IMG/VR virus record: IMGVR_UViG_3300025896_001356
Coordinates: 1-64,000 of that record
DNA from: a virus
Length of the DNA stretch: 64,000 bases
Reading direction: 5' to 3' (one strand)
Below the pieces are notes generated by a model that searched no databases, was not told the origin of the DNA, and saw nothing but the letters and a program-made list of their open reading frames with translations. Below, piece after piece: positions 1-64,000 of the stretch. A program made the position numbers and the translations under genes. The first letter of the stretch is position 1; every line of letters begins with the position of its first letter.

Positions 1-155
1 AGCGAATTAGCTTTTGGGGCGATCGCAGTGCTCTTATTGGTCAATTGGTTGAAGTAAGAGCTGACGCTATTACACAGAATCAAGACGGCACTTACAGTTT
101 GCGCTTTCCACGCTTCAAAGGCTTCCGTGGCTTTGTAGCAGGCGAGAAACTATGA
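1..155 (+). CDS. lig: ATP-dependent DNA ligase, C-terminal OB-fold end (5'-truncated by the window)
   Basis: Frame from nt 3 reads RISFWGDRSALIGQLVEVRADAITQNQDGTYSLRFPRFKGFRGFVAGEKL*. SLRFPRF is ligase motif VI. Confidence 0.85.
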   Translation, partial: RISFWGDRSALIGQLVEVRADAITQNQDGTYSLRFPRFKGFRGFVAGEKL

Positions 156-397
156 TCATGAACGAAACATTGATTCGACAGCTTGTGGAGCAAAATGAAC
201 GCATTGCAAATCTGTACAACATTGGTCCGGTACAACGTGCAGAAGTAGAACAATTTGTTGAATCGATTGTTAAAGAAGCAATCGAGAAGATTGAATCTAA
301 CTATGTGGCAATGGTCGGAACTTATCCAGGTGCTCACAATTCAGCAATCAGGAAATGTGTAGTTACTGTGAAAGAGCACTTTGGCGTAGAAGAATAA
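152..397 (+). CDS. hypothetical protein
   Basis: 81-aa ORF with ATGA overlap on the ligase stop. Confidence 0.7.
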   Translation: MIMNETLIRQLVEQNERIANLYNIGPVQRAEVEQFVESIVKEAIEKIESNYVAMVGTYPGAHNSAIRKCVVTVKEHFGVEE

Positions 398-398
398 T

Positions 399-662
399 AT
401 GTTTAATTTTGACTTATCATTGCGTAATCCATTTAGCAAACGCTTCAAGCTATTATCTGGTAAAAGTGGTACCTTGCTTTCAAACAAAGCATGGGAAGCC
501 AATGTATATGCAACTAACACAATTGTTAAATTTAGCATTGCCATTACCACAAGATCTGATCACGCTGGCCTAAACATTTATATTGGCCTTATTGGGTTTG
601 AATACGAATTTCATTTTTACGATACTCGACACTGGTGCTATAAAACCGACAGCTGGGAGTAA
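399..662 (+). CDS. hypothetical protein
   Basis: 87-aa ORF tightly packed after the previous gene. Confidence 0.7.
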   Translation: MFNFDLSLRNPFSKRFKLLSGKSGTLLSNKAWEANVYATNTIVKFSIAITTRSDHAGLNIYIGLIGFEYEFHFYDTRHWCYKTDSWE

Positions 663-718
663 GTTCGAGTAGCTGTCTGCATTAGGTATGCATATATACA
701 CAAAACAGGAATATTATC

Positions 719-883
719 ATGTCAAAGGTAGTTGTAGAATTTTACAAGATTGTTGACGGTGCAATTGCACCTGTCCAAGTCCGAACCGAAGAATGTTACG
801 ATGAAATTGAAGCTGATACATTAGTCGAACAAGAATGCCATATGTACGATATGGTTAAGATCGTTCCTGCAAACTCTAAATAA
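719..883 (+). CDS. small hypothetical protein (54 aa, not in the ORF track)
   Basis: MSKVVVEFYKIVDGAIAPVQVRTEECYDEIEADTLVEQECHMYDMVKIVPANSK*, with an AGGA RBS upstream. Confidence 0.65.
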   Translation: MSKVVVEFYKIVDGAIAPVQVRTEECYDEIEADTLVEQECHMYDMVKIVPANSK

Positions 884-889
884 ATTATC

Positions 890-1249
890 ATGCTACTATA
901 CGAAGCTGCTCTCATATTGCTTTTGATTAAGCATTGGTATATTGATTTTGTAATGCAAACTCCTCGCATGGTAGAGGAAAAAGGCCAGTACGGTAAGTGG
1001 TACGGCATCTTGCATAGCTTGCAACATGGTATCGCTACCTTTGCTATTTTTGCATTAGGTGGCCTGCAACTTGCTGCAATCCTTGCAGTAATTGACTTTG
1101 TTACACACTATCATATTGACTGGATTAAAATGAACTATGGTAACAGAGATATTACAACTCCGCAGTTCTGGAATCATCTTGGCATGGATCAGCTGGCACA
1201 TCAGTTAGTTTATATCACAATCGTTTCTGTCTTTGTTCGCCTGGCATGA
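890..1249 (+). CDS. DUF3307-like membrane protein
   Basis: Conserved-looking His/Asp pattern KHWYIDF..Q, LHSLQH, HYHIDWIK, GMDQLAH, with hydrophobic helices. Confidence 0.75.
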   Translation: MLLYEAALILLLIKHWYIDFVMQTPRMVEEKGQYGKWYGILHSLQHGIATFAIFALGGLQLAAILAVIDFVTHYHIDWIKMNYGNRDITTPQFWNHLGMDQLAHQLVYITIVSVFVRLA

Positions 1250-1273
1250 TAAGTAAAGTGAAAATTACACAAG

Positions 1274-2932
1274 TTGCCAATGAATATATTTGAAAAAGCA
1301 TTACAAAAACAAACCCCAATACCAGTTGCAAAAAAAGAAATCAAGTTAAGCCCGCGTAAGAATTACGGGTATACTGAATACTTTCAAAAAGCAGAGGTTA
1401 TGCGAGATCGCCTCGGAGAAGTTAGCACCAGCATGTGCCTGGCCAAGTGGTTGCAAGTTAGTATCAATTTGGCCAATGGAACTACGCAAAGTTGTTACCA
1501 TCCGCCAGTACACGCAATTCCACTATTAGAGTTACAGGCCAACCCCAGCGCATTACATAATACAAAATTTAAGAAAGCTGAACGAGCATTGATGCTGGAT
1601 GGCAAACGGCCAAGTGGCTGCGACTATTGCTGGAAGGTCGAAGATGCAGTAACAGAATATGATTCGAGTCATCTATCCGATCGTCATTATAAGTCAAGCG
1701 AGTTTTGGGCAGAACCTTATCTCGAAGAAGTAGTAAGCCAGCCAGCAGACTTTAATATCGTCCCTCGCTACGTTGAAGTAAATTTTAATCAAGCATGCAA
1801 TTTTAAGTGCATGTATTGCAGCCCGCATATTAGTTCAGCTTGGCAAGATGAGATTGAAGAACACGGCCCTTACAAATTAGAGCATACTGAACACAATAAT
1901 CTAAAATCATTGAAAGCTGCTGGGTATATGCCCATTGTTGCAGCCAGTAAAGATAATCCATATGTAACAGCATTTTGGAAATGGTGGCCAACAATTTATC
2001 GCAACTTGCGGGTATTCCGTATGACCGGTGGTGAGCCATTGATGGATAAGAATACCTTTAAGGTACTTGACTATGTAAATGAAAATCCGCACGGACAGTT
2101 GGAACTCAGTATAACCAGCAATATGTGCCCGCCTGATCAAAAGCTATTGGACAAGTTTATCAAACAAGTACAGGCACTTGAAGTAATTCGCACATACGAA
2201 GATAAAGACAACTTTAATGAGTTCTCAGGCAACAACTGGTATGTTGACAAAGGCTTCAAGCACTTTTGGTTATATGTAAGCGTAGACTCTGTTGGTGCGC
2301 AGGCAGAGTACATGCGTACAGGTCTTGACTACAATCGCATGATGGATAATGTACGAAGGTTTCTAAACGAAACACGGTATACTACTGTTAGCTTTATCAA
2401 TACATTCAACATTCTGTCCATTCCAGGTCTGAAGCAGTATTTGCAAATGGTATTGGATTTGCGTAAAGAGTTTGGCAGTGATGCACAGACAGAATTTGAA
2501 ATTGCTCCAGTTTCAACAGAACATGAAATCGCAAACGGCATTGAGCATAAGCAATATAAACAGAAAAAGTTCCAGCGTATATTTTTGGATATACCGTTAC
2601 TAAAGTTCCCATCCTGGTTTGATTCACAGAATGCAGGGCAGTGGGGAATAGATATTGTAGAAGATTGCGTTAAGTTTATGGAAGAAAATGTGCAAGCGAA
2701 GGATTATCATCTAACGTTCGAAGGCTTTAAACCGCACGAGATCCTTAAACTAAAACGCAATTTGACTATTATGAAAGAAACTGCGGCAATTGAAACTCTT
2801 GATGCAAATAAGCGCAAGTTTGCACAGTTTATCGAAGAATACGATCATCGTAGAGACACCAAGTTTGAAACAGTATTTCCCGAGATGGTGGAATACTACG
2901 ACGAGTGTAAGTCGTTAAATAACAGATATTAA
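1274..2932 (+). CDS. N-terminal twitch-domain radical SAM protein #1 (type A)
   Basis: N-terminal CLAKW..SCYHPP..CDYCW; rSAM motif CNFKCMYC; TGGEPL. Confidence 0.9.
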   Translation: MPMNIFEKALQKQTPIPVAKKEIKLSPRKNYGYTEYFQKAEVMRDRLGEVSTSMCLAKWLQVSINLANGTTQSCYHPPVHAIPLLELQANPSALHNTKFKKAERALMLDGKRPSGCDYCWKVEDAVTEYDSSHLSDRHYKSSEFWAEPYLEEVVSQPADFNIVPRYVEVNFNQACNFKCMYCSPHISSAWQDEIEEHGPYKLEHTEHNNLKSLKAAGYMPIVAASKDNPYVTAFWKWWPTIYRNLRVFRMTGGEPLMDKNTFKVLDYVNENPHGQLELSITSNMCPPDQKLLDKFIKQVQALEVIRTYEDKDNFNEFSGNNWYVDKGFKHFWLYVSVDSVGAQAEYMRTGLDYNRMMDNVRRFLNETRYTTVSFINTFNILSIPGLKQYLQMVLDLRKEFGSDAQTEFEIAPVSTEHEIANGIEHKQYKQKKFQRIFLDIPLLKFPSWFDSQNAGQWGIDIVEDCVKFMEENVQAKDYHLTFEGFKPHEILKLKRNLTIMKETAAIETLDANKRKFAQFIEEYDHRRDTKFETVFPEMVEYYDECKSLNNRY

Positions 2933-2945
2933 AAACAGGAATACT

Positions 2946-4481
2946 ATGCCAAAAAAACATAACGAAACATTTGCCCAATATAAAATTAGAATGGTTGACT
3001 CAACAAGCGATAGCTTTTGTGCAGCCAAGTGGCTCAACGCCACAATCTGGTTAGGCAATGGACAAACAACCAGCTGCCACCATCCATTGGGACATCAGAT
3101 TGATGCAGCTGAATTAGAAACTAACCCATCTGCAATTCACAATACTCCGCATAAGAAACTTATGCGCAAGATGATGCAAGAAGGTACACGTCCACAAGAG
3201 TGCGAGTACTGCTGGAAGATTGAAGATATTGGCCGTGAAAACATCAGCGATCGTGTTTACAAGACAGCCGTGTTCAAAGACGAAGATGTTATTGCAGCGG
3301 CAACTACACACTGGCAACATGACACAATGCTAAAGACATTGGAAGTATCGTTTGATCGTACTTGTAATTTCTCTTGCTCATACTGCAACCCATCGTTCAG
3401 TACCAGCTGGGTAAAGGACATCAAGAAGTTTGGCCCATATCGCAACATCAATGGTGATTCGCGTAGCCACTTCATCAATGCTGCTGACCATGCAATTCCT
3501 ATTGCAGATGAAACTAATCCGTACATCAAAGCATTTTGGCGCTGGTGGGATGAAGGACTATCTGACAGCTTAGATGAGATTCGTATCACAGGCGGCGAGC
3601 CACTTATGGCCCCAGGTGTATGGAAGCTGATGGATTGGTTCAAGAACAATCAAGAACGTTCTACTCGTCCAGACGGCAGCGTATTACGTTATGCCATCAA
3701 CAGTAACCTAGTGCCCAAAGATGACCTAATGGACAAGTTCATTGAGATGAGTAAGTTTGTGCCGCACATGGAAGTATACACCAGTAATGAAAGCGTTGGC
3801 GCACACAGCGAATACATTCGCGATGGTATGGTCTACAGCAAGTGGAAAGAGAATCTACATCGCTTGCACACAGAAGGCAATATTAAAAAGACACACATGA
3901 TGATGACCATCAACAGTTTGTGTCTTGCAAGTATTGTTGAATTCATGGACGAGATCTTAGAGTTTAAGCGCGAACACAAGACTGTATATCCCACAATGAG
4001 CTTGAACATTTTACGATTCCCGTCGTTCCAATCATGTGCTATGTTGCCAACCAGCATTCGTCAACTATACAAGAACAAGTTACAGACATGGTTAGATGAT
4101 CAGATTGCCCGGGATGAAAAAGTTGACTTTATGGGCAATGGCAACATGTGGCCTATCCTAACTCCAATTGAACGTGAACAGGTACAGCGCCTGATTGACT
4201 ATCTTGATGTTATTAAAACTCCGCACAAGAACGTTAAGGACATGGCACAGCAACACTTGGACTTTAAAAACTTCTATACACAATACGATGTGCGCCGTGG
4301 TAAAGACTTCTGTGCCACATTCCCCGAAGAGTTTGTAAACTGGTACAACAGTATTGAAACACCAGTACCGACACGTGACGAAATCCTGGCTGGGACTTAT
4401 AGCGATGAAACCGGAGGCATTCCCGATCATCCACCAGAAGATCCAAGTAAGGAAGAATTCTTTAACCCGGATCTACAATGA
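2946..4481 (+). CDS. N-terminal twitch-domain radical SAM protein #2 (type A)
   Basis: FCAAKW..SCHHP..CEYCW; CNFSCSYC; TGGEPL. Confidence 0.9.
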   Translation: MPKKHNETFAQYKIRMVDSTSDSFCAAKWLNATIWLGNGQTTSCHHPLGHQIDAAELETNPSAIHNTPHKKLMRKMMQEGTRPQECEYCWKIEDIGRENISDRVYKTAVFKDEDVIAAATTHWQHDTMLKTLEVSFDRTCNFSCSYCNPSFSTSWVKDIKKFGPYRNINGDSRSHFINAADHAIPIADETNPYIKAFWRWWDEGLSDSLDEIRITGGEPLMAPGVWKLMDWFKNNQERSTRPDGSVLRYAINSNLVPKDDLMDKFIEMSKFVPHMEVYTSNESVGAHSEYIRDGMVYSKWKENLHRLHTEGNIKKTHMMMTINSLCLASIVEFMDEILEFKREHKTVYPTMSLNILRFPSFQSCAMLPTSIRQLYKNKLQTWLDDQIARDEKVDFMGNGNMWPILTPIEREQVQRLIDYLDVIKTPHKNVKDMAQQHLDFKNFYTQYDVRRGKDFCATFPEEFVNWYNSIETPVPTRDEILAGTYSDETGGIPDHPPEDPSKEEFFNPDLQ

Positions 4482-5869
4482 GCAAAATAATCCCAATCTG
4501 GGGTGATAATGCTCGTGTACATGCAGATAGTCCTAATAAGACATTCTGCATGGCGCCCTGGCGCCACACTTACATTAGCCCACAAAGCGAACGCAGAATG
4601 TGTTGCGCAAGCCGTGAGGAACACTCATTCCAAAAGCAATACATCGATGCTACCAACGACAAAGCCTACGGCGAAGTTTCTGACAGCAAGACTGCATTAG
4701 CAGATTACAATCCAGTTTCTTTAAAAGAACATTGGAACAGTGATTACATGAAAGACATTCGCGTTAAGCTGATGGCTGGCGAAACTATTCCACAGTGTGA
4801 CGTATGCAACAATAATTTGCTTATGGAAGGTAGTTACCGCGGCTGGTTCACAGGTGTGCTATTCCGTGATCAAATTGAAGAAGCTTTCGCTAAAACTGAC
4901 GAGACTGGTTACACCACAATGGAGCCAGTTAGCTTTGACTATCGCTTCAGTAACCTATGCAACTTCAAATGCCGTATGTGTGGCGAACAGTTAAGCAGTA
5001 GCTGGGAAGTCGAAAAGAAAGTACACAAGCTCTGGACTCCAAAAGATCAACCGTTTATGGTGCCTGAAATTAAGAGTGCAATGCAAGACTTTCAAACTAC
5101 AGTGGTAGAACCAGAGTTTAAGGATGCAGTTACTCGTGGTATCATTGAGGAAATGTATTGGGTAGGCGGCGAGCCATTGATGTACGATATCCATTGGTGG
5201 ACACTTGAAGAAATGCTTCGTAATGGCAGTGCTGACAAGTGCTATATGCGTTATAACAGCAATCTAAGTCGTGTGCAGTTTGGAAATAAAAATCTGTTTG
5301 ATTACCTTCCCAAGTACAAAGACTGGATGATGTGCGCAAGTATAGACGGCACAGGTGACATTGTGGAATACATTCGTACAGGTATCAACTGGAACGAATG
5401 GCTTGCTAACTTCAAAGAAGGTGTCGGCTTACCAGGCGGGCAAGATAAGATGAAGTTAGATCTTACTATTACTGCCCCGGGTATGTTTTCTCTACGGGAC
5501 TTGTTTGATCTGAGTTTAGAACTCAATGTAGAGATCATTACTAAGATTACGTTTGCATTTCATGCTGACATTATGTGGACGCCAATGAGCTGGCCGCGTC
5601 ATATCTTAAATCGTCATATTGAAGAATTGATTGCATACATGAGACCATTGGCAGGATCAAAGCAACAAAGTCTTATCACAGCATTAGAGTCAATGCGTGA
5701 TAGTAGACAAACACACAAAGAAGCGTATCCAGATACATTTGCTACAGCAGCTAAGAATGGTAAAGGATGGGTTACGCAGTTAGAAACAATCCGCAAGGAT
5801 GTTAAAACAACTATGTCTTCTATCTACTCTGCTGATCCAGAGTTGCAGGCCTGGTGGGATAACATATGA
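4478..5869 (+). CDS. N-terminal twitch-domain radical SAM protein #3 (type B)
   Basis: FCMAPW..MCC..CDVC; CNFKCRMC; VGGEPL. Confidence 0.9.
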   Translation: MSKIIPIWGDNARVHADSPNKTFCMAPWRHTYISPQSERRMCCASREEHSFQKQYIDATNDKAYGEVSDSKTALADYNPVSLKEHWNSDYMKDIRVKLMAGETIPQCDVCNNNLLMEGSYRGWFTGVLFRDQIEEAFAKTDETGYTTMEPVSFDYRFSNLCNFKCRMCGEQLSSSWEVEKKVHKLWTPKDQPFMVPEIKSAMQDFQTTVVEPEFKDAVTRGIIEEMYWVGGEPLMYDIHWWTLEEMLRNGSADKCYMRYNSNLSRVQFGNKNLFDYLPKYKDWMMCASIDGTGDIVEYIRTGINWNEWLANFKEGVGLPGGQDKMKLDLTITAPGMFSLRDLFDLSLELNVEIITKITFAFHADIMWTPMSWPRHILNRHIEELIAYMRPLAGSKQQSLITALESMRDSRQTHKEAYPDTFATAAKNGKGWVTQLETIRKDVKTTMSSIYSADPELQAWWDNI

Positions 5870-7056
5870 GCAAGACATTATGTGTCTTGCCATGGATGCA
5901 CTTGGCAAGTCACCCCAATGGTGGCCAAAGCCTATGCTGCCGTAGCAATCATACAGATGCAGTCAGCTGGGCAATGAAACCTGGCACTACACTTCCTCAG
6001 ACATTTGAGGATGCTACATTGCTCGAGATGTCAAACAGCGAAACATTTGTAAGAGTGCGTGAGCAGATGATTGCTGGCGAACAGCCTGTAGAATGCGAAG
6101 GCTGCTGGAAGGATGAAGCAGCAGGTATTCCAAGCAAGCGAGAATATGAAAACCAACGTTGGCAACATATCATTCCCGAGCTTGAGCAAACAGCAGTACT
6201 AAGCAAACCAAACTATCGTTATGTGGAACTACGATTGGGCAATGTGTGCAACAATGCCTGCGTAACTTGCAATAGCTTTAGCAGCAGTAAATGGTATGCA
6301 GACGAAGTTAAGATCTCTAAGGACTTGCCTTGGTTTAAGTTGCGACCAATGGAAAACTTTAAGTGGCATGATCGCCCGGCGTTTTACGAAGAGCTTGCAA
6401 CATTAAGCAATGATGTAGAAGAAATATATATCAACGGTGGTGAGCCAACGCTTATCAAAGCACACTTTGGTTACCTTGAAAGTCTTATTAAGAGCGGTCA
6501 AGCTGCTAACGTACATCTTGTTTATAGTTTAAACATGATGGACATTCCTGACAAGCTAACAGCATTATGGGAACACTTTAAACGTGTCACTGTAAATTGT
6601 AGCGTGGACGATATTGGTGAACGCAATTTTTATATTCGTTGGCCAAGCGTATGGGAAGATACAGTTCGTAGTATAAGGAAATTAGATTCAATACACACAG
6701 TCGAGTGGCACGTGACGCAAACTGTAAGCATCTATAATATCTTTAGTGTAGATGAACTTGACGCATGGCTACGTAATAACTTTGACAAGTCAACTACACA
6801 TAATTATGTACTGTATCCCGAACATCTAAGTTTAGCTGCAATACCCAACAATGTCAAAGATCAATTGCGATGGAAGTATCAAAATTCGTTTAACGAAGAT
6901 AAACGCAACGAGCTGATGGCAAAGTTAGACATGCCGTATCGTCCAGAGCTAACTATACAAGCGAAGGAGTTTGTTGAAGCTCTTGATCGCAGCCGTAATT
7001 TAGATTATAAAAATTACGTACCTGAATTAGGAAAGATATTAAATGGAACAAGTTGA
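5866..7056 (+). CDS. N-terminal twitch-domain radical SAM protein #4 (type B)
   Basis: LCVLPWMH..LCC..CEGCW; CNNACVTC; NGGEPT. Confidence 0.9.
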   Translation: MSKTLCVLPWMHLASHPNGGQSLCCRSNHTDAVSWAMKPGTTLPQTFEDATLLEMSNSETFVRVREQMIAGEQPVECEGCWKDEAAGIPSKREYENQRWQHIIPELEQTAVLSKPNYRYVELRLGNVCNNACVTCNSFSSSKWYADEVKISKDLPWFKLRPMENFKWHDRPAFYEELATLSNDVEEIYINGGEPTLIKAHFGYLESLIKSGQAANVHLVYSLNMMDIPDKLTALWEHFKRVTVNCSVDDIGERNFYIRWPSVWEDTVRSIRKLDSIHTVEWHVTQTVSIYNIFSVDELDAWLRNNFDKSTTHNYVLYPEHLSLAAIPNNVKDQLRWKYQNSFNEDKRNELMAKLDMPYRPELTIQAKEFVEALDRSRNLDYKNYVPELGKILNGTS

Positions 7057-7654
7057 TAAAAATGATTACAACCAGGAGCCAATTTCGTGGCAACAGTATC
7101 TTGATGAGATTGGACCACTCTTCAGATTCTGTACAAATGCAACAGTATTAGAAATTGGGCCATATTATGGACATCATACTAAACTCATTGAGACTTTTGG
7201 TCCCGAAGCAATTACGTTAGTTGAAAACAATGCAGATGCAGTTAACGTATTACGTCAAAGATTCGAACATGAGATTATACATGCTGACATAAACGATTTT
7301 CTTAAAGTAAATCGACATTTTGATGTTGTAGTTTGTTGCGGAGTATTGTATCATTTGCATTCGCCTGTGCATCTATTGGAGTTAATTGTTAACATGTCAA
7401 CCCCAAAAATTGTAATATTAGAATCAGTTAATGTGTCAACTATTGAAATGACTGTTGAGCCTGACAATAACCCGGGTATGCGATACATTGACGAAAGTTG
7501 GAAATCAGCGAAGTGTAATATGGTGTTGCCATTTAATACAATTATTAGCATTATGAAAACACTTGGGTACAAACTTGCAGACCACCATATGCAAGGTTAT
7601 CCTAACATTATATCTAAACAAAACGTACAATCAGCAGTTTTTATACAACAATGA
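7043..7654 (+). CDS. class I SAM-dependent methyltransferase
   Basis: VLEIGPYYG (motif I), ITLVE, FDVVVCCGVLYHL. Confidence 0.85.
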   Translation: MEQVDKNDYNQEPISWQQYLDEIGPLFRFCTNATVLEIGPYYGHHTKLIETFGPEAITLVENNADAVNVLRQRFEHEIIHADINDFLKVNRHFDVVVCCGVLYHLHSPVHLLELIVNMSTPKIVILESVNVSTIEMTVEPDNNPGMRYIDESWKSAKCNMVLPFNTIISIMKTLGYKLADHHMQGYPNIISKQNVQSAVFIQQ

Positions 7655-8940
7655 CAATTACACAAATACCAATTCAGATTGATCATAGCTTCTGTGCAGC
7701 AAAGTGGCTTATGGTCACCATGCACTTTGGCATGGGCGAGAATCACTCTTGTTATCATCCTCCTATCCATCGTTGGGATTTAGATGATGTCAAAGCTAAC
7801 CCTGGTGCATTGCACAACAGCAAGCACAAGATTAAACAGCGTGAAATGATGCTGACTGGCATCCGTCCCAAGGAATGCAACTACTGCTGGAACATGGAAG
7901 ACATTGATTCCACAGCAGTAAGTGATCGTAAACGTTTTACCAACGAAACCTGGGCAATTGAACGTCGCCAAGAGATATTATCTGCGCCTGCTGACGCCTA
8001 CATTGGTCCAGCACACTTAGAAATATCATTTGCCAACGTATGCAACTTTGCCTGCGCCTACTGTAGTCCAGGTCAAAGTAGTACATGGGAAACGGAAATC
8101 CGTAAACACGGTTCATACCCAATTGAAGATGCGACTGTGCATAAGGATAAAATGCACGATATGATTCCTGAAGATAATAATCCGTACATTGATGCATTTT
8201 GGGAATGGTTGCCGTCGATCTATTCTGGCCTACGTTATCTACGTATTACAGGTGGCGAACCTTTGGCTACTCGTAACTTTATGAAGTTGTTGGACTACGT
8301 TGCAGAGAATCATAACCCTGATTTAACGTTAGTGGTAAACACTAACTTATGTGTGCCTGAAAAGAACTTAGATTTATTCTTTACCAAAGCAACTGCATTA
8401 CTTGAAGCCAAGACTATTAAAGGGCTTGAAGTTTATACCAGTATGGATACATGGGGACCACAAGCCGAGTACATTCGTGACGGATTAGATATTGAGAAGT
8501 GGGAAGCAACTGTTCGTAAGGTCAGTACCACGTTCGGAGTTCCGATTCGAGTCATGGTCACATTTGGATTGCTTAGTGTGTTTAACTTCCAAACCTTTGT
8601 TGAAAAGGTCATAGAAATGCGCTCACAAGGCATAGATATCATGTTTAATTGCTCCAGACTTGTAGATCCTAAGCAGTTTGACCTTAGAATATTGCCTGAC
8701 GAATGCGATCACTACTTTGATGCAGTAAATAATTTTATTGTGGATAATAATGACATTGTTAAGGTAGAAACTGAAACATGGGCAATGGTTTATCAGTTCT
8801 GGAAAGCCAGACACACTACAATGACAGTGATCGAACGTGATCATCGACGGGATCAGTTTGCCAAGTTCACAGCCGAATACGACAAACGTAGAACATTGAA
8901 CTTCAGCGCAACATTTCCGGAGTTGGCAGGATGGATTTAA
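7651..8940 (+). CDS. N-terminal twitch-domain radical SAM protein #5 (type A)
   Basis: FCAAKW..SCYHPP..CNYCW; CNFACAYC; TGGEPL. Confidence 0.9.
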   Translation: MTITQIPIQIDHSFCAAKWLMVTMHFGMGENHSCYHPPIHRWDLDDVKANPGALHNSKHKIKQREMMLTGIRPKECNYCWNMEDIDSTAVSDRKRFTNETWAIERRQEILSAPADAYIGPAHLEISFANVCNFACAYCSPGQSSTWETEIRKHGSYPIEDATVHKDKMHDMIPEDNNPYIDAFWEWLPSIYSGLRYLRITGGEPLATRNFMKLLDYVAENHNPDLTLVVNTNLCVPEKNLDLFFTKATALLEAKTIKGLEVYTSMDTWGPQAEYIRDGLDIEKWEATVRKVSTTFGVPIRVMVTFGLLSVFNFQTFVEKVIEMRSQGIDIMFNCSRLVDPKQFDLRILPDECDHYFDAVNNFIVDNNDIVKVETETWAMVYQFWKARHTTMTVIERDHRRDQFAKFTAEYDKRRTLNFSATFPELAGWI

Positions 8941-10178
8941 TTCATAATATGAATCAAGCACTTGAAGAATTAAAAAAATCAACAAGTCAAACTTTGTGTT
9001 TAGCAAAGTTTCACGAAGCTACTATCTGGCTATATAGTGGCCGCATTGCTAGTTGCCATCATACTCCTTTAGTACCATTGGGTGATAGTGTACTCACATT
9101 CTTTAATCCAACTGAAAAACGTAAGCAACAAGAATCAATGCTAGCTGGCAACAAGCCGTCTGAATGTTCATACTGCTGGAAATTAGAAGACAAGAATCTT
9201 ATCAGTGATAGATATAAAAAATCAATCAGCTTCAAATCTACACTGACTGCTGTTGAGTATTTGGATCCTACTTATAATTTTAAACCTAAGGCATTAGAAT
9301 TATCATTTCAGAATCTTTGCAATTTGGCCTGTAGCTATTGCAGTGCAGAATATAGTTCTAAGTGGGCAGATGATCTAACAAAAAACGGTAATTATACTAA
9401 GATTACAACTGACAAACGCTTGCATTATCAACGCGGAGTAGACAATCATACCCCAGTTGATATGACTTTATTTTGGGATTGGTTTAATACAGTCGCTGAT
9501 GGAATTGAATCGCTTCGTATTACTGGCGGCGAACCATTGCTCCATGAAGAAACATTTAAAATGCTTGATATCATGCAGGAAATCAATCCAAACATTGAGT
9601 TTGTAGTACATACAAATCTTTGTCAAAAACCTGTAATTATTAGTCGATTTGTTGATAAAATATCAAAGTTCAATAATGTGCGTGTAAACATAAGCAATGA
9701 AAGTGCAGGCGACGTAGCTGAATTTATACGTGATGGAATGAATTACAATGAATGGTTAGCGAATCTTAAAGTACTATCAAATAGCAACGCCAACCTAAGT
9801 GTCAGTACTACTATCACTGCATTAGCATTAACAAGTCTAGATCAACTATACACTGATGTCATTGCGATTCGCAATGCGGCTAACCAAAAAGTATACATTT
9901 CGATTAACTTTGCTACATATCCAGAATTCCAATCAATTAGTTGTCTGACTCAGGATGAATTGCAGTTTTATTATAATAAGTACATCGTGTTCTTTGATAA
10001 CATCAAGGATGATCTATTAGAGATTGAACACAGCCACATAATAAGACTATTAAAAATGATGCAATCGGATGAAGATGTAAATCAGCCAGTGCTTCGGAAA
10101 GATTTGAATTCTTTCTTTGAACAGTACTCTGTCAGACGTAATAAGGTTAACCTAATAGGAACAATTGGATTGAAATGA
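8931..10178 (+). CDS. N-terminal twitch-domain radical SAM protein #6 (type A)
   Basis: LCLAKF..SCHH..CSYCW; CNLACSYC; TGGEPL. Confidence 0.9.
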   Translation: MDLIHNMNQALEELKKSTSQTLCLAKFHEATIWLYSGRIASCHHTPLVPLGDSVLTFFNPTEKRKQQESMLAGNKPSECSYCWKLEDKNLISDRYKKSISFKSTLTAVEYLDPTYNFKPKALELSFQNLCNLACSYCSAEYSSKWADDLTKNGNYTKITTDKRLHYQRGVDNHTPVDMTLFWDWFNTVADGIESLRITGGEPLLHEETFKMLDIMQEINPNIEFVVHTNLCQKPVIISRFVDKISKFNNVRVNISNESAGDVAEFIRDGMNYNEWLANLKVLSNSNANLSVSTTITALALTSLDQLYTDVIAIRNAANQKVYISINFATYPEFQSISCLTQDELQFYYNKYIVFFDNIKDDLLEIEHSHIIRLLKMMQSDEDVNQPVLRKDLNSFFEQYSVRRNKVNLIGTIGLK

Positions 10179-11383
10179 ATAATATACCAGTTAACAAGAT
10201 ATGCAGTATGCCTTGGGTTGGGTTTAGCAATGATCCCGACGGTAAAGTGCGGCCGTGCTGTTTGTACAAAGGTCATATATCAGAGAATGATAAACCAATG
10301 TATGTGCAGCAGCACAGTGTAGATGACATTTTTAAAAGCAAATACATGCGTGACTTGCGCGATGATTTTAGAAATGGTAATCAGCCTTCGGCCTGTTCCA
10401 CCTGCTGGGTAGATGAAAAAAATGGATTTAAAAGCAAACGATTGATTGCCAATGAAATCTGGAAACATCATCAAATTGACTATATGGAAGAACCAGTTCT
10501 TCCAGTTGAATTTCAGATGATTATAAACAATTCCTGCAATCTAAAATGTCGGTCTTGCACGCCTAGCCATAGTACCCAATGGCAAATTGAAAATGTTAAA
10601 ATTAATGGAAGTTCAGGTTACAATATGCCGCATGGCCAAGCAGGCGATGACGATAGTGTATTATGGACAAAGCGTCACGAATGGTATGCAAGTGTGCAAC
10701 GATTGGAAATAGTAGGCGGCGAACCTTTTTATGTTAAACAATGGCACCAAATATTTGAAGAACTAATCGAATTAGGTTATGCAAAGAATATCGTACTGAA
10801 TCTGAGTTCGAATTGTACATTGTTTTTTGGTGGCTTAGTTGAAAGGATGACTCAAAATTTCAAATCTGTTGGAATTGGATTAAGTATAGATGGCACTGGC
10901 TCCGAATACGAATATCTGCGTCATCCAGGTAATTGGGACACTGTCTACGCTAACATGAAAAAGTATCATGCCTTAATGGAAAAGTACCCCAATTTACATG
11001 TACAAGTGAGTTATACAATCGGCTGGTTAAATGCACTGGATCTAACCATTATGCACGAACTAGTACGAACAGACTTTCCTAAGTTTAGGATATGGAATAA
11101 CATCATTCATTTTCCCGAGCATATGGCAATTTGTTCAGCGTCAGACGATATAAAACAGGAAATAATGGACAATTGGGACGCATATAAATGGGATCAACAT
11201 TATACATCAATCATTGACGGCGTCAAAACTTTTATGAATAGTAAATCAATCAGCACACAACAATTTAAAAGTTATGTTGATATTCTGCTCAGCAGAGATG
11301 CCATCCGAAACGAAAACTTATATGAATCCTTTCCGAAACTTGTTAAATTTTTACCAACACAATCTGATAACTCTGACTCATAA
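10175..11383 (+). CDS. N-terminal twitch-domain radical SAM protein #7 (type B)
   Basis: ICSMPW..PCC..CSTCW; CNLKCRSC; VGGEPF. Confidence 0.9.
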   Translation: MNNIPVNKICSMPWVGFSNDPDGKVRPCCLYKGHISENDKPMYVQQHSVDDIFKSKYMRDLRDDFRNGNQPSACSTCWVDEKNGFKSKRLIANEIWKHHQIDYMEEPVLPVEFQMIINNSCNLKCRSCTPSHSTQWQIENVKINGSSGYNMPHGQAGDDDSVLWTKRHEWYASVQRLEIVGGEPFYVKQWHQIFEELIELGYAKNIVLNLSSNCTLFFGGLVERMTQNFKSVGIGLSIDGTGSEYEYLRHPGNWDTVYANMKKYHALMEKYPNLHVQVSYTIGWLNALDLTIMHELVRTDFPKFRIWNNIIHFPEHMAICSASDDIKQEIMDNWDAYKWDQHYTSIIDGVKTFMNSKSISTQQFKSYVDILLSRDAIRNENLYESFPKLVKFLPTQSDNSDS

Positions 11384-11419
11384 TATGCAAGTACATAAAT
11401 TAAAACAACAAGGCATATT

Positions 11420-12757
11420 ATGAGCGAGCAGTCATTTAATCCAACTGATCTTGCAGCAAGCAGCGATACATTTTGTATCTTGCCCTGGATGCACCAGTAC
11501 ATTGGCACACGCGGAGATATTAAACCATGCTGTGCGTTTGAGCATACGTTAGAAATTGGAAATTTAAAAAAAGAAACATTGGCTGATACTTGGAACAATG
11601 ACAAAACCAAAAATGTTCGTCTCGAATTGCTCAATGGAAAAATTCCCAAAGGTTGCGAGATCTGCGACCGCAAAGGAAAAGGTATGGCATTGGCCGACGC
11701 AGCCAACAGTTGGTTTTATGACACCAATGCAGAATCTGGTGTCAAATTTGATATTATGCAACAGCTAGCATCAACTCAGTCTGACGGTACAGTGGCCGAC
11801 CACAAGTTATTTTATATGGATACACGTTTTAATAATCTTTGTAATTTATCGTGCCGTACATGCGGTCCGCACTTTAGTACAACTTGGGCAGCCGAACGTA
11901 AAAAGATTGCCATCTTGACAAATATGCCTTTGCGAGATGACGGAATTGATACAGGTTTGCAATTTGCTGGAAAAACAGTAAATGATGCTTACGAACAATT
12001 GTTGCCACATTTTCCCAATCTCACACGCATTTATTTCGCAGGCGGCGAACCAATGATGCAAGTGGAGCACTACAACACGCTTAAAGAATTAATAAGGACT
12101 GGCCGCACTGACGTTGAGCTTTGGTACAATGCAAATTTCAGTAGATTGACCTTAGGTAAAGATGATGCCATTGAACTTTGGAAAAATTTTAAATCTGTCA
12201 GAATGATGGCTAGCCTGGATGGGTCATATTTAAAAGGGGAGTATTGGCGTAATGGCTTACATTGGAGCGATGCAATACGTCATCGCGAGAAAATGCTAGC
12301 TGAGGCGCCACATGTTGAATTTTATGTTTCCTTTGTGGTAAGTTGGCCAAATATTTTTAATCTATTAGAATTTCACAAAGAATGGTTCGAATTAGGTTAT
12401 ATTAGTAGTGTTGAACACTTTAGTCTGAATCTATTAGAAGGGCCAGCAATGTATAGTTTGCAAAATTTGCCCGAATGGAAAAAAATAAAAATTAAAGCAG
12501 CAATAACCAACCACATTGTATGGATTAATAGCAATTCATTAAATGGCAATTCTACTATTGCATTTGCACTAAACAGATTCGTCGAAAGTATGATGCAGCC
12601 AGCAGTTGATCTGCAGAAAAGTCTGACTAAGTTCGCTATAGAAACCAAAATGCTGGATAACGTACGAGATCAGAATTTTTGGGAAGTATATCCTGAGCAT
12701 TTAGATCTTAAAGAATATATGCAACAAGAATTTAACATAGTATGGGAAAATCTATAA
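11420..12757 (+). CDS. N-terminal twitch-domain radical SAM protein #8 (type B)
   Basis: FCILPWMH..PCC..CEIC; CNLSCRTC; AGGEPM. Confidence 0.9.
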   Translation: MSEQSFNPTDLAASSDTFCILPWMHQYIGTRGDIKPCCAFEHTLEIGNLKKETLADTWNNDKTKNVRLELLNGKIPKGCEICDRKGKGMALADAANSWFYDTNAESGVKFDIMQQLASTQSDGTVADHKLFYMDTRFNNLCNLSCRTCGPHFSTTWAAERKKIAILTNMPLRDDGIDTGLQFAGKTVNDAYEQLLPHFPNLTRIYFAGGEPMMQVEHYNTLKELIRTGRTDVELWYNANFSRLTLGKDDAIELWKNFKSVRMMASLDGSYLKGEYWRNGLHWSDAIRHREKMLAEAPHVEFYVSFVVSWPNIFNLLEFHKEWFELGYISSVEHFSLNLLEGPAMYSLQNLPEWKKIKIKAAITNHIVWINSNSLNGNSTIAFALNRFVESMMQPAVDLQKSLTKFAIETKMLDNVRDQNFWEVYPEHLDLKEYMQQEFNIVWENL

Positions 12758-12806
12758 TGGGTGAAGCAATAAAATGTGCGTTCCTCATTGTAAATGCAGC
12801 TTTTGA

Positions 12807-13763
12807 ATGAGTGAATATATAAAATACTTGAGTTTTTTAAAAAATCCAAAGTCTTTGGAGGAACTCTGGCTGGTCCAACACTGGCTTGAAATTGCACCAG
12901 CCAGTTCTAGCAATAATATGCAGAAATTTTTTATCAGGCCAGCAAATCAGCATGAAATTGATAACTCGGCTCAAGCCTATGCCAATGGTCGTACTACAAA
13001 ATCGTCGCCTCCGGAATATAAGGTTGATCGTTACGGATTTAGAATAGCGTCAGGTTTCGCAGGATTAGACACAATTGATGATTCAGACCACTTGCATATT
13101 GGATTTTTTGGTTGCTCTTTCACATATGGTATCGGATTAGAGTCTGAAGAAATTTGGATAGAAGGGGTAGCCAGTGCATTATCTGTACAACTCAATAGGC
13201 CTGTAACAATTTATAATTTTGGCGAAGGCGGTGCCGGAGTACAGAGAATAGCAGATATATTCCGCCAGGTAACACAGTTTAGGAAATTAGACTATGCATT
13301 TTTTTTACTTCCAGATCATCAACGTTACCAGTATCCGGTTATTGTCACAGACCATCAACCAACCACAAGCCCAGTTAAACTTATAAATGTAGTTAATGGA
13401 TTTAATCCAACTCGCATCAGCAATGAACAACAGTACCAGTTAATAACTCGAAATAAATCCATGTCCGAACTCGACGATGTCAACCGACTGATCAATGAAT
13501 TGCAGATCATTGAACTTATTGCCAAGGTAAACAACGTCAAAATATTCTATTCAGCCTGGCGAGCTCCTACTTACGAAATATTGTCAACACACATTGATAA
13601 TAGTGCAATGTTACCATTTTTTGGTTCTTCGCCAGGCACTAGCAGAGACGGAAACTGGACAGATTTTGCTGCCGACGGCAGTCATCCTGGGCCAAAATTA
13701 AATCAACATTGGGTAAATATAGTACAGCAATATTTCATTGAACACAGAAAAGGATTAGATTAA
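12807..13763 (+). CDS. SGNH/GDSL-like hydrolase/acyltransferase
   Basis: FFGCSFTYG (block I Ser), NFGEGGAG (block II), C-terminal DGSHPG (DxxH). Confidence 0.7.
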   Translation: MSEYIKYLSFLKNPKSLEELWLVQHWLEIAPASSSNNMQKFFIRPANQHEIDNSAQAYANGRTTKSSPPEYKVDRYGFRIASGFAGLDTIDDSDHLHIGFFGCSFTYGIGLESEEIWIEGVASALSVQLNRPVTIYNFGEGGAGVQRIADIFRQVTQFRKLDYAFFLLPDHQRYQYPVIVTDHQPTTSPVKLINVVNGFNPTRISNEQQYQLITRNKSMSELDDVNRLINELQIIELIAKVNNVKIFYSAWRAPTYEILSTHIDNSAMLPFFGSSPGTSRDGNWTDFAADGSHPGPKLNQHWVNIVQQYFIEHRKGLD

Positions 13764-14968
13764 TGAGCCAGATGTACGGTAAAGTAACCCGGTTACACAT
13801 AGAATTATCAAGCAGGTGCAATGCCAGCTGCCCGTGTTGCAGCAGAAATTTTTGCGGCGGCCCAGTTGTGCCTGACCTAGATCTCACTGAGCTATCGCTT
13901 GCTGATATAAAACAAATGATTCCAAATGAGTTAGCGGCACAATTACATGCTATTAATTTTTGTGGCAACATAGGCGACCCGGGTATGGCAACAGATTTAA
14001 TAGAAATATTAGAGCATTTTCGAGACCAGTCGCCAAACATTATACTGCAAGTTAGAACCAATGGCGGCATGCGTTCAGCAGAATTTTGGACCAAATTGGG
14101 TAACTTTTTTAAAAATCACCAAGCCAACAATATGGATCCAATTCAGGCCGATGGCGGCCATTTGTTTGGTAGATCAAACGTCGTTTTCAGTGTCGACGGA
14201 CTTGAAGAAACTAATCATATATACCGCCGCGGGGTAATTTGGGAAAAATTAATCAGAAACATGCAAGCATATAGCGATACTGGTGCAACTGCAACTTGGG
14301 AATGGTTATTGTTTGATCATAATAAACACCAAATTGACGAAGCACATGCATTGGCCAAGAAATTAAATTTTGATCTTTTATTCAAGAATCCAATGGGGTT
14401 CACTGAACATGATGGTATTTTCAAACCAATACCAGTGTATAGCAAAGCTGGCAAGTACGAGTATAGTATTTGGCCAAATGGCTACTCCGGTGAAAAAATA
14501 GTCGGCGCAGATAGTTCGTTTGATTTTGTCAATCATTACATTACTCAAAAACAAAATAAAAACATACCCGTTATTAACGAATTTAGTAAAAGTTTAGAAA
14601 ACAATACAATAACATGTCGGTCAACTGCTAAATTGGATCAGGGTGAAGTGTACATTTCTGCAGGTGGCTATATGTTACCTTGCTGCTATCTAGGAAGTGT
14701 GTTTGGTCAGAATCAATCATCATATTCACGCTACCAGTTCAATTCACTGATGCAAGACTATGGATTAGAGAAATTCAATCTGAGAACCCGGCCAATGACG
14801 GATATTTTAAAAGGGCCAGAATTTTCCAAATTTTTCTTAGATGGTTGGTCAGCAGATACAATCAAAAACGGTAAATTATTATATTGTATAGAAACATGCG
14901 GACAATCAGAATTAAATTCTATTGATAAACTATATCCTAATAAAATTATCAGTAAAGATTTAACATGA
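13763..14968 (+). CDS. radical SAM protein #9 with C-terminal twitch/SPASM-like domain
   Basis: CNASCPCC near the N-terminus, FCGNIGDP, FSVDG; C-terminal C..YISAGGYMLPCC..CIETC. Confidence 0.88.
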   Translation: MSQMYGKVTRLHIELSSRCNASCPCCSRNFCGGPVVPDLDLTELSLADIKQMIPNELAAQLHAINFCGNIGDPGMATDLIEILEHFRDQSPNIILQVRTNGGMRSAEFWTKLGNFFKNHQANNMDPIQADGGHLFGRSNVVFSVDGLEETNHIYRRGVIWEKLIRNMQAYSDTGATATWEWLLFDHNKHQIDEAHALAKKLNFDLLFKNPMGFTEHDGIFKPIPVYSKAGKYEYSIWPNGYSGEKIVGADSSFDFVNHYITQKQNKNIPVINEFSKSLENNTITCRSTAKLDQGEVYISAGGYMLPCCYLGSVFGQNQSSYSRYQFNSLMQDYGLEKFNLRTRPMTDILKGPEFSKFFLDGWSADTIKNGKLLYCIETCGQSELNSIDKLYPNKIISKDLT

Positions 14969-15014
14969 AAATATTTGGCAATACACAGCTATATCAACTT
15001 ACCAGGAGCATTAC

Positions 15015-15116
15015 ATGTTTAAATGGATAAAAAATTTATATTACAAGATCAAAACAGAATTGCGCTATCGGAAGCGCATCAAAGAAATGAAAAAACGTGA
15101 TCCGTTCATCTACTAA
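15015..15116 (+). CDS. 33-aa basic micropeptide ending in DPFIY (SxtK/DUF5989-reminiscent; not in the ORF track)
   Basis: MFKWIKNLYYKIKTELRYRKRIKEMKKRDPFIY*, preceded by a CAGGAG RBS. Confidence 0.65.
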   Translation: MFKWIKNLYYKIKTELRYRKRIKEMKKRDPFIY

Positions 15117-15123
15117 GTAGAAC

Positions 15124-15828
15124 ATGAAAATTGGAATATTTGGTGATAGCTTTGCAGTATACTACCCAGAAAAGGCGCCCAGAACGGCCTGGGCTACTGT
15201 CTTAGAAGATAAATTTAAATGGGATGTTACTAACTACGCCTGGGGGGCAACAAGTTTATTTTGGACTTATACGCAATTATTAAATAATATAAACGACGTT
15301 GATATTGTCATAATGAGTATTACTCAGCAAGGTAGATTATACAGTCATGATCCAAAAGCGTGTACTGGTCTGTCTAATTATGGATCAGTTAATGCTCGGC
15401 TTGCTGGATTGAGTAGTAGTCATGCAGATTATGAAATTCTCAATGCCGCACTGCAATATTTTGTGCATTTGTCCAATGATGATTTTAATAGGTATGTACA
15501 TGTCAAAATCATTGACGACATAAAGAAACTCTGCAACTTGCAGGGTAAACGATTGATTTTAATTCCCGGATTTGATGAAGATATAAACTCTCAAGATATA
15601 TTTCAGTCTGCACTAATAAATGTGTCGGTCACTGAGTGCTGGGCGCATTTTAAGCAGCCGTACGTCATTGAAGCGCCTACACGTAATTGTCATATGACAG
15701 ATGCAAACAATAGTATACTAGCTCAACTGTTGGATCAAATATTACGTGGCAATCGAACAGAGGTCAAACTCACTGATTTTAATTTTGAAAAAATATCAGA
15801 TTTATCTTCCCAATGGATTTTACCATAA
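15124..15828 (+). CDS. SGNH/GDSL-like protein
   Basis: IGIFGDSF, NYAWGATS, C-terminal RNCHMT..N. Confidence 0.7.
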   Translation: MKIGIFGDSFAVYYPEKAPRTAWATVLEDKFKWDVTNYAWGATSLFWTYTQLLNNINDVDIVIMSITQQGRLYSHDPKACTGLSNYGSVNARLAGLSSSHADYEILNAALQYFVHLSNDDFNRYVHVKIIDDIKKLCNLQGKRLILIPGFDEDINSQDIFQSALINVSVTECWAHFKQPYVIEAPTRNCHMTDANNSILAQLLDQILRGNRTEVKLTDFNFEKISDLSSQWILP

Positions 15829-17285
15829 TGATATTAGGTATTACAGCACAAAATCATGACGCCAGTTTAGCACTAATAGATGGTGATCGTATTGTATGGG
15901 CAGCACACGCAGAACGCTACAGCAGAGTTAAAAACGATCCGCTATTAAATGCAGCCATGCTGGCAGATATGCGATGCTACGGCGAGCCAACTGAATTAGT
16001 ATGGTTTGAAAAGCCCGTACAAAAGGATTTACGACGATTGATTTCCGGACAACGTCCTTGGCATGTTAGTCCTAAAGATCAATTACGTGCAGTGGGATTA
16101 GATCACTTGCCTATCGACTATGTTGGCCATCATCAAAGCCATGCTGCCGCAGGATACTATACAAGTGGGTTCAAAGACGCTGCAATCTTAGTAGTAGATG
16201 CAATCGGCGAATGGGACACAGTTAGTATTTGGCATGCTGAAGGTGCCGATATGAAGCGCAAGTGGTCAAAGAAGTATCCTAACAGCGTAGGATTGTTTTA
16301 CACAGCAATGACACAGTGGTTAGGATTAAAGCCCAATGAAGAAGAATACATCCTAATGGGCATGGCTGCTTATGGAAAGCCTCGACACGCAGAAGAACTA
16401 TTAGAAACGTTCTTTACCAAGTGGGCGCCACCCGACTTTAAGCTAAAGCACAATCTACATCGTGGTTGCGCTTGGTGGACTCCTAAAGACTCTACTGCAA
16501 CCAAGTTTGATATTGCTGCCAGTGTACAGTACATAATTGAAATGTATTTGACAGAGACAATTGATTGGATGTCTGGAGAAATTGATTCAGATAATTTAGT
16601 CTTTATGGGCGGCGTTGCATTAAATTGTGTGGCAAATGCATTAATTGCACGAGAAAACTATTTTAATAATTTCTGGATTATGCCTAATCCCGGTGACAGC
16701 GGCAGTGCAATTGGTGCAGTTGCAGCCCATACTCGACGGCATTTAAAATGGGAAACCATTTACCTAGGCACTGATATCAAACAAGATGTTGATGTCAAGT
16801 CAATTGTTAAAGAACTCAAAAAGGGCAATGTGGTAGCAGTAGCAAATGGTCGTGCTGAGTTTGGCCCACGTTCATTAGGTAATCGTAGTTTACTGTGCGA
16901 TCCACGTGGTGCAGATGCCAAGCCCCGCATGAATACTATTAAAAAGCGTGAACAATTTCGTCCATTTGCGCCGGCTGTGTTAGCAGAACACGCAGACACA
17001 TATTTTGACATGCCTGTTGCAGAAAGCCCTTATATGCAGTTTGTTGCAGAATGTAGAACGCCAGACACATTGCCGGGTATTTGTCACGTAGATAACTCTA
17101 GTAGAGTGCAAACAGTTACCGAGCAAGATAATCCTGTGTTTCGTAGTATATTAGAAGCATGGGAAACTGCAACAGGTTGCCCTATATTAATGAATACCAG
17201 TTTAAACATTCGTGGCGAACCGCTAGTAAATACCTGGGCAGACGCACTGCGCTTTCAAACTTTACACAAGGTAAATGTATATTAA
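15828..17285 (+). CDS. NodU/CmcH-family O-carbamoyltransferase
   Basis: ILGI..HDAS, HHQSHAA, DAIGE, GGVALNC, EFGPRSLGNRSLL, KKREQFRPFAP, NTSLN. Start placed at MILGI (TAATG coupling). Confidence 0.95.
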   Translation: MILGITAQNHDASLALIDGDRIVWAAHAERYSRVKNDPLLNAAMLADMRCYGEPTELVWFEKPVQKDLRRLISGQRPWHVSPKDQLRAVGLDHLPIDYVGHHQSHAAAGYYTSGFKDAAILVVDAIGEWDTVSIWHAEGADMKRKWSKKYPNSVGLFYTAMTQWLGLKPNEEEYILMGMAAYGKPRHAEELLETFFTKWAPPDFKLKHNLHRGCAWWTPKDSTATKFDIAASVQYIIEMYLTETIDWMSGEIDSDNLVFMGGVALNCVANALIARENYFNNFWIMPNPGDSGSAIGAVAAHTRRHLKWETIYLGTDIKQDVDVKSIVKELKKGNVVAVANGRAEFGPRSLGNRSLLCDPRGADAKPRMNTIKKREQFRPFAPAVLAEHADTYFDMPVAESPYMQFVAECRTPDTLPGICHVDNSSRVQTVTEQDNPVFRSILEAWETATGCPILMNTSLNIRGEPLVNTWADALRFQTLHKVNVY

Positions 17286-18047
17286 ATGGTTAAACGATTA
17301 GTAATTGTAGGGGATAGTTTTTGTGCTGACCGCAAAATAGCCACCGACTGGCCGGTTAAACTTGCAAATATGCTCGGACGCCAACTGCGCGGTGAAGGGC
17401 GTGGTGGACGGGCGTGGTGGACGACACGAAGCTGGATTTATAAAAATATTGGTCAAATTGACCAAGACACAATTTTAATAGTGTGTCATACTTCTCCGTC
17501 TAGATTACCAAATCAGAATCACTATCCAATCAGTACTGGTATTTTACATAGCGAAGTTTCTGCGCCATCAAATGATTTACGGCTAGTTGATCCCAATGGT
17601 GAACTATTTAATTTGGCCAAAAATTTCTATCTATCAGACTTATATGTGCATGAGTTTTACGAATGGGCAGGAAGGTGCTGGTTGCATGAAGTAAACAACC
17701 TGGCACAACGAGTACATAAACTTATTCATTTGCCTGGTCCAGACGCTATTCATCATTCGTTTGATACCCAATATAGTAATTCTATTAGAATAGAACCATC
17801 ATTGGAATGCAAAGCACTAGTTGACTTGTCAATGAAAGAATTAAAACAAAATGGTAGAAAGTTTTTTGGACCCGACGCACGACATAACCATCTAACTGAA
17901 CACAACAATATCAAATTGGCCGAAGCCTTGTATACTATAATTAAATCAGAATCTGCTCCGACTAATCCAATGCATTTTGATAATCTCAATGAGTGGTCCT
18001 TTACAAATGACGATTTTAAAGTCAGAATGGATTTTGAAAACTACTAA
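17286..18047 (+). CDS. SGNH/GDSL-like protein
   Basis: IVGDSFC, GRGGRA, C-terminal RHNHLT..N. Paralogous in layout to 15124..15828. Confidence 0.7.
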   Translation: MVKRLVIVGDSFCADRKIATDWPVKLANMLGRQLRGEGRGGRAWWTTRSWIYKNIGQIDQDTILIVCHTSPSRLPNQNHYPISTGILHSEVSAPSNDLRLVDPNGELFNLAKNFYLSDLYVHEFYEWAGRCWLHEVNNLAQRVHKLIHLPGPDAIHHSFDTQYSNSIRIEPSLECKALVDLSMKELKQNGRKFFGPDARHNHLTEHNNIKLAEALYTIIKSESAPTNPMHFDNLNEWSFTNDDFKVRMDFENY

Positions 18048-18055
18048 ATAAAATT

Positions 18056-18847
18056 ATGAAAAAACTATTGTTAATCCTTTTGGCAACATTTACAATGTCT
18101 GCCTTTGCCTGGACTCAAACTCCTGCTAAACCACTTGAAGCATGTGCTGCACAAATGCCGTATGGTATTCCTGAAGTTGCTCGTAAAGTAACTGGCCTAT
18201 GTCACTTGGCATACGCCACAGCAAATGACGAAGCTGCAAAACTACCAGTCTGGACCAGTTATGTACTAACTCCAGAACATGCTCTTGGTTGTGTTGCCCG
18301 TACTAACGCATTCACCCCAGACATCAGCATCAAAGGCGGTGCACGACCAGACGACTATGCTGGCACTGGTTACGATAAAGGTCACGTGGCACCAGATGGG
18401 GATATGAGTTGGGACCAGCAAGTTGAATATGAATCATTTTTAATGACCAATATGATGCCGCAATTGGGCGGCTTGAATAGAGGTATCTGGAAGCAGCTTG
18501 AAACAATAATTCGTGGCTGGACAGTTCAGCAAGCTCACAGCTATACAATTTATGCAGGCCCCATTTATAACATGGCAAACAACAAGATTGGCAAAGGAGT
18601 TGTTATACCAAGTGCGTTCTACAAGATTGCGATCAATAATGAGACGCATGCTATTGCTGGTTGGGTATTCCCGCATCGCACTGACTTAAAGGATTTAGAA
18701 GAACTCCGCATGCCTGTTAAGCACATCATGGAAGCTGCTGGAGTGCAATTTGGATTTCCAGATGCCGGCAAAGAAATTCGTCCAGGTAACGAACCTGACG
18801 TTGATTTTGGTGCATTAACCAAAGCTAAACAAGCAATTTGCAAGTAA
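18056..18847 (+). CDS. secreted DNA/RNA non-specific endonuclease (NucA/EndoG family)
   Basis: Signal peptide MKKLLLILLATFTMSAFA; YDKGHVAP; ESFLMTNMMPQ..LNRGIW. Confidence 0.92.
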   Translation: MKKLLLILLATFTMSAFAWTQTPAKPLEACAAQMPYGIPEVARKVTGLCHLAYATANDEAAKLPVWTSYVLTPEHALGCVARTNAFTPDISIKGGARPDDYAGTGYDKGHVAPDGDMSWDQQVEYESFLMTNMMPQLGGLNRGIWKQLETIIRGWTVQQAHSYTIYAGPIYNMANNKIGKGVVIPSAFYKIAINNETHAIAGWVFPHRTDLKDLEELRMPVKHIMEAAGVQFGFPDAGKEIRPGNEPDVDFGALTKAKQAICK

Positions 18848-18910
18848 TACACCTACTTAACGCTTGCATTAACACGATACATAAATAGAATCGCTGTATA
18901 CGGCACCGCT

Positions 18911-18940
18911 AAACAGGGCACATTGGTTGCCCTGTTTTCT
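18911..18940 (+). terminator. intrinsic terminator
   Basis: AAACAGGGCA-cattggt-TGCCCTGTTT stem ending in a T run. Confidence 0.7.
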
Positions 18941-18968
18941 TGACAACGTATAAGTATTTTGCTATAAT
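18940..18968 (+). promoter_or_regulatory. sigma70-type promoter
   Basis: TTGACA-17 nt-TATAAT just upstream of 18975. Confidence 0.85.
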
Positions 18969-18974
18969 AGTAAG

Positions 18975-19493
18975 ATGAAAGTTATTAATGTTATTGCCGG
19001 CCCAGGTGTAGGTAAAAGCACTCTAGCGTCAGGTCTCTATCATGAGGCAAAACGCAGAGGGTGGAATGTAGAATTGGTTACGGAAGTGGCCAAGGACCTA
19101 GTTTGGGAAGGGCGGCAATGTGCGTTAAGCAATCAGGCTTATGTATTTGGACGGCAAGTTCAACGTATACATAGGTTAGAAGGGCAAGTTGATTATGTTA
19201 TCACTGACAGCCCCTTCTTGTTAAGTGCCATCTATGCGCCGGATGATTATCCAAGTGCATGGGAGGAAGTAGTAGTAGAACTTTGGAAACGTTACGATAA
19301 CAGCGTGGCATTTCTAGAGCGCGGCCCTTGGTTTTCCGAAACGGGTCGTGTGCATAATCTTCAAGCGAGTTTGGAGATCGATCAACGGATTGCGGTGCTC
19401 TTGGCAAAGCATAACATAACCCACACTCAGGTTAGTTATGGATACCAGAGCCCAGGTGAAGTCTTAGATGCTATTTTAGCGTCAAGGGCCTGA
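18975..19493 (+). CDS. P-loop kinase/ATPase (NadR/AAA_28-like)
   Basis: GPGVGKST Walker A; VITDSP; ETGRVH. Confidence 0.75.
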   Translation: MKVINVIAGPGVGKSTLASGLYHEAKRRGWNVELVTEVAKDLVWEGRQCALSNQAYVFGRQVQRIHRLEGQVDYVITDSPFLLSAIYAPDDYPSAWEEVVVELWKRYDNSVAFLERGPWFSETGRVHNLQASLEIDQRIAVLLAKHNITHTQVSYGYQSPGEVLDAILASRA

Positions 19494-19525
19494 CTGGAGG
19501 TAATCCCAATGAAAGGAGATGTAAT

Positions 19526-20215
19526 ATGCATGTAACCTTGAATAGCAACTTGGGCATGATAAAACAAACGGTTGAGCGTTTGTTTATAAAGGCAATTTTA
19601 ATTGCTTTAATTTTTATAGTTGTTTCTACAGCAGTATTTGATAGTCGACGTTTTGTTATGTCATTTGAGTTTGAAGATACTGAGATGGAAACAGTTAGTG
19701 AATGGGTAATTAAACAATTTAATCCAGGTAAAAAGGAAACATTAGAAGAACGCTTGCAGCGACTAATGCATTCCAATTTAGAATCAACTGGAGGCGTAAA
19801 GGCTGCATTAGCCGATAAGTCAGTTAAGTGTTTAGCAGAGAATGTTTATTACGAAAGCCGTGGCGAATCGCTACAAGGGCAAGTAGCAGTGGCCAATGTA
19901 ACTCTGACAAGATTACACGAAGGATATGCCCGTTCAATATGTGGTGTAGTAAAGCAACGTAATCCCAATGGGTGCCAGTTTGAATGGGTCTGTAGACCTA
20001 GTTTAACAGTGCCAACTGGAGTAGCATGGACCCAAGCAGTGGGAATTGCGCTAGTAGTATTAAATGAGGGCAAACGAGTTGAAGATCCAACTAACGGTGC
20101 AAGTCATTTTCATGCTACACATATTGATTGGCAACCAACCTGGCATCGGGTAAATAACTCAGTACGCCAAATTGGCAACCATATCTTTTATAGAGTAAAA
20201 CCACAGGGACAATAA
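19526..20215 (+). CDS. SleB-like cell wall hydrolase (Hydrolase_2) with N-terminal TM segment
   Basis: CLAENVYYESRGE..GQVAVA, CQFEW, DPTNGASHFH, IGNHIFY. Confidence 0.9.
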   Translation: MHVTLNSNLGMIKQTVERLFIKAILIALIFIVVSTAVFDSRRFVMSFEFEDTEMETVSEWVIKQFNPGKKETLEERLQRLMHSNLESTGGVKAALADKSVKCLAENVYYESRGESLQGQVAVANVTLTRLHEGYARSICGVVKQRNPNGCQFEWVCRPSLTVPTGVAWTQAVGIALVVLNEGKRVEDPTNGASHFHATHIDWQPTWHRVNNSVRQIGNHIFYRVKPQGQ

Positions 20216-20559
20216 TGAGAAAATTATACACAGCAAGATTGTTAGAAGTACGTAACACGGACACGTTAGACGTAGAACTAGATCTTGGCTTCAACGTATA
20301 CACCCGCCAAAAAATTAAACTATTTGGCGTGTCAAGCGCAGGCAAAGATTCAGATGTAAAGCTGGTACTGACCGAGCTTTGTAAGAATGGCTTTATAGTA
20401 GAACCTATTATAACCAAACGTGCAAAGCTAGGCCGTGTACTAGGATGGGCATACATTGCTGACGCCACTGGTGAACCTGGACTTAATCTTAATCAAGCAT
20501 TGGTTGAGCAAGGGCTTGCTACATCCTTCCAAGCTCCAGAAGAGGACGAGGAAGAATAA
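20215..20559 (+). CDS. thermonuclease (SNase)-fold protein with degenerate active site
   Basis: DTLDVELDLGF..KIKLFGV..LGRVLG..LNQALVEQGLA. Confidence 0.65.
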   Translation: MRKLYTARLLEVRNTDTLDVELDLGFNVYTRQKIKLFGVSSAGKDSDVKLVLTELCKNGFIVEPIITKRAKLGRVLGWAYIADATGEPGLNLNQALVEQGLATSFQAPEEDEEE

Positions 20560-21302
20560 TGTACGAAGAAGGACTAACAGCAAGAAAGATAGCAGAGTTT
20601 GACTCTGCTATTTTCAATGAGTACCGTGCCTGGGAAGCTGCATTTGATTGGAATCCAGCAGCTGAACCAAAAAGATATTTACGCAGTGATGGCACCCATT
20701 TAATTTACTTGCCAATAAATGCAATGCGTAATAATGATAAGGCTGGATTTAAATCTTTGACCAGGACTTATACCCCGGACATTCAACTGCTATGGGATAA
20801 TATATTAAAACGCCAATGCGAATATCTAGCAGAATTAACTGGCATTGCAGATCCTATTATTGTTCAAGCAGATATTGCACGTATGAAACCTGTCACAGGC
20901 GACACTGTGATGCATACAGACACTCGCTATAATCAACGCTACGCAAGACGTTACAACATCGCTATAAGCACTAATACTGATTGCTGGCTTTATCATCGCA
21001 ATTATGATTTAAATAATGGTGGTATGCGCGATCATATCAACGAAGGCGAAATGTGGGAGTTGAATAATAAAATTATACATACGGCTGTAAACTATGGTGA
21101 TACATGGCGAACACATTTGATCATTGACGTGATGCCACGAAACTATTACGATGCTATGTGTAAACTTTATAATCCTTATGCCAAAGTACCAAATATACAG
21201 AACAAAAATACAACCTACGATTATGATATCGACGGTAATTTAATACACGAGCCTTTATTTAAAGACTTACCACATTGCTTTCCAGCAAGGACACACTTAT
21301 AA
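20559..21302 (+). CDS. Asp/Asn beta-hydroxylase-like Fe(II)/2OG oxygenase
   Basis: MHTD...NNKIIHTAVN..RTHLIIDV. Confidence 0.75.
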   Translation: MYEEGLTARKIAEFDSAIFNEYRAWEAAFDWNPAAEPKRYLRSDGTHLIYLPINAMRNNDKAGFKSLTRTYTPDIQLLWDNILKRQCEYLAELTGIADPIIVQADIARMKPVTGDTVMHTDTRYNQRYARRYNIAISTNTDCWLYHRNYDLNNGGMRDHINEGEMWELNNKIIHTAVNYGDTWRTHLIIDVMPRNYYDAMCKLYNPYAKVPNIQNKNTTYDYDIDGNLIHEPLFKDLPHCFPARTHL

Positions 21303-22552
21303 TGAAAATTACACGCACAGATATAATTGTTGCTTACTTGGCGCTTATAAGCGGTCTAAGCATTAGCGCAGTTGCAGTATATTACAGCGTAGCAGGATTG
21401 GTTAGTATCTTCTCTGCTGCGGTGATTCCAATTATCGTTATGGGTGTTGCACTTGAAGTCAGTAAACTAATTGCCACAATGTGGTTAAAGTTAAACTGGA
21501 CTCGTGCCCCATTCTTTATTAAAACTTATATGACCGCTGCGGTAGCAGTACTAATGATTATTACCTCAATGGGTATCTTTGGCTTTCTAAGCAAAGCACA
21601 CAGTGATCAAAGTTTGGTAAGTGGAGATGTACAAAGTAAGATTGCAGTGTACGATGAAAAAATTAAAGTAGCCAGGGATAATATTGATGCAAACCGCAAA
21701 GCACTCAAACAAATGGATGAGGCTGTGGACCAAATTATGGGTCGAAGTTCGTCAGAAACGGGTGCGGACAAAGCAGTTGCGGTCCGTAAAGGGCAGGCCA
21801 AAGAACGCTCTAGATTACTTTCTGACATCACTGCCGAACAGAAAGCAATTACTAAACTTAGTGAAGAACGGGCACCCATCGCCGCAGAAGTGCGCAAGGT
21901 GGAAGCAGAAGTTGGTCCGATAAAATACATTGCAGCATTTATCTATGGTGATAACCCAGATGCCAATGTGCTAGAAAAAGCAGTGACATGGGTGATTATT
22001 ATCATTGTGTCTGTATTTGACCCTCTTGCAGTTATCTTGTTGTTGGCCAGTCAGTATAGCTTCCAATGGTTTAGAAAACCAGATGAGGATGAAATTGTTG
22101 TAGTCAATTCCCCAATTGTGGCTACTGTGCAGCCAGTTGACAACTACGTTGCAGATATACCGCCTGTGTATCCTGTTACAGAAGATGACCTTGAAGAAAT
22201 TGCAACTGCATTTAACGAAGCAAAAAAGAAAGTTCACGATGAGCCTGTTGTAGAACAAATCGTTTCTCACCAATATGATGTGCCGCAGGAACCCGAAGTG
22301 ACACTAATTACTCCTGCACCAACGTTTAATGAGTTAAGCGAAGAGGATATTACTCGCTTAGAAGCCAGCCGGGATTTAGATTTTGCGCCACCGGGAACAC
22401 CAGGAGAGGCTTGGACTGCACCAGTGCAAAACGAGCAGCAAGCCACTGATAATATTGATAAAATATATAAAGCAAGTTCAGAAGACTTGGCTAAACAAAT
22501 GCGTGGTCGTGGTTGGTTTCAAGCCACGTTCCCTAAAAAAGATAACACATAA
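21302..22552 (+). CDS. membrane-anchored coiled-coil protein with acidic/proline-rich tail
   Basis: Three N-terminal TM segments, long coiled coil, another TM (VFDPLAV), low-complexity C-terminus. Confidence 0.7.
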   Translation: MKITRTDIIVAYLALISGLSISAVAVYYSVAGLVSIFSAAVIPIIVMGVALEVSKLIATMWLKLNWTRAPFFIKTYMTAAVAVLMIITSMGIFGFLSKAHSDQSLVSGDVQSKIAVYDEKIKVARDNIDANRKALKQMDEAVDQIMGRSSSETGADKAVAVRKGQAKERSRLLSDITAEQKAITKLSEERAPIAAEVRKVEAEVGPIKYIAAFIYGDNPDANVLEKAVTWVIIIIVSVFDPLAVILLLASQYSFQWFRKPDEDEIVVVNSPIVATVQPVDNYVADIPPVYPVTEDDLEEIATAFNEAKKKVHDEPVVEQIVSHQYDVPQEPEVTLITPAPTFNELSEEDITRLEASRDLDFAPPGTPGEAWTAPVQNEQQATDNIDKIYKASSEDLAKQMRGRGWFQATFPKKDNT

Positions 22553-22563
22553 GAAAGACTATT

Positions 22564-22986
22564 TTGAGTGATTCAAACGTATACATTGTAAGCCCTCCAA
22601 CTTTATACATGCCAGCAGGCGGGTTGGCATTTTGCTTAATAAGTAATGATCCTACATGGCAAGATTCAATTATCAACTATTTAGAAGCAAACATTCAGAA
22701 TCAATTAACATTCTATGCAACTGAAACAAGCACCAAGGATCCTAAAGCATGGGTATGGTATTGGCATATAGTTGACAACTGCGGCATGATCTTTGTTGAT
22801 CTTTCGAGCAGTACAGAGCATGAAGTTAGAATGGCGATGGCAATGGCCAAATTGGATATGCCAGTTATCTTTCATGTTAGGCCTGGCAACGACGAGTTTG
22901 TGGCATTGCTTAATGCAGTAGATATTCCACACTTCGAAGATATGGAACATTTGGCAACGTTATTGGAGAACGGCCTTGGTGGATAA
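22564..22986 (+). CDS. hypothetical protein
   Basis: 140-aa ORF with TTG start, packed directly before clpX. Confidence 0.65.
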
Positions 22987-24199
22987 AGTACAGTCGCTAA
23001 GTTGCAGTTTTTGCAACAAGCATAGAGACACTGTCCAGGCGCTTATCGCTGGAGAGAGTGCATACATTTGCAATGAGTGTATTCATTTATGTCTCGAAGC
23101 GTTATCTGAAACTCCTGCGCCAACATCGTTTGGGGAAAGCTCTACTCCATCACAAATTAAAGCGTACCTTGATAGATTTATCATTGGGCAAGATCTTGCC
23201 AAACGCAGTCTAAGCGTAGCAGTACGCAATCACTATAAACGTCTTGGCCAAGGCGAAACTGATCTTATTAAGAAGTCAAATGTATTGTTGATTGGACCAA
23301 CTGGTTCAGGCAAAACATTGCTTGCAAAGAAACTTGCAGAAATGCTGAACGTACCGTTTGCAATGGCTGATGCAACTACACTAACCGAAGCTGGTTATGT
23401 AGGTGATGACGTTGAAAGTGTCATCCATCGACTGTTACAAAGTGCAGGCGGAGACATTAAAAAAGCTGAGCAAGGTATTGTGTACATTGACGAGATAGAC
23501 AAGAAAGGTCGTAAGAGCGAAAGCTCAAGCATTACCCGTGACGTATCAGGTGAAGGTGTGCAGCAAGCATTGCTAAAGCTGATTGAAGGTACTGAATGTC
23601 GTGTTCCCCAAGGTGGCGGCCGTAAGCATCCAGGCACTGAAACTAATGTAGTAAACACAAAGAATATTTTGTTTATATTAGGTGGTGCGTTTGTAGGCCT
23701 TGACGAGCAAGTTAAAAAGCGTATGAGTGGCGGAGTACGTATTGGATTCGGTGCTGAAATTGGCCTAGCTGACGTTAAGACTGATCATTGGCTTGCAGAA
23801 GTCGAGCCAGAAGACTTTGTTAAGTTTGGTATGATTCCCGAGTTCATGGGACGTATCCCTGTCATTGCTGCACTTGATACATTAACCCCTGCTGACCTTG
23901 TCCGCATCATGTGCGAGCCAGATGACAGCATTGAAAAAGAATATAAAGCAATCTTTGCACTAGATAAAGTAGAGATTGAATTTACAGCAGATGCATGTAT
24001 CAGCATCGCTAACCTAAGCATAACTAAAAAGACTGGCGCACGTGGTATTCGCAACATAATTGAGCAAATTCTATTAGATATCCAGTTTAATCTGCCTGAA
24101 TTAGCAGCAGAAGGGTTAAGTAAAGTTATAATTACAGAACAGACTGTGGTGGACCACAATCCTGTTTTAATTTATAAAACAATAAAGAACGTTGCATAA
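22976..24199 (+). CDS. clpX: ATP-dependent Clp protease ATP-binding subunit ClpX
   Basis: CSFC..ICNEC zinc finger, [12 protein letters not shown] pore loop, DEIDK, RKH loop, IGF loop. Confidence 0.97.
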
Positions 24200-24200
24200 T

Positions 24201-24470
24201 ATGAGCATGGATAAGAGACGCCCAATAAAGGGTACTACAGTAATCGTCAGAGATGATCAAGTTGAAAAGGCATTGCGTAAGTTTAAAAAGAAGATTCAAG
24301 ATAGCGGCAAGCTAGAAGAAATTAAAGAACGTGAGTCTTATGAAAAGCCAACTACATCAAGACGCCTTGCTAAAAACAAAGCAGTTCGTCGTCAACAAAA
24401 ACAAGTTGAGACTGATGAACGCGATGGCAAACGCGCACCTCGCGATGGTAAATTAAAGCGGATGTATTGA
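24201..24470 (+). CDS. rpsU: 30S ribosomal protein bS21
   Basis: VIVRDDQVEKALRKFKKK..G.LEEIKERESYEKPTTSR. Confidence 0.9.
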   Translation: MSMDKRRPIKGTTVIVRDDQVEKALRKFKKKIQDSGKLEEIKERESYEKPTTSRRLAKNKAVRRQQKQVETDERDGKRAPRDGKLKRMY

Positions 24471-24472
24471 AC

Positions 24473-24501
24473 TTGACAATTTGTTAGAACATAACTATAA
24501 T
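24473..24501 (+). promoter_or_regulatory. sigma70-type promoter for hsp20
   Basis: TTGACA-17 nt-TATAAT. Confidence 0.85.
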
Positions 24502-24507
24502 AGTACA

Positions 24508-24591
24508 TGTTAGTGCCAACAGGACTAACAACGTATATGCAAGGCTTGCGATGAGCTTGCTATTAAACTCGCTTATTAAGGAGACTTTATG
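24508..24591 (+). promoter_or_regulatory. ROSE-like RNA thermometer in the hsp20 5' UTR
   Basis: Three hairpins. The last is CUCGCUU-AUU-AAGGAG, where UCGCU with a bulged G pairs with the SD. Confidence 0.65.
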
Positions 24592-25035
24592 ACTAATATG
24601 ACAATGGGCCACGCAGCCTTTCACCCCTACCATAAGATTGGTGTTGGCTTTGATCGAATGTTCCATGAACTAGATCGACTAATGCAAGTTGGCACCAACA
24701 CCGCCAATGGTGGGTATCCCCCTTTTAATCTTGAAAAAACTGGTGATGCACAGTATCGTATTACCATGGCAGTTGCTGGCTTTACTGACGATGAGATTGA
24801 GCTTTTACAAAAAGAAAACATTCTGACTGTGATAGGAGCCAAGATTACAACTGTTGACGAATCTACTTTCTTACACCGCGGTATTGCCAATCGTAGCTTT
24901 AAGCGTGAGTTCGTACTTGCTGATCAAATTGAAGTTATCACAGCAGTGCTCAAGGACGGTATGCTGGTGATTGAACTAAAACAACTTGTTGTTGAAGAAC
25001 ATAAGCCAAAGAAAATCCCATTGGCAAAGGGTTAA
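24589..25035 (+). CDS. small heat shock protein (Hsp20/IbpA family)
   Basis: IGVGFDRMF, YPPFNLEK, MAVAGF, FLHRGIANRSFKREF, LKDGMLVIEL. Confidence 0.95.
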   Translation: MTNMTMGHAAFHPYHKIGVGFDRMFHELDRLMQVGTNTANGGYPPFNLEKTGDAQYRITMAVAGFTDDEIELLQKENILTVIGAKITTVDESTFLHRGIANRSFKREFVLADQIEVITAVLKDGMLVIELKQLVVEEHKPKKIPLAKG

Positions 25036-25095
25036 CTTAACAAGCCAGGATAACCTGTCCTGGCTAAATATCTTACATAACACGGATAGATTAAC

Positions 25096-25401
25096 ATGTC
25101 AGAAACTGCAATTCAAACAATCAACAAAACAGACCTTAATGTCAAAGAACCTGAACGATACAAAGTTGTTATTTTAAATGACAACTCAACCCCAATGGAA
25201 TTTGTAATCGAATTGCTCAAACTTATTTTCCACCTGAATCAGGAAGCAGCAGTTGCAGTTATGCTTCAAGTTCACCAACTTGGCAAGGGTACCGCAGGAA
25301 TTTATACATATGAAGTTGCTGAACAAAAAGCAATGGAGTCCACGCAAATTGCACGTACAAATGGACACCCCTTAGGAGTGTCTGTTGAACTTGCCGGATG
25401 A
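25096..25401 (+). CDS. clpS: ATP-dependent Clp protease adaptor ClpS
   Basis: YKVVILNDNSTPMEFV..MLQVH..G.GTAGIYTYEVAEQK. Confidence 0.95.
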   Translation: MSETAIQTINKTDLNVKEPERYKVVILNDNSTPMEFVIELLKLIFHLNQEAAVAVMLQVHQLGKGTAGIYTYEVAEQKAMESTQIARTNGHPLGVSVELAG

Positions 25402-26008
25402 TCCAGAGTTAGAAAACTTATTAATCATCGATATCGATGATGTATGTTTAGATACACTTACTGGATTTGTTAAGTGGTTGTCTAAGCATAATAGATTACA
25501 TAACATAGCAGGCAATGCCATAACTTCCCGCGAAGTTCTTGGCACTTGGTTAAACGTCCCCGACGAACTTGCAAATCATTGGATGAAAGATTTCAGTGAA
25601 CGTTCATGGGAATGGGGTGCATTATATCCCATGATGGATTCTAGACCTGTAATTAATGAGTTATATAAAGAAGGTTGGAATCTAATTGCAGTATGCCGTG
25701 GCTCTACTGATTTGAGTCGTGCTACATTACGCAGAGCAAATTTGGAACTAGTATTCCCTGGACTGTTTGATGATGTGTATGTGTTAGGTTTACATGCAAA
25801 CCTGCACTCAATGTTAAAAAATTACCAAAATGCAATATGTGTCACATCAACTGAATTAGTTGCAGCGGCCAGCGCACAAGCCGGTCATATCACATATCTA
25901 TTAGATCAACCTTGGAATAGAACATTTAATAATATGTCAGCTCGACGATTTAATGATTGGGCAGGAATTAAAGAAGCACTGGATAAAATACGTCAAGATT
26001 TCACATAA
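25385..26008 (+). CDS. HAD-superfamily 5'(3')-nucleotidase-like protein
   Basis: IIDIDDVCLD (DxD), LLDQPWN, DWAGI. Resembles 51965..52540. Confidence 0.6.
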   Translation: MNLPDDPELENLLIIDIDDVCLDTLTGFVKWLSKHNRLHNIAGNAITSREVLGTWLNVPDELANHWMKDFSERSWEWGALYPMMDSRPVINELYKEGWNLIAVCRGSTDLSRATLRRANLELVFPGLFDDVYVLGLHANLHSMLKNYQNAICVTSTELVAAASAQAGHITYLLDQPWNRTFNNMSARRFNDWAGIKEALDKIRQDFT

Positions 26009-26015
26009 GTATTTG

Positions 26016-26999
26016 ATGCAAAAACTAAATCAAAAACGTGTTTTATGGGCCGAGGTAGATAAAGAAACACTTCGGTTGACTGGAAAAACACAATCGCTTC
26101 ACATAGCACAGCCAATCTTAACAAGTGATTGGGTACAGTTAAACCAATCAAACGCTGTTATGCTAATGAACGGTACAAAGCCGTGGCAACACTTTGCCTG
26201 TGTTAACGGTCATGTGGTTGAAGTGGGTCCGGATATTGACCTTAACTTCTTAACACACATTAGCCCAACTGCTTGGCCTGAAATCACAACAATTGATCAT
26301 ACATGGACTAACATCCCTTGGGTACCACTAGACATTCCGCGCATTGAACCTGATGACTGGGATTTATTTTGGAAGCTCTGGAATGAAAAGAATGCTAACA
26401 TTACCAGGGCAGATACTACAGAAACGCAATACTGGAAGGGCTTATGCTGCTGGTTAAATCCTGTCATTGACTCGTCTAAGTTTAACTATAGCAATACAGT
26501 GGTTGAAGATTGGAGTATGCATTTTCCCAAGATGTTTGAACAAATACGTGCATGTTTGCCGTTTATGTTTGTAGAGAAGATTGTGCTATGGTCAAACATT
26601 AATCAAGTAAATCCGCACTTTGATCCAGATGTTGTTATCTACCCGTTTCCAGATAGCCTACGTATTATGCTATGGGATACAAATGACAAGCCAACGTTCT
26701 ATATGAACAAATGGCCAAAGCGTACAGAGGATTTTAATCCTGCTCCGGTGACTGTGCGCACCAATGGAACTGGTTATGGTATTAAACCAGAACGTGTACC
26801 ACACGAAGATAGAATGTATGTAGACTTGCCACAAGATACAAATACGTTTGTATTCAATAATGGTGCATTCTTACATGGTGCTGATCTTGCCAAGCCAAAG
26901 ATTATTATGGCTGTTAAAGGTCGCCCGAACATTTATAAATGGCTCAAAGCATTAGAAGCCAGTTACAACAAATACAAGGATATCATTCCAAAATGCTAA
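26016..26999 (+). CDS. Fe(II)/2OG-type oxygenase-like (cupin/DSBH) protein
   Basis: PHFD...FVFNNGAFLHGA. Start moved to MQKLNQ, just after a TAAGTA motif. Confidence 0.6.
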   Translation: MQKLNQKRVLWAEVDKETLRLTGKTQSLHIAQPILTSDWVQLNQSNAVMLMNGTKPWQHFACVNGHVVEVGPDIDLNFLTHISPTAWPEITTIDHTWTNIPWVPLDIPRIEPDDWDLFWKLWNEKNANITRADTTETQYWKGLCCWLNPVIDSSKFNYSNTVVEDWSMHFPKMFEQIRACLPFMFVEKIVLWSNINQVNPHFDPDVVIYPFPDSLRIMLWDTNDKPTFYMNKWPKRTEDFNPAPVTVRTNGTGYGIKPERVPHEDRMYVDLPQDTNTFVFNNGAFLHGADLAKPKIIMAVKGRPNIYKWLKALEASYNKYKDIIPKC

Positions 27000-27898
27000 C
27001 ATTTAACAGACATACTTTACCAGGTGACTCACCTGTGTCCGGCGCCTTGCAGCAACGTGCTCCTTTTAAGGACAGCCGTGTTAGTGCAGTTAACACTGCG
27101 CCCTTATTGAAATTAGAAATGCGAGAGGTTGATTTATCACGCTTGTTACATGATACTCAGCAATCAATGGAAATACACGGCCAATGGAATTATAGACTTG
27201 GAAAAGATAACAATGAGCAAGCCAGGGTAGATTTAGGTTATGGTGGATTGGGGTTGACATATAATCCTACCCACCACGAACTGATTGACTCCGACATCCA
27301 TCAACAAGTTCAAGGCAATGCAAATCCGGCAAAGGGTCTTGCAAATCCATTTAGTGTGCTAAGTGGAGATACTAGACGCACCTATGCAACACGCAATTCT
27401 CATTATGATACGTATGGCCTAAGCTACCGTACTCCAGCAAGTAAACATGGATACCTTGGAGAATTCTTAGACACATGTAAACGAACCATGGTTCGTTCTG
27501 CTGTTAGAATTATATACGCAGACCAAGAAGGACCAGTTGGTGAAGGGAAGTATGCGGGGGTAACTTGGCACAGAGATGAAAGTATGTTTGAAAACTTACG
27601 TGTCAATATTCCGTTGATAACAGACCCAATTTTTCTATTAGAACAAGAGGGTTACCCACCAGAACACTTGCCAGTGGGTTATGCATATAGCTGGGACACT
27701 CATGTGTTGCATCGTGCGTATGCAACAGAAAAGGCCAACAAGCATAGAATACATTTAATGCTTGGGTTCAGCTGCTGGTGGGACTTTGACGAAGTCACAG
27801 GCAATTGGAGCCAGAATGAGTTCTTTGGTAAAAAGCATCCAAAAGATATGTTAGTAGACGGCGATGTTATTCCTGGACTAAAACTTCAATTAACATAG
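26993..27898 (+). CDS. Fe(II)/2OG-type oxygenase-like protein
   Basis: WHRDE..LRVNIPL..WDTHVLHRA..RIHLMLG. Confidence 0.7.
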   Translation: MLTFNRHTLPGDSPVSGALQQRAPFKDSRVSAVNTAPLLKLEMREVDLSRLLHDTQQSMEIHGQWNYRLGKDNNEQARVDLGYGGLGLTYNPTHHELIDSDIHQQVQGNANPAKGLANPFSVLSGDTRRTYATRNSHYDTYGLSYRTPASKHGYLGEFLDTCKRTMVRSAVRIIYADQEGPVGEGKYAGVTWHRDESMFENLRVNIPLITDPIFLLEQEGYPPEHLPVGYAYSWDTHVLHRAYATEKANKHRIHLMLGFSCWWDFDEVTGNWSQNEFFGKKHPKDMLVDGDVIPGLKLQLT

Positions 27899-27988
27899 CA
27901 CAGAATGCGTAGCAGGTAGGTAGTTTAAGTTTTACAACTACTTACTAAGTATTAATACTCGTTAACGGGTTACACAGAGGTTTCCAAA

Positions 27989-28405
27989 GTGTCAAAAATA
28001 CAACTGCACCGCCTAGTTGAAACAGCAGCCCAGCAAAGCCGGAATACACCGCTGGTTGTTACCAAAGAAATGGTAGAAACTATATACACTGCGGTAAACA
28101 ACGCAGTGTTCAATGGCATTCTTGTAAGACCAAAACTCATAGTACGTGATTACAGCCATCGACATATCTGGGGAGAGTGCGAAGGTTGGCAACGTGGCAG
28201 TCGGTGGGGCGAACATTATACTGTTGTTATTCGTATACAAAAATATTTCCCAAATCTAAAAAAATTAATTGCAGTTGTTGCACATGAAATGGTGCACCAA
28301 TGGGAATGGGACAAATGCGGAGTAATGACGCACGGTAAGCAAACATTCTTTGTATGGGAAGATAGGCTTCGCAGTAAAGGGATTCGACTCGCAGCAGTGG
28401 GGTAA
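27989..28405 (+). CDS. SprT-like zinc metalloprotease
   Basis: VNNAVFNG.L..P, VAHEMVHQW, THGKQTF. Confidence 0.85.
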   Translation: MSKIQLHRLVETAAQQSRNTPLVVTKEMVETIYTAVNNAVFNGILVRPKLIVRDYSHRHIWGECEGWQRGSRWGEHYTVVIRIQKYFPNLKKLIAVVAHEMVHQWEWDKCGVMTHGKQTFFVWEDRLRSKGIRLAAVG

Positions 28406-28422
28406 TGTAGATAACTATCTAC

Positions 28423-29169
28423 ATGAGCACATTCAATCAACATAATCCCAATGCAGTTGTAGGCGCTGGTGTCAGTGGCAGTCGCCAAGGGTTAGGCGGT
28501 ATGACCCCAATGTTATTAGCAGCAGAAATGGCACTTAGTCAAATTGGAAACTTTGAACCACTTGATTATAAACTAGATACCCATGGTATCGAGAATGTTA
28601 TTGCTGAAAAATATAGCAACGATTGGGTGGACTATTTGCCGCGAACCGATCGCCCTAATAATCGTAAGTCAATGACACTTACAACAATTCCAGGTTGGGA
28701 TCATCGTAAGGCACCAAGTATTCCTGAAGCAGCAAATGCACTAGGATACACACCTAAAGAAACAGAATTCTGTGTGCCAACTACATTATACACTGATTGC
28801 AATCGCACCAGTCCTGGATTAACTAGTCTTAAAGATTTTCTAGATGAATGGCAACCACTTGGACGTTCATTCATCATTAATAGTGGCATTGGTGGATATT
28901 TTGTCCCTCATAGAGATCACCCAGGAATGCCGCGCCCGTGCTTTAGACTTGTGGCATTCTTAAAGAACTGTGGCCCGTACGAGTATGATTGGCTAATGGA
29001 TAATCACAATAAAGCAAATATAGAAATAGGACGAGTATATTACGTTAATACACGTTTGACTCATCGCACAATTAGCTGGACACCTGACAGTTGGCACTTA
29101 GTTTTGAATGTGCCGTTTACAACAGAGAATGTAGACAAGGTATTAAAGCACTTACAACATAGGCATTAA
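28423..29169 (+). CDS. Asp/Asn beta-hydroxylase-like Fe(II)/2OG oxygenase
   Basis: GGYFVPHRD..YYVNTRLTHRT..HLVLNV. Confidence 0.7.
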   Translation: MSTFNQHNPNAVVGAGVSGSRQGLGGMTPMLLAAEMALSQIGNFEPLDYKLDTHGIENVIAEKYSNDWVDYLPRTDRPNNRKSMTLTTIPGWDHRKAPSIPEAANALGYTPKETEFCVPTTLYTDCNRTSPGLTSLKDFLDEWQPLGRSFIINSGIGGYFVPHRDHPGMPRPCFRLVAFLKNCGPYEYDWLMDNHNKANIEIGRVYYVNTRLTHRTISWTPDSWHLVLNVPFTTENVDKVLKHLQHRH

Positions 29170-29808
29170 ATGATAGCATACACAGGTCCCGAGAACGATA
29201 AGCGTAAGATTGAAATTAAGTTCCCAGACGGAAAGAAACGTATCGGAGTGATGCTAAGTGGTGGTGCAGATTCTGCTATCTTACTTTATTTGCTGGCGTT
29301 GGAACGTAAGATGGAATGCAGTGATCAAGAACTAATTCTGTTTACTGTGGCGCGGGCTGATGGCGCCTGGAATTACGTCAAACCAATTGTAGATAAAATC
29401 AATACTATGCTAGGCATTATCCTGCCAGATCCAATACAAGTTGGCGATCCAACGCTACACCATAGCAAGCAAGGTCGCAGTGGAGAGATTGAGGCGCGAG
29501 CACAGCATGGCATCGAACATTTTTTCTATGGTAGTCAGCAGCACCCACCAAAGGAGATGATTGAGTTGCCTGGCATCTATCCTAATCGACCCGACTCTGT
29601 TGAATTACCCGGCACTACTATTCCATTTGCATTAGTCGATAAGCGGCATACACTTGGGTTATATGAAGTCTTTCAAGTATGGTCTTTGATCGAGCTTACT
29701 CATTCATGTACAGCACAAACCGTAGGCCGTTGTATGGAATGTTATAACTGTAAGGAACGTGAATGGGCGTTAGACGAATTAGGTATCAGTGACCCCGGGG
29801 CGATGTAA
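29170..29808 (+). CDS. QueC-like PP-loop ATPase (adenine nucleotide alpha-hydrolase)
   Basis: VMLSGGADSAIL; DKRH; THSC..GRCMECYNCKER zinc site. Confidence 0.75.
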   Translation: MIAYTGPENDKRKIEIKFPDGKKRIGVMLSGGADSAILLYLLALERKMECSDQELILFTVARADGAWNYVKPIVDKINTMLGIILPDPIQVGDPTLHHSKQGRSGEIEARAQHGIEHFFYGSQQHPPKEMIELPGIYPNRPDSVELPGTTIPFALVDKRHTLGLYEVFQVWSLIELTHSCTAQTVGRCMECYNCKEREWALDELGISDPGAM

Positions 29809-30457
29809 AAATACTGAGACCAAGTTTACGCTTGACGCCATTGCGCGGAAACGCAGAACTAACATGCAGCCGGTCTCGAGGGAATGTCATTGGAACGCCC
29901 GGAGTCCATTGCCAATGTTTATCTACTGTTAGACCGGCAAAATTACTACTATTTAAATGCGGACAGTAGTCAAGTAATAATCCATCTATGGTACCATCTT
30001 CTAACATACCAACATCCTTGTAGTCTGTTATAACTTGATTATACTCATTGGGTTCAACTGTTTCACCGTGTAAGAAGAACGCTGCATCGCCTGCCCAGGT
30101 TTGGTTAAGCACTAAAAATCTATTACGTTCCAATCGCACTGGAATATCTGTACGCAAGTCATATCGCAACGGAAACACAAATGTTTGCAGTACACGATCT
30201 GGTCCGTCTTTACCAGTATCAGCATGTACTCGATAACCAGTTTCAGTCTCAAAAAAGTTGCCGCCGGTTACTTCCCATGTGCCTATACCCAATACACTAT
30301 CTATAATAGGCTTTACAATTTCCAACGCTGGACCAAGATCCAATGCAAACTTACGCTGAGGTAATATTTGCAATTGTTTATTATTTTCAAAGCATAATAT
30401 TAGTGCATCCAGCTGTTCAGCAGTGAGTGCAGGCAATAATTGTGGTAATATGTTCAT
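29786..30457 (-). CDS. Fe(II)/2OG-type oxygenase-like protein
   Basis: YRVHADT...FPRDRLHVSS..KLGLSIF. Confidence 0.6.
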   Translation of the reverse strand: MNILPQLLPALTAEQLDALILCFENNKQLQILPQRKFALDLGPALEIVKPIIDSVLGIGTWEVTGGNFFETETGYRVHADTGKDGPDRVLQTFVFPLRYDLRTDIPVRLERNRFLVLNQTWAGDAAFFLHGETVEPNEYNQVITDYKDVGMLEDGTIDGLLLDYCPHLNSSNFAGLTVDKHWQWTPGVPMTFPRDRLHVSSAFPRNGVKRKLGLSIFTSPRGH

Positions 30458-30477
30458 TGTAATTACTTATGCGTATA

Positions 30478-30527
30478 ATGTTGCTAAAATACAACACAAA
30501 ATAGTCTGAAAAACGGTTGACAGCAGG
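30478..30527 (+). repeat. 50-bp promoter cassette, copy 1 (identical to 38768..38817)
   Basis: ATGTTGCTAAAATACAACACAAAATAGTCTGAAAAACGGTTGACAGCAGG. Confidence 0.95.
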
Positions 30528-30545
30528 GCCAAAGTACGCTATAAT
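30517..30545 (+). promoter_or_regulatory. strong sigma70-type early promoter
   Basis: TTGACA-17 nt-TATAAT, with upstream TGTTG-N8-CAACA at 30479..30496. Confidence 0.9.
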
Positions 30546-30569
30546 TAACACATAGACAGCAAGGAGCAC

Positions 30570-30665
30570 ATGATGATACCAGAAGCAATCCCCGTAATTT
30601 TTGTTCTTGTAGTAGCACCCTTGCTCTGCGTTTTGGCAATCGTCATTGGAGGCAAACAGAAATGA
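30570..30665 (+). CDS. 31-aa membrane micropeptide (not in the ORF track)
   Basis: MMIPEAIPVIFVLVVAPLLCVLAIVIGGKQK*; AAGGAG RBS; ATGA-coupled to the next ORF. Confidence 0.6.
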   Translation: MMIPEAIPVIFVLVVAPLLCVLAIVIGGKQK

Positions 30666-30847
30666 AAGTCAGCAAGAAAGAGATCGTAAAGTTCCAGAAG
30701 AAGGAGCAGGCTCGCATCGCAGGGCAAGAAGTCAATCGTGTGCAGGATCGCAAGACTGGCGAGTACTACAATCCACAAGAAGCTTTTGATGCAATGATGA
30801 ACAAGCCTGAAATCCTGGCAGTGTTCAAGCGTTTGGCCGTTCGTTGA
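30662..30847 (+). CDS. hypothetical early protein
   Basis: 61-aa ORF in a coupled run of small genes. Confidence 0.7.
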   Translation: MKVSKKEIVKFQKKEQARIAGQEVNRVQDRKTGEYYNPQEAFDAMMNKPEILAVFKRLAVR

Positions 30848-30848
30848 T

Positions 30849-31001
30849 ATGAAAGAACAACTGTTAGCCCTGGCCTATGAACAGCAGGATGAAGTGTATG
30901 CTTGCAGCGAACATGAGGACTTTGCAGCTCTCATCTATTTGATTGAGGATGGCACCATCGACACCTTTGAAGAACTTGCCAAGTACGGAGTTGAAAAATG
31001 A
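30849..31001 (+). CDS. small acidic hypothetical protein (50 aa, not in the ORF track)
   Basis: MKEQLLALAYEQQDEVYACSEHEDFAALIYLIEDGTIDTFEELAKYGVEK*. Confidence 0.65.
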   Translation: MKEQLLALAYEQQDEVYACSEHEDFAALIYLIEDGTIDTFEELAKYGVEK

Positions 31002-31249
31002 AAATCATTAAGTGCTGGGATATTCAAACTTGGGATGGTGGTGATCGCCACAACCACAAGTATTATGTAGCAACTAAAGAAGCTGCTCAGGCATGGCTAG
31101 CAAATAACAAGTACGATACTGTCTATGAACGAGAATTTGTTATCCTTGATAGTTTAGATGAATTGACAGAATACGAAAACGGTGAACTCCGCAAACGTGC
31201 CCTGGCTAAACTATCAGAAGCAGAAAAGAAAGTATTGGGATTAAAATGA
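30998..31249 (+). CDS. hypothetical early protein
   Basis: 83-aa ORF ending RKRALAKLSEAEKKVLGL. Confidence 0.75.
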   Translation: MKIIKCWDIQTWDGGDRHNHKYYVATKEAAQAWLANNKYDTVYEREFVILDSLDELTEYENGELRKRALAKLSEAEKKVLGLK

Positions 31250-31497
31250 TCAAGTACACAGCACATCCAGAAGTTATCCGTAAGTACGACAGCATCCGTA
31301 AGAATGCCAAGCGTCCGTGGGATGATCACTTCCTGTTCGCTGTCAGCATCTGTGGCAGCAATCGTGCCTACTTTGCCTGCGGCGACTTCTGGAAGCACTA
31401 CCAGGGCCTAGAGTTCTTCAGTGCCGAGAAGCGTACAGAAGTCCCGGTCAACGGTGTGCTGATTCCAGTTGAGTATTTTACTGAAACAGTGCAATAG
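31246..31497 (+). CDS. hypothetical protein
   Basis: 83-aa ORF with ATGA overlap. Confidence 0.7.
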   Translation: MIKYTAHPEVIRKYDSIRKNAKRPWDDHFLFAVSICGSNRAYFACGDFWKHYQGLEFFSAEKRTEVPVNGVLIPVEYFTETVQ

Positions 31498-31523
31498 GTA
31501 AATGATTATAGTTTGGAAATAAT

Positions 31524-32276
31524 ATGAGTCAAATTACAGTTTGGAAATGTGATCAGACGGGTAAGCTGTTTGAGGATCAAACAAAATACACAAGCCACCT
31601 GCGTCGGCTTGCTCGTGAACGTGCTACCAAGCGCCGTCTCACAGTGATTGAAGCAGTTGCAAACCAAAAGTGGAACGAACTTTACGAGTGCGAACAGACT
31701 ATTGAACAGTGGAAGCTGATGGTACTTGGTAATCAAGACATGTTCTGGGCCGAAGCTGCCAAGCATGATCCAAATGATTGGGAACGTGTTGGCAAGGGAC
31801 GGGGCCGTAAAAAAGACAACGTTGTTTGCCCTGTTCCTCGACTACTAGAGTTTGAACGCTTTGATGTTCGTTGGAATCCTGAAGTCAGCAATAGTCATAG
31901 TTGCCCGCATAACGGTGTACAATGCTGGAGCAGCCAGGATTCCAAAGATGGCCGACCTCGAAGCTACCCAGGTTGGAGCGGTCGTATTGATTGGATTGTT
32001 GCTTGGCCTAAAGAATGGGATGGTGTGTACCTAGGCGGCGACTTGTTCCGCGGATTGCACGGATTCCGATCTGGTCGTCAACGTGCCCACACTGGCACAG
32101 GCGGTGGAGGAGGTATGCGCTACAGCGAAAAGCACAAGTGCCATGTCCAGAGTTTTGGCTACGACTTCCGTATGTACGCCGCAGACTGGCCAGGTATGGC
32201 TCGTGTAGAAGGTATGAAGCAGTTTGCTGAAGTGTTAAGTGGCAACCGTCAACAAGTTGATTATGTTGCTGCATAA
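31524..32276 (+). CDS. hypothetical protein
   Basis: 250-aa ORF. Confidence 0.8.
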   Translation: MSQITVWKCDQTGKLFEDQTKYTSHLRRLARERATKRRLTVIEAVANQKWNELYECEQTIEQWKLMVLGNQDMFWAEAAKHDPNDWERVGKGRGRKKDNVVCPVPRLLEFERFDVRWNPEVSNSHSCPHNGVQCWSSQDSKDGRPRSYPGWSGRIDWIVAWPKEWDGVYLGGDLFRGLHGFRSGRQRAHTGTGGGGGMRYSEKHKCHVQSFGYDFRMYAADWPGMARVEGMKQFAEVLSGNRQQVDYVAA

Positions 32277-32289
32277 GAAAATGAGGTAA

Positions 32290-32577
32290 GTGATGAAAGT
32301 TACAAGTAAAGTAATCAAGCTGAATAACAGATACAAACTGTACAAAGAACATAGAATGGAACATGCCATTAGGTTCAGCTGCTGGGATTCAAAGGTTGGG
32401 AAGGTAGAATCGTTTATGCGTGAACAATTTGGTCCCGAATATGTTCGTGGACACAATGCTCAAACACAGTGGCAAACACATTGGGGCACATCAAGCCGTA
32501 ATCAACCCCGTCCGTACTTCATTGGCGTTCGCAGTGAAGATATGATCTTTGTGGCCCGGTTGGCAGGTGTGATCTAA
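32290..32577 (+). CDS. hypothetical protein
   Basis: 95-aa ORF with GAGGT RBS. Confidence 0.7.
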   Translation: MMKVTSKVIKLNNRYKLYKEHRMEHAIRFSCWDSKVGKVESFMREQFGPEYVRGHNAQTQWQTHWGTSSRNQPRPYFIGVRSEDMIFVARLAGVI

Positions 32578-32646
32578 ATACAGATTGCCCTGCCAGCAAT
32601 ATTATGTTATACTACAGCATGAAAATTGTAATCGCAATGCAGTAGG

Positions 32647-33366
32647 TTGAAATATGCACAAGGAATTGAAATGACTCCCGAAGAACGTAAAGCTATTCTC
32701 AAAGACAAGAAGCTGCCTATTCGTATTGCATGGGCGTTGGTAGCATTTGCTGATCGTATTAATAAAGGAGCTTATGTTAAGTTTCCCGAATGCGATGCTG
32801 AAACTGGCAACGTTACGCTTCGACCCAATCGTGAACTTATTGCTGATCAGATCACGTTGGGTCTATGTAGTCTAACGGAAGTTGACTACAGCCAAGGCGA
32901 TAAATTTGCAGAACACTTTCAAGGACTTGTATTTGATGCCCTGAGCGGAAAGTCAACTGAGTTTGATCAGAAGATTATCAATCTAATATCCGAAGCCAAT
33001 GTTGACTACAAGGCAATGGCGTTCTTGGCATGTATGGGTGCAAGATACCATCGGGACACTATTAAAGATTACAAGAACGAGATGCTGTTTAAACTCGGAT
33101 CGTCAAGTCGGCATCAAGGAAACGTAGGAGATTCCCTGCGCTTAAATGTGACCATACTATCAAAGTATGAAGGCAAAGCGTTTCCTGGTTCAGTTGTACG
33201 TGCAACAGATGGCACCAACTTGTATTTTTGGTCGTCAAGTAAAATGATTGACATGTGGCCAGACTCTCCTGAGCAGTTTCCTATTGTTGGGGTAGTCAAA
33301 GCACACGGCATTGATCGAGATAGTTACACAGAAACTCGACTAACTCGTGTCAAGATTGTAATGTAA
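32647..33366 (+). CDS. hypothetical protein with possible C-terminal OB-fold
   Basis: C-terminal GNVGDSLRLNVTI...GVVKAH...ETRLTRVKI beta-rich pattern. Confidence 0.6.
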   Translation: MKYAQGIEMTPEERKAILKDKKLPIRIAWALVAFADRINKGAYVKFPECDAETGNVTLRPNRELIADQITLGLCSLTEVDYSQGDKFAEHFQGLVFDALSGKSTEFDQKIINLISEANVDYKAMAFLACMGARYHRDTIKDYKNEMLFKLGSSSRHQGNVGDSLRLNVTILSKYEGKAFPGSVVRATDGTNLYFWSSSKMIDMWPDSPEQFPIVGVVKAHGIDRDSYTETRLTRVKIVM

Positions 33367-33427
33367 GTCCTTGTTAATCCGCAATATGGTCAAAACGGAA
33401 TTTTTGATTAAACAGTTATACTAGATA

Positions 33428-34000
33428 ATGATAATTAAATGTATGTTAACATATCTTACTTTGGCCACTTCAAATCTTATCCGCCACCATATTCCAGTAT
33501 ATCCAGATTGGCCAAAAACTGGAGTCAAATATCTTAACACAGTCGAGCTTTGCCAAAACCCAAGTGCATTTGATCTAAGTGTGCAATGGTTTAAAGCAGT
33601 CGCCGAAACATGTAATGCACAAGATATTTTTGCTGCAGATGCTCGTGGGTTCATTTGGGGTGCACCAACTGCAAACCATTGTAAACTACCGTTGCATGTA
33701 GTAAGAAAACCAGGAAAACTTCCGGGAAATGTGTGGAGCCAGACTTACGAACTCGAGTATGGTACAGATACATTGGAGTTGCTGTCATCTACTCCAGTAG
33801 GCAATCGTCAGATACTAATTGTAGATGATGTACTAGCAACTGGAGGCACAGCAGATGCAATTTGCAAATTGTTGCATAACAATTTAAATATTCCGTACAC
33901 GTCAATGAGCGTGGCTGTATTAGTCAATCTAACATTTTTATCTGGTCAACAAATGTTAGAAGAAAAAGGTATTCAAGTATTTGGATTATTAAATGAGTGA
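33428..34000 (+). CDS. apt: adenine phosphoribosyltransferase
   Basis: PDWPKTGV, DARGFIWG, VRKPGKLP, YELEYGTD, IVDDVLATGGT PRPP motif. Confidence 0.95.
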   Translation: MIIKCMLTYLTLATSNLIRHHIPVYPDWPKTGVKYLNTVELCQNPSAFDLSVQWFKAVAETCNAQDIFAADARGFIWGAPTANHCKLPLHVVRKPGKLPGNVWSQTYELEYGTDTLELLSSTPVGNRQILIVDDVLATGGTADAICKLLHNNLNIPYTSMSVAVLVNLTFLSGQQMLEEKGIQVFGLLNE

Positions 34001-34544
34001 TATAATTGTATTTGCACTAGAAGCTGAAGCTCCTAACCTGTTTAAAGAATATGCAAATGTTTACTGCATTGGTGTAGGTAAAGTAAATTCTGCAATCCAA
34101 ACTGTACGGCTATGTAATACCTATCAACCTGATCGTATTATTAATTTAGGCACAGCAGGCGGCATTAGATTAGGCACAGGCATACATCGTATCAACACAG
34201 TCTGGCAACACGATATAAACTTAATGGCACTTGGCATGCGCCCAGGTATACATTTTAATGATCCCGAAAGCATGATAATTATGCCTGGTCCAGGAAAGAC
34301 ATGTGCGTCTGGTGATATCTTTATTATAGAACCCGAGAAGCTTCGCGTAGAATGTGACGTGGTTGACATGGAAGCATACAGTGTGGCCAAGGTAGCAAAC
34401 CGCCTGGGCCTTGGTATTGAAATATGGAAATACATCAGTGACCCTGCAGATGCCAGCGCAGGCAAAACTTGGCAAGAACAAGTAGCAGCAGGTGAACCGT
34501 TTTATAGAAAAGTGTTGGAACAACTTGGAGCAAAATTAAAATGA
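33993..34544 (+). CDS. 5'-methylthioadenosine/S-adenosylhomocysteine nucleosidase-like (PNP_UDP_1)
   Basis: FALEAEA, GVGKVNSA, INLGTAGG, SGDIF, VDMEAYSVA, KYISD. Confidence 0.85.
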   Translation: MSDIIVFALEAEAPNLFKEYANVYCIGVGKVNSAIQTVRLCNTYQPDRIINLGTAGGIRLGTGIHRINTVWQHDINLMALGMRPGIHFNDPESMIIMPGPGKTCASGDIFIIEPEKLRVECDVVDMEAYSVAKVANRLGLGIEIWKYISDPADASAGKTWQEQVAAGEPFYRKVLEQLGAKLK

Positions 34545-35143
34545 GTGCAGCAACGGGCTTTGCAGAAATGTTTGAATGGGCAGACGGAAACCCAACAAAT
34601 GAAGACCGTGGTGGCAAAACAGTTGTCCTCATTGGTGATAAAATTGTAGAATTTAATCGCAGTTCGACTACTACAAAAGACACAGATATTATCGGAGTAG
34701 TTGGTGGTGATAATACTGCTGTTGCTGCAATTAGTAATGCAAGCCCAATGGAATGGCACGGAAAGCATTTACGCGATCCGCTTAACCGTTTACTATGGGA
34801 ATCACAAAGCATGGTTGAATGGATAGTAGATGGCTACAGACATTGGTACGAAGCAGATCGTATTCCTGCTGGCATTGTGGTACCGTTGAATGCAACTTAC
34901 TATCACGATACTTGGAACGGACATAAGTTGCATCGAGAAATTCTAAGCGAAGAATTTAAAAATCCTAGCAAAGTTGTTGGTCAGTATCATCCACGATGGG
35001 AACGACCAAATTGGGGAATCGTAATATTATTAGGCCGTGCACCAATTAGAGATAGTAGCGTATGCAATCCAAATTGGAAACGGTTACATGATATAACAGG
35101 AACAGTTGACGGCGAAAGTATTTCAGAGTGGTTGGTTCGCTAA
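34541..35143 (+). CDS. stand-alone peptidase G2 (tailspike intramolecular chaperone/autocleavage)-like domain
   Basis: FAEMFEWADGNPTNEDR.G..V.L.GDKI, IIGVV, W.GKHLRD, YHPRWERPNW..VILLG. Confidence 0.7.
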   Translation: MSAATGFAEMFEWADGNPTNEDRGGKTVVLIGDKIVEFNRSSTTTKDTDIIGVVGGDNTAVAAISNASPMEWHGKHLRDPLNRLLWESQSMVEWIVDGYRHWYEADRIPAGIVVPLNATYYHDTWNGHKLHREILSEEFKNPSKVVGQYHPRWERPNWGIVILLGRAPIRDSSVCNPNWKRLHDITGTVDGESISEWLVR

Positions 35144-35189
35144 TACTCAAAATTATCAACATAAATTATTAACTCACTAAGGAACTAAA

Positions 35190-35363
35190 ATGGCAGGCAA
35201 AGCAAAATCAATCTATCTCACAGTACTTCCAAAAGGTAGTCATAAAAGCATCTTTAAAAAAATGTTCTTTGAAGCGAAAACATATAATGAATATGTAAAG
35301 AGTGAAGAGTTTAAGACACAATATCCAGTGACTGAATTCGATATTGTCAAGGAGACATATTGA
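35190..35363 (+). CDS. small hypothetical protein (57 aa, not in the ORF track)
   Basis: MAGKAKSIYLTVLPKGSHKSIFKKMFFEAKTYNEYVKSEEFKTQYPVTEFDIVKETY*; TAAGGA RBS. Confidence 0.7.
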   Translation: MAGKAKSIYLTVLPKGSHKSIFKKMFFEAKTYNEYVKSEEFKTQYPVTEFDIVKETY

Positions 35364-35375
35364 GTTAAATACACA

Positions 35376-36221
35376 ATGCAAGTAAAAAACATATACGAGA
35401 AGTGGGGTACAGAGTTCACTGACATAAGTGACTTATTTGAGCAAGATCCGCACGAATTACGAAGATTACTTTACGATCGTAAGATGCTGGTATTCCATGC
35501 TCCTAATTGGGATAAGCTAACATATTGGAAATTCCTTGCACTTTGGGGTAAACCATGGGGTCGTGATGCATACATTTCAAGCCGTGAACGCTGGGAATAT
35601 GTACCTAGCGGAGACGGGCAACATCGCTTTATGACTTCGATGAGCAATAAATTATCTAAGCGATTACAAGATTTTAAAATGCCTTGGCATTCAGACATTG
35701 CCAATCGAGTAGACGGTGGCATTCAGTTCCCGCATCGTTGCATTTACATGAAGACAGTACCTAATCCTCTTGCAGGATTTACTTACTGGATGGATATGGA
35801 GATTGCATATCCAGAAGTGCATCCAACCTTACGCAAGCGTTGGGAAGCACGTACAATTATTCAACAAAATTGGCATGCGCCAGGCAACAATATTATTGAA
35901 TGGCCAAGCATGAAACAACATCCAATTACCAAACGCTGGAGTCCACGTTGCAACTATCATGGCATTGCAGATAGCTGGATTCTAGATACCAAAGACGCCA
36001 GCGGTAACAGCATGGGTACTGGTATTGTTGAAGAACTAATGGAAGCAATGGCAGAAATCCCAGAGTGTGTGTACGAACAGAAATGGGCGCCAAATGACAT
36101 TGTCCTTTATGACAATTGGCCGTTTGTACATAGACGAACCGCTCCAGACCTAAAAGAAGGTGAAGAGCGGTTGATGTGGCGTGCTAACATCGATCACGAC
36201 ATTAGCTTAGTACAAGATTAA
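35376..36221 (+). CDS. TauD/TfdA-family Fe(II)/2OG dioxygenase
   Basis: PWHSD, HPITKR, W.PNDIVLYDN..FVHRR, RLMWR. Confidence 0.88.
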   Translation: MQVKNIYEKWGTEFTDISDLFEQDPHELRRLLYDRKMLVFHAPNWDKLTYWKFLALWGKPWGRDAYISSRERWEYVPSGDGQHRFMTSMSNKLSKRLQDFKMPWHSDIANRVDGGIQFPHRCIYMKTVPNPLAGFTYWMDMEIAYPEVHPTLRKRWEARTIIQQNWHAPGNNIIEWPSMKQHPITKRWSPRCNYHGIADSWILDTKDASGNSMGTGIVEELMEAMAEIPECVYEQKWAPNDIVLYDNWPFVHRRTAPDLKEGEERLMWRANIDHDISLVQD

Positions 36222-36781
36222 GATTCTAGTTCAGCATCCCAATACAAGTAATCCCTCCAAGTTTCATGCAAATCTGTATGCTTGCGAGGGATTTTCTTTC
36301 CACTTGCATAAAGGTCCCATGCACTTGGTGCAACTGGTTTCTTCAAAAGATTCATGCGAGCCTCGTGAACCAGCTTTGAACCCTTGCGATGATTACATGG
36401 GCCACAGGCAGCAACAACGTTGGTCCATGAACTAACACCTCCGGCTGCACGTGGGATAACGTGGTCAAAGGTCAGTTGCTTGGTTTCAAATTCTTTTGCA
36501 CAATATTGGCAGGTAAACTGGTCCCGCAGGTAAACGTTGTAGCGACTAAACGTTGGTCGCTGGTCACGCTTAACGTAGTCCTTTAGGGCCACCACACTAG
36601 GAAGGCGCCAGATTTCTGTAGCACTATGGATATCAACTTCATACTCTGCTACCACGCTGACACGCCCGGAAATAACTGCTTTAATAGCATCTTGCCAAGT
36701 GATTGTGCTCAACGGGTGCATCTGCACTGGTTGAAAATCTGCGTTAAGCAGAAGAGCTGGGTATTGTCCGTCGATGATCAT
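36218..36781 (-). CDS. HNH endonuclease
   Basis: LLLNADF, RDQFTCQYC, LTFDHVIPR..GG..WTNVVAACGPCNHRK. Confidence 0.92.
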   Translation of the reverse strand: MIIDGQYPALLLNADFQPVQMHPLSTITWQDAIKAVISGRVSVVAEYEVDIHSATEIWRLPSVVALKDYVKRDQRPTFSRYNVYLRDQFTCQYCAKEFETKQLTFDHVIPRAAGGVSSWTNVVAACGPCNHRKGSKLVHEARMNLLKKPVAPSAWDLYASGKKIPRKHTDLHETWRDYLYWDAELES

Positions 36782-36865
36782 GATTGTTTAACTTGTTAGT
36801 TTACTTATCTACGTATTGTACACGGATTTATGTACTTGAGCAACATATATTAGAATATTTTCTAG

Positions 36866-36894
36866 TTGACAACTGACTCAAACTACGTTATAAT
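36866..36894 (+). promoter_or_regulatory. sigma70-type promoter
   Basis: TTGACA-17 nt-TATAAT. Confidence 0.85.
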
Positions 36895-36922
36895 ACGCAC
36901 ATGACAACAATCTTAGGATATC

Positions 36923-37198
36923 ATGCTTAAAACTTTTGCGTTGCAGAATAGACCGTTTGCAATCTTTGATGCAGCGAACCTCGAACATCGAAAAGCATTT
37001 CAGAAATTTCGAACTACCATGTCCTGGGCACAATGCCCTGTGCAATGGATCTTAGATGATGATTCCTCAGATATTGTGTATAACATTTCTAAGAAACTTG
37101 TAGCACATTATATGTCCCTTGAGTTTGTTGTAAAAAAACCACGGATTGTACGTAAAAACAAGCCAAAAACTGTCACAAAACTTAAAAAAATGGCGTAA
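36923..37198 (+). CDS. hypothetical protein
   Basis: 91-aa ORF directly after the promoter. Confidence 0.7.
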   Translation: MLKTFALQNRPFAIFDAANLEHRKAFQKFRTTMSWAQCPVQWILDDDSSDIVYNISKKLVAHYMSLEFVVKKPRIVRKNKPKTVTKLKKMA

Positions 37199-37203
37199 AA
37201 CGG

Positions 37204-37232
37204 TTGACAATAGGCTCAACTTGCGCTATAAT
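37204..37232 (+). promoter_or_regulatory. sigma70-type early promoter
   Basis: CGGTTGACA-17 nt-TATAAT followed by ACATAGACAGCAA, as at 30517. Confidence 0.9.
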
Positions 37233-37264
37233 ATACACATAGACAGCAACAAACAGGACTTAAA

Positions 37265-37606
37265 ATGAAAGTTTGCATCACTACACAGTACATGGAAAAT
37301 TATGGTGCGCATGATTGGGACGGTACAGGTGAGTGCCCGCAGTACTGGAAAATGAAGGGCGGCGAGGAGTACTTTTTGCCCTTGGACGGTTTTAATCCTG
37401 CCCATGAGTTTGCAGAGAAGAATCTGCAGATGATTGTGGACAGTGTTCGTGATCAGGTTGAGTGGAACGAGGCTTGGAGCCGTCAGTACATTGTGGGTTA
37501 TGTGATTGTGGAAGATGACTACATGACCGAGTTTGAATGCAGCCAGTTGGAATACGATGGTGAGATTCGTTTCCCTGCAAAAGTGCTAGAAGAAGGTGTT
37601 GTTTAA
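37265..37606 (+). CDS. hypothetical acidic early protein
   Basis: TQYMENYGAHDWDG.GECPQYWK.KGG..Y; AGGA RBS. Confidence 0.8.
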   Translation: MKVCITTQYMENYGAHDWDGTGECPQYWKMKGGEEYFLPLDGFNPAHEFAEKNLQMIVDSVRDQVEWNEAWSRQYIVGYVIVEDDYMTEFECSQLEYDGEIRFPAKVLEEGVV

Positions 37607-37658
37607 AAACAACACAATAACCCATCAGGTTGACAGGTTATCGATTCGGTGTTATAAT
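37597..37658 (+). promoter_or_regulatory. sigma70-type early promoter with upstream inverted repeat
   Basis: TGTTG-N8-CAACA (37597..37614), then TTGACA (37630)-17 nt-TATAAT (37653). Confidence 0.88.
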
Positions 37659-37686
37659 TAATACTTAAACAGCAAACGGAGCTATT

Positions 37687-37971
37687 ATGAATATCCAGGA
37701 AATCAACAAAGCAATCATGTTTGGCACTTTCACCAATACCGAGCTGACCAGCATTGGTGATGCTATCCGTTGGAATCGTGCGCAACTTGGCAAGCAGACC
37801 AAACGTTCTATTACCATTGGTTGCACTGTAAAATTTACTGATCCCAGAAGCGGTGTTGTTTATCAAGGCACTGTTAACAAAATCAAAATCAAGAACATCT
37901 TGGTCAACTGCTCTGCATACGGACGCGGTGGACTTGTAAATGTGCCAGCTAACATGCTCGAGGTGGCATAA
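37687..37971 (+). CDS. hypothetical protein (possible SH3/KOW-like C-terminus)
   Basis: ITIGCTVKF....YQGTVNKIKIKNILV...VNVPANML. Confidence 0.75.
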   Translation: MNIQEINKAIMFGTFTNTELTSIGDAIRWNRAQLGKQTKRSITIGCTVKFTDPRSGVVYQGTVNKIKIKNILVNCSAYGRGGLVNVPANMLEVA

Positions 37972-38183
37972 TGGAAAAACTTATCCTTGCGCTGGCCGCA
38001 ATTGTTATTGGTATCGCTGGTGTAATGTTTCTCAGCTTCTTGCTGAGTTGGCCCGTGTTCATGCTGTGGAACGGTTGCTTGGTTGGCGCAGTCGCAGGTG
38101 TTGCTGAAGTAACTTGGTTGCAGGCCTGGGGCCTGACTATACTATGTGGCTTCTTATTCAAGACTTCAGTGAGCAAATCATAA
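37971..38183 (+). CDS. small membrane protein
   Basis: Hydrophobic; MLWN...VTWLQAWGL..L..FLFK. Confidence 0.75.
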   Translation: MEKLILALAAIVIGIAGVMFLSFLLSWPVFMLWNGCLVGAVAGVAEVTWLQAWGLTILCGFLFKTSVSKS

Positions 38184-38338
38184 TGCAAAATGTTAACATG
38201 ATGCAACTTATGCAACGGTGCATGGCACGTCTAGAAGTAGATATCTCTTCTGAGGAACGCATTAAGGTTCTCAAAGTGTTGGCAAGTACTGCTACCATGC
38301 TGGTGGAAAATTTAGAAACTATTGTTGAGGTGGCGTAA
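38183..38338 (+). CDS. hypothetical protein
   Basis: TAATG-coupled small ORF. Confidence 0.6.
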   Translation: MQNVNMMQLMQRCMARLEVDISSEERIKVLKVLASTATMLVENLETIVEVA

Positions 38339-38526
38339 TGGATCCGAAACCAACTCCTGACTATTCACAGAAATACCAGATGACGTACCGTGTTATCCGG
38401 GCTGATCAAATTAACGATTTTCTAAATGAACTTGCTGACATGCAACAGGTTTATTTTGAGGAAGCAATTGAAGCATCACAATACAAAGATGCAAAAGAAG
38501 TTATCAATCACATCCGTTCACTATAA
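38338..38526 (+). CDS. hypothetical protein
   Basis: 62-aa coupled ORF. Confidence 0.65.
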   Translation: MDPKPTPDYSQKYQMTYRVIRADQINDFLNELADMQQVYFEEAIEASQYKDAKEVINHIRSL

Positions 38527-38536
38527 AGAAAACCTT

Positions 38537-38680
38537 ATGACCACCGCCCGCGAAAAAAATACTGCCCATGATCAACGCCAAGTAACTCGACCCAAAGCGG
38601 TCCATTACGACTTTACTGCACTTACTCAGGTGATGAAGGCGTGGTATAATCAGGAAATTTATTCCCCGTATTCTGCATAA
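38537..38680 (+). CDS. hypothetical protein
   Basis: MTTAREK... short ORF. Confidence 0.5.
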   Translation: MTTAREKNTAHDQRQVTRPKAVHYDFTALTQVMKAWYNQEIYSPYSA

Positions 38681-38767
38681 TCATGGCTGGATTATTTGGA
38701 TTCTTTGCACTGCTTTGCACTGGTCATCCTATACTGGCACTGGTCTTTTTGATACTTTGCTTATAAG

Positions 38768-38817
38768 ATGTTGCTAAAATACAACACAAAATAGTCTGAA
38801 AAACGGTTGACAGCAGG
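38768..38817 (+). repeat. 50-bp promoter cassette, copy 2
   Basis: Identical to 30478..30527. Its TTGACA (38807) is followed 17 nt later by TATAAT (38830). Confidence 0.95.
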
Positions 38818-38864
38818 CTCAAGCCGTGTTATAATTATTACTTAAACAGCAAAAAGGAATTAAT

Positions 38865-40007
38865 ATGTTGCCAGTGTATCAAGATGTAGTTCGTAAGCCA
38901 AATATTCTTAAAAATCGCAATCCTTTAAAGAACACAATTGCAACAGTTATTAGTCTAGGTAACCGCCTTACTGATCTGAACACTTCCAAGGAATGGAAAG
39001 CTCTTATTAAAGAGTATAAGGCAAATGCAATTGTGCTTGATCCAACACTGCGACCAAAGGTAATGATGGTCAAGCTAGGTAAGCTGACCATCGACGAAGA
39101 TATCCAACGTGCGCTCGACGTCAAACATTGTGCAAAGAAAATTGCCGCAACTGGTACATTTGATCCACGCTTGTTGCAAGTAGTATATTGTGTTAAGACC
39201 CCGGGCAAAGATGAATTTTGCGCTGTAGATGGTCAGCACACTGCGGCAACTATTGCCGGGCTTGTTGATGCAGGATTGTTTGTAGGCGAAACCGATTGGC
39301 GCGAAGTTGAAGTTGCAGTTCTGTATGTCGAAACAACCAGCAAAGCGTTTGCTCGTAAAGCGTTTGCACTGATTAATGGCAAAGGCAAAAAGAAAGTTAG
39401 CCCTTGGTATGAGCACCGTACCAAAGTAATGAGCGTTCGTATTGATGGCTCAACTGATGAAGATGATGTGTCTGCAGAACAAAAGCAACAAATTTGCGAA
39501 AAGTACGACTGCTATCCAGTTGATCTCGATAGTCAGTTTGTTGGCAAGCCTGGCACATTTACACACATGGGCGCTCTTAACTTAGATGCAGAGACACTAG
39601 AATTGTGCTGTAAGTTTCATGACAAGTATTTTCATTATGATGCCATTGACGGCTCGTTGTGGTTTATGATGGCAGACATTGCTAAAGCATTCAAGGCAGC
39701 TAAAATTAAAATCACTGATAAGTTTCTCGGAGAACTTGCTGGAATTTTGCAAGGTTACTTTGCAGGCTTGTACGAGTTTCATGCTTCTGTGCATAAGGCA
39801 CATAAGCTGTGGGGCGAACATACATACGGTTACGAAGTATCATGGGACGACGATTCTATTGCAGCCGTGCTAGTAATGCTGTATCGTAACTTGGGTGGTA
39901 CTCAGCGTATTCCACAACCAATGTTGGATCGCTTTGCACAGATCCTAGATTTTGTTGATGACGATATTAAAGAATTGTACAACAACACTACCTTATTGGC
40001 TGCATAA
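38865..40007 (+). CDS. ParB/Srx-like (DGQH) domain protein
   Basis: LTIDEDIQRALD..H, FDPRLL, CAVDGQHT, AFALING..KK. Confidence 0.65.
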   Translation: MLPVYQDVVRKPNILKNRNPLKNTIATVISLGNRLTDLNTSKEWKALIKEYKANAIVLDPTLRPKVMMVKLGKLTIDEDIQRALDVKHCAKKIAATGTFDPRLLQVVYCVKTPGKDEFCAVDGQHTAATIAGLVDAGLFVGETDWREVEVAVLYVETTSKAFARKAFALINGKGKKKVSPWYEHRTKVMSVRIDGSTDEDDVSAEQKQQICEKYDCYPVDLDSQFVGKPGTFTHMGALNLDAETLELCCKFHDKYFHYDAIDGSLWFMMADIAKAFKAAKIKITDKFLGELAGILQGYFAGLYEFHASVHKAHKLWGEHTYGYEVSWDDDSIAAVLVMLYRNLGGTQRIPQPMLDRFAQILDFVDDDIKELYNNTTLLAA

Positions 40008-40315
40008 TGTTTTTCTATATACTCCCTGGGCCGTTCCGTTTAGGATTTGGTATCACTGGTAATCACGAGCGGCGTGCAAAAGACTATACAGGCTCGTGGG
40101 GTGGTGAAGCTAAGTTTGCATATCTGTTTGAAGGACCAACACCGCATATTAAGAGGCTAGAGAACATTATCAAAACAATGCATACTGATATGCTATGGAA
40201 ACTTGATGACTGGGAAACTGAATGGTTGGATAATAATTGGACTGCTGATCAGTTGCTTAATTTTGTAAAAGATGTTATACTAGAACGACATTTAGCAATT
40301 AAACAAATACGATGA
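40007..40315 (+). CDS. GIY-YIG/T5orf172-like small nuclease
   Basis: FFYIL....LGFGITGNHERR..Y...LE..IK...ETEW; TAATG-coupled. Confidence 0.55.
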   Translation: MFFYILPGPFRLGFGITGNHERRAKDYTGSWGGEAKFAYLFEGPTPHIKRLENIIKTMHTDMLWKLDDWETEWLDNNWTADQLLNFVKDVILERHLAIKQIR

Positions 40316-40635
40316 TTAAAACTATATCCAGTCCTGATAGCATAATAAGCGTTGGCCTGTCGGGGCAAGGCGGACCTTACCATAGTGGCGCAGTTTATTG
40401 GGACGGTAACGCACAAAAGATGTTAGTGATCAATGGGGATGGTGTTAGACATGACATGCACGGACAAGAAGCACATATTGTAGCAGGTCCAATGTTATCA
40501 CATGTCATGTCTTGGGTGTATAAGAAAATGTCAGAAGAAGCAGAGTTGGACAAGTTATGCAAAGCATATCCAAACTTGGATGAGGCCCGCAAGGAGTTTG
40601 CAGTGTTGCATCGTTTGGTAAAGGACAATAAATGA
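40312..40635 (+). CDS. hypothetical protein
   Basis: 107-aa ORF. Confidence 0.7.
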   Translation: MIKTISSPDSIISVGLSGQGGPYHSGAVYWDGNAQKMLVINGDGVRHDMHGQEAHIVAGPMLSHVMSWVYKKMSEEAELDKLCKAYPNLDEARKEFAVLHRLVKDNK

Positions 40636-40862
40636 ACAGCGATAAATGTACAGTGAAGGCAGTTGCATCTGGTCGAGAGATGGATGCAGAAGTAATTGCA
40701 TTTCACGAAAAACGAAACTTGACAGTTGCAATTAACAAGAGTGTTAAACTGTTAATGACCTGGAACGGTCGAATGTTTGAAGGCAAGGCAGCAGGTATGG
40801 ACTTTGAAAGCAATGGTCCAAAAGTAGTCACTGAATATAAATCAATAAGGGGAAATCGATGA
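40632..40862 (+). CDS. hypothetical protein
   Basis: 76-aa ORF with ATGA overlaps. Confidence 0.75.
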   Translation: MNSDKCTVKAVASGREMDAEVIAFHEKRNLTVAINKSVKLLMTWNGRMFEGKAAGMDFESNGPKVVTEYKSIRGNR

Positions 40863-41155
40863 TTAACAAATTTGAAGGCACAGTTGAAGAACGCCGTGTT
40901 GTATTGGAAGCATTCTTCAAAGACAATGCAAACGTGGAAGTTACCTTTAAGAAGGTAGATGGCGAAATTCGCACCATGCCTTGTACGCTGAACGAAGCAC
41001 TGCTTCCTGTAGTAGTGCAAATTACACCAACTGAAGATACTCCGCGGCCACGTGCTAAAAAGTTTAACCCAACTGTAATGAGTGTGTTCTGCACTAACAA
41101 GCAAGAGTGGAGAAGCTTTCGAATTGAAAATTTGATTTCACTAAAGGCGATGTAA
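40859..41155 (+). CDS. WYL-like/SH3 beta-barrel protein
   Basis: VEVTFKKVDGEIRTMPCTL...VF...QEWRSFRIEN. Confidence 0.75.
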   Translation: MINKFEGTVEERRVVLEAFFKDNANVEVTFKKVDGEIRTMPCTLNEALLPVVVQITPTEDTPRPRAKKFNPTVMSVFCTNKQEWRSFRIENLISLKAM

Positions 41156-41156
41156 T

Positions 41157-41480
41157 ATGGATGTAATCGACTTCTTGGTATTCCTGTGTGCAGGATTAGC
41201 AGCTCTGGCGATTGCATCATCTGTACTAAAGGCGTGGGTAAAGCGCCTGGAAAATAAACTTGAAGATACATTAGTTCATGCCGCTGTAAAAGAAGCATTA
41301 ACAAGGATAATCTTTATTCGAGTTGAAGAACATGGTAATATGCAGTTTGCGTACAATGCATTAACCTCAGAGTTTTTAGTGCAGGGTAAAGATGCTGCCG
41401 AACTTAATGTAAACTTTGGCAAGAACTTTCCAAAGTTCCAAGGTGTAATTGTTGAACCAGAGGAAACGCCAAATGTTTAA
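41157..41480 (+). CDS. hypothetical membrane-anchored protein
   Basis: N-terminal TM helix. Confidence 0.7.
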   Translation: MDVIDFLVFLCAGLAALAIASSVLKAWVKRLENKLEDTLVHAAVKEALTRIIFIRVEEHGNMQFAYNALTSEFLVQGKDAAELNVNFGKNFPKFQGVIVEPEETPNV

Positions 41481-41657
41481 TGTTATTATACTTGCAAGTG
41501 TTGACAGCCGGCAATTGCTATTAATCCTTGGAGTTGATAATATTCCAATGTTGTCAGTGTATGACGATCATGACGGACATACTCTTGTTCGCCCTTGCAT
41601 ATCAAATGTAGATAATCTCGCCTACGCATTGGGCGTACTTGAAAACGGAGAAATCTA

Positions 41658-41996
41658 ATGAGTACACAATGGATCGTTCTATTTGATAACGAAGGTCTCG
41701 ACACCCTAGTTCCATATAGTGACATGGTAGAAGAACAAGTAATGTCTAGACTTTCTGGCGGCGAAATGAGTAGAGATGCACAACATACTATTTCACGAAT
41801 CATGCTACGAGCACGTTTTAACGAACATCGGCATCCAGAAGTATGGGGCTATTCAACTGCTGATCATATGGAATACCAGGACATGCGAGACCTATGGGAA
41901 GCTAGTCCACAGTATATGGCTGACCTAATACGCAAAAGCGGTCAGCAATTGCACGGAACTAAACCGGGCCAGCAACGTGCCCCTGTTATTGTTTAG
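41658..41996 (+). CDS. hypothetical protein
   Basis: 112-aa ORF with GGAG RBS. Confidence 0.75.
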   Translation: MSTQWIVLFDNEGLDTLVPYSDMVEEQVMSRLSGGEMSRDAQHTISRIMLRARFNEHRHPEVWGYSTADHMEYQDMRDLWEASPQYMADLIRKSGQQLHGTKPGQQRAPVIV

Positions 41997-42543
41997 AACT
42001 TATAATTTCTAATAGCTCGGGACTTTGGAGAACTTCATTGTGTCCGTAGTCCAACACAATTTCTGTGTGCGGTCCATACAGTTCGCGCTGACTTTCAACT
42101 GTAACAACACCGTCATTCTTTCCTACTGCAAATAGATCAAAGCCATGAGTAGTAACCACGTTGGTCCACGGCACTGGAGTTTCGAGCAATCTGGTTTGTG
42201 CAGTCCAAGGTTCGTGTCGTGTTAACATTTGCAACCATGGCACATTGATGTTAAACATTTTCCAAAAGCCTGCTTGGATAGATCCACCAAACGGTGTACC
42301 AATGCTCATACCACCAACCACCAACTCTGGATTCCGATTAGCAAGGTGCCACGCATAAAGTCCGCCCATTGAATGGCCAACAACAAAGCAAGGCTCGTCG
42401 AGTTCCTTTTCCATTGCTTCTAAATTCTTTTCTGGACTTGACATCATGCCCCACTCAAATCTATCGTGGTTCTTAATAGATGAACCAATCCAATTCCAAG
42501 ATATTTTGGATGCATTGGCCCCGTGGATTAAAATAATTTTCAT
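41986..42543 (-). CDS. alpha/beta hydrolase (lipase/esterase)
   Basis: LIHG, VGHSMGG nucleophile elbow, GTPFGGS, NDGVV, GHNEV. Confidence 0.88.
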   Translation of the reverse strand: MKIILIHGANASKISWNWIGSSIKNHDRFEWGMMSSPEKNLEAMEKELDEPCFVVGHSMGGLYAWHLANRNPELVVGGMSIGTPFGGSIQAGFWKMFNINVPWLQMLTRHEPWTAQTRLLETPVPWTNVVTTHGFDLFAVGKNDGVVTVESQRELYGPHTEIVLDYGHNEVLQSPELLEIISSKQ

Positions 42544-42571
42544 TGACTTTTCCTTAAACAAGTGTTATACT
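42543..42571 (+). promoter_or_regulatory. sigma70-type promoter for dCMP deaminase
   Basis: TTGACT-17 nt-TATACT. Confidence 0.7.
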
Positions 42572-42577
42572 TATCGT

Positions 42578-43090
42578 ATGAAACCTAAAATTATTAAAGC
42601 CCACATGCAAGTTGCAGAGACGTATGCTAAACTAAGCACTGCTCGTAGACTTCAAGTTGGTTCTATTATTGTTAAAGAGGACCGTATCATCAGCATTGGT
42701 TACAATGGTATGCCATCTGGCTGGGATAACACTTGTGAGGATCGAGTATATGATCCGGGCGCAGGCGGTTGGCTTAGCCCAGAAGAGTTTGAAGAACAAT
42801 ATCCCTACGAAGGCTGGCACGAAGAAGCAGGCCGCACAGTGCGATATGGACTAAAAACTAAACCAGAGGTGTTGCATGCAGAGGCAAACGCAATTGCAAA
42901 GGTTGCACGTAGCCCGGAATCTGCCGAAGGCGCTGTATTATTTGTAACGCACAGCCCTTGCATTGAATGTGCAAAGCTGATATTCCAAAGTGGTATTAAG
43001 CAAGTGTTTTATCGCGATAACTATCGTAGTGACGCTGGGATTGCTTTTTTAAAGCAAGCTGGTGTAATTGTTAATCAACTTGAGAACTAA
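42578..43090 (+). CDS. dCMP deaminase
   Basis: IISIGYNG, HAEANA, SPCIECAK. Confidence 0.93.
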   Translation: MKPKIIKAHMQVAETYAKLSTARRLQVGSIIVKEDRIISIGYNGMPSGWDNTCEDRVYDPGAGGWLSPEEFEEQYPYEGWHEEAGRTVRYGLKTKPEVLHAEANAIAKVARSPESAEGAVLFVTHSPCIECAKLIFQSGIKQVFYRDNYRSDAGIAFLKQAGVIVNQLEN

Positions 43091-43091
43091 A

Positions 43092-43304
43092 ATGGCAACA
43101 GCTAAAACAGTAACAAAACTCAGCGACAAGCTGACAAAAGTAAATGAGAACTTTTCAATCAACATGTACGACAATGGCTTCATGGTTGAGGTTGGTGGCC
43201 GCAACAAAAAGGGCGACTATGTGAACGCCAAGCTATTGTGCAGTACATTAGAAGAAGTTCAAGCACTGGTAGCAGAAGCCTGTACAATGGAACGAGACGT
43301 TTAA
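43092..43304 (+). CDS. hypothetical protein
   Basis: MATAKTV...YDNGFMVEVGGR. Confidence 0.75.
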   Translation: MATAKTVTKLSDKLTKVNENFSINMYDNGFMVEVGGRNKKGDYVNAKLLCSTLEEVQALVAEACTMERDV

Positions 43305-43313
43305 GGAATAATT

Positions 43314-43724
43314 ATGACCTGGTGGAATGTAGCAACCGCAGATAAAAAGAGTGTTGAAGAACACGAGTTTTGGCAAAAAGATGACATGGTCATTCGACGT
43401 GTCAACGGATATCGATGGGGTGTTTGGGCTGTTGAAACAGACGGAGACGAGCCACCAGAATTTGAGCGAGTTGCAATGCCAACTGGCAGCAGTGACGAAG
43501 ATAGTATCGAAATGAACAGCATCGAATACGAAGGCGAACTAGAATCGCTCGACGATGGTTGGTACAATGAAATTATTTGGCCCGACGATATGGAAGAAGC
43601 AGAACGTGACAGATTGCAAGCACTGGTAGATGACGATGCGTATGCTTGGGAAGCTGATGGCTGGTCAAACTATGAAACTGAAGTTTGGTTCTGGGGACCA
43701 CTTGAAATTACAAAGGACGAATGA
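43314..43724 (+). CDS. very acidic, Trp-rich hypothetical protein
   Basis: 136 aa, rich in D/E/W. Confidence 0.75.
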   Translation: MTWWNVATADKKSVEEHEFWQKDDMVIRRVNGYRWGVWAVETDGDEPPEFERVAMPTGSSDEDSIEMNSIEYEGELESLDDGWYNEIIWPDDMEEAERDRLQALVDDDAYAWEADGWSNYETEVWFWGPLEITKDE

Positions 43725-43924
43725 TGTTAAAAGATAGACGACTTTTGATGGAGCAAGAAATTGCTAAACTAACTGCAACATGTGGTTATACCTATCTTGC
43801 TGCTATGCGAGTGCCAATGACTGACAATGAAAAAGTAGTATACACTGCCGCAGTTGAGAAGTTGAGTACAATGACAACTGAATTGGCAATTATCGTTGAG
43901 ATGATTAATAAAGGACACGAGTAA
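43721..43924 (+). CDS. hypothetical protein
   Basis: 67-aa coupled ORF. Confidence 0.65.
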   Translation: MMLKDRRLLMEQEIAKLTATCGYTYLAAMRVPMTDNEKVVYTAAVEKLSTMTTELAIIVEMINKGHE

Positions 43925-44766
43925 TGGCACAACACTCAAACTACTGGAGTTGCAGTTCCTTTGCAGATTGGCTTCGCGGCACTAAAAAACTCGGTGCAGG
44001 CACAAGCGAAGAATGGGATGAGTGGACTACTGCTGCCCAAATGAAACATAACTTCCGCTACTGGATGGCTGAAGAAGCACTTGGACATATCCAAGACTTT
44101 GTCACCTGGCCAATTAGAAAGATTTACGATGTCAAGTACTATATTAATAACCGTTGGGTTACTGGCACTCATAGTCTCACTGCTCACCCTCGCGACATTA
44201 AACCCGGCCAATGGCAGGATGTTGGTAACAGGTTTCTTCCATGCCTCTTCAACGAACTCGTTGACTTTGTCGAAGTAGAAACAGCATGGAGTCATATTGC
44301 TTGGGGCGACAAAGAAGCTCGCGCCAAATACAATCCTCCGTTCTATGCAAGTGGTTGGTGGCGCTGGAGAACTTGGCGTAGTCCGCAAGCAGGCTTAGAT
44401 CACCTTGACTGGGCAATGACCTTGACCAATGAAGAATGGTTAGAAGAAGGTAAAAAAGGTGAAGCTGTACCAACAAGCCAGGCCACTTCGGCAAAAGAAA
44501 TTAAAGAGCTTTACACTTGGTGGACTGTTACCTATCGTGCTCGTCCAGACCCGCATGATGCCAGTGGTTGGAGTGCTCACTGCGATGCGATGCGTGTCAA
44601 GTATCCGGGTAGCTTTTTCTCTAGCCTAAACAGCAAGGATCCAGTAGATCGTAAGGCTAGCGACAAGGCTCATAAGCTTCTGCAAAAGATTGAAGCTGCA
44701 TACGAAAAAGAAGATGAGGCTATGATGATACGCCTTATTAAGATTAGAGAAAGTCTATGGACTTAA
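43924..44766 (+). CDS. hypothetical protein
   Basis: 280-aa Trp-rich ORF. Confidence 0.8.
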   Translation: MAQHSNYWSCSSFADWLRGTKKLGAGTSEEWDEWTTAAQMKHNFRYWMAEEALGHIQDFVTWPIRKIYDVKYYINNRWVTGTHSLTAHPRDIKPGQWQDVGNRFLPCLFNELVDFVEVETAWSHIAWGDKEARAKYNPPFYASGWWRWRTWRSPQAGLDHLDWAMTLTNEEWLEEGKKGEAVPTSQATSAKEIKELYTWWTVTYRARPDPHDASGWSAHCDAMRVKYPGSFFSSLNSKDPVDRKASDKAHKLLQKIEAAYEKEDEAMMIRLIKIRESLWT

Positions 44767-44933
44767 CTTCTACTGTATGTTGCCAAGTACCAAAAAAGTA
44801 CTCGGAAGAGTACGATTGTTACTATTGTGAATCTTGTAACATTTGGGCAGAAGATAAATGCAATGATCCTACGTGCGAGTTTTGCACTACAAGGCCAATG
44901 ACACCAATGGAGACTAATAATGACAATGCCTGA
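44757..44933 (+). CDS. Cys-rich small protein (58 aa, not in the ORF track)
   Basis: MDLTSTVCCQVPKKYSEEYDCYYCESCNIWAEDKCNDPTCEFCTTRP... Confidence 0.6.
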   Translation: MDLTSTVCCQVPKKYSEEYDCYYCESCNIWAEDKCNDPTCEFCTTRPMTPMETNNDNA

Positions 44934-45141
44934 TGAACGCTATCGAGCAATGGTAGAAGGACTAAAGCTAATTGAAGACTTGCTTATACCGCAAGTGACT
45001 CCAAGAGTGCCCGGGGAAATTCGAGAACGTGCTCGCTGGATAATGCGGCACTATCCAAGTGCATACGAGCTCGAACGTCTTGCAGCAAATGTTCCATCTA
45101 TGCTGTCGACAAAGAATTTTAACGGAGAGAAGATCAAATGA
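44920..45141 (+). CDS. BPSL0761-like small protein
   Basis: MTMPDERYRA..TPRVP..IRERA...RHYP. Confidence 0.7.
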   Translation: MTMPDERYRAMVEGLKLIEDLLIPQVTPRVPGEIRERARWIMRHYPSAYELERLAANVPSMLSTKNFNGEKIK

Positions 45142-45311
45142 CATCTTGGACTATAACACTTGAGGATGCAGAAGATGGTAGTGGCGATCTTGTACTGCCA
45201 CTACCGCAGGATCTATTAGATAATGCCGGATGGAAAGAAGGCGACACTCTTGAATGGATTGATAACAACAACGGCACATGGTCGATGAAGAAAGTAGAAG
45301 CTCCAGCCTGA
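45138..45311 (+). CDS. AbrB/MazE/SpoVT-like DNA-binding protein (57 aa, not in the ORF track)
   Basis: GDLVLPLPQDLLDNAGWKEGDTLEW. Confidence 0.75.
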   Translation: MTSWTITLEDAEDGSGDLVLPLPQDLLDNAGWKEGDTLEWIDNNNGTWSMKKVEAPA

Positions 45312-45312
45312 A

Positions 45313-45918
45313 CTAACTGCTTGCTAATTTAGCAGCTTTATTTTTGGCTCTTGTTAGCTTATATTTTTCAATAGTTTCCGGCGATCGTTTATGTGAATCA
45401 TTGGCCTTCATTGTTGCCAGTCGTTTAGCAATTGATTCTGGACTATTTGGATTCGTAGTTCCATTTGCCTCTTTAGTGACACGGCATTTGGCAAGTGATT
45501 CTGACGTAATAGTATTCAAAGTACCATATTTTGCCAGTTTAGTTTCAACGCCTTTGGCAACTGATTCCGGGCTAGTGAGATTCAAAGTACCATATTTTGC
45601 CAGTTTAGTTACTAAACCTTTTGCAATTGATTCTGAAGTTTGTTTTACGCCCTCACCAGATTCTGCAATTAAGTTTGCCCAGTCGTCGCTGTCAACCACA
45701 TTCCATAACTCACTATAATATAGACCAAGTTCTTTGACTTCTTCATTTGAAGTGCATTCTTTGAGGATTGTAGTGGTATAATCGTACCCGTGTACTTTTA
45801 GATGACTGGTCCATCTGGTTCCAGAATCTGGATATTTGTGTGGATCTTTTCTTATTGTTTTGCCAAGATATTTTAGGCCAGTGACATTATGTGTCTTGAC
45901 GTATAGATAAATAATCAT
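45313..45918 (-). mobile_element. free-standing GIY-YIG homing endonuclease with repeated C-terminal DNA-binding modules
   Basis: IYLYVKTH..TGLKYLGKT, WANL..E.G; ~21-aa repeats (SPESVAKGVETKLAKYGTLN); opposite strand to its neighbours. Confidence 0.8.
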
Positions 45919-45995
45919 GCTGATGTTCCTCCAGAACGTTAGAGCCGGTAGATATGTCGAGTATCGTGATCGGCACTTTTATTTATCATCTTAGG

Positions 45996-46024
45996 TTGAC
46001 AGTGCGGCTGGCTTGCAGTATAAT
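45996..46024 (+). promoter_or_regulatory. sigma70-type promoter
   Basis: TTGACA-17 nt-TATAAT. Confidence 0.85.
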
Positions 46025-46043
46025 ATCAACATAGGAGAAAATA

Positions 46044-46628
46044 ATGGCAAATGAAATGAACTACAACAAGCCTGGCAATCATATTATGGTTGACTTAGAA
46101 ACACTTGGCACTAAACCAAATAGTTTAATGCTTACTATTGGCGCTATTCGTTTTAACCCTTGGGCAGAGGATACTAACAATCCAATGGAGAAGATGGATA
46201 CGTTTTATCGACGTGTTAGTTTTGAAAGTTTTGAAGGATTAGATCATGTCATTGATGACGACACCCTTGCTTGGTGGGGAAAGCAATCTGAAGAAGTTAG
46301 AGAGGAAGCATTTAATGAAGAAGGCCGTGTTGATATACGTGATGTTTTGCGCGATTTCCATCGCTGGTGCGGTGGTGTTGACGCTATCTGGGCAAATGGT
46401 ACCGGGTTCGACTTAAACATCCTTGAACACTTTAGTCGTGAACTGAAGCGCGGGGTTGCATGGAAGTATTGGCAGGCTCGTGATGCCCGCACATTATATG
46501 CACTTGTTCCTGGTCTTGAACGACCACAAGGTGCTGCTCACCATGCACTATGGGATTGCTGGAGCCAACTGGTTGGTGTGCAACGTTCCTTCAAAGCTCT
46601 TGGTATCAATGAGTTAACTTCTCGTTAA
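46044..46628 (+). CDS. DEDDh 3'-5' exonuclease (Rv2179c/exonuclease VIII-like)
   Basis: MVDLETLG, TLAWW..Q, WANG..FD, RDART, HHALWD. Confidence 0.88.
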   Translation: MANEMNYNKPGNHIMVDLETLGTKPNSLMLTIGAIRFNPWAEDTNNPMEKMDTFYRRVSFESFEGLDHVIDDDTLAWWGKQSEEVREEAFNEEGRVDIRDVLRDFHRWCGGVDAIWANGTGFDLNILEHFSRELKRGVAWKYWQARDARTLYALVPGLERPQGAAHHALWDCWSQLVGVQRSFKALGINELTSR

Positions 46629-46646
46629 TACTGTACTAAGTAATAC

Positions 46647-46719
46647 ACCGGTCTTCGGACATCATCCCGGTATACAAACTCTGCTGCCTATGCTATAATC
46701 AACATAGGAGAAAACAATG
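46647..46719 (+). ncRNA. structured 5' leader of queD (riboswitch candidate)
   Basis: ACCGG/CCGGU stem enclosing GUC-UUCG-GAC, an A-rich linker, then a CCUAUG/CAUAGG hairpin covering the AGGAG SD. Confidence 0.5.
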
Positions 46720-47226
46720 GCAACAACACTAACCCCAGTCGCATACAAATATACTTCAACTAAAGAGTATCATGATGCATTTCCGTGCGCTTATCGTCAA
46801 TGGCGATCCGACTCACACTGCAATCTAATTCACGGCTATTCATTTAGCATGAAGTTCTACTTTGGAACTAACGAGCTAGATGCACGTAATTGGGCTGCTG
46901 ACTACGGCGGACTTAAAGAACTAAAGAAGACCTTAGAGAGTCAATTCGACCATACACTTATTGTAGCACAGGATGATCCGGATATGGAAACATTCAAGTT
47001 GCTGCAAGAGCGGAACATGGCTAAGATCGTAGTGCTACCTAAACTAGGATGCGAAGGCCTAAGCGACATGCTTTACAAGTATGTCAATGGCGTTTACATC
47101 CCAGAGATGTGGGGTGAGGGCGAATCAAAGCGTCTTTGGTGTTACAAAGTAGAAGTACGTGAAACACAAAGTAATATGGCGTTCCGTGAAGGACACCGTG
47201 AGTGGAATGAGGACCTGTTCGCTTAA
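46717..47226 (+). CDS. queD: 6-carboxy-tetrahydropterin synthase / PTPS (QueD family)
   Basis: SHCNLIHGYSF, DYGGLK..K....FDHTLI, VEVRET. Confidence 0.85.
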   Translation: MATTLTPVAYKYTSTKEYHDAFPCAYRQWRSDSHCNLIHGYSFSMKFYFGTNELDARNWAADYGGLKELKKTLESQFDHTLIVAQDDPDMETFKLLQERNMAKIVVLPKLGCEGLSDMLYKYVNGVYIPEMWGEGESKRLWCYKVEVRETQSNMAFREGHREWNEDLFA

Positions 47227-47477
47227 TGCGATTACTTCAACTTAAAGAACTTCAGCAAAGCTATAGCTTAACTCAAGCTGTCAGGCCTGCTGAGGTTTGG
47301 GGATTACCAATCCAACCCGAAGCTGAAGGAATCTCGCTGACTATTATCGAGTCCATAGCCGACGTAGCAGAAGGATGGACTGGCTGGGGTTTTGGACAAC
47401 AGAATACCTGGTTGCTATTTGAAAAACAAGAAGATGCTATTATAGCAAACGTTACGCTTGGAGAGTCGTATGTCTAA
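47226..47477 (+). CDS. hypothetical protein
   Basis: 83-aa coupled ORF. Confidence 0.6.
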   Translation: MRLLQLKELQQSYSLTQAVRPAEVWGLPIQPEAEGISLTIIESIADVAEGWTGWGFGQQNTWLLFEKQEDAIIANVTLGESYV

Positions 47478-47679
47478 CATTAAATCATTTCTAGGCAAGC
47501 AAATTGATCAAGACGCTGCAATCATTGATAAAGAAATTGTAGTGCAATCAAAGCACAATCTGGATACATTGAGTGCTATGACGAAGAAAGAGGTCATAGC
47601 TTATGCTCATAAGTATGCTATACTAATTAACTCCCGCAAGAAAAAGGAAGAGTTAATAGATACCATTCTAAGGAACTAA
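47470..47679 (+). CDS. small protein with Rho-N/HeH-like motif
   Basis: [34 protein letters not shown]. Confidence 0.65.
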
Positions 47680-47680
47680 T

Positions 47681-48019
47681 ATGGATAATCAAGTAAACAT
47701 TACAGATGCAGCATACGCCAAGGTTAAGGAGATTATCTCCGAAGATGCCAAATTGGAAGGTGTAGCATTGCGTATTTTTGTGCAAGGTGGCGGATGTTCG
47801 GGCATGGAATATGGCTTTACATTTGATGCAGATGTGAACGACGACGACTTTAATTTTGAGCAAAATGGTATCAAGGTCTCAATTGATTCGATGAGCATGA
47901 CATATCTAACAAATGCAGTCATTGACTACAAAGAAGATTTAAACGGTTCAAGATTTTCAATTGAAAATCCAAATGCACAAACTACATGCGGTTGCGGTAG
48001 TTCTTTTAGTCCGAGCTAA
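47681..48019 (+). CDS. erpA: A-type Fe-S cluster carrier (ErpA/IscA/HesB)
   Basis: [21 protein letters not shown]...[17 protein letters not shown]. Confidence 0.92.
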
Positions 48020-48021
48020 TT

Positions 48022-48246
48022 ATGGAAATTGATTACCTCTCAATGACGTTTGACCAACTTATGGAGCGGCAACGTATGATCACTAAAAAATACAACGCTG
48101 CATATTCTGGCGGTGCAAGTCAAGAAGTTAAAAATCAAATTTTAAATCATATGGATGCTATTCGGCAAGCCATGTATGAAATTGGCTACAAGCAAAGTTT
48201 TGCAGCAAGTGATAGTGATGATCCATTCAAAGACAGCATTATCTAA
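48022..48246 (+). CDS. hypothetical protein
   Basis: 74-aa ORF. Confidence 0.7.
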   Translation: MEIDYLSMTFDQLMERQRMITKKYNAAYSGGASQEVKNQILNHMDAIRQAMYEIGYKQSFAASDSDDPFKDSII

Positions 48247-48247
48247 C

Positions 48248-48724
48248 ATGCCAACTACAACATTAGTGGAGAATGATTTGGTAGAATTATTGTACCAAGG
48301 TAAAATGGGATTGCTTACAGCGGATCGTAGTCTACTAACAACTTATGATGCTGGTTGTTCTGCATTGGGGCAGAATAAAGTGTTTAGTGTTGTCGAGCTA
48401 CCAGAATCAGTTGAAGAAGCAGTTAAGCAATGGAATATTCCTGCACATATCGAAGAACTTGATTTAGACGTTTACTTTGCAACCAAGGTAGAAACGTTGG
48501 AAGAAGCCTTGCGAGTAGTAGAAGAATTGAGATTGTATAGAGAAAAGAAAATGATACCAATGCTTAGATTTATGATCTATTTGGTAGAGGTAATGAAGGG
48601 CAATGATATTGTCTGGGGAGTTGGTAGAGGTAGTTCAGTTAGTTCCTTTCTATTGTATTTGGCAGGACTACATAGTATCAACTCGGTTAAGTATAATTTA
48701 GATATCAAGGAGTTTATTAGATGA
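48248..48724 (+). CDS. DNA polymerase III alpha (DnaE) fragment (split gene piece)
   Basis: RVVEEL, IYLVEVM..NDIVWGVGRGSSVSSFLLYLAGL..I..VKYNLD..EF. Ends just before the PDID motif. Confidence 0.8.
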   Translation: MPTTTLVENDLVELLYQGKMGLLTADRSLLTTYDAGCSALGQNKVFSVVELPESVEEAVKQWNIPAHIEELDLDVYFATKVETLEEALRVVEELRLYREKKMIPMLRFMIYLVEVMKGNDIVWGVGRGSSVSSFLLYLAGLHSINSVKYNLDIKEFIR

Positions 48725-49110
48725 GCAATTCACGGTACAAAACGCACACTGGACGAGAGTTCAACATGAGTGCGTTCGCTGAAAAAAATGGTGATACAAG
48801 GGCCGTTGGTAATGTATCAATGAACGCCCGCGGAGATATTGTAGATGCAAAGGGCAATGTAAAAATTCCCACACAAACAATATCACGTGCATTAGCAGAT
48901 ATTAAAAATAATGAGAGCAAAACTGTTAGCCTAAAAGCTGATGAAAGCATTACTCCAGTTCAGAATAATCCAGTACGTGCTGACAATATTCCTACTATAG
49001 TAGCTTCGCGCGAAGTTAATACCATTGATGGCCCTGCGACAGAAGTTGAATATTCCGATGGCAGCATGCAGGTTATTCCAAAAGTACAATCAACCCCAAC
49101 GAGCCTATAA
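48721..49110 (+). CDS. hypothetical protein
   Basis: RAVGNVSMNARGDIVD; coupled to groES. Confidence 0.75.
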   Translation: MSNSRYKTHTGREFNMSAFAEKNGDTRAVGNVSMNARGDIVDAKGNVKIPTQTISRALADIKNNESKTVSLKADESITPVQNNPVRADNIPTIVASREVNTIDGPATEVEYSDGSMQVIPKVQSTPTSL

Positions 49111-49484
49111 TGCAAACAATTAGACCTTTACAAAATCGCGTCCTTGCTGAACTAATGGGGCTTGATGACCGTGTTACTGCCAGCGGCATTATTATCAAAT
49201 CCGAAGATGGCAAGGATCGCGGAGTACGACCGCGCTGGGCCAAAGTACGCTTAGTAGGCGAAGGCATTGATTGGGTACAGCCCGGACAGTATGTATTAGT
49301 ATCACATGGTCGATGGAGCAGACAATTTGAAACTGAGCATCTGGGTGAGAAACTCAAGCTAGTCTACCTTGACAACAAAGAAGTATTGGCTGTATCGGAT
49401 TCTGATCCAATGGACGACTTTGTAGGTGTTGGTATTGATACTGCCCCAACCATTCACCGCGCAGAAGATTTCGGCGCAAATTAA
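49110..49484 (+). CDS. groES: GroES-like co-chaperonin
   Basis: IRPLQNRVL...TASGIII, VGEG...VQPGQYVL. Confidence 0.85.
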   Translation: MQTIRPLQNRVLAELMGLDDRVTASGIIIKSEDGKDRGVRPRWAKVRLVGEGIDWVQPGQYVLVSHGRWSRQFETEHLGEKLKLVYLDNKEVLAVSDSDPMDDFVGVGIDTAPTIHRAEDFGAN

Positions 49485-49522
49485 ACTTGACACATGTTGC
49501 GGGTATATGCTATACTTGCAAC

Positions 49523-49699
49523 ATGAAAACAGATAAATGTAGTACCTGCAATAAAGCATATTCAGTAAGCTGCGACTACAATCAGGGCCGCTGCCCGATG
49601 CATCCTCCATATTTTCCTGACTTCCCAGAGTACCATCTACGGTATCTCAATCTGGGCCAATCTATTAAAAATCTTTGGAACAAGTTATGGAAGAAATGA
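49523..49699 (+). CDS. small Cys-containing hypothetical protein
   Basis: CSTC..CDYNQGRCPMHP; preceded by TTGACA-18 nt-TATACT (49487..49516). Confidence 0.6.
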   Translation: MKTDKCSTCNKAYSVSCDYNQGRCPMHPPYFPDFPEYHLRYLNLGQSIKNLWNKLWKK

Positions 49700-49756
49700 G
49701 AGTTGCAAAACTTTGCTGAAGATGTTATAATAGCTAAACTAAAAGGAAACTGAAAC

Positions 49757-49930
49757 ATGACAATTGAAATCCAACCCAAAGACACTAGTAGAAATCATTT
49801 CTATGTAAGTTTAGCTAAGAGCTTGATTCGTATTATTGCAGGTGGTGCGCTGCTTGCTGGTCACATTGCAGAAGCAGGTGGCCTGCTTATTTTAGCAGAA
49901 GTGCTTGGCATTGCAGAGGAAATTGTATGA
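49757..49930 (+). CDS. small membrane protein (57 aa, not in the ORF track)
   Basis: HFYVSLAKSLIRIIAGGALL...LAEVLGIAEEIV*. Confidence 0.7.
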   Translation: MTIEIQPKDTSRNHFYVSLAKSLIRIIAGGALLAGHIAEAGGLLILAEVLGIAEEIV

Positions 49931-50118
49931 ATAGTGTTACACTAAATCGAAAGCAGATTGCGCAGTTGATCGAGATTGCCACTAAGTTTACAGAAACAGA
50001 AAATTTTACCATTGAATCAGAAAGTCTAAGTGGCATTGGGCCAAATATAGCAATCAGATTTGATTTGTTTGAAACATCTGATACAAAAATTGATATTACA
50101 GATGTGAGTACTTGGTAA
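49927..50118 (+). CDS. hypothetical protein
   Basis: 63-aa coupled ORF. Confidence 0.7.
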   Translation: MNSVTLNRKQIAQLIEIATKFTETENFTIESESLSGIGPNIAIRFDLFETSDTKIDITDVSTW

Positions 50119-50435
50119 TGTTTAATTGGTTTAAACGTGAGCCAGTAGAACAGACTACTGCAACTGATGACATGATGCTTGGCGACTATCCAGGACATGT
50201 ACCGCCAAGACCCATTCCAACACCGTCTAAGCCGCTCATGCCGCCCGTGACCCAAGAAGCAGTATATACCATTGGGGTTAACTCCGAAGGTGCAACCCAA
50301 TTTCGAATAAAAATGGATTATGGTTCGGCTACACTAACAATGACTACTGCAGGTGTCATTGATTTAATTGAAGATTTAGCACATTCGATTCGCAAGGATT
50401 ATAATGTAGTAATTGTTCCAGAGGATGAAGCATGA
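50112..50435 (+). CDS. hypothetical protein
   Basis: 107-aa ORF. Confidence 0.65.
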   Translation: MVMFNWFKREPVEQTTATDDMMLGDYPGHVPPRPIPTPSKPLMPPVTQEAVYTIGVNSEGATQFRIKMDYGSATLTMTTAGVIDLIEDLAHSIRKDYNVVIVPEDEA

Positions 50436-50635
50436 ATGCAACAGACGTAATTGGCCGTATTATGCAACTAACAGAATTTACGGTTACAACCAAGTGTATT
50501 GGTACATTGCAATTCAACGGAGTTGTGCCGTTTGATTTGACAATCAAAGACAATGTAGTAACTGCAAAGGTATTGGCAGTTACATTTGATGAAGCAGTTG
50601 CAACACTGCATAACTTCCTGTATCCAAATGGCTAG
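50432..50635 (+). CDS. hypothetical protein
   Basis: 67-aa coupled ORF. Confidence 0.65.
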   Translation: MNATDVIGRIMQLTEFTVTTKCIGTLQFNGVVPFDLTIKDNVVTAKVLAVTFDEAVATLHNFLYPNG

Positions 50636-50885
50636 TCTAGCTGAGTACTTTGCCGCCAACCGTTATAACGGCAAGTGGCAAATTGGTGACAGAGTGTTTG
50701 GTTATTACAACAAGATTCCCTTTGTTGGCTCTGTAGGCAATGACACATTGATCAATGAACTAATTGGTCCACAAGTATCTATACATTTGGATTTACCAAT
50801 CAAGTTGACAGATAAGCTGCAAAATGTTATAATACTAACAGGTAAAGATATTAAAACGTTGAAAAAACTAATCGAGTACAAATAA
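50628..50885 (+). CDS. hypothetical protein (SH3-like)
   Basis: WQIGDRVFG..NKIPFVGSV. Confidence 0.65.
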   Translation: MASLAEYFAANRYNGKWQIGDRVFGYYNKIPFVGSVGNDTLINELIGPQVSIHLDLPIKLTDKLQNVIILTGKDIKTLKKLIEYK

Positions 50886-50887
50886 TT

Positions 50888-51052
50888 ATGGAAAATAAAA
50901 ACCTAACAGATGCACTGATTCAGCTGCATGGCATTGCACGTTTAATCGAAGGCGAGATTGGAACTGGAGCACTCAGCGAAGATATTCGTAAGTGTGCAGA
51001 TAGACTTAGTGCATTGCTAAAACCGTATGTACAAGAAAAGGAAGCAGCATGA
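50888..51052 (+). CDS. small hypothetical protein (54 aa, not in the ORF track)
   Basis: MENKNLTDALIQLHGIAR...DIRKCADRLS...; ATGA-coupled to the clamp loader gene. Confidence 0.65.
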   Translation: MENKNLTDALIQLHGIARLIEGEIGTGALSEDIRKCADRLSALLKPYVQEKEAA

Positions 51053-51972
51053 AAGAGCTATGGGTTGAAAAGTATCGACCAAAAACTACAAGCGACTATG
51101 TATGGATTGACAATGATCAAAAGCACATGGTTGCAACTTGGATTAAAGACAAGTATATTCCGCATTTGTTGTTGGCAGGTAAAGCAGGCGCTGGTAAGAC
51201 TACACTGGCCAAAGTGCTTGTAAATGAACTTGGAGTTGATCCAAGCGAGTTTATGCATATCAACGCAAGTAGAGATAATGGAGTTGATTTCTTGCGTACT
51301 AAAATTAATAATTTCTGTAGCACTATGTCCAATGGACCGTTTAAGGTTGTGCTATTAGATGAAGCTGACTACATTACCCCTCCAGCACAAGGTATTTTGC
51401 GCGGTATGTTAGAGCAGTATCACGAAGGTGTACGATTTGTATTAACTTGTAACTATCCACAAAAGATTATTCCAGCATTACACAGTCGTTTACAAACTAT
51501 CAGTTTCAAGACACTTGATCAAGAGCAATTTGCTGCCCGGTTAGCTTGGATTTTGTACACTGAAAATGTTGACTTTGATAAAGACACGTTAGACACGTAT
51601 GTCAAGGCATGCTATCCAGATCTGCGTAAAGCAATCAATACTGCACAAATGCGCAGTACCTCAGGTAAATTAGAAGCACCAAAGGAAGAAGAAGGCGAAA
51701 GCGATTACAAATTGGCAATGGTTGATTTGTTTAGGCAAGGCCGTATTCGCGAAGCTCGCAATCTAATTATTAAGCAAATTAATTTAGACGAATACGAAGA
51801 CATGTATCGCTTCATGTATCGCAATCTTGATTTATGGGGCAATGACGTAGATAAGCAAGATAGTGCGTTGTTGCTGATTCGTAAGGGACTGGTTAATCAT
51901 AGTATGGCTGCTGATGCAGAGATTAACTTGTCAGCTACATTTGTTGAACTGGAGCGTTTATATCGTGGATAA
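51049..51972 (+). CDS. sliding clamp loader subunit (RFC/T4 gp44-like)
   Basis: LWVEKYRP, GKAGAGKTT, INAS, VLLDEAD, LHSRL, PDLRKAIN. Confidence 0.95.
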   Translation: MKELWVEKYRPKTTSDYVWIDNDQKHMVATWIKDKYIPHLLLAGKAGAGKTTLAKVLVNELGVDPSEFMHINASRDNGVDFLRTKINNFCSTMSNGPFKVVLLDEADYITPPAQGILRGMLEQYHEGVRFVLTCNYPQKIIPALHSRLQTISFKTLDQEQFAARLAWILYTENVDFDKDTLDTYVKACYPDLRKAINTAQMRSTSGKLEAPKEEEGESDYKLAMVDLFRQGRIREARNLIIKQINLDEYEDMYRFMYRNLDLWGNDVDKQDSALLLIRKGLVNHSMAADAEINLSATFVELERLYRG

Positions 51973-52540
51973 GATCATTCTAACTGATTGTGATGGTGTC
52001 TTACTTGATTGGGAAACTGCATTCAGAGTATATGCAGAGCGGCAAGGTTATGTGTTTGACAAAAGTCATGCATCATCATACAGCATTGGCGATCAGTATA
52101 GGCTAACACACGAACAAAGTTTAGATTTAATTTCACGGTTTAACCATAGTAGCGACTTTGAATCGCTGCCTCCTTGGCGTGATGCACAAGAAGTAGTTAA
52201 ACAACTTGTAAGTGAAGGATGGCAGCTTGTTGTAATTACCACGGCCGGAACACATCCATGGACATATGGTTTGCGTATGACTAATCTTGAGAATGTATTT
52301 GGCAAAGATGCGATCCGTTCGTTACATGTATTGCCTTTGCATGGCGATAAGGGTGTAGAACTTATCAAGTACAAAGATACTGGATTGTATTGGATTGAAG
52401 ACAAGTTAAGCAATGCCGAGTTGGGTCCATGGTTTGGACTTAAATCAATATTAATGACTGCTGAATATAATAAGAATTACACGGGCCCTATTCCACGAGT
52501 AAATAACTGGAAAGACATTTATAGGATTATCAATTCATGA
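51965..52540 (+). CDS. HAD-superfamily nucleotidase-like protein (T4 30.2-like)
   Basis: ILTDCDGVLLDW, WIEDK, YN..Y..RVNNWKDI. Confidence 0.8.
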   Translation: MDKIILTDCDGVLLDWETAFRVYAERQGYVFDKSHASSYSIGDQYRLTHEQSLDLISRFNHSSDFESLPPWRDAQEVVKQLVSEGWQLVVITTAGTHPWTYGLRMTNLENVFGKDAIRSLHVLPLHGDKGVELIKYKDTGLYWIEDKLSNAELGPWFGLKSILMTAEYNKNYTGPIPRVNNWKDIYRIINS

Positions 52541-53346
52541 CATTCAGAGACCCGGCACTACTTAGAACATTCCCCAAAGAACTCGAGCCTTATAAGAGTT
52601 TAATTTTCTGCCCGCTAGATTTGCCACCACCACCAGAGTTTGACGAGAGCAGATTATTTGCATATATTGCAATGCGAGATGAGCGTGATAGAGGTACACT
52701 TGCTGGATCAGTTTCAGGTGCAACAGGTCCCATATCATTACAAAGCCCATGGCTACGTTATACTGCATCGTGGTCAAAGGAAAAGAATACTTACCCGTGG
52801 AGATTGTTACACTTGATGCGAAGTGATTTTGCAGAAGATGGCTGGGAATTTTATGATGAGTTTAAGCAGTGGTGTCCCGACCTTGCAGCTTACTTTGAGA
52901 GTTTGCCAGTTAGTGAATTTTACACAATGTCGTTGCTTAATCAAAAGGCAGGTACCGATGTTGGTATTCACACCGATCCGGATGTTTGGTTTGGTCTCCG
53001 CTTCTATGCTGTTAATCGCAGCGATGCTAAAATCTTTTTTCAAAAGGCAAAGCATCCTCAAGATAAACGCTTATTAAATATAATCCACGATGACGAAGGG
53101 AAAATCAAGCAGTTACCGTGGAGCGACCTGGTAGAGGATGAGAGGATTTACGCAAAGTATCCGCAGCCTTGTTTCCCGTTCCACTTAACTACTACTCATG
53201 CAGCACATGGAGTCGAAGCAGTACCAGAAGGGGTCGAAGATGCAAGAGTCACTGGATTTGTTATTTGCAAAGTGGACCCGGTTAAGTATGCCGAACTACT
53301 TGCCCGCAGTGTAGAAAAATACAAAGACTACGCAATTTGGTGGTAA
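52537..53346 (+). CDS. Fe(II)/2OG-type oxygenase-like protein
   Basis: GIHTDPD...AAHGV..RVT; shares PLD.P and HxDPD with 26016..26999. Confidence 0.6.
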   Translation: MTFRDPALLRTFPKELEPYKSLIFCPLDLPPPPEFDESRLFAYIAMRDERDRGTLAGSVSGATGPISLQSPWLRYTASWSKEKNTYPWRLLHLMRSDFAEDGWEFYDEFKQWCPDLAAYFESLPVSEFYTMSLLNQKAGTDVGIHTDPDVWFGLRFYAVNRSDAKIFFQKAKHPQDKRLLNIIHDDEGKIKQLPWSDLVEDERIYAKYPQPCFPFHLTTTHAAHGVEAVPEGVEDARVTGFVICKVDPVKYAELLARSVEKYKDYAIWW

Positions 53347-53347
53347 T

Positions 53348-53375
53348 GATAAAAGGAGCCTGGGCTCCTTTTATC
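53348..53375. terminator. bidirectional intrinsic terminator
   Basis: GATAAAAGGAGCC-TG-GGCTCCTTTTATC inverted repeat between convergent genes. Confidence 0.85.
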
Positions 53376-53398
53376 TTAGGTGCTAAGGTTATTAGCGA

Positions 53399-54178
53399 TT
53401 ATTCGTCATCACCATATATGCGAAGTACTTCGGATACAGCAGGATGACGTTCGACGTGTTGACGTTCGAACTTTACTAATGCCATTCTTGAACTTGGGTC
53501 GGAAGTTAATCTGTCGATAAAGTCCGCTAAACCATTTTGTTCAAATCCGCGATCATGTTGATTCAAGTCGCCGGTAATGACCATCTTAGATCCTTCGCCA
53601 ATACGAGTCAATAACATTTTCATTTGGCTAACAGTTGAGTTTTGCAACTCGTCACCAATGATAATACTATTCTTAAAAGTGCGTCCACGCATGTATGCAA
53701 GTGGTGCAATTTCAATTGTGCCTTCGATTAGCATGCCTTCAATTTGTTTGACATTCCAATAGTCACGTAGCACATCCATAATAGGACGAGTCCAAGGTGC
53801 CATTTTCTGTTCAAGTGTTCCTGGTAAGAAACCATGCTGCTCGTCAACGCTGACTGCTGGTCGTGTCACGACAATGCGATCTACTTCTCCAGACTTTAGC
53901 TGTTTAACGGCCCATAATGTAGCGATGAGTGTCTTGCCTGTGCCTGCTGGCCCTAATGCAAATACCATGTCCTTTTTGTGATTTTCGAGATGCGCAAGGT
54001 AATCCTCTTGTCGTAAATTACGTGGCGTAATTTCAACTCGTTTATATTTGGAGGGTTTAGCTTCTTCTTTTTCTCTAAAGTTATTTAGATCAATAACGGC
54101 ATTGCCGTCAAATCTACGGTCGCCGTTGCGGTCACTGTTACGATCACTCGCTGGAGTGCGTTTTTGCTGTTTTCTCAT
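53399..54178 (-). CDS. phoH: PhoH-like ATPase
   Basis: GPAGTGKT, TRPAV, GFLPG, APLAYMRGRTF, DELQN, LLTRIG, GDLNQHD, RHP. Confidence 0.95.
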   Translation of the reverse strand: MRKQQKRTPASDRNSDRNGDRRFDGNAVIDLNNFREKEEAKPSKYKRVEITPRNLRQEDYLAHLENHKKDMVFALGPAGTGKTLIATLWAVKQLKSGEVDRIVVTRPAVSVDEQHGFLPGTLEQKMAPWTRPIMDVLRDYWNVKQIEGMLIEGTIEIAPLAYMRGRTFKNSIIIGDELQNSTVSQMKMLLTRIGEGSKMVITGDLNQHDRGFEQNGLADFIDRLTSDPSSRMALVKFERQHVERHPAVSEVLRIYGDDE

Positions 54179-54342
54179 CTTGCTCCTTTACAATAACTGG
54201 ATTGTTGGGCTGATAGCATAAATGTTAGATTTGTTATGTTCAACCCAACCAAGTTAGGTTGATTCATCGCTGAACCAAAAGTATTTAACCTCGGGGTGCA
54301 AACTGGGCAAGGTTATAGCAATAATATGCTAAATATCTTACT

Positions 54343-54903
54343 ATGCCAACACAAGACACCATTTATAAGAATCTGGATAATATCCACCGAAGCCCTAACG
54401 TAATCGACACATTGTCTGAGATTGACCGCGTTCTAGATCGCATGGACATCTATGCTTACGAAAACTGGATCAAAGGCGAAATCGTTGACGGCCCGTTTGT
54501 TGAGCGTCATTGGGTAGAGCTAACACTTATGTACCCGTTAAAAATGATGCCAAATCCAGATGCTGCGATGCGACTAATTAATAACGGTTGCAAAGTACAA
54601 TTTGGTAAAGATGTACTAACTGTATATAAAAAAGTAAAAGGTCCAGAAGACTTAGAAGAAGATACAGATGGTAGTCGTAGACCAAAGTTAGTTAAAAAAC
54701 AAGTATGGTTAGTAAATTTACGCATTCCAATTGCATTATTAGATGTAAGTGAAGATATCATTGATACTGATGACATTGATTACGATAGCGTAGAAAATGC
54801 CTATGATGAAGAACTTGACGGCGAGCAAGGCTTACAAGATGAAACAAATACCCCAACTCAAGAACAACCAAATGACAATCAAACAGAAGAAGTACCTACT
54901 TAA
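54343..54903 (+). CDS. hypothetical protein (acidic tail), probably late
   Basis: 186-aa ORF with TAAATA 8 nt upstream. Confidence 0.8.
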   Translation: MPTQDTIYKNLDNIHRSPNVIDTLSEIDRVLDRMDIYAYENWIKGEIVDGPFVERHWVELTLMYPLKMMPNPDAAMRLINNGCKVQFGKDVLTVYKKVKGPEDLEEDTDGSRRPKLVKKQVWLVNLRIPIALLDVSEDIIDTDDIDYDSVENAYDEELDGEQGLQDETNTPTQEQPNDNQTEEVPT

Positions 54904-55363
54904 AGAAAGCCTCAGAGCCGGCGACTTACGCGACACTATTGCTGCGTTGGTTGAGATCGACCGCTATAAACCAAAACTTGGTACAGAGTCAGACACTGTT
55001 GTACTTTGTTTTAAAGCAGATACAATCGAAGCTGCTACTGATCTCGGAGCCTTCTTAGAATGGTCCGCTGCTGGAATCGAAGATGTTGAAGTCAGTGATG
55101 CCGGGGACAAAGAAGGAAAGTTTCACGTTTATTGTGAGATCCAACGTTTACCGGGTATTAATCAAAAGATCCTTAACATTGTTAAAGATGCCGAACATAC
55201 AACTGGCCCACAAGATTGGAAGTTTGTGGCAATGGATGGCCGTCGTGCAGACTTGACATTAGGCGAATTAAATGCTACAATTATACAAGATCCAAAACTA
55301 TATGACTTACCACCAGAAAGTCGAGAGTTTTATCTACGTATGAAAAATTTAAGTAATTACTAA
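54872..55363 (+). CDS. hypothetical protein
   Basis: [10 protein letters not shown]...[10 protein letters not shown]. Confidence 0.75.
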
Positions 55364-55379
55364 CCATAAAGTTATTATA

Positions 55380-55601
55380 GTGGCAAAAGAGACCGGTTTC
55401 GTTATTAAGGGAAGTGTAGTTGAAACTCTTCCAAATGCAATCTTTAAAGTTCAACTGGAAAGTGGACCTATTATACTAGGACACTTGTCGGGTAAGATGC
55501 GCACCAATAGAATTACCATAATTCTAGGCGATGCAGTAGACATTGAGATGAGTCCGTATGATCTTACCAAAGGTCGTATTGTATACCGACATAAGTCATA
55601 A
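55380..55601 (+). CDS. infA: translation initiation factor IF-1
   Basis: [45 protein letters not shown]. Confidence 0.97.
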
Positions 55602-55612
55602 CTAATAGATAT

Positions 55613-56050
55613 ATGTGGATACTAAACTGGTTACCTGATTTTGTATTTCACCTGATTCTAATTGCAGGTGTCTTTGCTCTATTGGCCAGTTGGGTGCTGA
55701 AGTTTATTCCTTTCATTACAACGTATCGTTTACCAATACAAGTTGCAGGCATATTACTAACAGTGCTTGGTGTATGGTATGAAGGTGGTATTGCAAAGGA
55801 CAATGAGTGGAAAGTTCGCGTTGCAGAACTCGAAGTTAAAGTTGCACAAGCAGAAGCAAAATCTGCAACTGAAAATGTTAAAATTGTCACTAAAGTTGTT
55901 AAGCAATTAGAACTTGTTCGTACACGCGGCAACGATGTTATTCAATATGTCGATCGTGAAATTGTAAAATACGACAACGTTTGCCCAATTCCAAAAGAAG
56001 TTGTCAAAGCACATAACATGGCTGCTGAACGAGTAGGAGAAGCAAAATGA
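55613..56050 (+). CDS. putative inner-membrane spanin (Rz-like)
   Basis: N-terminal TM segments, periplasmic coiled coil, C-terminal Cys; directly upstream of a lipoprotein. Confidence 0.65.
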   Translation: MWILNWLPDFVFHLILIAGVFALLASWVLKFIPFITTYRLPIQVAGILLTVLGVWYEGGIAKDNEWKVRVAELEVKVAQAEAKSATENVKIVTKVVKQLELVRTRGNDVIQYVDREIVKYDNVCPIPKEVVKAHNMAAERVGEAK

Positions 56051-56313
56051 AATATATAATCGTTGCACTTGCTATTTTATTGTCTGGTTGTAGCACTGTT
56101 GTACCAATTGCGGCAAAGTTTCCAGAGGCACCATCAATTATTATGGAACGTTGCCCTGATCTTAAAAAGATAGAAACCGATACAACTGTTATGAGTATAC
56201 TAACCAAAACTGTAACTGAAAACTATACTACGTATTACGAATGTGCAGTTAAAGTAGATGCGTTCCGAAAATGGTACGAAACACAAAAAGCCATCTTTGA
56301 GAACCTCAACTAA
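56047..56313 (+). CDS. putative outer-membrane spanin lipoprotein (Rz1-like)
   Basis: Lipobox LLSGC; FP.AP...CPDL, NY..YYEC. Confidence 0.7.
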   Translation: MKYIIVALAILLSGCSTVVPIAAKFPEAPSIIMERCPDLKKIETDTTVMSILTKTVTENYTTYYECAVKVDAFRKWYETQKAIFENLN

Positions 56314-56367
56314 TCATCCTTATCAATCAACAATTTTAATCGGTACTAGCAGTACCTTGGACAAGTT

Positions 56368-57168
56368 ATGAACTACCATAAAGTTCTTGGTTTAGATACA
56401 TCTGCTACAGTAGATGAAGTCAAACAAGCATACCGCAAATTAGCAATGAAACATCACCCCGATCGTGGCGGCGATGAAAACGAATTTAAAAAAATCAAAG
56501 AAGCATACGAAAAATTGACAGCACCAGGTGGTGGACCAGATACAGGTGATTTTGATGACTTACATGAATTTTTTAAACAGGGTCAACGTGCTGGCCGACA
56601 CAATTGGTCATTTAGTAACGGATGGGATTCGGAGCCCGAGCAGGTAAAAAATCCTGATGTTAATATTGCAATACCATGTTCGCTTGAAGAAGCGCATACT
56701 GGCTTTACTAAGCAAGTTGAATTTACTTTGCCAGATGCCAATGTAAAAAATATGACTGTGACCTTCCCCGCAGGATGCACAGGTGATATTAAAATAAAAT
56801 ATGCAGGTGAAGGTGGAAGACTAATAACCTCTAGGCCACCAGGTGACTTATATGTTAAATTAAACATTGCATCCCATCCAATTTGGCGTATCCAGGGCCA
56901 GGATCTGTTTGCAACACTTCAAATAAATGTATGGCAAGCCATGTTTGGTGCAACTGTAAAGTTAACTGACATAAGCGGAACTGAAATAGAAATAACAATT
57001 CCAGCAGGCACACAATCAAGATCGCAACTTAGACTCAAAGGTAAAGGATTCAATGTTAGAGGTTCAATAGCTCGGTATAACGCATTTTTAGAAATTGTAG
57101 TGATCATCCCGGCGTTAACCGAAGATGATCTTATTAAGACAATCGTTGACTTAAAAGAGAAATTATAG
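56368..57168 (+). CDS. DnaJ/CbpA-like co-chaperone (no zinc finger)
   Basis: J-domain with HPD; C-terminal PGDLYV, IPAGTQ..LRLKGKG. Confidence 0.92.
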   Translation: MNYHKVLGLDTSATVDEVKQAYRKLAMKHHPDRGGDENEFKKIKEAYEKLTAPGGGPDTGDFDDLHEFFKQGQRAGRHNWSFSNGWDSEPEQVKNPDVNIAIPCSLEEAHTGFTKQVEFTLPDANVKNMTVTFPAGCTGDIKIKYAGEGGRLITSRPPGDLYVKLNIASHPIWRIQGQDLFATLQINVWQAMFGATVKLTDISGTEIEITIPAGTQSRSQLRLKGKGFNVRGSIARYNAFLEIVVIIPALTEDDLIKTIVDLKEKL

Positions 57169-57174
57169 TATAAT
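57146..57174 (+). promoter_or_regulatory. sigma70-type promoter for def-clpA
   Basis: TTGACT-17 nt-TATAAT. Confidence 0.75.
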
Positions 57175-57180
57175 AATCAT

Positions 57181-57675
57181 ATGTTAGAAATTATCCCTGA
57201 AACCCACCCTATCCTATCAATTGAAATTCCGCCTGTTGATCCTGAAACCAATGTAGAACATCTAAGCAAAGAGATGTTTATGATTATGTGGCTCAATGGA
57301 GGCATTGGCCTAGCTGCCCCTCAAGTTGGAATGGCTGTACGTATGTTTGTTATGGGTCCACAAGAAGGCCCAAACTACGTATGCATCAATCCTGAAATTG
57401 TTGCAACAAGTGAGGATCAAACTATCGCCTTAGAAGGGTGTTTATCGTACCCTGCCTTGTGGTTAAATATCAAGAGGCCAAGTTGGGTGCAAGCAAGATA
57501 CACTACACTCGACGGGCAAGTGGTAGAGAAGAAGTTTGAAGGATTGTTGGCAAGATGCTACATTCATGAGTTAGAACATCTTAATGGTGTATTATTTACA
57601 AAGCGTAGTTCTGCATTGGGACTACGACTTGCAAGAGCACGTCAGCAAAAGAAATTGCGTAAAATTAAAGGTTAA
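57181..57675 (+). CDS. def: peptide deformylase
   Basis: GIGLAAPQVG, EGCLS, HELEHLNG. Confidence 0.95.
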   Translation: MLEIIPETHPILSIEIPPVDPETNVEHLSKEMFMIMWLNGGIGLAAPQVGMAVRMFVMGPQEGPNYVCINPEIVATSEDQTIALEGCLSYPALWLNIKRPSWVQARYTTLDGQVVEKKFEGLLARCYIHELEHLNGVLFTKRSSALGLRLARARQQKKLRKIKG

Positions 57676-57676
57676 T

Positions 57677-59890
57677 ATGAGTCAAGAAGAAAACAACGGT
57701 AAGATTAATGAAGTGATTGCTCGTGCTTTTCAAGAGGCACTCAATCGTGAACATGAATATGTTACACTAGAGCACATCTTGCGTGTCATGCTCGATGAAG
57801 ATGAGATTAAAGAAGTACTTGCTGAACTTCAGGTTGATGTATCAACCTTGCGCGATGAAATTGACAACTGGCTGCGGGCGCAAGAAGACATGCGAGTTGA
57901 AGGTGTTACCAAACCGCGCAAGACTGCAACACTTGAACGATGTTTCAATCGTGCATATACTCAAGCAATCTTTACTGGCCGTGGCCATATGGAGCCGCTT
58001 GATTTGCTTATTAGTATTGCAGCAGAAAAGAATAGCTATGCAAACTACTTCCTGGCAAAAAATGGCATTACAAAAGATGCAATTATCGCTTACGTATCAA
58101 AGTTAAAAGACGGTAAGAGCAAAGAAAGTAAAGGTGCAAAGAAACGTGATAGCGAAAAGATTCTTTCTAAGTACACTACTAACTTGAACAAAGAAGCAGA
58201 GAAGCAACAGATTGATCCGCTAATTGGGCGCGAAAAAGAAGTGTTCCGTCTAGCACAGACACTAACACGTAAAAAGAAGAATAACGTAATTATGGTAGGC
58301 GAGCCTGGCGTAGGTAAGACTGCTATTGTTGAAGGACTTGCTGTTGCTATTGTGCGTAATGAAGTGCCCGAAGTTCTTAAAGGTAAAACAATTTATAGTT
58401 TGGAGATTGGTAAGCTACTTGCTGGTACCAAGTACCGCGGTGACTTTGAAGAACGTATGCAGAATGTGCTTGATGCACTTGAAGAACGTGATGACATTAT
58501 TTTGTTCATCGACGAGATTCATATGATTATGGGTGCTGGTAGCAGCGGCCAAGGTAGTATGGACGTTGCTAACTTGCTTAAACCAGCACTGGAAAAAGGC
58601 AAGCTACGTTGCGTTGGTAGTACAACATACGAAGAGTTTCGTTCACACTTTGAGAAAGATCGTGCATTGCTGCGCCGCTTTACAAAAGTTGACGTTAACG
58701 AACCAAGCGTAGAAGAAGCACGATTGATGCTTCGACGAGTTGCTCCATTATATGCAAAGTTCCATGACTTAACTATTAATGATGAAGCAGTTGATCTTGC
58801 AATTGATTTGTCTATGAAGTACATGCTTGATCGTAAGTTGCCAGACAAAGCTATTGATATCATTGATGCGTCAATGGCACGTATGCGAGTATCAAATGCC
58901 GTTAAAGGCGCTGAAGTTACCAAAGATAATATCCGTCAAGAGATCAGCGACTTGACTCGTGTTCCAATTGAACAACTTGGTGAACAAAAAGGTGTTGCAG
59001 TTACTGAACTTGAAAGCCGTATGCGTACAAACGTATTTGGTCAAGATGATGCAATTGAACGCTTGATGAACATGGTGTACATTGCCAAGTCTGGATTGAA
59101 AGAAGTAAATCGTCCAATGGCTAACTTCTTGTTTGTTGGTCCAACTGGTACTGGTAAAACAGAACTTGCAAATCAACTTGCTGAAGGCTTGGGCATGGAA
59201 GTTGTGCGCTTTGATATGAGTGAATACAAAGAGTCGCATAAGATTGCTTCATTGATTGGTAGCCCTCCTGGTTACGTGGGTTACGGTGAAGGCAAAGCTG
59301 GTTCCGGTAAGTTGATCAATGAACTTGAGCGTGTTCCTAATTGTGTATTGCTGTTTGACGAGATTGAAAAAGCTCACCCCGATGTTATCCAAGTATTACT
59401 TGGCTTAATGGATAATGGTATTGTTACTGGTTCTGATAACAAACAAGCCAGTGCTCGCAATGCCTTTGTTATCTTAACAAGTAACTTGGGTGCAGTTGAT
59501 AGCGAGAAACAAGTAATTGGATTTGGATCTGGCTTAAATGAATCTGCAAGTGACGATGCTGTTAAACGCTTCTTCTCCCCAGAGTTCCGCAATCGTTTAG
59601 ATGCAACAGTTAAATTCAATCGTTTGCCAAAAGATGTTATTCGACGAGTTGCTGATAAGTTTATGAATCAAATTCGTGAACAGTTGATTGCACAAAATCA
59701 ATCTATTACAATTGATGATTCTGCACTTGACTATCTGGCTGCTAACGGTTACAGTGAAACAATGGGCGCTCGACCAATGAAGCGATTGATTAACGAAGAG
59801 ATTCGATTGCCAGTTGCTAAACGCATTATCAAGGACGGGATGCATACTCACCACGTTAGTAGTGATGGTGAGAAACTTGTAATCTCATAA
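57677..59890 (+). CDS. clpA: ATP-dependent Clp protease ATP-binding subunit ClpA
   Basis: HEYVTLEH N-domain; two AAA+ modules ([16 protein letters not shown]); KYRG and GYVG pore loops; IGF loop. Confidence 0.95.
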
Positions 59891-60513
59891 TGAAAGAGCA
59901 TTTAACTCAGCGGCTGTTTTGGAAGAAATGGCCGTTTAAAGCAATTATACAAATTCAGACTAATCGTGGCTCATATGATTGGAGACTTACTAAGCTGCAA
60001 GCCCAGGCGAGGCGGTCTGAGTTTGTAGTTTTAAAGGAGTGGACTGCTTCGCATTTTCCCAATTCGGGAACTCGATGTGAAACAAATTTCAGTGTATTTT
60101 TACACACTGAAGAAGAACTAAACGAACTGCTTGACTACTACGGACACAAGGTAATTGATGTTTGGAAGCCTGAATCACAATCTACAATGGATACATTATT
60201 AGAGCATACTTTTGATGTTGTCCGTGCTAAGCCATGGTACGGACAATATCCCATTCGTGCCCGTATTCCGTTTACCACTGAGTTTAGAACCGAAGGCTTT
60301 AAAACTTTACAAACATCACTCGAGTCTATTGCTAAAGATGCGTGGCACTGCAATGGAATGTTAAAAGATATGATGATCCGAGTGAATCCTCCGCGGCTTT
60401 ATAGCTGGGGGCAACCGTTGCATTTATATCTAAGTTCCAATGATGATGCTGCAATGCTGCGATTATTGTGCGGCCACCTTATTGAACGATTCGAGAGAAT
60501 TAGAGCACCATAA
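59890..60513 (+). CDS. hypothetical protein
   Basis: 207-aa coupled ORF. Confidence 0.75.
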   Translation: MKEHLTQRLFWKKWPFKAIIQIQTNRGSYDWRLTKLQAQARRSEFVVLKEWTASHFPNSGTRCETNFSVFLHTEEELNELLDYYGHKVIDVWKPESQSTMDTLLEHTFDVVRAKPWYGQYPIRARIPFTTEFRTEGFKTLQTSLESIAKDAWHCNGMLKDMMIRVNPPRLYSWGQPLHLYLSSNDDAAMLRLLCGHLIERFERIRAP

Positions 60514-60535
60514 TAGACTATCCATCCTAAACAAC

Positions 60536-60566
60536 GCCTCCAGCTAAATATAGTTGGAGGCTTTTT
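60536..60566 (+). terminator. terminator hairpin with a TAAATA late-promoter motif at the apex and the SD in the 3' arm
   Basis: GCCTCCAGCTA-AATA-TAGTTGGAGGC-TTTTT. Confidence 0.75.
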
Positions 60567-60567
60567 A

Positions 60568-60732
60568 ATGGCAAAAATACACGAAGAACTGATCATAATC
60601 AAGATTAGTAAACTATATAAAGACGGATTGAGTGGTGGTACACTCATCAATGAAGACACTACATCCAGCTTAGAAGCAGTTGTACAACAGTTAGTTGGCG
60701 ACGATGTTGTTGTAGAAATCATCAAGGAATAA
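60568..60732 (+). CDS. small hypothetical protein (54 aa, not in the ORF track)
   Basis: MAKIHEELIIIKISKLYKDG...LEAVVQQLVGDDVVVEIIKE*; GGAGG RBS. Confidence 0.75.
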   Translation: MAKIHEELIIIKISKLYKDGLSGGTLINEDTTSSLEAVVQQLVGDDVVVEIIKE

Positions 60733-60736
60733 TACT

Positions 60737-61102
60737 ATGAGTATGCGTAGTCAAAATATGTTAATCGCCAATGGTGAGTTAGATCAAGTTGGTCTAGCTG
60801 CTCGCGGCGATGGCTACTATGGATATGCAGGCGGCTTGCATACTATAGGGTTTTATTTAAAGAATTTTATCGGACGTATCTACGTAGATGCATCCTTAAG
60901 CGACAATCCCGGGGACAATGATTGGTTTCCGATCGCCCTAGGCGACTTAGAATTTGCCGACTTTGATTCAGCAATGACCGGAATTGAAACATTTAACATT
61001 GTAGGAAACTTTGTTTATCTGCGAGCAAAGATCAAGCGAAGTCACTTAAATCAACCAGTTAGTGCATTAGGTACTTGTGAAAAGGTTGTACTAAGTCTTT
61101 AA
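60737..61102 (+). CDS. putative virion-associated protein
   Basis: Beta-rich 121 aa at the head of the structural operon. Confidence 0.6.
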   Translation: MSMRSQNMLIANGELDQVGLAARGDGYYGYAGGLHTIGFYLKNFIGRIYVDASLSDNPGDNDWFPIALGDLEFADFDSAMTGIETFNIVGNFVYLRAKIKRSHLNQPVSALGTCEKVVLSL

Positions 61103-61117
61103 GACAAAGGAAATAAT

Positions 61118-63079
61118 ATGGGAATTAGAGCAAGCTCAGGTGGTCAGTTAGGTTTCGGAGGTACTTCTGGCGGCACCAGTACAGGCCTAACTATCGAACA
61201 AGTGCAAGATATTCTGTCAGAAGCAATTACTACAACTGATACAGTACAAGGCATTACACTAACATCAACATATGATGATATAACTGGTAAACTTAGAATA
61301 AGTTTAGGTACTCCAATAGATGCACCAATTGCAGGGATTGTCCCTGCAAGTATCGAAGTTGCAAAAACTGGTGTCACAATTGGTGCTGCAAAGGGATTTA
61401 ACTTTGCTGGGCCAGGAGTTGGTGTCATTAGTATTGTTGATGATGTTGCAACGATTAACATTACTGGCGGTGGCGGTGGTGGTGCTGGCATTGGTATTGC
61501 TAATGTTGTCATTGATAGCAACGGACATTTAAAAGTATCATTGGATGATGGTAACATCATTGATGCTGGTGTTGCTCGTGGCACACAGGGTATCAAAGGT
61601 GATACTGGTTTACAAGGGCCGCAGGGTTTAGTTGGCCCTCAGGGCGTACCTGGTATCAAGGGTGATACTGGTTTACAAGGCGTACCTGGTATCAAAGGTG
61701 ATACTGGTTTACAAGGTGCCCAGGGAAATACAGGGCGCGGTGTAGCTGCTACTGTAATTGACAGTGATGGCAATTTACAAATTTCATTAACTGATGGCAG
61801 TATTGTTACTGCTGGTCATGTTGTTGGTCCACAAGGTATACAGGGCGCCCAGGGTGTTCCTGGCATTGCTGGTTTAAAAGGCGACACTGGTCTACAAGGA
61901 TTGCCAGGTGCTGCAGGTAGTCCAGGAGTGCAGGGTGTGCCAGGTGCCGATGGTGCGCAGGGTAGTACAGGTGCAACTGGCGCAAGTGTTAGTGCAGGGG
62001 CAGTAGTAAATGGTCATTTGATTATTACTAAGACCGATGGCGCAACAATCGACGCTGGTAGCGTAGTTGGGCCGCAGGGTGTTCAGGGTGTACAAGGTGT
62101 CAAGGGCGACACTGGCACGCAAGGTGCAGCAGGTGTTAGCTATACTCTTAATAATAAAAGCGGCCAAGTGCAAGTATTTGGGTTATCAACTACTACACAG
62201 CCCGGCTACGATTTAGAAGTTGATCTTGCTAACAAAGCAAACAAACTTACAACATCACGTAATATTGCATTGTCTGGTAAAGTAACTGGTCTAACTACAT
62301 TTGACGGTAGTGGTAACGTTACTATGCTTACATCATTAAATGGTGTAACTACCAATGATGTTGCTGAAGGTACAAACCAATATTTTACAAATGCAAGAGC
62401 ACGGGCTGCATTAAGCGCAAGTACTGGCCTAAGTTATAATAGTGCAACTGGCGTAATGTCATTGAACGCTAATAGCGATCAGCTTAACGAAGGTACAAAC
62501 AATTTATACTTTACCAATAATAGATTTGATAACAGATTAGGACAAAGTACGTTATCACAGTTTTCAGACGTTGCTAACGTTACGCCTACTACTGGCCAAG
62601 CATTGGTATGGAATGGTAATACTTGGACTCCTGGTACTGTTGCCAGCGGCGCTGGTACAACTGCTGGATCAAGTTCTGGTTTATTTAAAGCAACTGTTCA
62701 AGTTGAATATGATGCAAGCGGTAACCTAAGCAATGTGAGTATTTTAAACGGTGGCATTAGTGCAGTTATTACAACTGCAACTTCTACATCGGCTACAGTA
62801 ACTTTTACATTCACTGGCAGTACTTGTTCCCCAATGGGTATTCAAGTGTATGGATATCAACGCACAAACAATGTATATGTAACTCGTGCATTAGCAAGTG
62901 ATTTTCCAACAAGAACTGTAGCAGCAGGTGGAGTATCAGGTGCGCCAACTACGTTCAGTGCGTTTGATGCGACTGCTAACACAATGACTCTTGGATTGAC
63001 CAAGGCTGTTACAGGTGCAAGTGCTGGCATTGGCCAGACTACCCATTGTGTATTGCAATTCTTACTAAGTTCAATCTAA
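61118..63079 (+). CDS. collagen-like tail/whisker fibre protein
   Basis: Three Gly-X-Y tracts separated by GHL.I...DG..IDAG modules; two EGT.N.YFTN.R repeats; G/T/S-rich. Confidence 0.85.
   Translation: MGIRASSGGQLGFGGTSGGTSTGLTIEQVQDILSEAITTTDTVQGITLTSTYDDITGKLRISLGTPIDAPIAGIVPASIEVAKTGVTIGAAKGFNFAGPGVGVISIVDDVATINITGGGGGGAGIGIANVVIDSNGHLKVSLDDGNIIDAGVARGTQGIKGDTGLQGPQGLVGPQGVPGIKGDTGLQGVPGIKGDTGLQGAQGNTGRGVAATVIDSDGNLQISLTDGSIVTAGHVVGPQGIQGAQGVPGIAGLKGDTGLQGLPGAAGSPGVQGVPGADGAQGSTGATGASVSAGAVVNGHLIITKTDGATIDAGSVVGPQGVQGVQGVKGDTGTQGAAGVSYTLNNKSGQVQVFGLSTTTQPGYDLEVDLANKANKLTTSRNIALSGKVTGLTTFDGSGNVTMLTSLNGVTTNDVAEGTNQYFTNARARAALSASTGLSYNSATGVMSLNANSDQLNEGTNNLYFTNNRFDNRLGQSTLSQFSDVANVTPTTGQALVWNGNTWTPGTVASGAGTTAGSSSGLFKATVQVEYDASGNLSNVSILNGGISAVITTATSTSATVTFTFTGSTCSPMGIQVYGYQRTNNVYVTRALASDFPTRTVAAGGVSGAPTTFSAFDATANTMTLGLTKAVTGASAGIGQTTHCVLQFLLSSI
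61643..61714 (+). repeat. 36-bp tandem duplication (GVPGIKGDTGLQ x2)
   Basis: GGCGTACCTGGTATCAARGGTGATACTGGTTTACAA twice, with a partial third copy at 61589. Confidence 0.9.
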
Positions 63080-63087
63080 GGAATAAC

Positions 63088-64000
63088 ATGACAATTAATG
63101 CATGGAAAACAAACTTCATTGGATTAAACAAACCAGCAAAAGTGCTTTCAGGCAGTGCTGACTCGTTTGTTAGTTTAGACTTGTGGCCATATGCAAATGG
63201 TATTGATGATCCATATTGGAGCGGTGGCACAAATCCACAATTTTATCGTTGGCAAGTCAAGTTCACTGTCAATGAACGTCAACACGGATCACACTTGACT
63301 CGTACCCCGTTTAGATTTAATGCACAAGATATTGAAGTTGGTGACTTTGTTGCTGGCGCACAAGATGGCAAAGTTTGTCAGATCATGAGTATCATATCTA
63401 AAACTGACAGCGAAATTGTTGCTATTGTAGAAGATAGATTGCGATATAATACATTTCGTGATACAGCAGGTTTTGGGCTGTTCTCAACTCCGGGCACTGT
63501 TATATTTTTTCAAATCAATGAACTCGGCTATCCAATGTTGGATCCAGTTCCTGGTGAAGCAGCAGCTGATTTTGCAAGTAATGTAATGAGTCGCTTTCAA
63601 TATTTGAATCCATTAATTAACTATCTATTAGAAAAGACAGATAACGGATTTGAACAAGGTGACGCTATCTGTATCGAAGCTGAACAATTTGTATTAAGTA
63701 ATTCAGACAACGTAAGTAAGTTCATTGGAACTGTAGTACATCCGGGGCCAGGGCCTCATCAATTCATCCTGCGGCCCGCAAACGGAGTCATTGACTTTGT
63801 TGCAAACTTGCCTGGCGCAGTAGGTGATTACATTTATCCAAGCATAGATGGTACTGGTGATCTGACAACAAGTGATGTTAGTCGTCGACCAATTTACATG
63901 AAAGTTGCAAAAGCATTAACCAGTGCAACCACAGGTGTTGGGGTTAACCCACACGGAGTAGCTGGGGATATTATCGAATTCAATCGAATCCAAATGCCTC
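63088..64000 (+). CDS. large putative virion structural protein (3'-truncated by the window)
   Basis: Open frame MTINAWKTNFIGLNKPAKVLSGS... running to the window end; TAAGGA RBS. Confidence 0.75.
   Translation, partial: MTINAWKTNFIGLNKPAKVLSGSADSFVSLDLWPYANGIDDPYWSGGTNPQFYRWQVKFTVNERQHGSHLTRTPFRFNAQDIEVGDFVAGAQDGKVCQIMSIISKTDSEIVAIVEDRLRYNTFRDTAGFGLFSTPGTVIFFQINELGYPMLDPVPGEAAADFASNVMSRFQYLNPLINYLLEKTDNGFEQGDAICIEAEQFVLSNSDNVSKFIGTVVHPGPGPHQFILRPANGVIDFVANLPGAVGDYIYPSIDGTGDLTTSDVSRRPIYMKVAKALTSATTGVGVNPHGVAGDIIEFNRIQMP

Follow-up and report, generated by a model that had tools for sequence, protein, structure and literature searches.

An island of eight N-terminal-twitch radical SAM paralogues in a giant phage, with a gene context that favours a carbohydrate-type substrate

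The window analysed here (the whole 64,000-nucleotide stretch, positions 1 to 64,000 of IMG/VR record IMGVR_UViG_3300025896_001356) belongs to a 77 kb contig, itself part of the genome of an uncultured giant phage; the contig and its closest relatives, G006 and G007, are each only 23–28% complete. Near the start of the window lies a single tightly packed operon on the + strand, in which eight radical SAM genes fall within positions 1274–12757: R1 (1274–2932, with a real start that may be the ATG at 1280), R2 (2946–4481), R3 (4478–5869), R4 (5866–7056), R5 (7651–8940), R6 (8931–10178), R7 (10175–11383) and R8 (11420–12757). A class I SAM methyltransferase of NodS-like type (7043–7654; Methyltransf_23 2.4e-9, NodS 5.4e-7) sits inside this run, as a sequence-only reading of the same DNA had described, and junctions overlap by 1–16 nt or leave gaps of at most 49 nt, in keeping with the overlapping or closely spaced frames of that reading. 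Beyond the run, on the same strand, come an SGNH-like protein, G1 (12807–13763), a ninth radical SAM enzyme, R9 (13763–14968), a 33-aa basic peptide with the C-terminus KRDPFIY (15015–15116), a further SGNH-like protein, X1 (15124–15828), a NodU/CmcH-type O-carbamoyltransferase (15813–17285) and a third SGNH-like protein, X2 (17286–18047). The functional unit continues past position 14968, up to about 18047 or 18847. Directly 5′ of R1 (890–1249, + strand) is a gene for a DUF3307 membrane-type protein (PF11750, 7e-12) that occupies the same position in G006 and G007, and whose product is a candidate pathway member only; a non-specific nuclease gene lies 3′ of the island. A sigma-70 promoter scan gave no excess over shuffled sequence within the island, and no near-identical match to the island turned up among GenBank phages.

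All eight of R1–R8 match NF033640 (N_Twi_rSAM) from end to end, spanning model positions 1–2 to 385–398 of 398, with E values of 7e-76 to 1e-99 and scores of 279 (R1), 294 (R2), 297 (R3), 326 (R4), 284 (R5), 256 (R6), 289 (R7) and 334 bits (R8) against a curated cut-off of 170 bits; none of the ORFs has an internal stop. The eight N-terminal-twitch paralogues proposed from the letters alone are thus borne out, and alignment likewise confirms the N-terminal Cys cluster, the core motifs and the division into two motif types. The twitch (half-SPASM) Cys domain precedes the radical SAM core, placing four Cys ahead of CxxxCxxC; these auxiliary ligands (C55, C74, C116 and C119, R1 numbering) are invariant across the alignment, as are CxxxCxxC and GGEP, leaving every ligand intact in 8/8 copies. 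R1, R2, R5 and R6 carry a type A motif (C-x18-C[YH]H...CxxC), and R3, R4, R7 and R8 a type B motif (C-x17-CC...CxxC); Pfam SPASM matches N-terminally, within residues 10–111, in R3 (residues 24–111), R7 (1.5e-7) and R8 (4.6e-10). From the ligand motifs, R1–R8 are predicted to bind [4Fe-4S] clusters and cleave SAM. An AF2 model of R4 (pLDDT 90) places a β-hairpin and helices ahead of the barrel, and its core superimposes on the solved structures of anSME, BlsE and SkfB at Z 10.8–11.3.

R9 differs in architecture, with CxxxCxxC at residues 19–26 and its auxiliary Cys at the C-terminus (Radical_SAM 3e-4, SPASM 1.2e-3). The C-terminal auxiliary domain claimed for it stands by virtue of conserved residues (Cys 285, 307, 308, 375 and 379 are kept in 90–95% of 21 family members), though the Pfam SPASM score is sub-threshold (19.5 against 21.5 bits). 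Its family is the most frequent array partner, found in 15 of 22 phage sources. An attempt to derive a function for R9 from a PDB search was set aside, the matches being generic cluster-loop ones; the top match (E 1e-3), to GDGT-MAS, a synthase of tetraether lipids, covers the cluster-binding loop only.

Both domains of the carbamoyltransferase score above threshold (Carbam_trans_N 159 bits, 3e-46; Carbam_trans_C 185 bits, 9e-55), with ~95 N-terminal residues of the Pfam N-domain model unmatched, and the protein is 33% identical to an enzyme of the bacterium G012 that adjoins an N_Twi_rSAM. The methyltransferase has no orthologue among six related arrays. Assignment of the SGNH-like proteins follows block I-like motifs near the protein start, FGDSF in X1, VGDSF in X2 and FGCSF in G1; G1 (read as GCSF...DGSHPG) additionally has a DGSH resembling the DxxH of block V, and its GDSL profile match is weak and sub-threshold (1.4e-3). 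In the SGNH/GDSL test a G008 homologue reaches 25.7 bits (cut-off 23.6). The G1 family recurs in 8/22 phage sources and X1 has homologues in the relatives G008–G010; X1 and X2, identified by motif, gave no HMM match, and no homologue of X2 was found in related phages. NodU-type carbamoyltransferases, NodS-like methyltransferases and SGNH families act mostly on sugar hydroxyl or amino groups.

The small peptide is kept in six phage contigs with KRDPFIY invariant; two relatives without the carbamoyltransferase do not have it either. It thus tracks the carbamoyltransferase and not the radical SAM genes, and as it is the operon's only small ORF, this speaks against a precursor peptide. A comparable arrangement exists in the carbamoyltransferase–SxtJ–SxtK (DUF5989) trio, which shares with the island a NodU/CmcH-type enzyme and a short PFIY-ending peptide; the G012 locus beside N_Twi_rSAM holds the complete trio, its carbamoyltransferase being followed by a 49-aa peptide (...APFIYTVF) and SxtJ. 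The phage peptide, in contrast to SxtK, is 33 aa, basic and free of a membrane helix, SxtJ was not observed on the phage side, and a direct assignment of the peptide to DUF5989/SxtK was dropped when Pfam gave no match. In L012 the peptide is followed by a 1001-aa protein that proved to be something other than a carbamoyltransferase. The Rossmann-like F3 family, at most a putative methyltransferase, matches SDR and shikimate dehydrogenase no more than weakly.

Related giant-phage contigs carry 8–13 N_Twi_rSAM copies in conserved order (R1–R5 in particular), and a paralogue tree (a quick IQ-TREE run) gives each of R1–R8 a separate clade whose orthologous members come from G006, G008 and G009 (and G002). 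The clades of R1–R4 also take in bacterial copies, at 35–52% identity (52% for the R1-clade copy), and all paralogue splits are older than the phage lineages. Because each paralogue has an orthologue clade common to other phages and bacteria, we regard the set as ancient; R7 is the most lineage-specific copy, its closest relatives being just 25–33% identical. Values of dN/dS of about 0.05–0.06 (R2 0.055, against G006; R3 0.052; R5 0.059) indicate that the copies are under strong purifying selection. The pairing of copies bears out just half of a scenario in which a module of four genes was simply duplicated: R1–R5 and R2–R6 pair as expected, but R3 and R4 pair with R8 and R7, respectively. Ancient orthologue clades, purifying selection and conserved order together support the earlier suggestion of a dedicated multi-step tailoring pathway.

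The family extends well beyond phages, with members in 110 of the 401 genomes sampled from a single bacterial phylum, the one to which a Bacteriovoracaceae MAG belongs, often at 7–13 copies per carrier genome. Across five bacterial genomes with 7–13 copies each, 12 of 58 GT2 glycosyltransferase genes are found no more than 5 kb from a copy where 1.2 would be expected, an enrichment whose P value is overstated because GT2 genes cluster with each other; at least one GT2 gene is near an N_Twi_rSAM in 5/5 genomes inspected. One bacterial eight-copy array is flanked by the ATP synthase operon and mfd and adjoins no sugar genes, and carbamoyltransferase genes do not adjoin the arrays in the five genomes, bar one weak match. 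The reading of the island as an undescribed system survives with respect to the literature searched, in which we found no paper describing the array and nothing on the function of a family that bears a generic NCBIfam name, but not as something unique to this window, given the related phages and about a quarter of one phylum's sampled genomes.

No glycosyltransferase of any kind occurs on the 77 kb contig or in G006 or G007, each of which is 23–28% complete, and among 10 further phage contigs none has a canonical GT2 gene near its array; in G008 a canonical GT2 lies 8 kb beyond the carbamoyltransferase. A 317-aa family of the relatives (outside this window) adjoins radical SAM genes in 7/22 phage sources, flanking the radical SAM gene on both sides in the Ralstonia phage RsoM2USA. 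Its N-domain model adopts a nucleotide-diphospho-sugar-transferase fold (Z 5.3–6.8; matches to IspD, MobA, GnT-I, POMGNT1 and cellulose synthases), the Z values being middling and the model of low confidence (pLDDT 55, poor after residue 130). The family has a DxD-like IDGDN motif, at which two members match GT2 weakly (E about 3–5e-4), and no significant sequence match in Pfam, PHROGs or PDB; the model points weakly to a GT-A-like assignment. A 227-aa protein between two N_Twi genes in G011, GT2-like by eye and blank in Pfam, was not counted.

The sequence-only reading had left the target open between a virion protein or glycan, a host surface polymer and a nucleotide. The gene context speaks more for a carbohydrate-type substrate than for a nucleotide or peptide one, which narrows that list. 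Substrate class, the reaction catalysed by each copy and the final target are all inferences, and we give about an even chance to the island encoding a pathway that edits a carbohydrate-type substrate in several radical steps, be that substrate a glycan or a small molecule that carries sugar. Each N_Twi_rSAM would bind SAM on its CxxxCxxC [4Fe-4S] cluster and cleave it to a 5′-deoxyadenosyl radical, which would abstract one specific C–H hydrogen of the substrate; the N-terminal twitch cluster, with Cys at every ligand position, would then accept or donate the electron that completes the step. Likely outcomes would be oxidation, epimerisation, deoxygenation and C–C or C–X bond formation, as in BtrN, NeoN, AprD4, DesII and BlsE, with the eight copies serving different steps or different substrate positions. 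Subsequent modification of hydroxyl or amino groups would fall to the methyltransferase, the SGNH-like G1, X1 and X2, and the carbamoyltransferase plus its peptide.

BtrN, NeoN, AprD4, DesII and BlsE share with N_Twi_rSAM a partial TIM-barrel core and an auxiliary [4Fe-4S] cluster, the latter predicted in N_Twi_rSAM, and the R4 model matches the sugar-acting members at Z 10.9 (BlsE), 8.7 (AprD4) and 8.7 (DesII). Enzymes of this type have carbamoyl- and methyltransferases as partners in aminoglycoside and nucleoside pathways. They differ in that sequence identity is just 7–16% (profile matches of R1–R8 to BlsE fall far under the BlsE cut-off), in that their auxiliary domain, if any, is C-terminal, and in being characterised single-copy enzymes, whereas N_Twi_rSAM is arrayed and known here from genes. 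The catalogued NF033640 family has the same Cys-rich twitch domain ahead of the core; listed there with no known reaction, it appears here within one phage operon, as eight long-diverged paralogues that fall into two motif types.

Fold alone does not discriminate between substrates, the R4 scores being tied between peptide modifiers (anSME, SkfB, CteB and EpeE, the top matches at Z 10.2–11.3) and sugar or nucleotide enzymes (BlsE, MoaA and viperin), all around Z 10–11. The radical SAM enzymes could instead introduce cross-links, epimerisations or other side-chain changes into a phage protein (a tail fibre, for example) or a peptide encoded elsewhere, which we judge unlikely. The SPASM/twitch clade acts mostly on peptides, SuiB joins the four peptide modifiers among the closest structural neighbours, and the auxiliary clusters of those four are fully Cys-ligated, as predicted for N_Twi_rSAM. 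A PqqD (peptide-binding) and Peptidase_S74 fusion adjoins weak N_Twi-like radical SAM genes in G012, an Asp/Asn β-hydroxylase-like gene lies within the islands of G006 and G007, and the upstream genes in G008 and RsoM2USA include tail genes and one for a protein with an autoproteolytic chaperone domain of fibre type. Against this, profile searches found no PqqD match in any of the nine radical SAM enzymes; compared with anSME, SkfB, CteB and EpeE, N_Twi_rSAM has no peptide-recognition (RRE/PqqD) domain, no adjacent precursor gene (the sole candidate in the operon, the KRDPFIY peptide, being the one that tracks the carbamoyltransferase) and a permuted domain order. Known peptide systems, moreover, usually need one enzyme for many sites, whereas 8–13 are kept separately here, and peptide maturation would leave the bacterial GT2 enrichment unexplained.

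We consider it very improbable that the array makes modified nucleotides or edits phage DNA bases or sugars against host defences. The weak HMM matches to MoaA, viperin, QueE and NrdG that would suggest this span the generic SAM-binding core only, and alongside the comparable fold scores to viperin and MoaA and the nuclease gene after the island must be set the absence from the island of any DNA transglycosylase, kinase or base-transfer enzyme; the family is also chromosomal, multi-copy and near GT2 genes in many bacteria, and we know of no DNA-modification role for carbamoyl or SGNH partners. An envelope lipid, or a secondary metabolite acting on host or competitors, has a similarly slim chance of being the product: the saxitoxin cluster contains the carbamoyltransferase, SxtJ and PFIY peptide trio, the G002 island includes an APH-like kinase and one bacterial array stands isolated between housekeeping genes, but polyketide, NRPS, terpene and lipid-synthesis genes were seen in no island, and the GDGT-MAS match of R9 is confined to the loop noted above.

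Returning to the carbohydrate-type pathway, its product is probably carried on the virus particle, since the cassette of related phages follows immediately after tail genes. In RsoM2USA the radical SAM gene (RsoM2USA_349) comes after baseplate, sheath and structural genes, some of them confirmed in virions (PMC8504454). Sugar-handling genes beside structural genes, as in G008–G010, G002 and RsoM2USA, are shared with virus-encoded virion glycosylation systems, from which this phage differs in that virion glycosylation is putative and read from genes. Such systems include those for mycobacteriophage capsid and tail and for chlorovirus and mimivirus glycans, and to our knowledge none has radical SAM enzymes. 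A bolder proposal, possible but rather doubtful, is that the paralogues form a novel enzyme class that edits glycans by radical chemistry, each copy applying a different C–H chemistry (epimerisation, oxidation, deoxygenation or cross-linking of sugars) to an assembled glycan that decorates the phage particle or the cell surface of Bdellovibrionota-type predators. If true, this would give phages and bacteria combinatorial surface-sugar diversity with no need for new sugar-nucleotide pathways.

New chemistry is abundant among radical SAM enzymes, and the N_Twi_rSAM family has thousands of members. That giant phages devote 11–20 kb to 8–13 separately conserved copies suggests a substantial unexplored pathway, and the strong selection on the copies and the multi-copy sets near glycosyltransferases in about a quarter of the sampled phylum genomes point the same way. 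Were the product to decorate virions, it would be the first virus surface structure built by radical SAM enzymes, with consequences for host recognition and evasion of defences; as cultured carriers exist (Ralstonia phage RsoM2USA and Vibrio phages K566/K567, K566 with four copies), the question is directly testable.

The rSAM operon is built around eight plus-strand open reading frames that match the N_Twi_rSAM model NF033640 over its whole length at 256–334 bits (cut-off 170 bits), none of which contains an internal stop. In gene order these are R1 (1274–2932), R2 (2946–4481), R3 (4478–5869), R4 (5866–7056), R5 (7651–8940), R6 (8931–10178), R7 (10175–11383) and R8 (11420–12757), with a class I methyltransferase (7043–7654) set between R4 and R5. 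Their alignment has 22 invariant columns, including four N-terminal cysteines, the CxxxCxxC triad and GGEP; the N-terminal motif takes two forms, C-x18-C[YH]H...CxxC in R1, R2, R5 and R6 (type A) and C-x17-CC...CxxC in R3, R4, R7 and R8 (type B). The sequence-only reading had described eight closely spaced or overlapping N-terminal-twitch paralogues with an embedded methyltransferase, and this description is borne out, neighboring genes of the array either overlapping or lying no more than 49 nt apart. Its assignment of a C-terminal auxiliary domain to the ninth rSAM, R9 (13763–14968, radical SAM motif at residues 19–26), is also borne out: the Pfam SPASM match is sub-threshold, yet five C-terminal cysteines are kept in 90–95% of 21 family members. 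A DUF3307 membrane protein (890–1249) is conserved immediately upstream of R1 in the two closest related contigs (G006 and G007); a DUF3307 protein (ORF187) is also found in the cultured Ralstonia phage RsoM2USA, at a different genome location.

The run from 1274 to 14968 had been recognized correctly, but its end was placed too early, as the unit continues to about 18047. One SGNH-like protein (12807–13763) lies between R8 and R9, and 3′ of R9 come a 33-aa ORF (15015–15116), a second SGNH-like protein (15124–15828), a NodU/CmcH carbamoyltransferase (15813–17285; Pfam 9e-55 and 3e-46) and a third SGNH-like protein (17286–18047). A predicted sigma-70 promoter (18940–18968; perfect TTGACA-17-TATAAT with an upstream TG), just ahead of an AAA_28 ATPase gene (18975), would mark the boundary at which the rSAM unit ends and the next begins.

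Related IMG/VR contigs (one of 249.6 kb) carry 8 to 13 N_Twi_rSAM genes apiece and maintain the order R1-R2-R3-R4-R5, a conserved neighborhood of the kind that the earlier reading had proposed to look for. A quick maximum-likelihood tree built from 68 proteins gives each of R1–R8 a well-supported clade of its own, shared with orthologues in other phages, and makes type A monophyletic (support 99). Values of dN/dS relative to G006 are 0.055 (R2), 0.052 (R3) and 0.059 (R5), with synonymous sites near saturation. By these sequence comparisons the array copies diverged long ago, have each been maintained in their own right and are functional, which matches the prediction of a multi-step pathway and so supports the proposal of a dedicated one. 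Our literature search found no description of N_Twi_rSAM function or of multi-copy arrays, in keeping with the earlier statement that the family has no assigned function; the closest mention is a passing remark on 12 radical SAM genes in one marine T4-like genome (PMC5332604). On sequence grounds, the island is a real, conserved and selected nine-rSAM operon with a predicted tailoring role, whose family is catalogued yet uncharacterized.

The window covers the initial 64 kb of an IMG/VR virus contig that is 77,160 bp long and, by CheckV's estimate, 23% complete, implying a genome of ~330 kb. Further window genes are consistent with a giant tailed phage, namely a 768-aa ClpA/ClpB-like AAA+ ATPase (57584–59890; best relatives, 41–44% identical, in the jumbo phages Phosso, Atu_ph07 and PA5oct), a clamp loader (51049–51972) and a collagen-like tail fibre (61118–63079). 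A 407-aa ClpX-like AAA+ ATPase (22976–24199) is encoded alongside the ClpA/ClpB-like enzyme.

The nearest ESM Atlas clusters are 90–100% viral; among cultured phages, RsoM2USA has one type A N_Twi_rSAM copy, and four diverged ones occur in the Vibrio phages K566/K567. The family also scores above cut-off in 110 of 401 sampled genomes from the phylum of a Bacteriovoracaceae MAG (G011–G407). Five bacterial genomes that we inspected hold 7–13 copies each, mainly in 20–45 kb clusters, and the MAG G012 gives 17 matches; the latter is a real bacterium, since ribosomal protein L2 is present and ATP synthase, mfd and glycolysis genes adjoin the copies. G012 copies nest in the R1, R2, R3 and R4 clades at 52, 48, 46 and 35% identity, and the 46–52% identity to phage R1–R3 hints either at exchange between the bacteria and giant phages or at a host relationship. 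In other phage lineages, N_Twi_rSAM genes are interleaved (L014 6342–13299, L011 3880–10084, L021 5003–5983, L022 15614–16753) with a further rSAM family, F2 (~300–380 aa; CNYxCSYC, GGEPT, Cys-rich C-terminal tail), and a Rossmann-like family, F3 (~200 aa; includes RsoM2USA_347).

R4 is modeled with confidence by AF2 (pLDDT 90), and the core of the model (residues 116–358) matches anSME (Z 11.3), BlsE (10.9), SkfB (10.8) and CteB (10.7), with MoaA, viperin and EpeE at Z ~10; all of these matches are tied, at 12–17% identity. The modeled fold puts the family in the SPASM/twitch branch and names no substrate. Its auxiliary cluster has four predicted Cys ligands; in BtrN and anSME, such a cluster is used for electron transfer, not substrate binding.

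The most likely reading of the island is a pathway that edits a sugar-type substrate by radical chemistry, and we would give this an even chance. The five bacterial genomes together have 58 GT2 genes, and 12 of these are no more than 5 kb from an N_Twi_rSAM gene (1.2 expected). Because GT2 genes cluster among themselves, the binomial P value (2e-9) overstates the significance, but the per-genome result still holds, with at least one such GT2 gene in each genome. In phages, a GT-A-like family (233–327 aa) adjoins rSAMs in 7 of 22 sources, flanking the RsoM2USA rSAM on both sides, and its domain is also embedded in larger proteins (530–1357 aa). In the N-terminal part, where the model of this family is confident, the fold resembles those of sugar nucleotidyltransferases and GT-A glycosyltransferases (Z 5.3–6.8), an IDGDN motif is present, and two members give weak GT2 matches at the DxD region; as evidence for a sugar, this modeled likeness is suggestive only. 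A canonical GT2 lies 8 kb beyond the carbamoyltransferase in G008. Partner enzymes in the window (carbamoyltransferase, NodS-like methyltransferase, SGNH-like proteins) and those added by the G002 island (APH-like kinase, NodS-like methyltransferase domain) belong to families whose usual targets are the hydroxyl or amino groups of sugars. Counting against a sugar, there is no glycosyltransferase on the window's contig, G006 or G007 (all three fragments), and one eight-copy bacterial array has the ATP synthase operon on one side and mfd on the other, and no sugar genes in its vicinity.

A peptide or protein is a possible target, given that G012 encodes, beside weak family members, a 254-aa PqqD–Peptidase_S74 fusion (L049 7866–8630, contig C3; PqqD-like peptide-recognition and intramolecular-chaperone domains) within a cluster of SPASM, MiaB-like and N_Twi-like rSAM genes, and that G006 and G007 have an Asp/Asn hydroxylase-like gene; however, the N_Twi proteins carry no recognition domain and a precursor gene is absent. 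For the rival nucleotide or DNA target, the sole point in favor is generic similarity at the level of the core.

A link to the tail also speaks for a sugar-type substrate. In RsoM2USA, the rSAM gene stands behind those for baseplate, sheath and structural proteins, and two of these proteins are detected in virions (PMC8504454). Genes immediately upstream of the G008–G010 and G002 arrays are homologous to this tail block, and in G008 include a protein with a fibre-type autoproteolytic chaperone domain. On either side of the island in G008–G010 lies a giant protein, one of 2301 aa and one of 1310 aa (in G008, L031 1–7098 and L032 11638–15570), and the 1310-aa protein contains a GT-A-like domain copy.

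Elsewhere in the window, an adenine phosphoribosyltransferase gene (33428–34000, E 7e-32) overlaps that of a short MTA/SAH nucleosidase homologue (183 aa, 33993–34544, E 1e-8). Together they would remove 5′-deoxyadenosine and SAH, the inhibitory by-products that nine rSAMs and a methyltransferase generate, with salvage of the adenine; we infer that this pair (33428–34544) serves the rSAM island.

The 33-aa ORF 3′ of R9 is a genuine gene. Homologues from G008, G009, G010, G002 and L012 share an invariant KRDPFIY tail, the ORFs being unannotated, basic and 33–47 aa long (L032 9185–9289, L033 10048–10152, L041 4865–4969, L036 6923–7066, L012 12924–13055). The peptide is missing in G006 and G007, which also have no carbamoyltransferase, while in G012 a carbamoyltransferase 33% identical to the window enzyme has an N_Twi_rSAM next to it, and after it come a 49-aa peptide with the C-terminus APFIYTVF and SxtJ. 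This co-occurrence, together with the G012 arrangement, marks the peptide as a companion of the carbamoyltransferase and not as a substrate of the rSAMs. The phage peptide looks like a version, without the membrane helix, of the bacterial SxtK/DUF5989-type peptide (L049 14569–14718).
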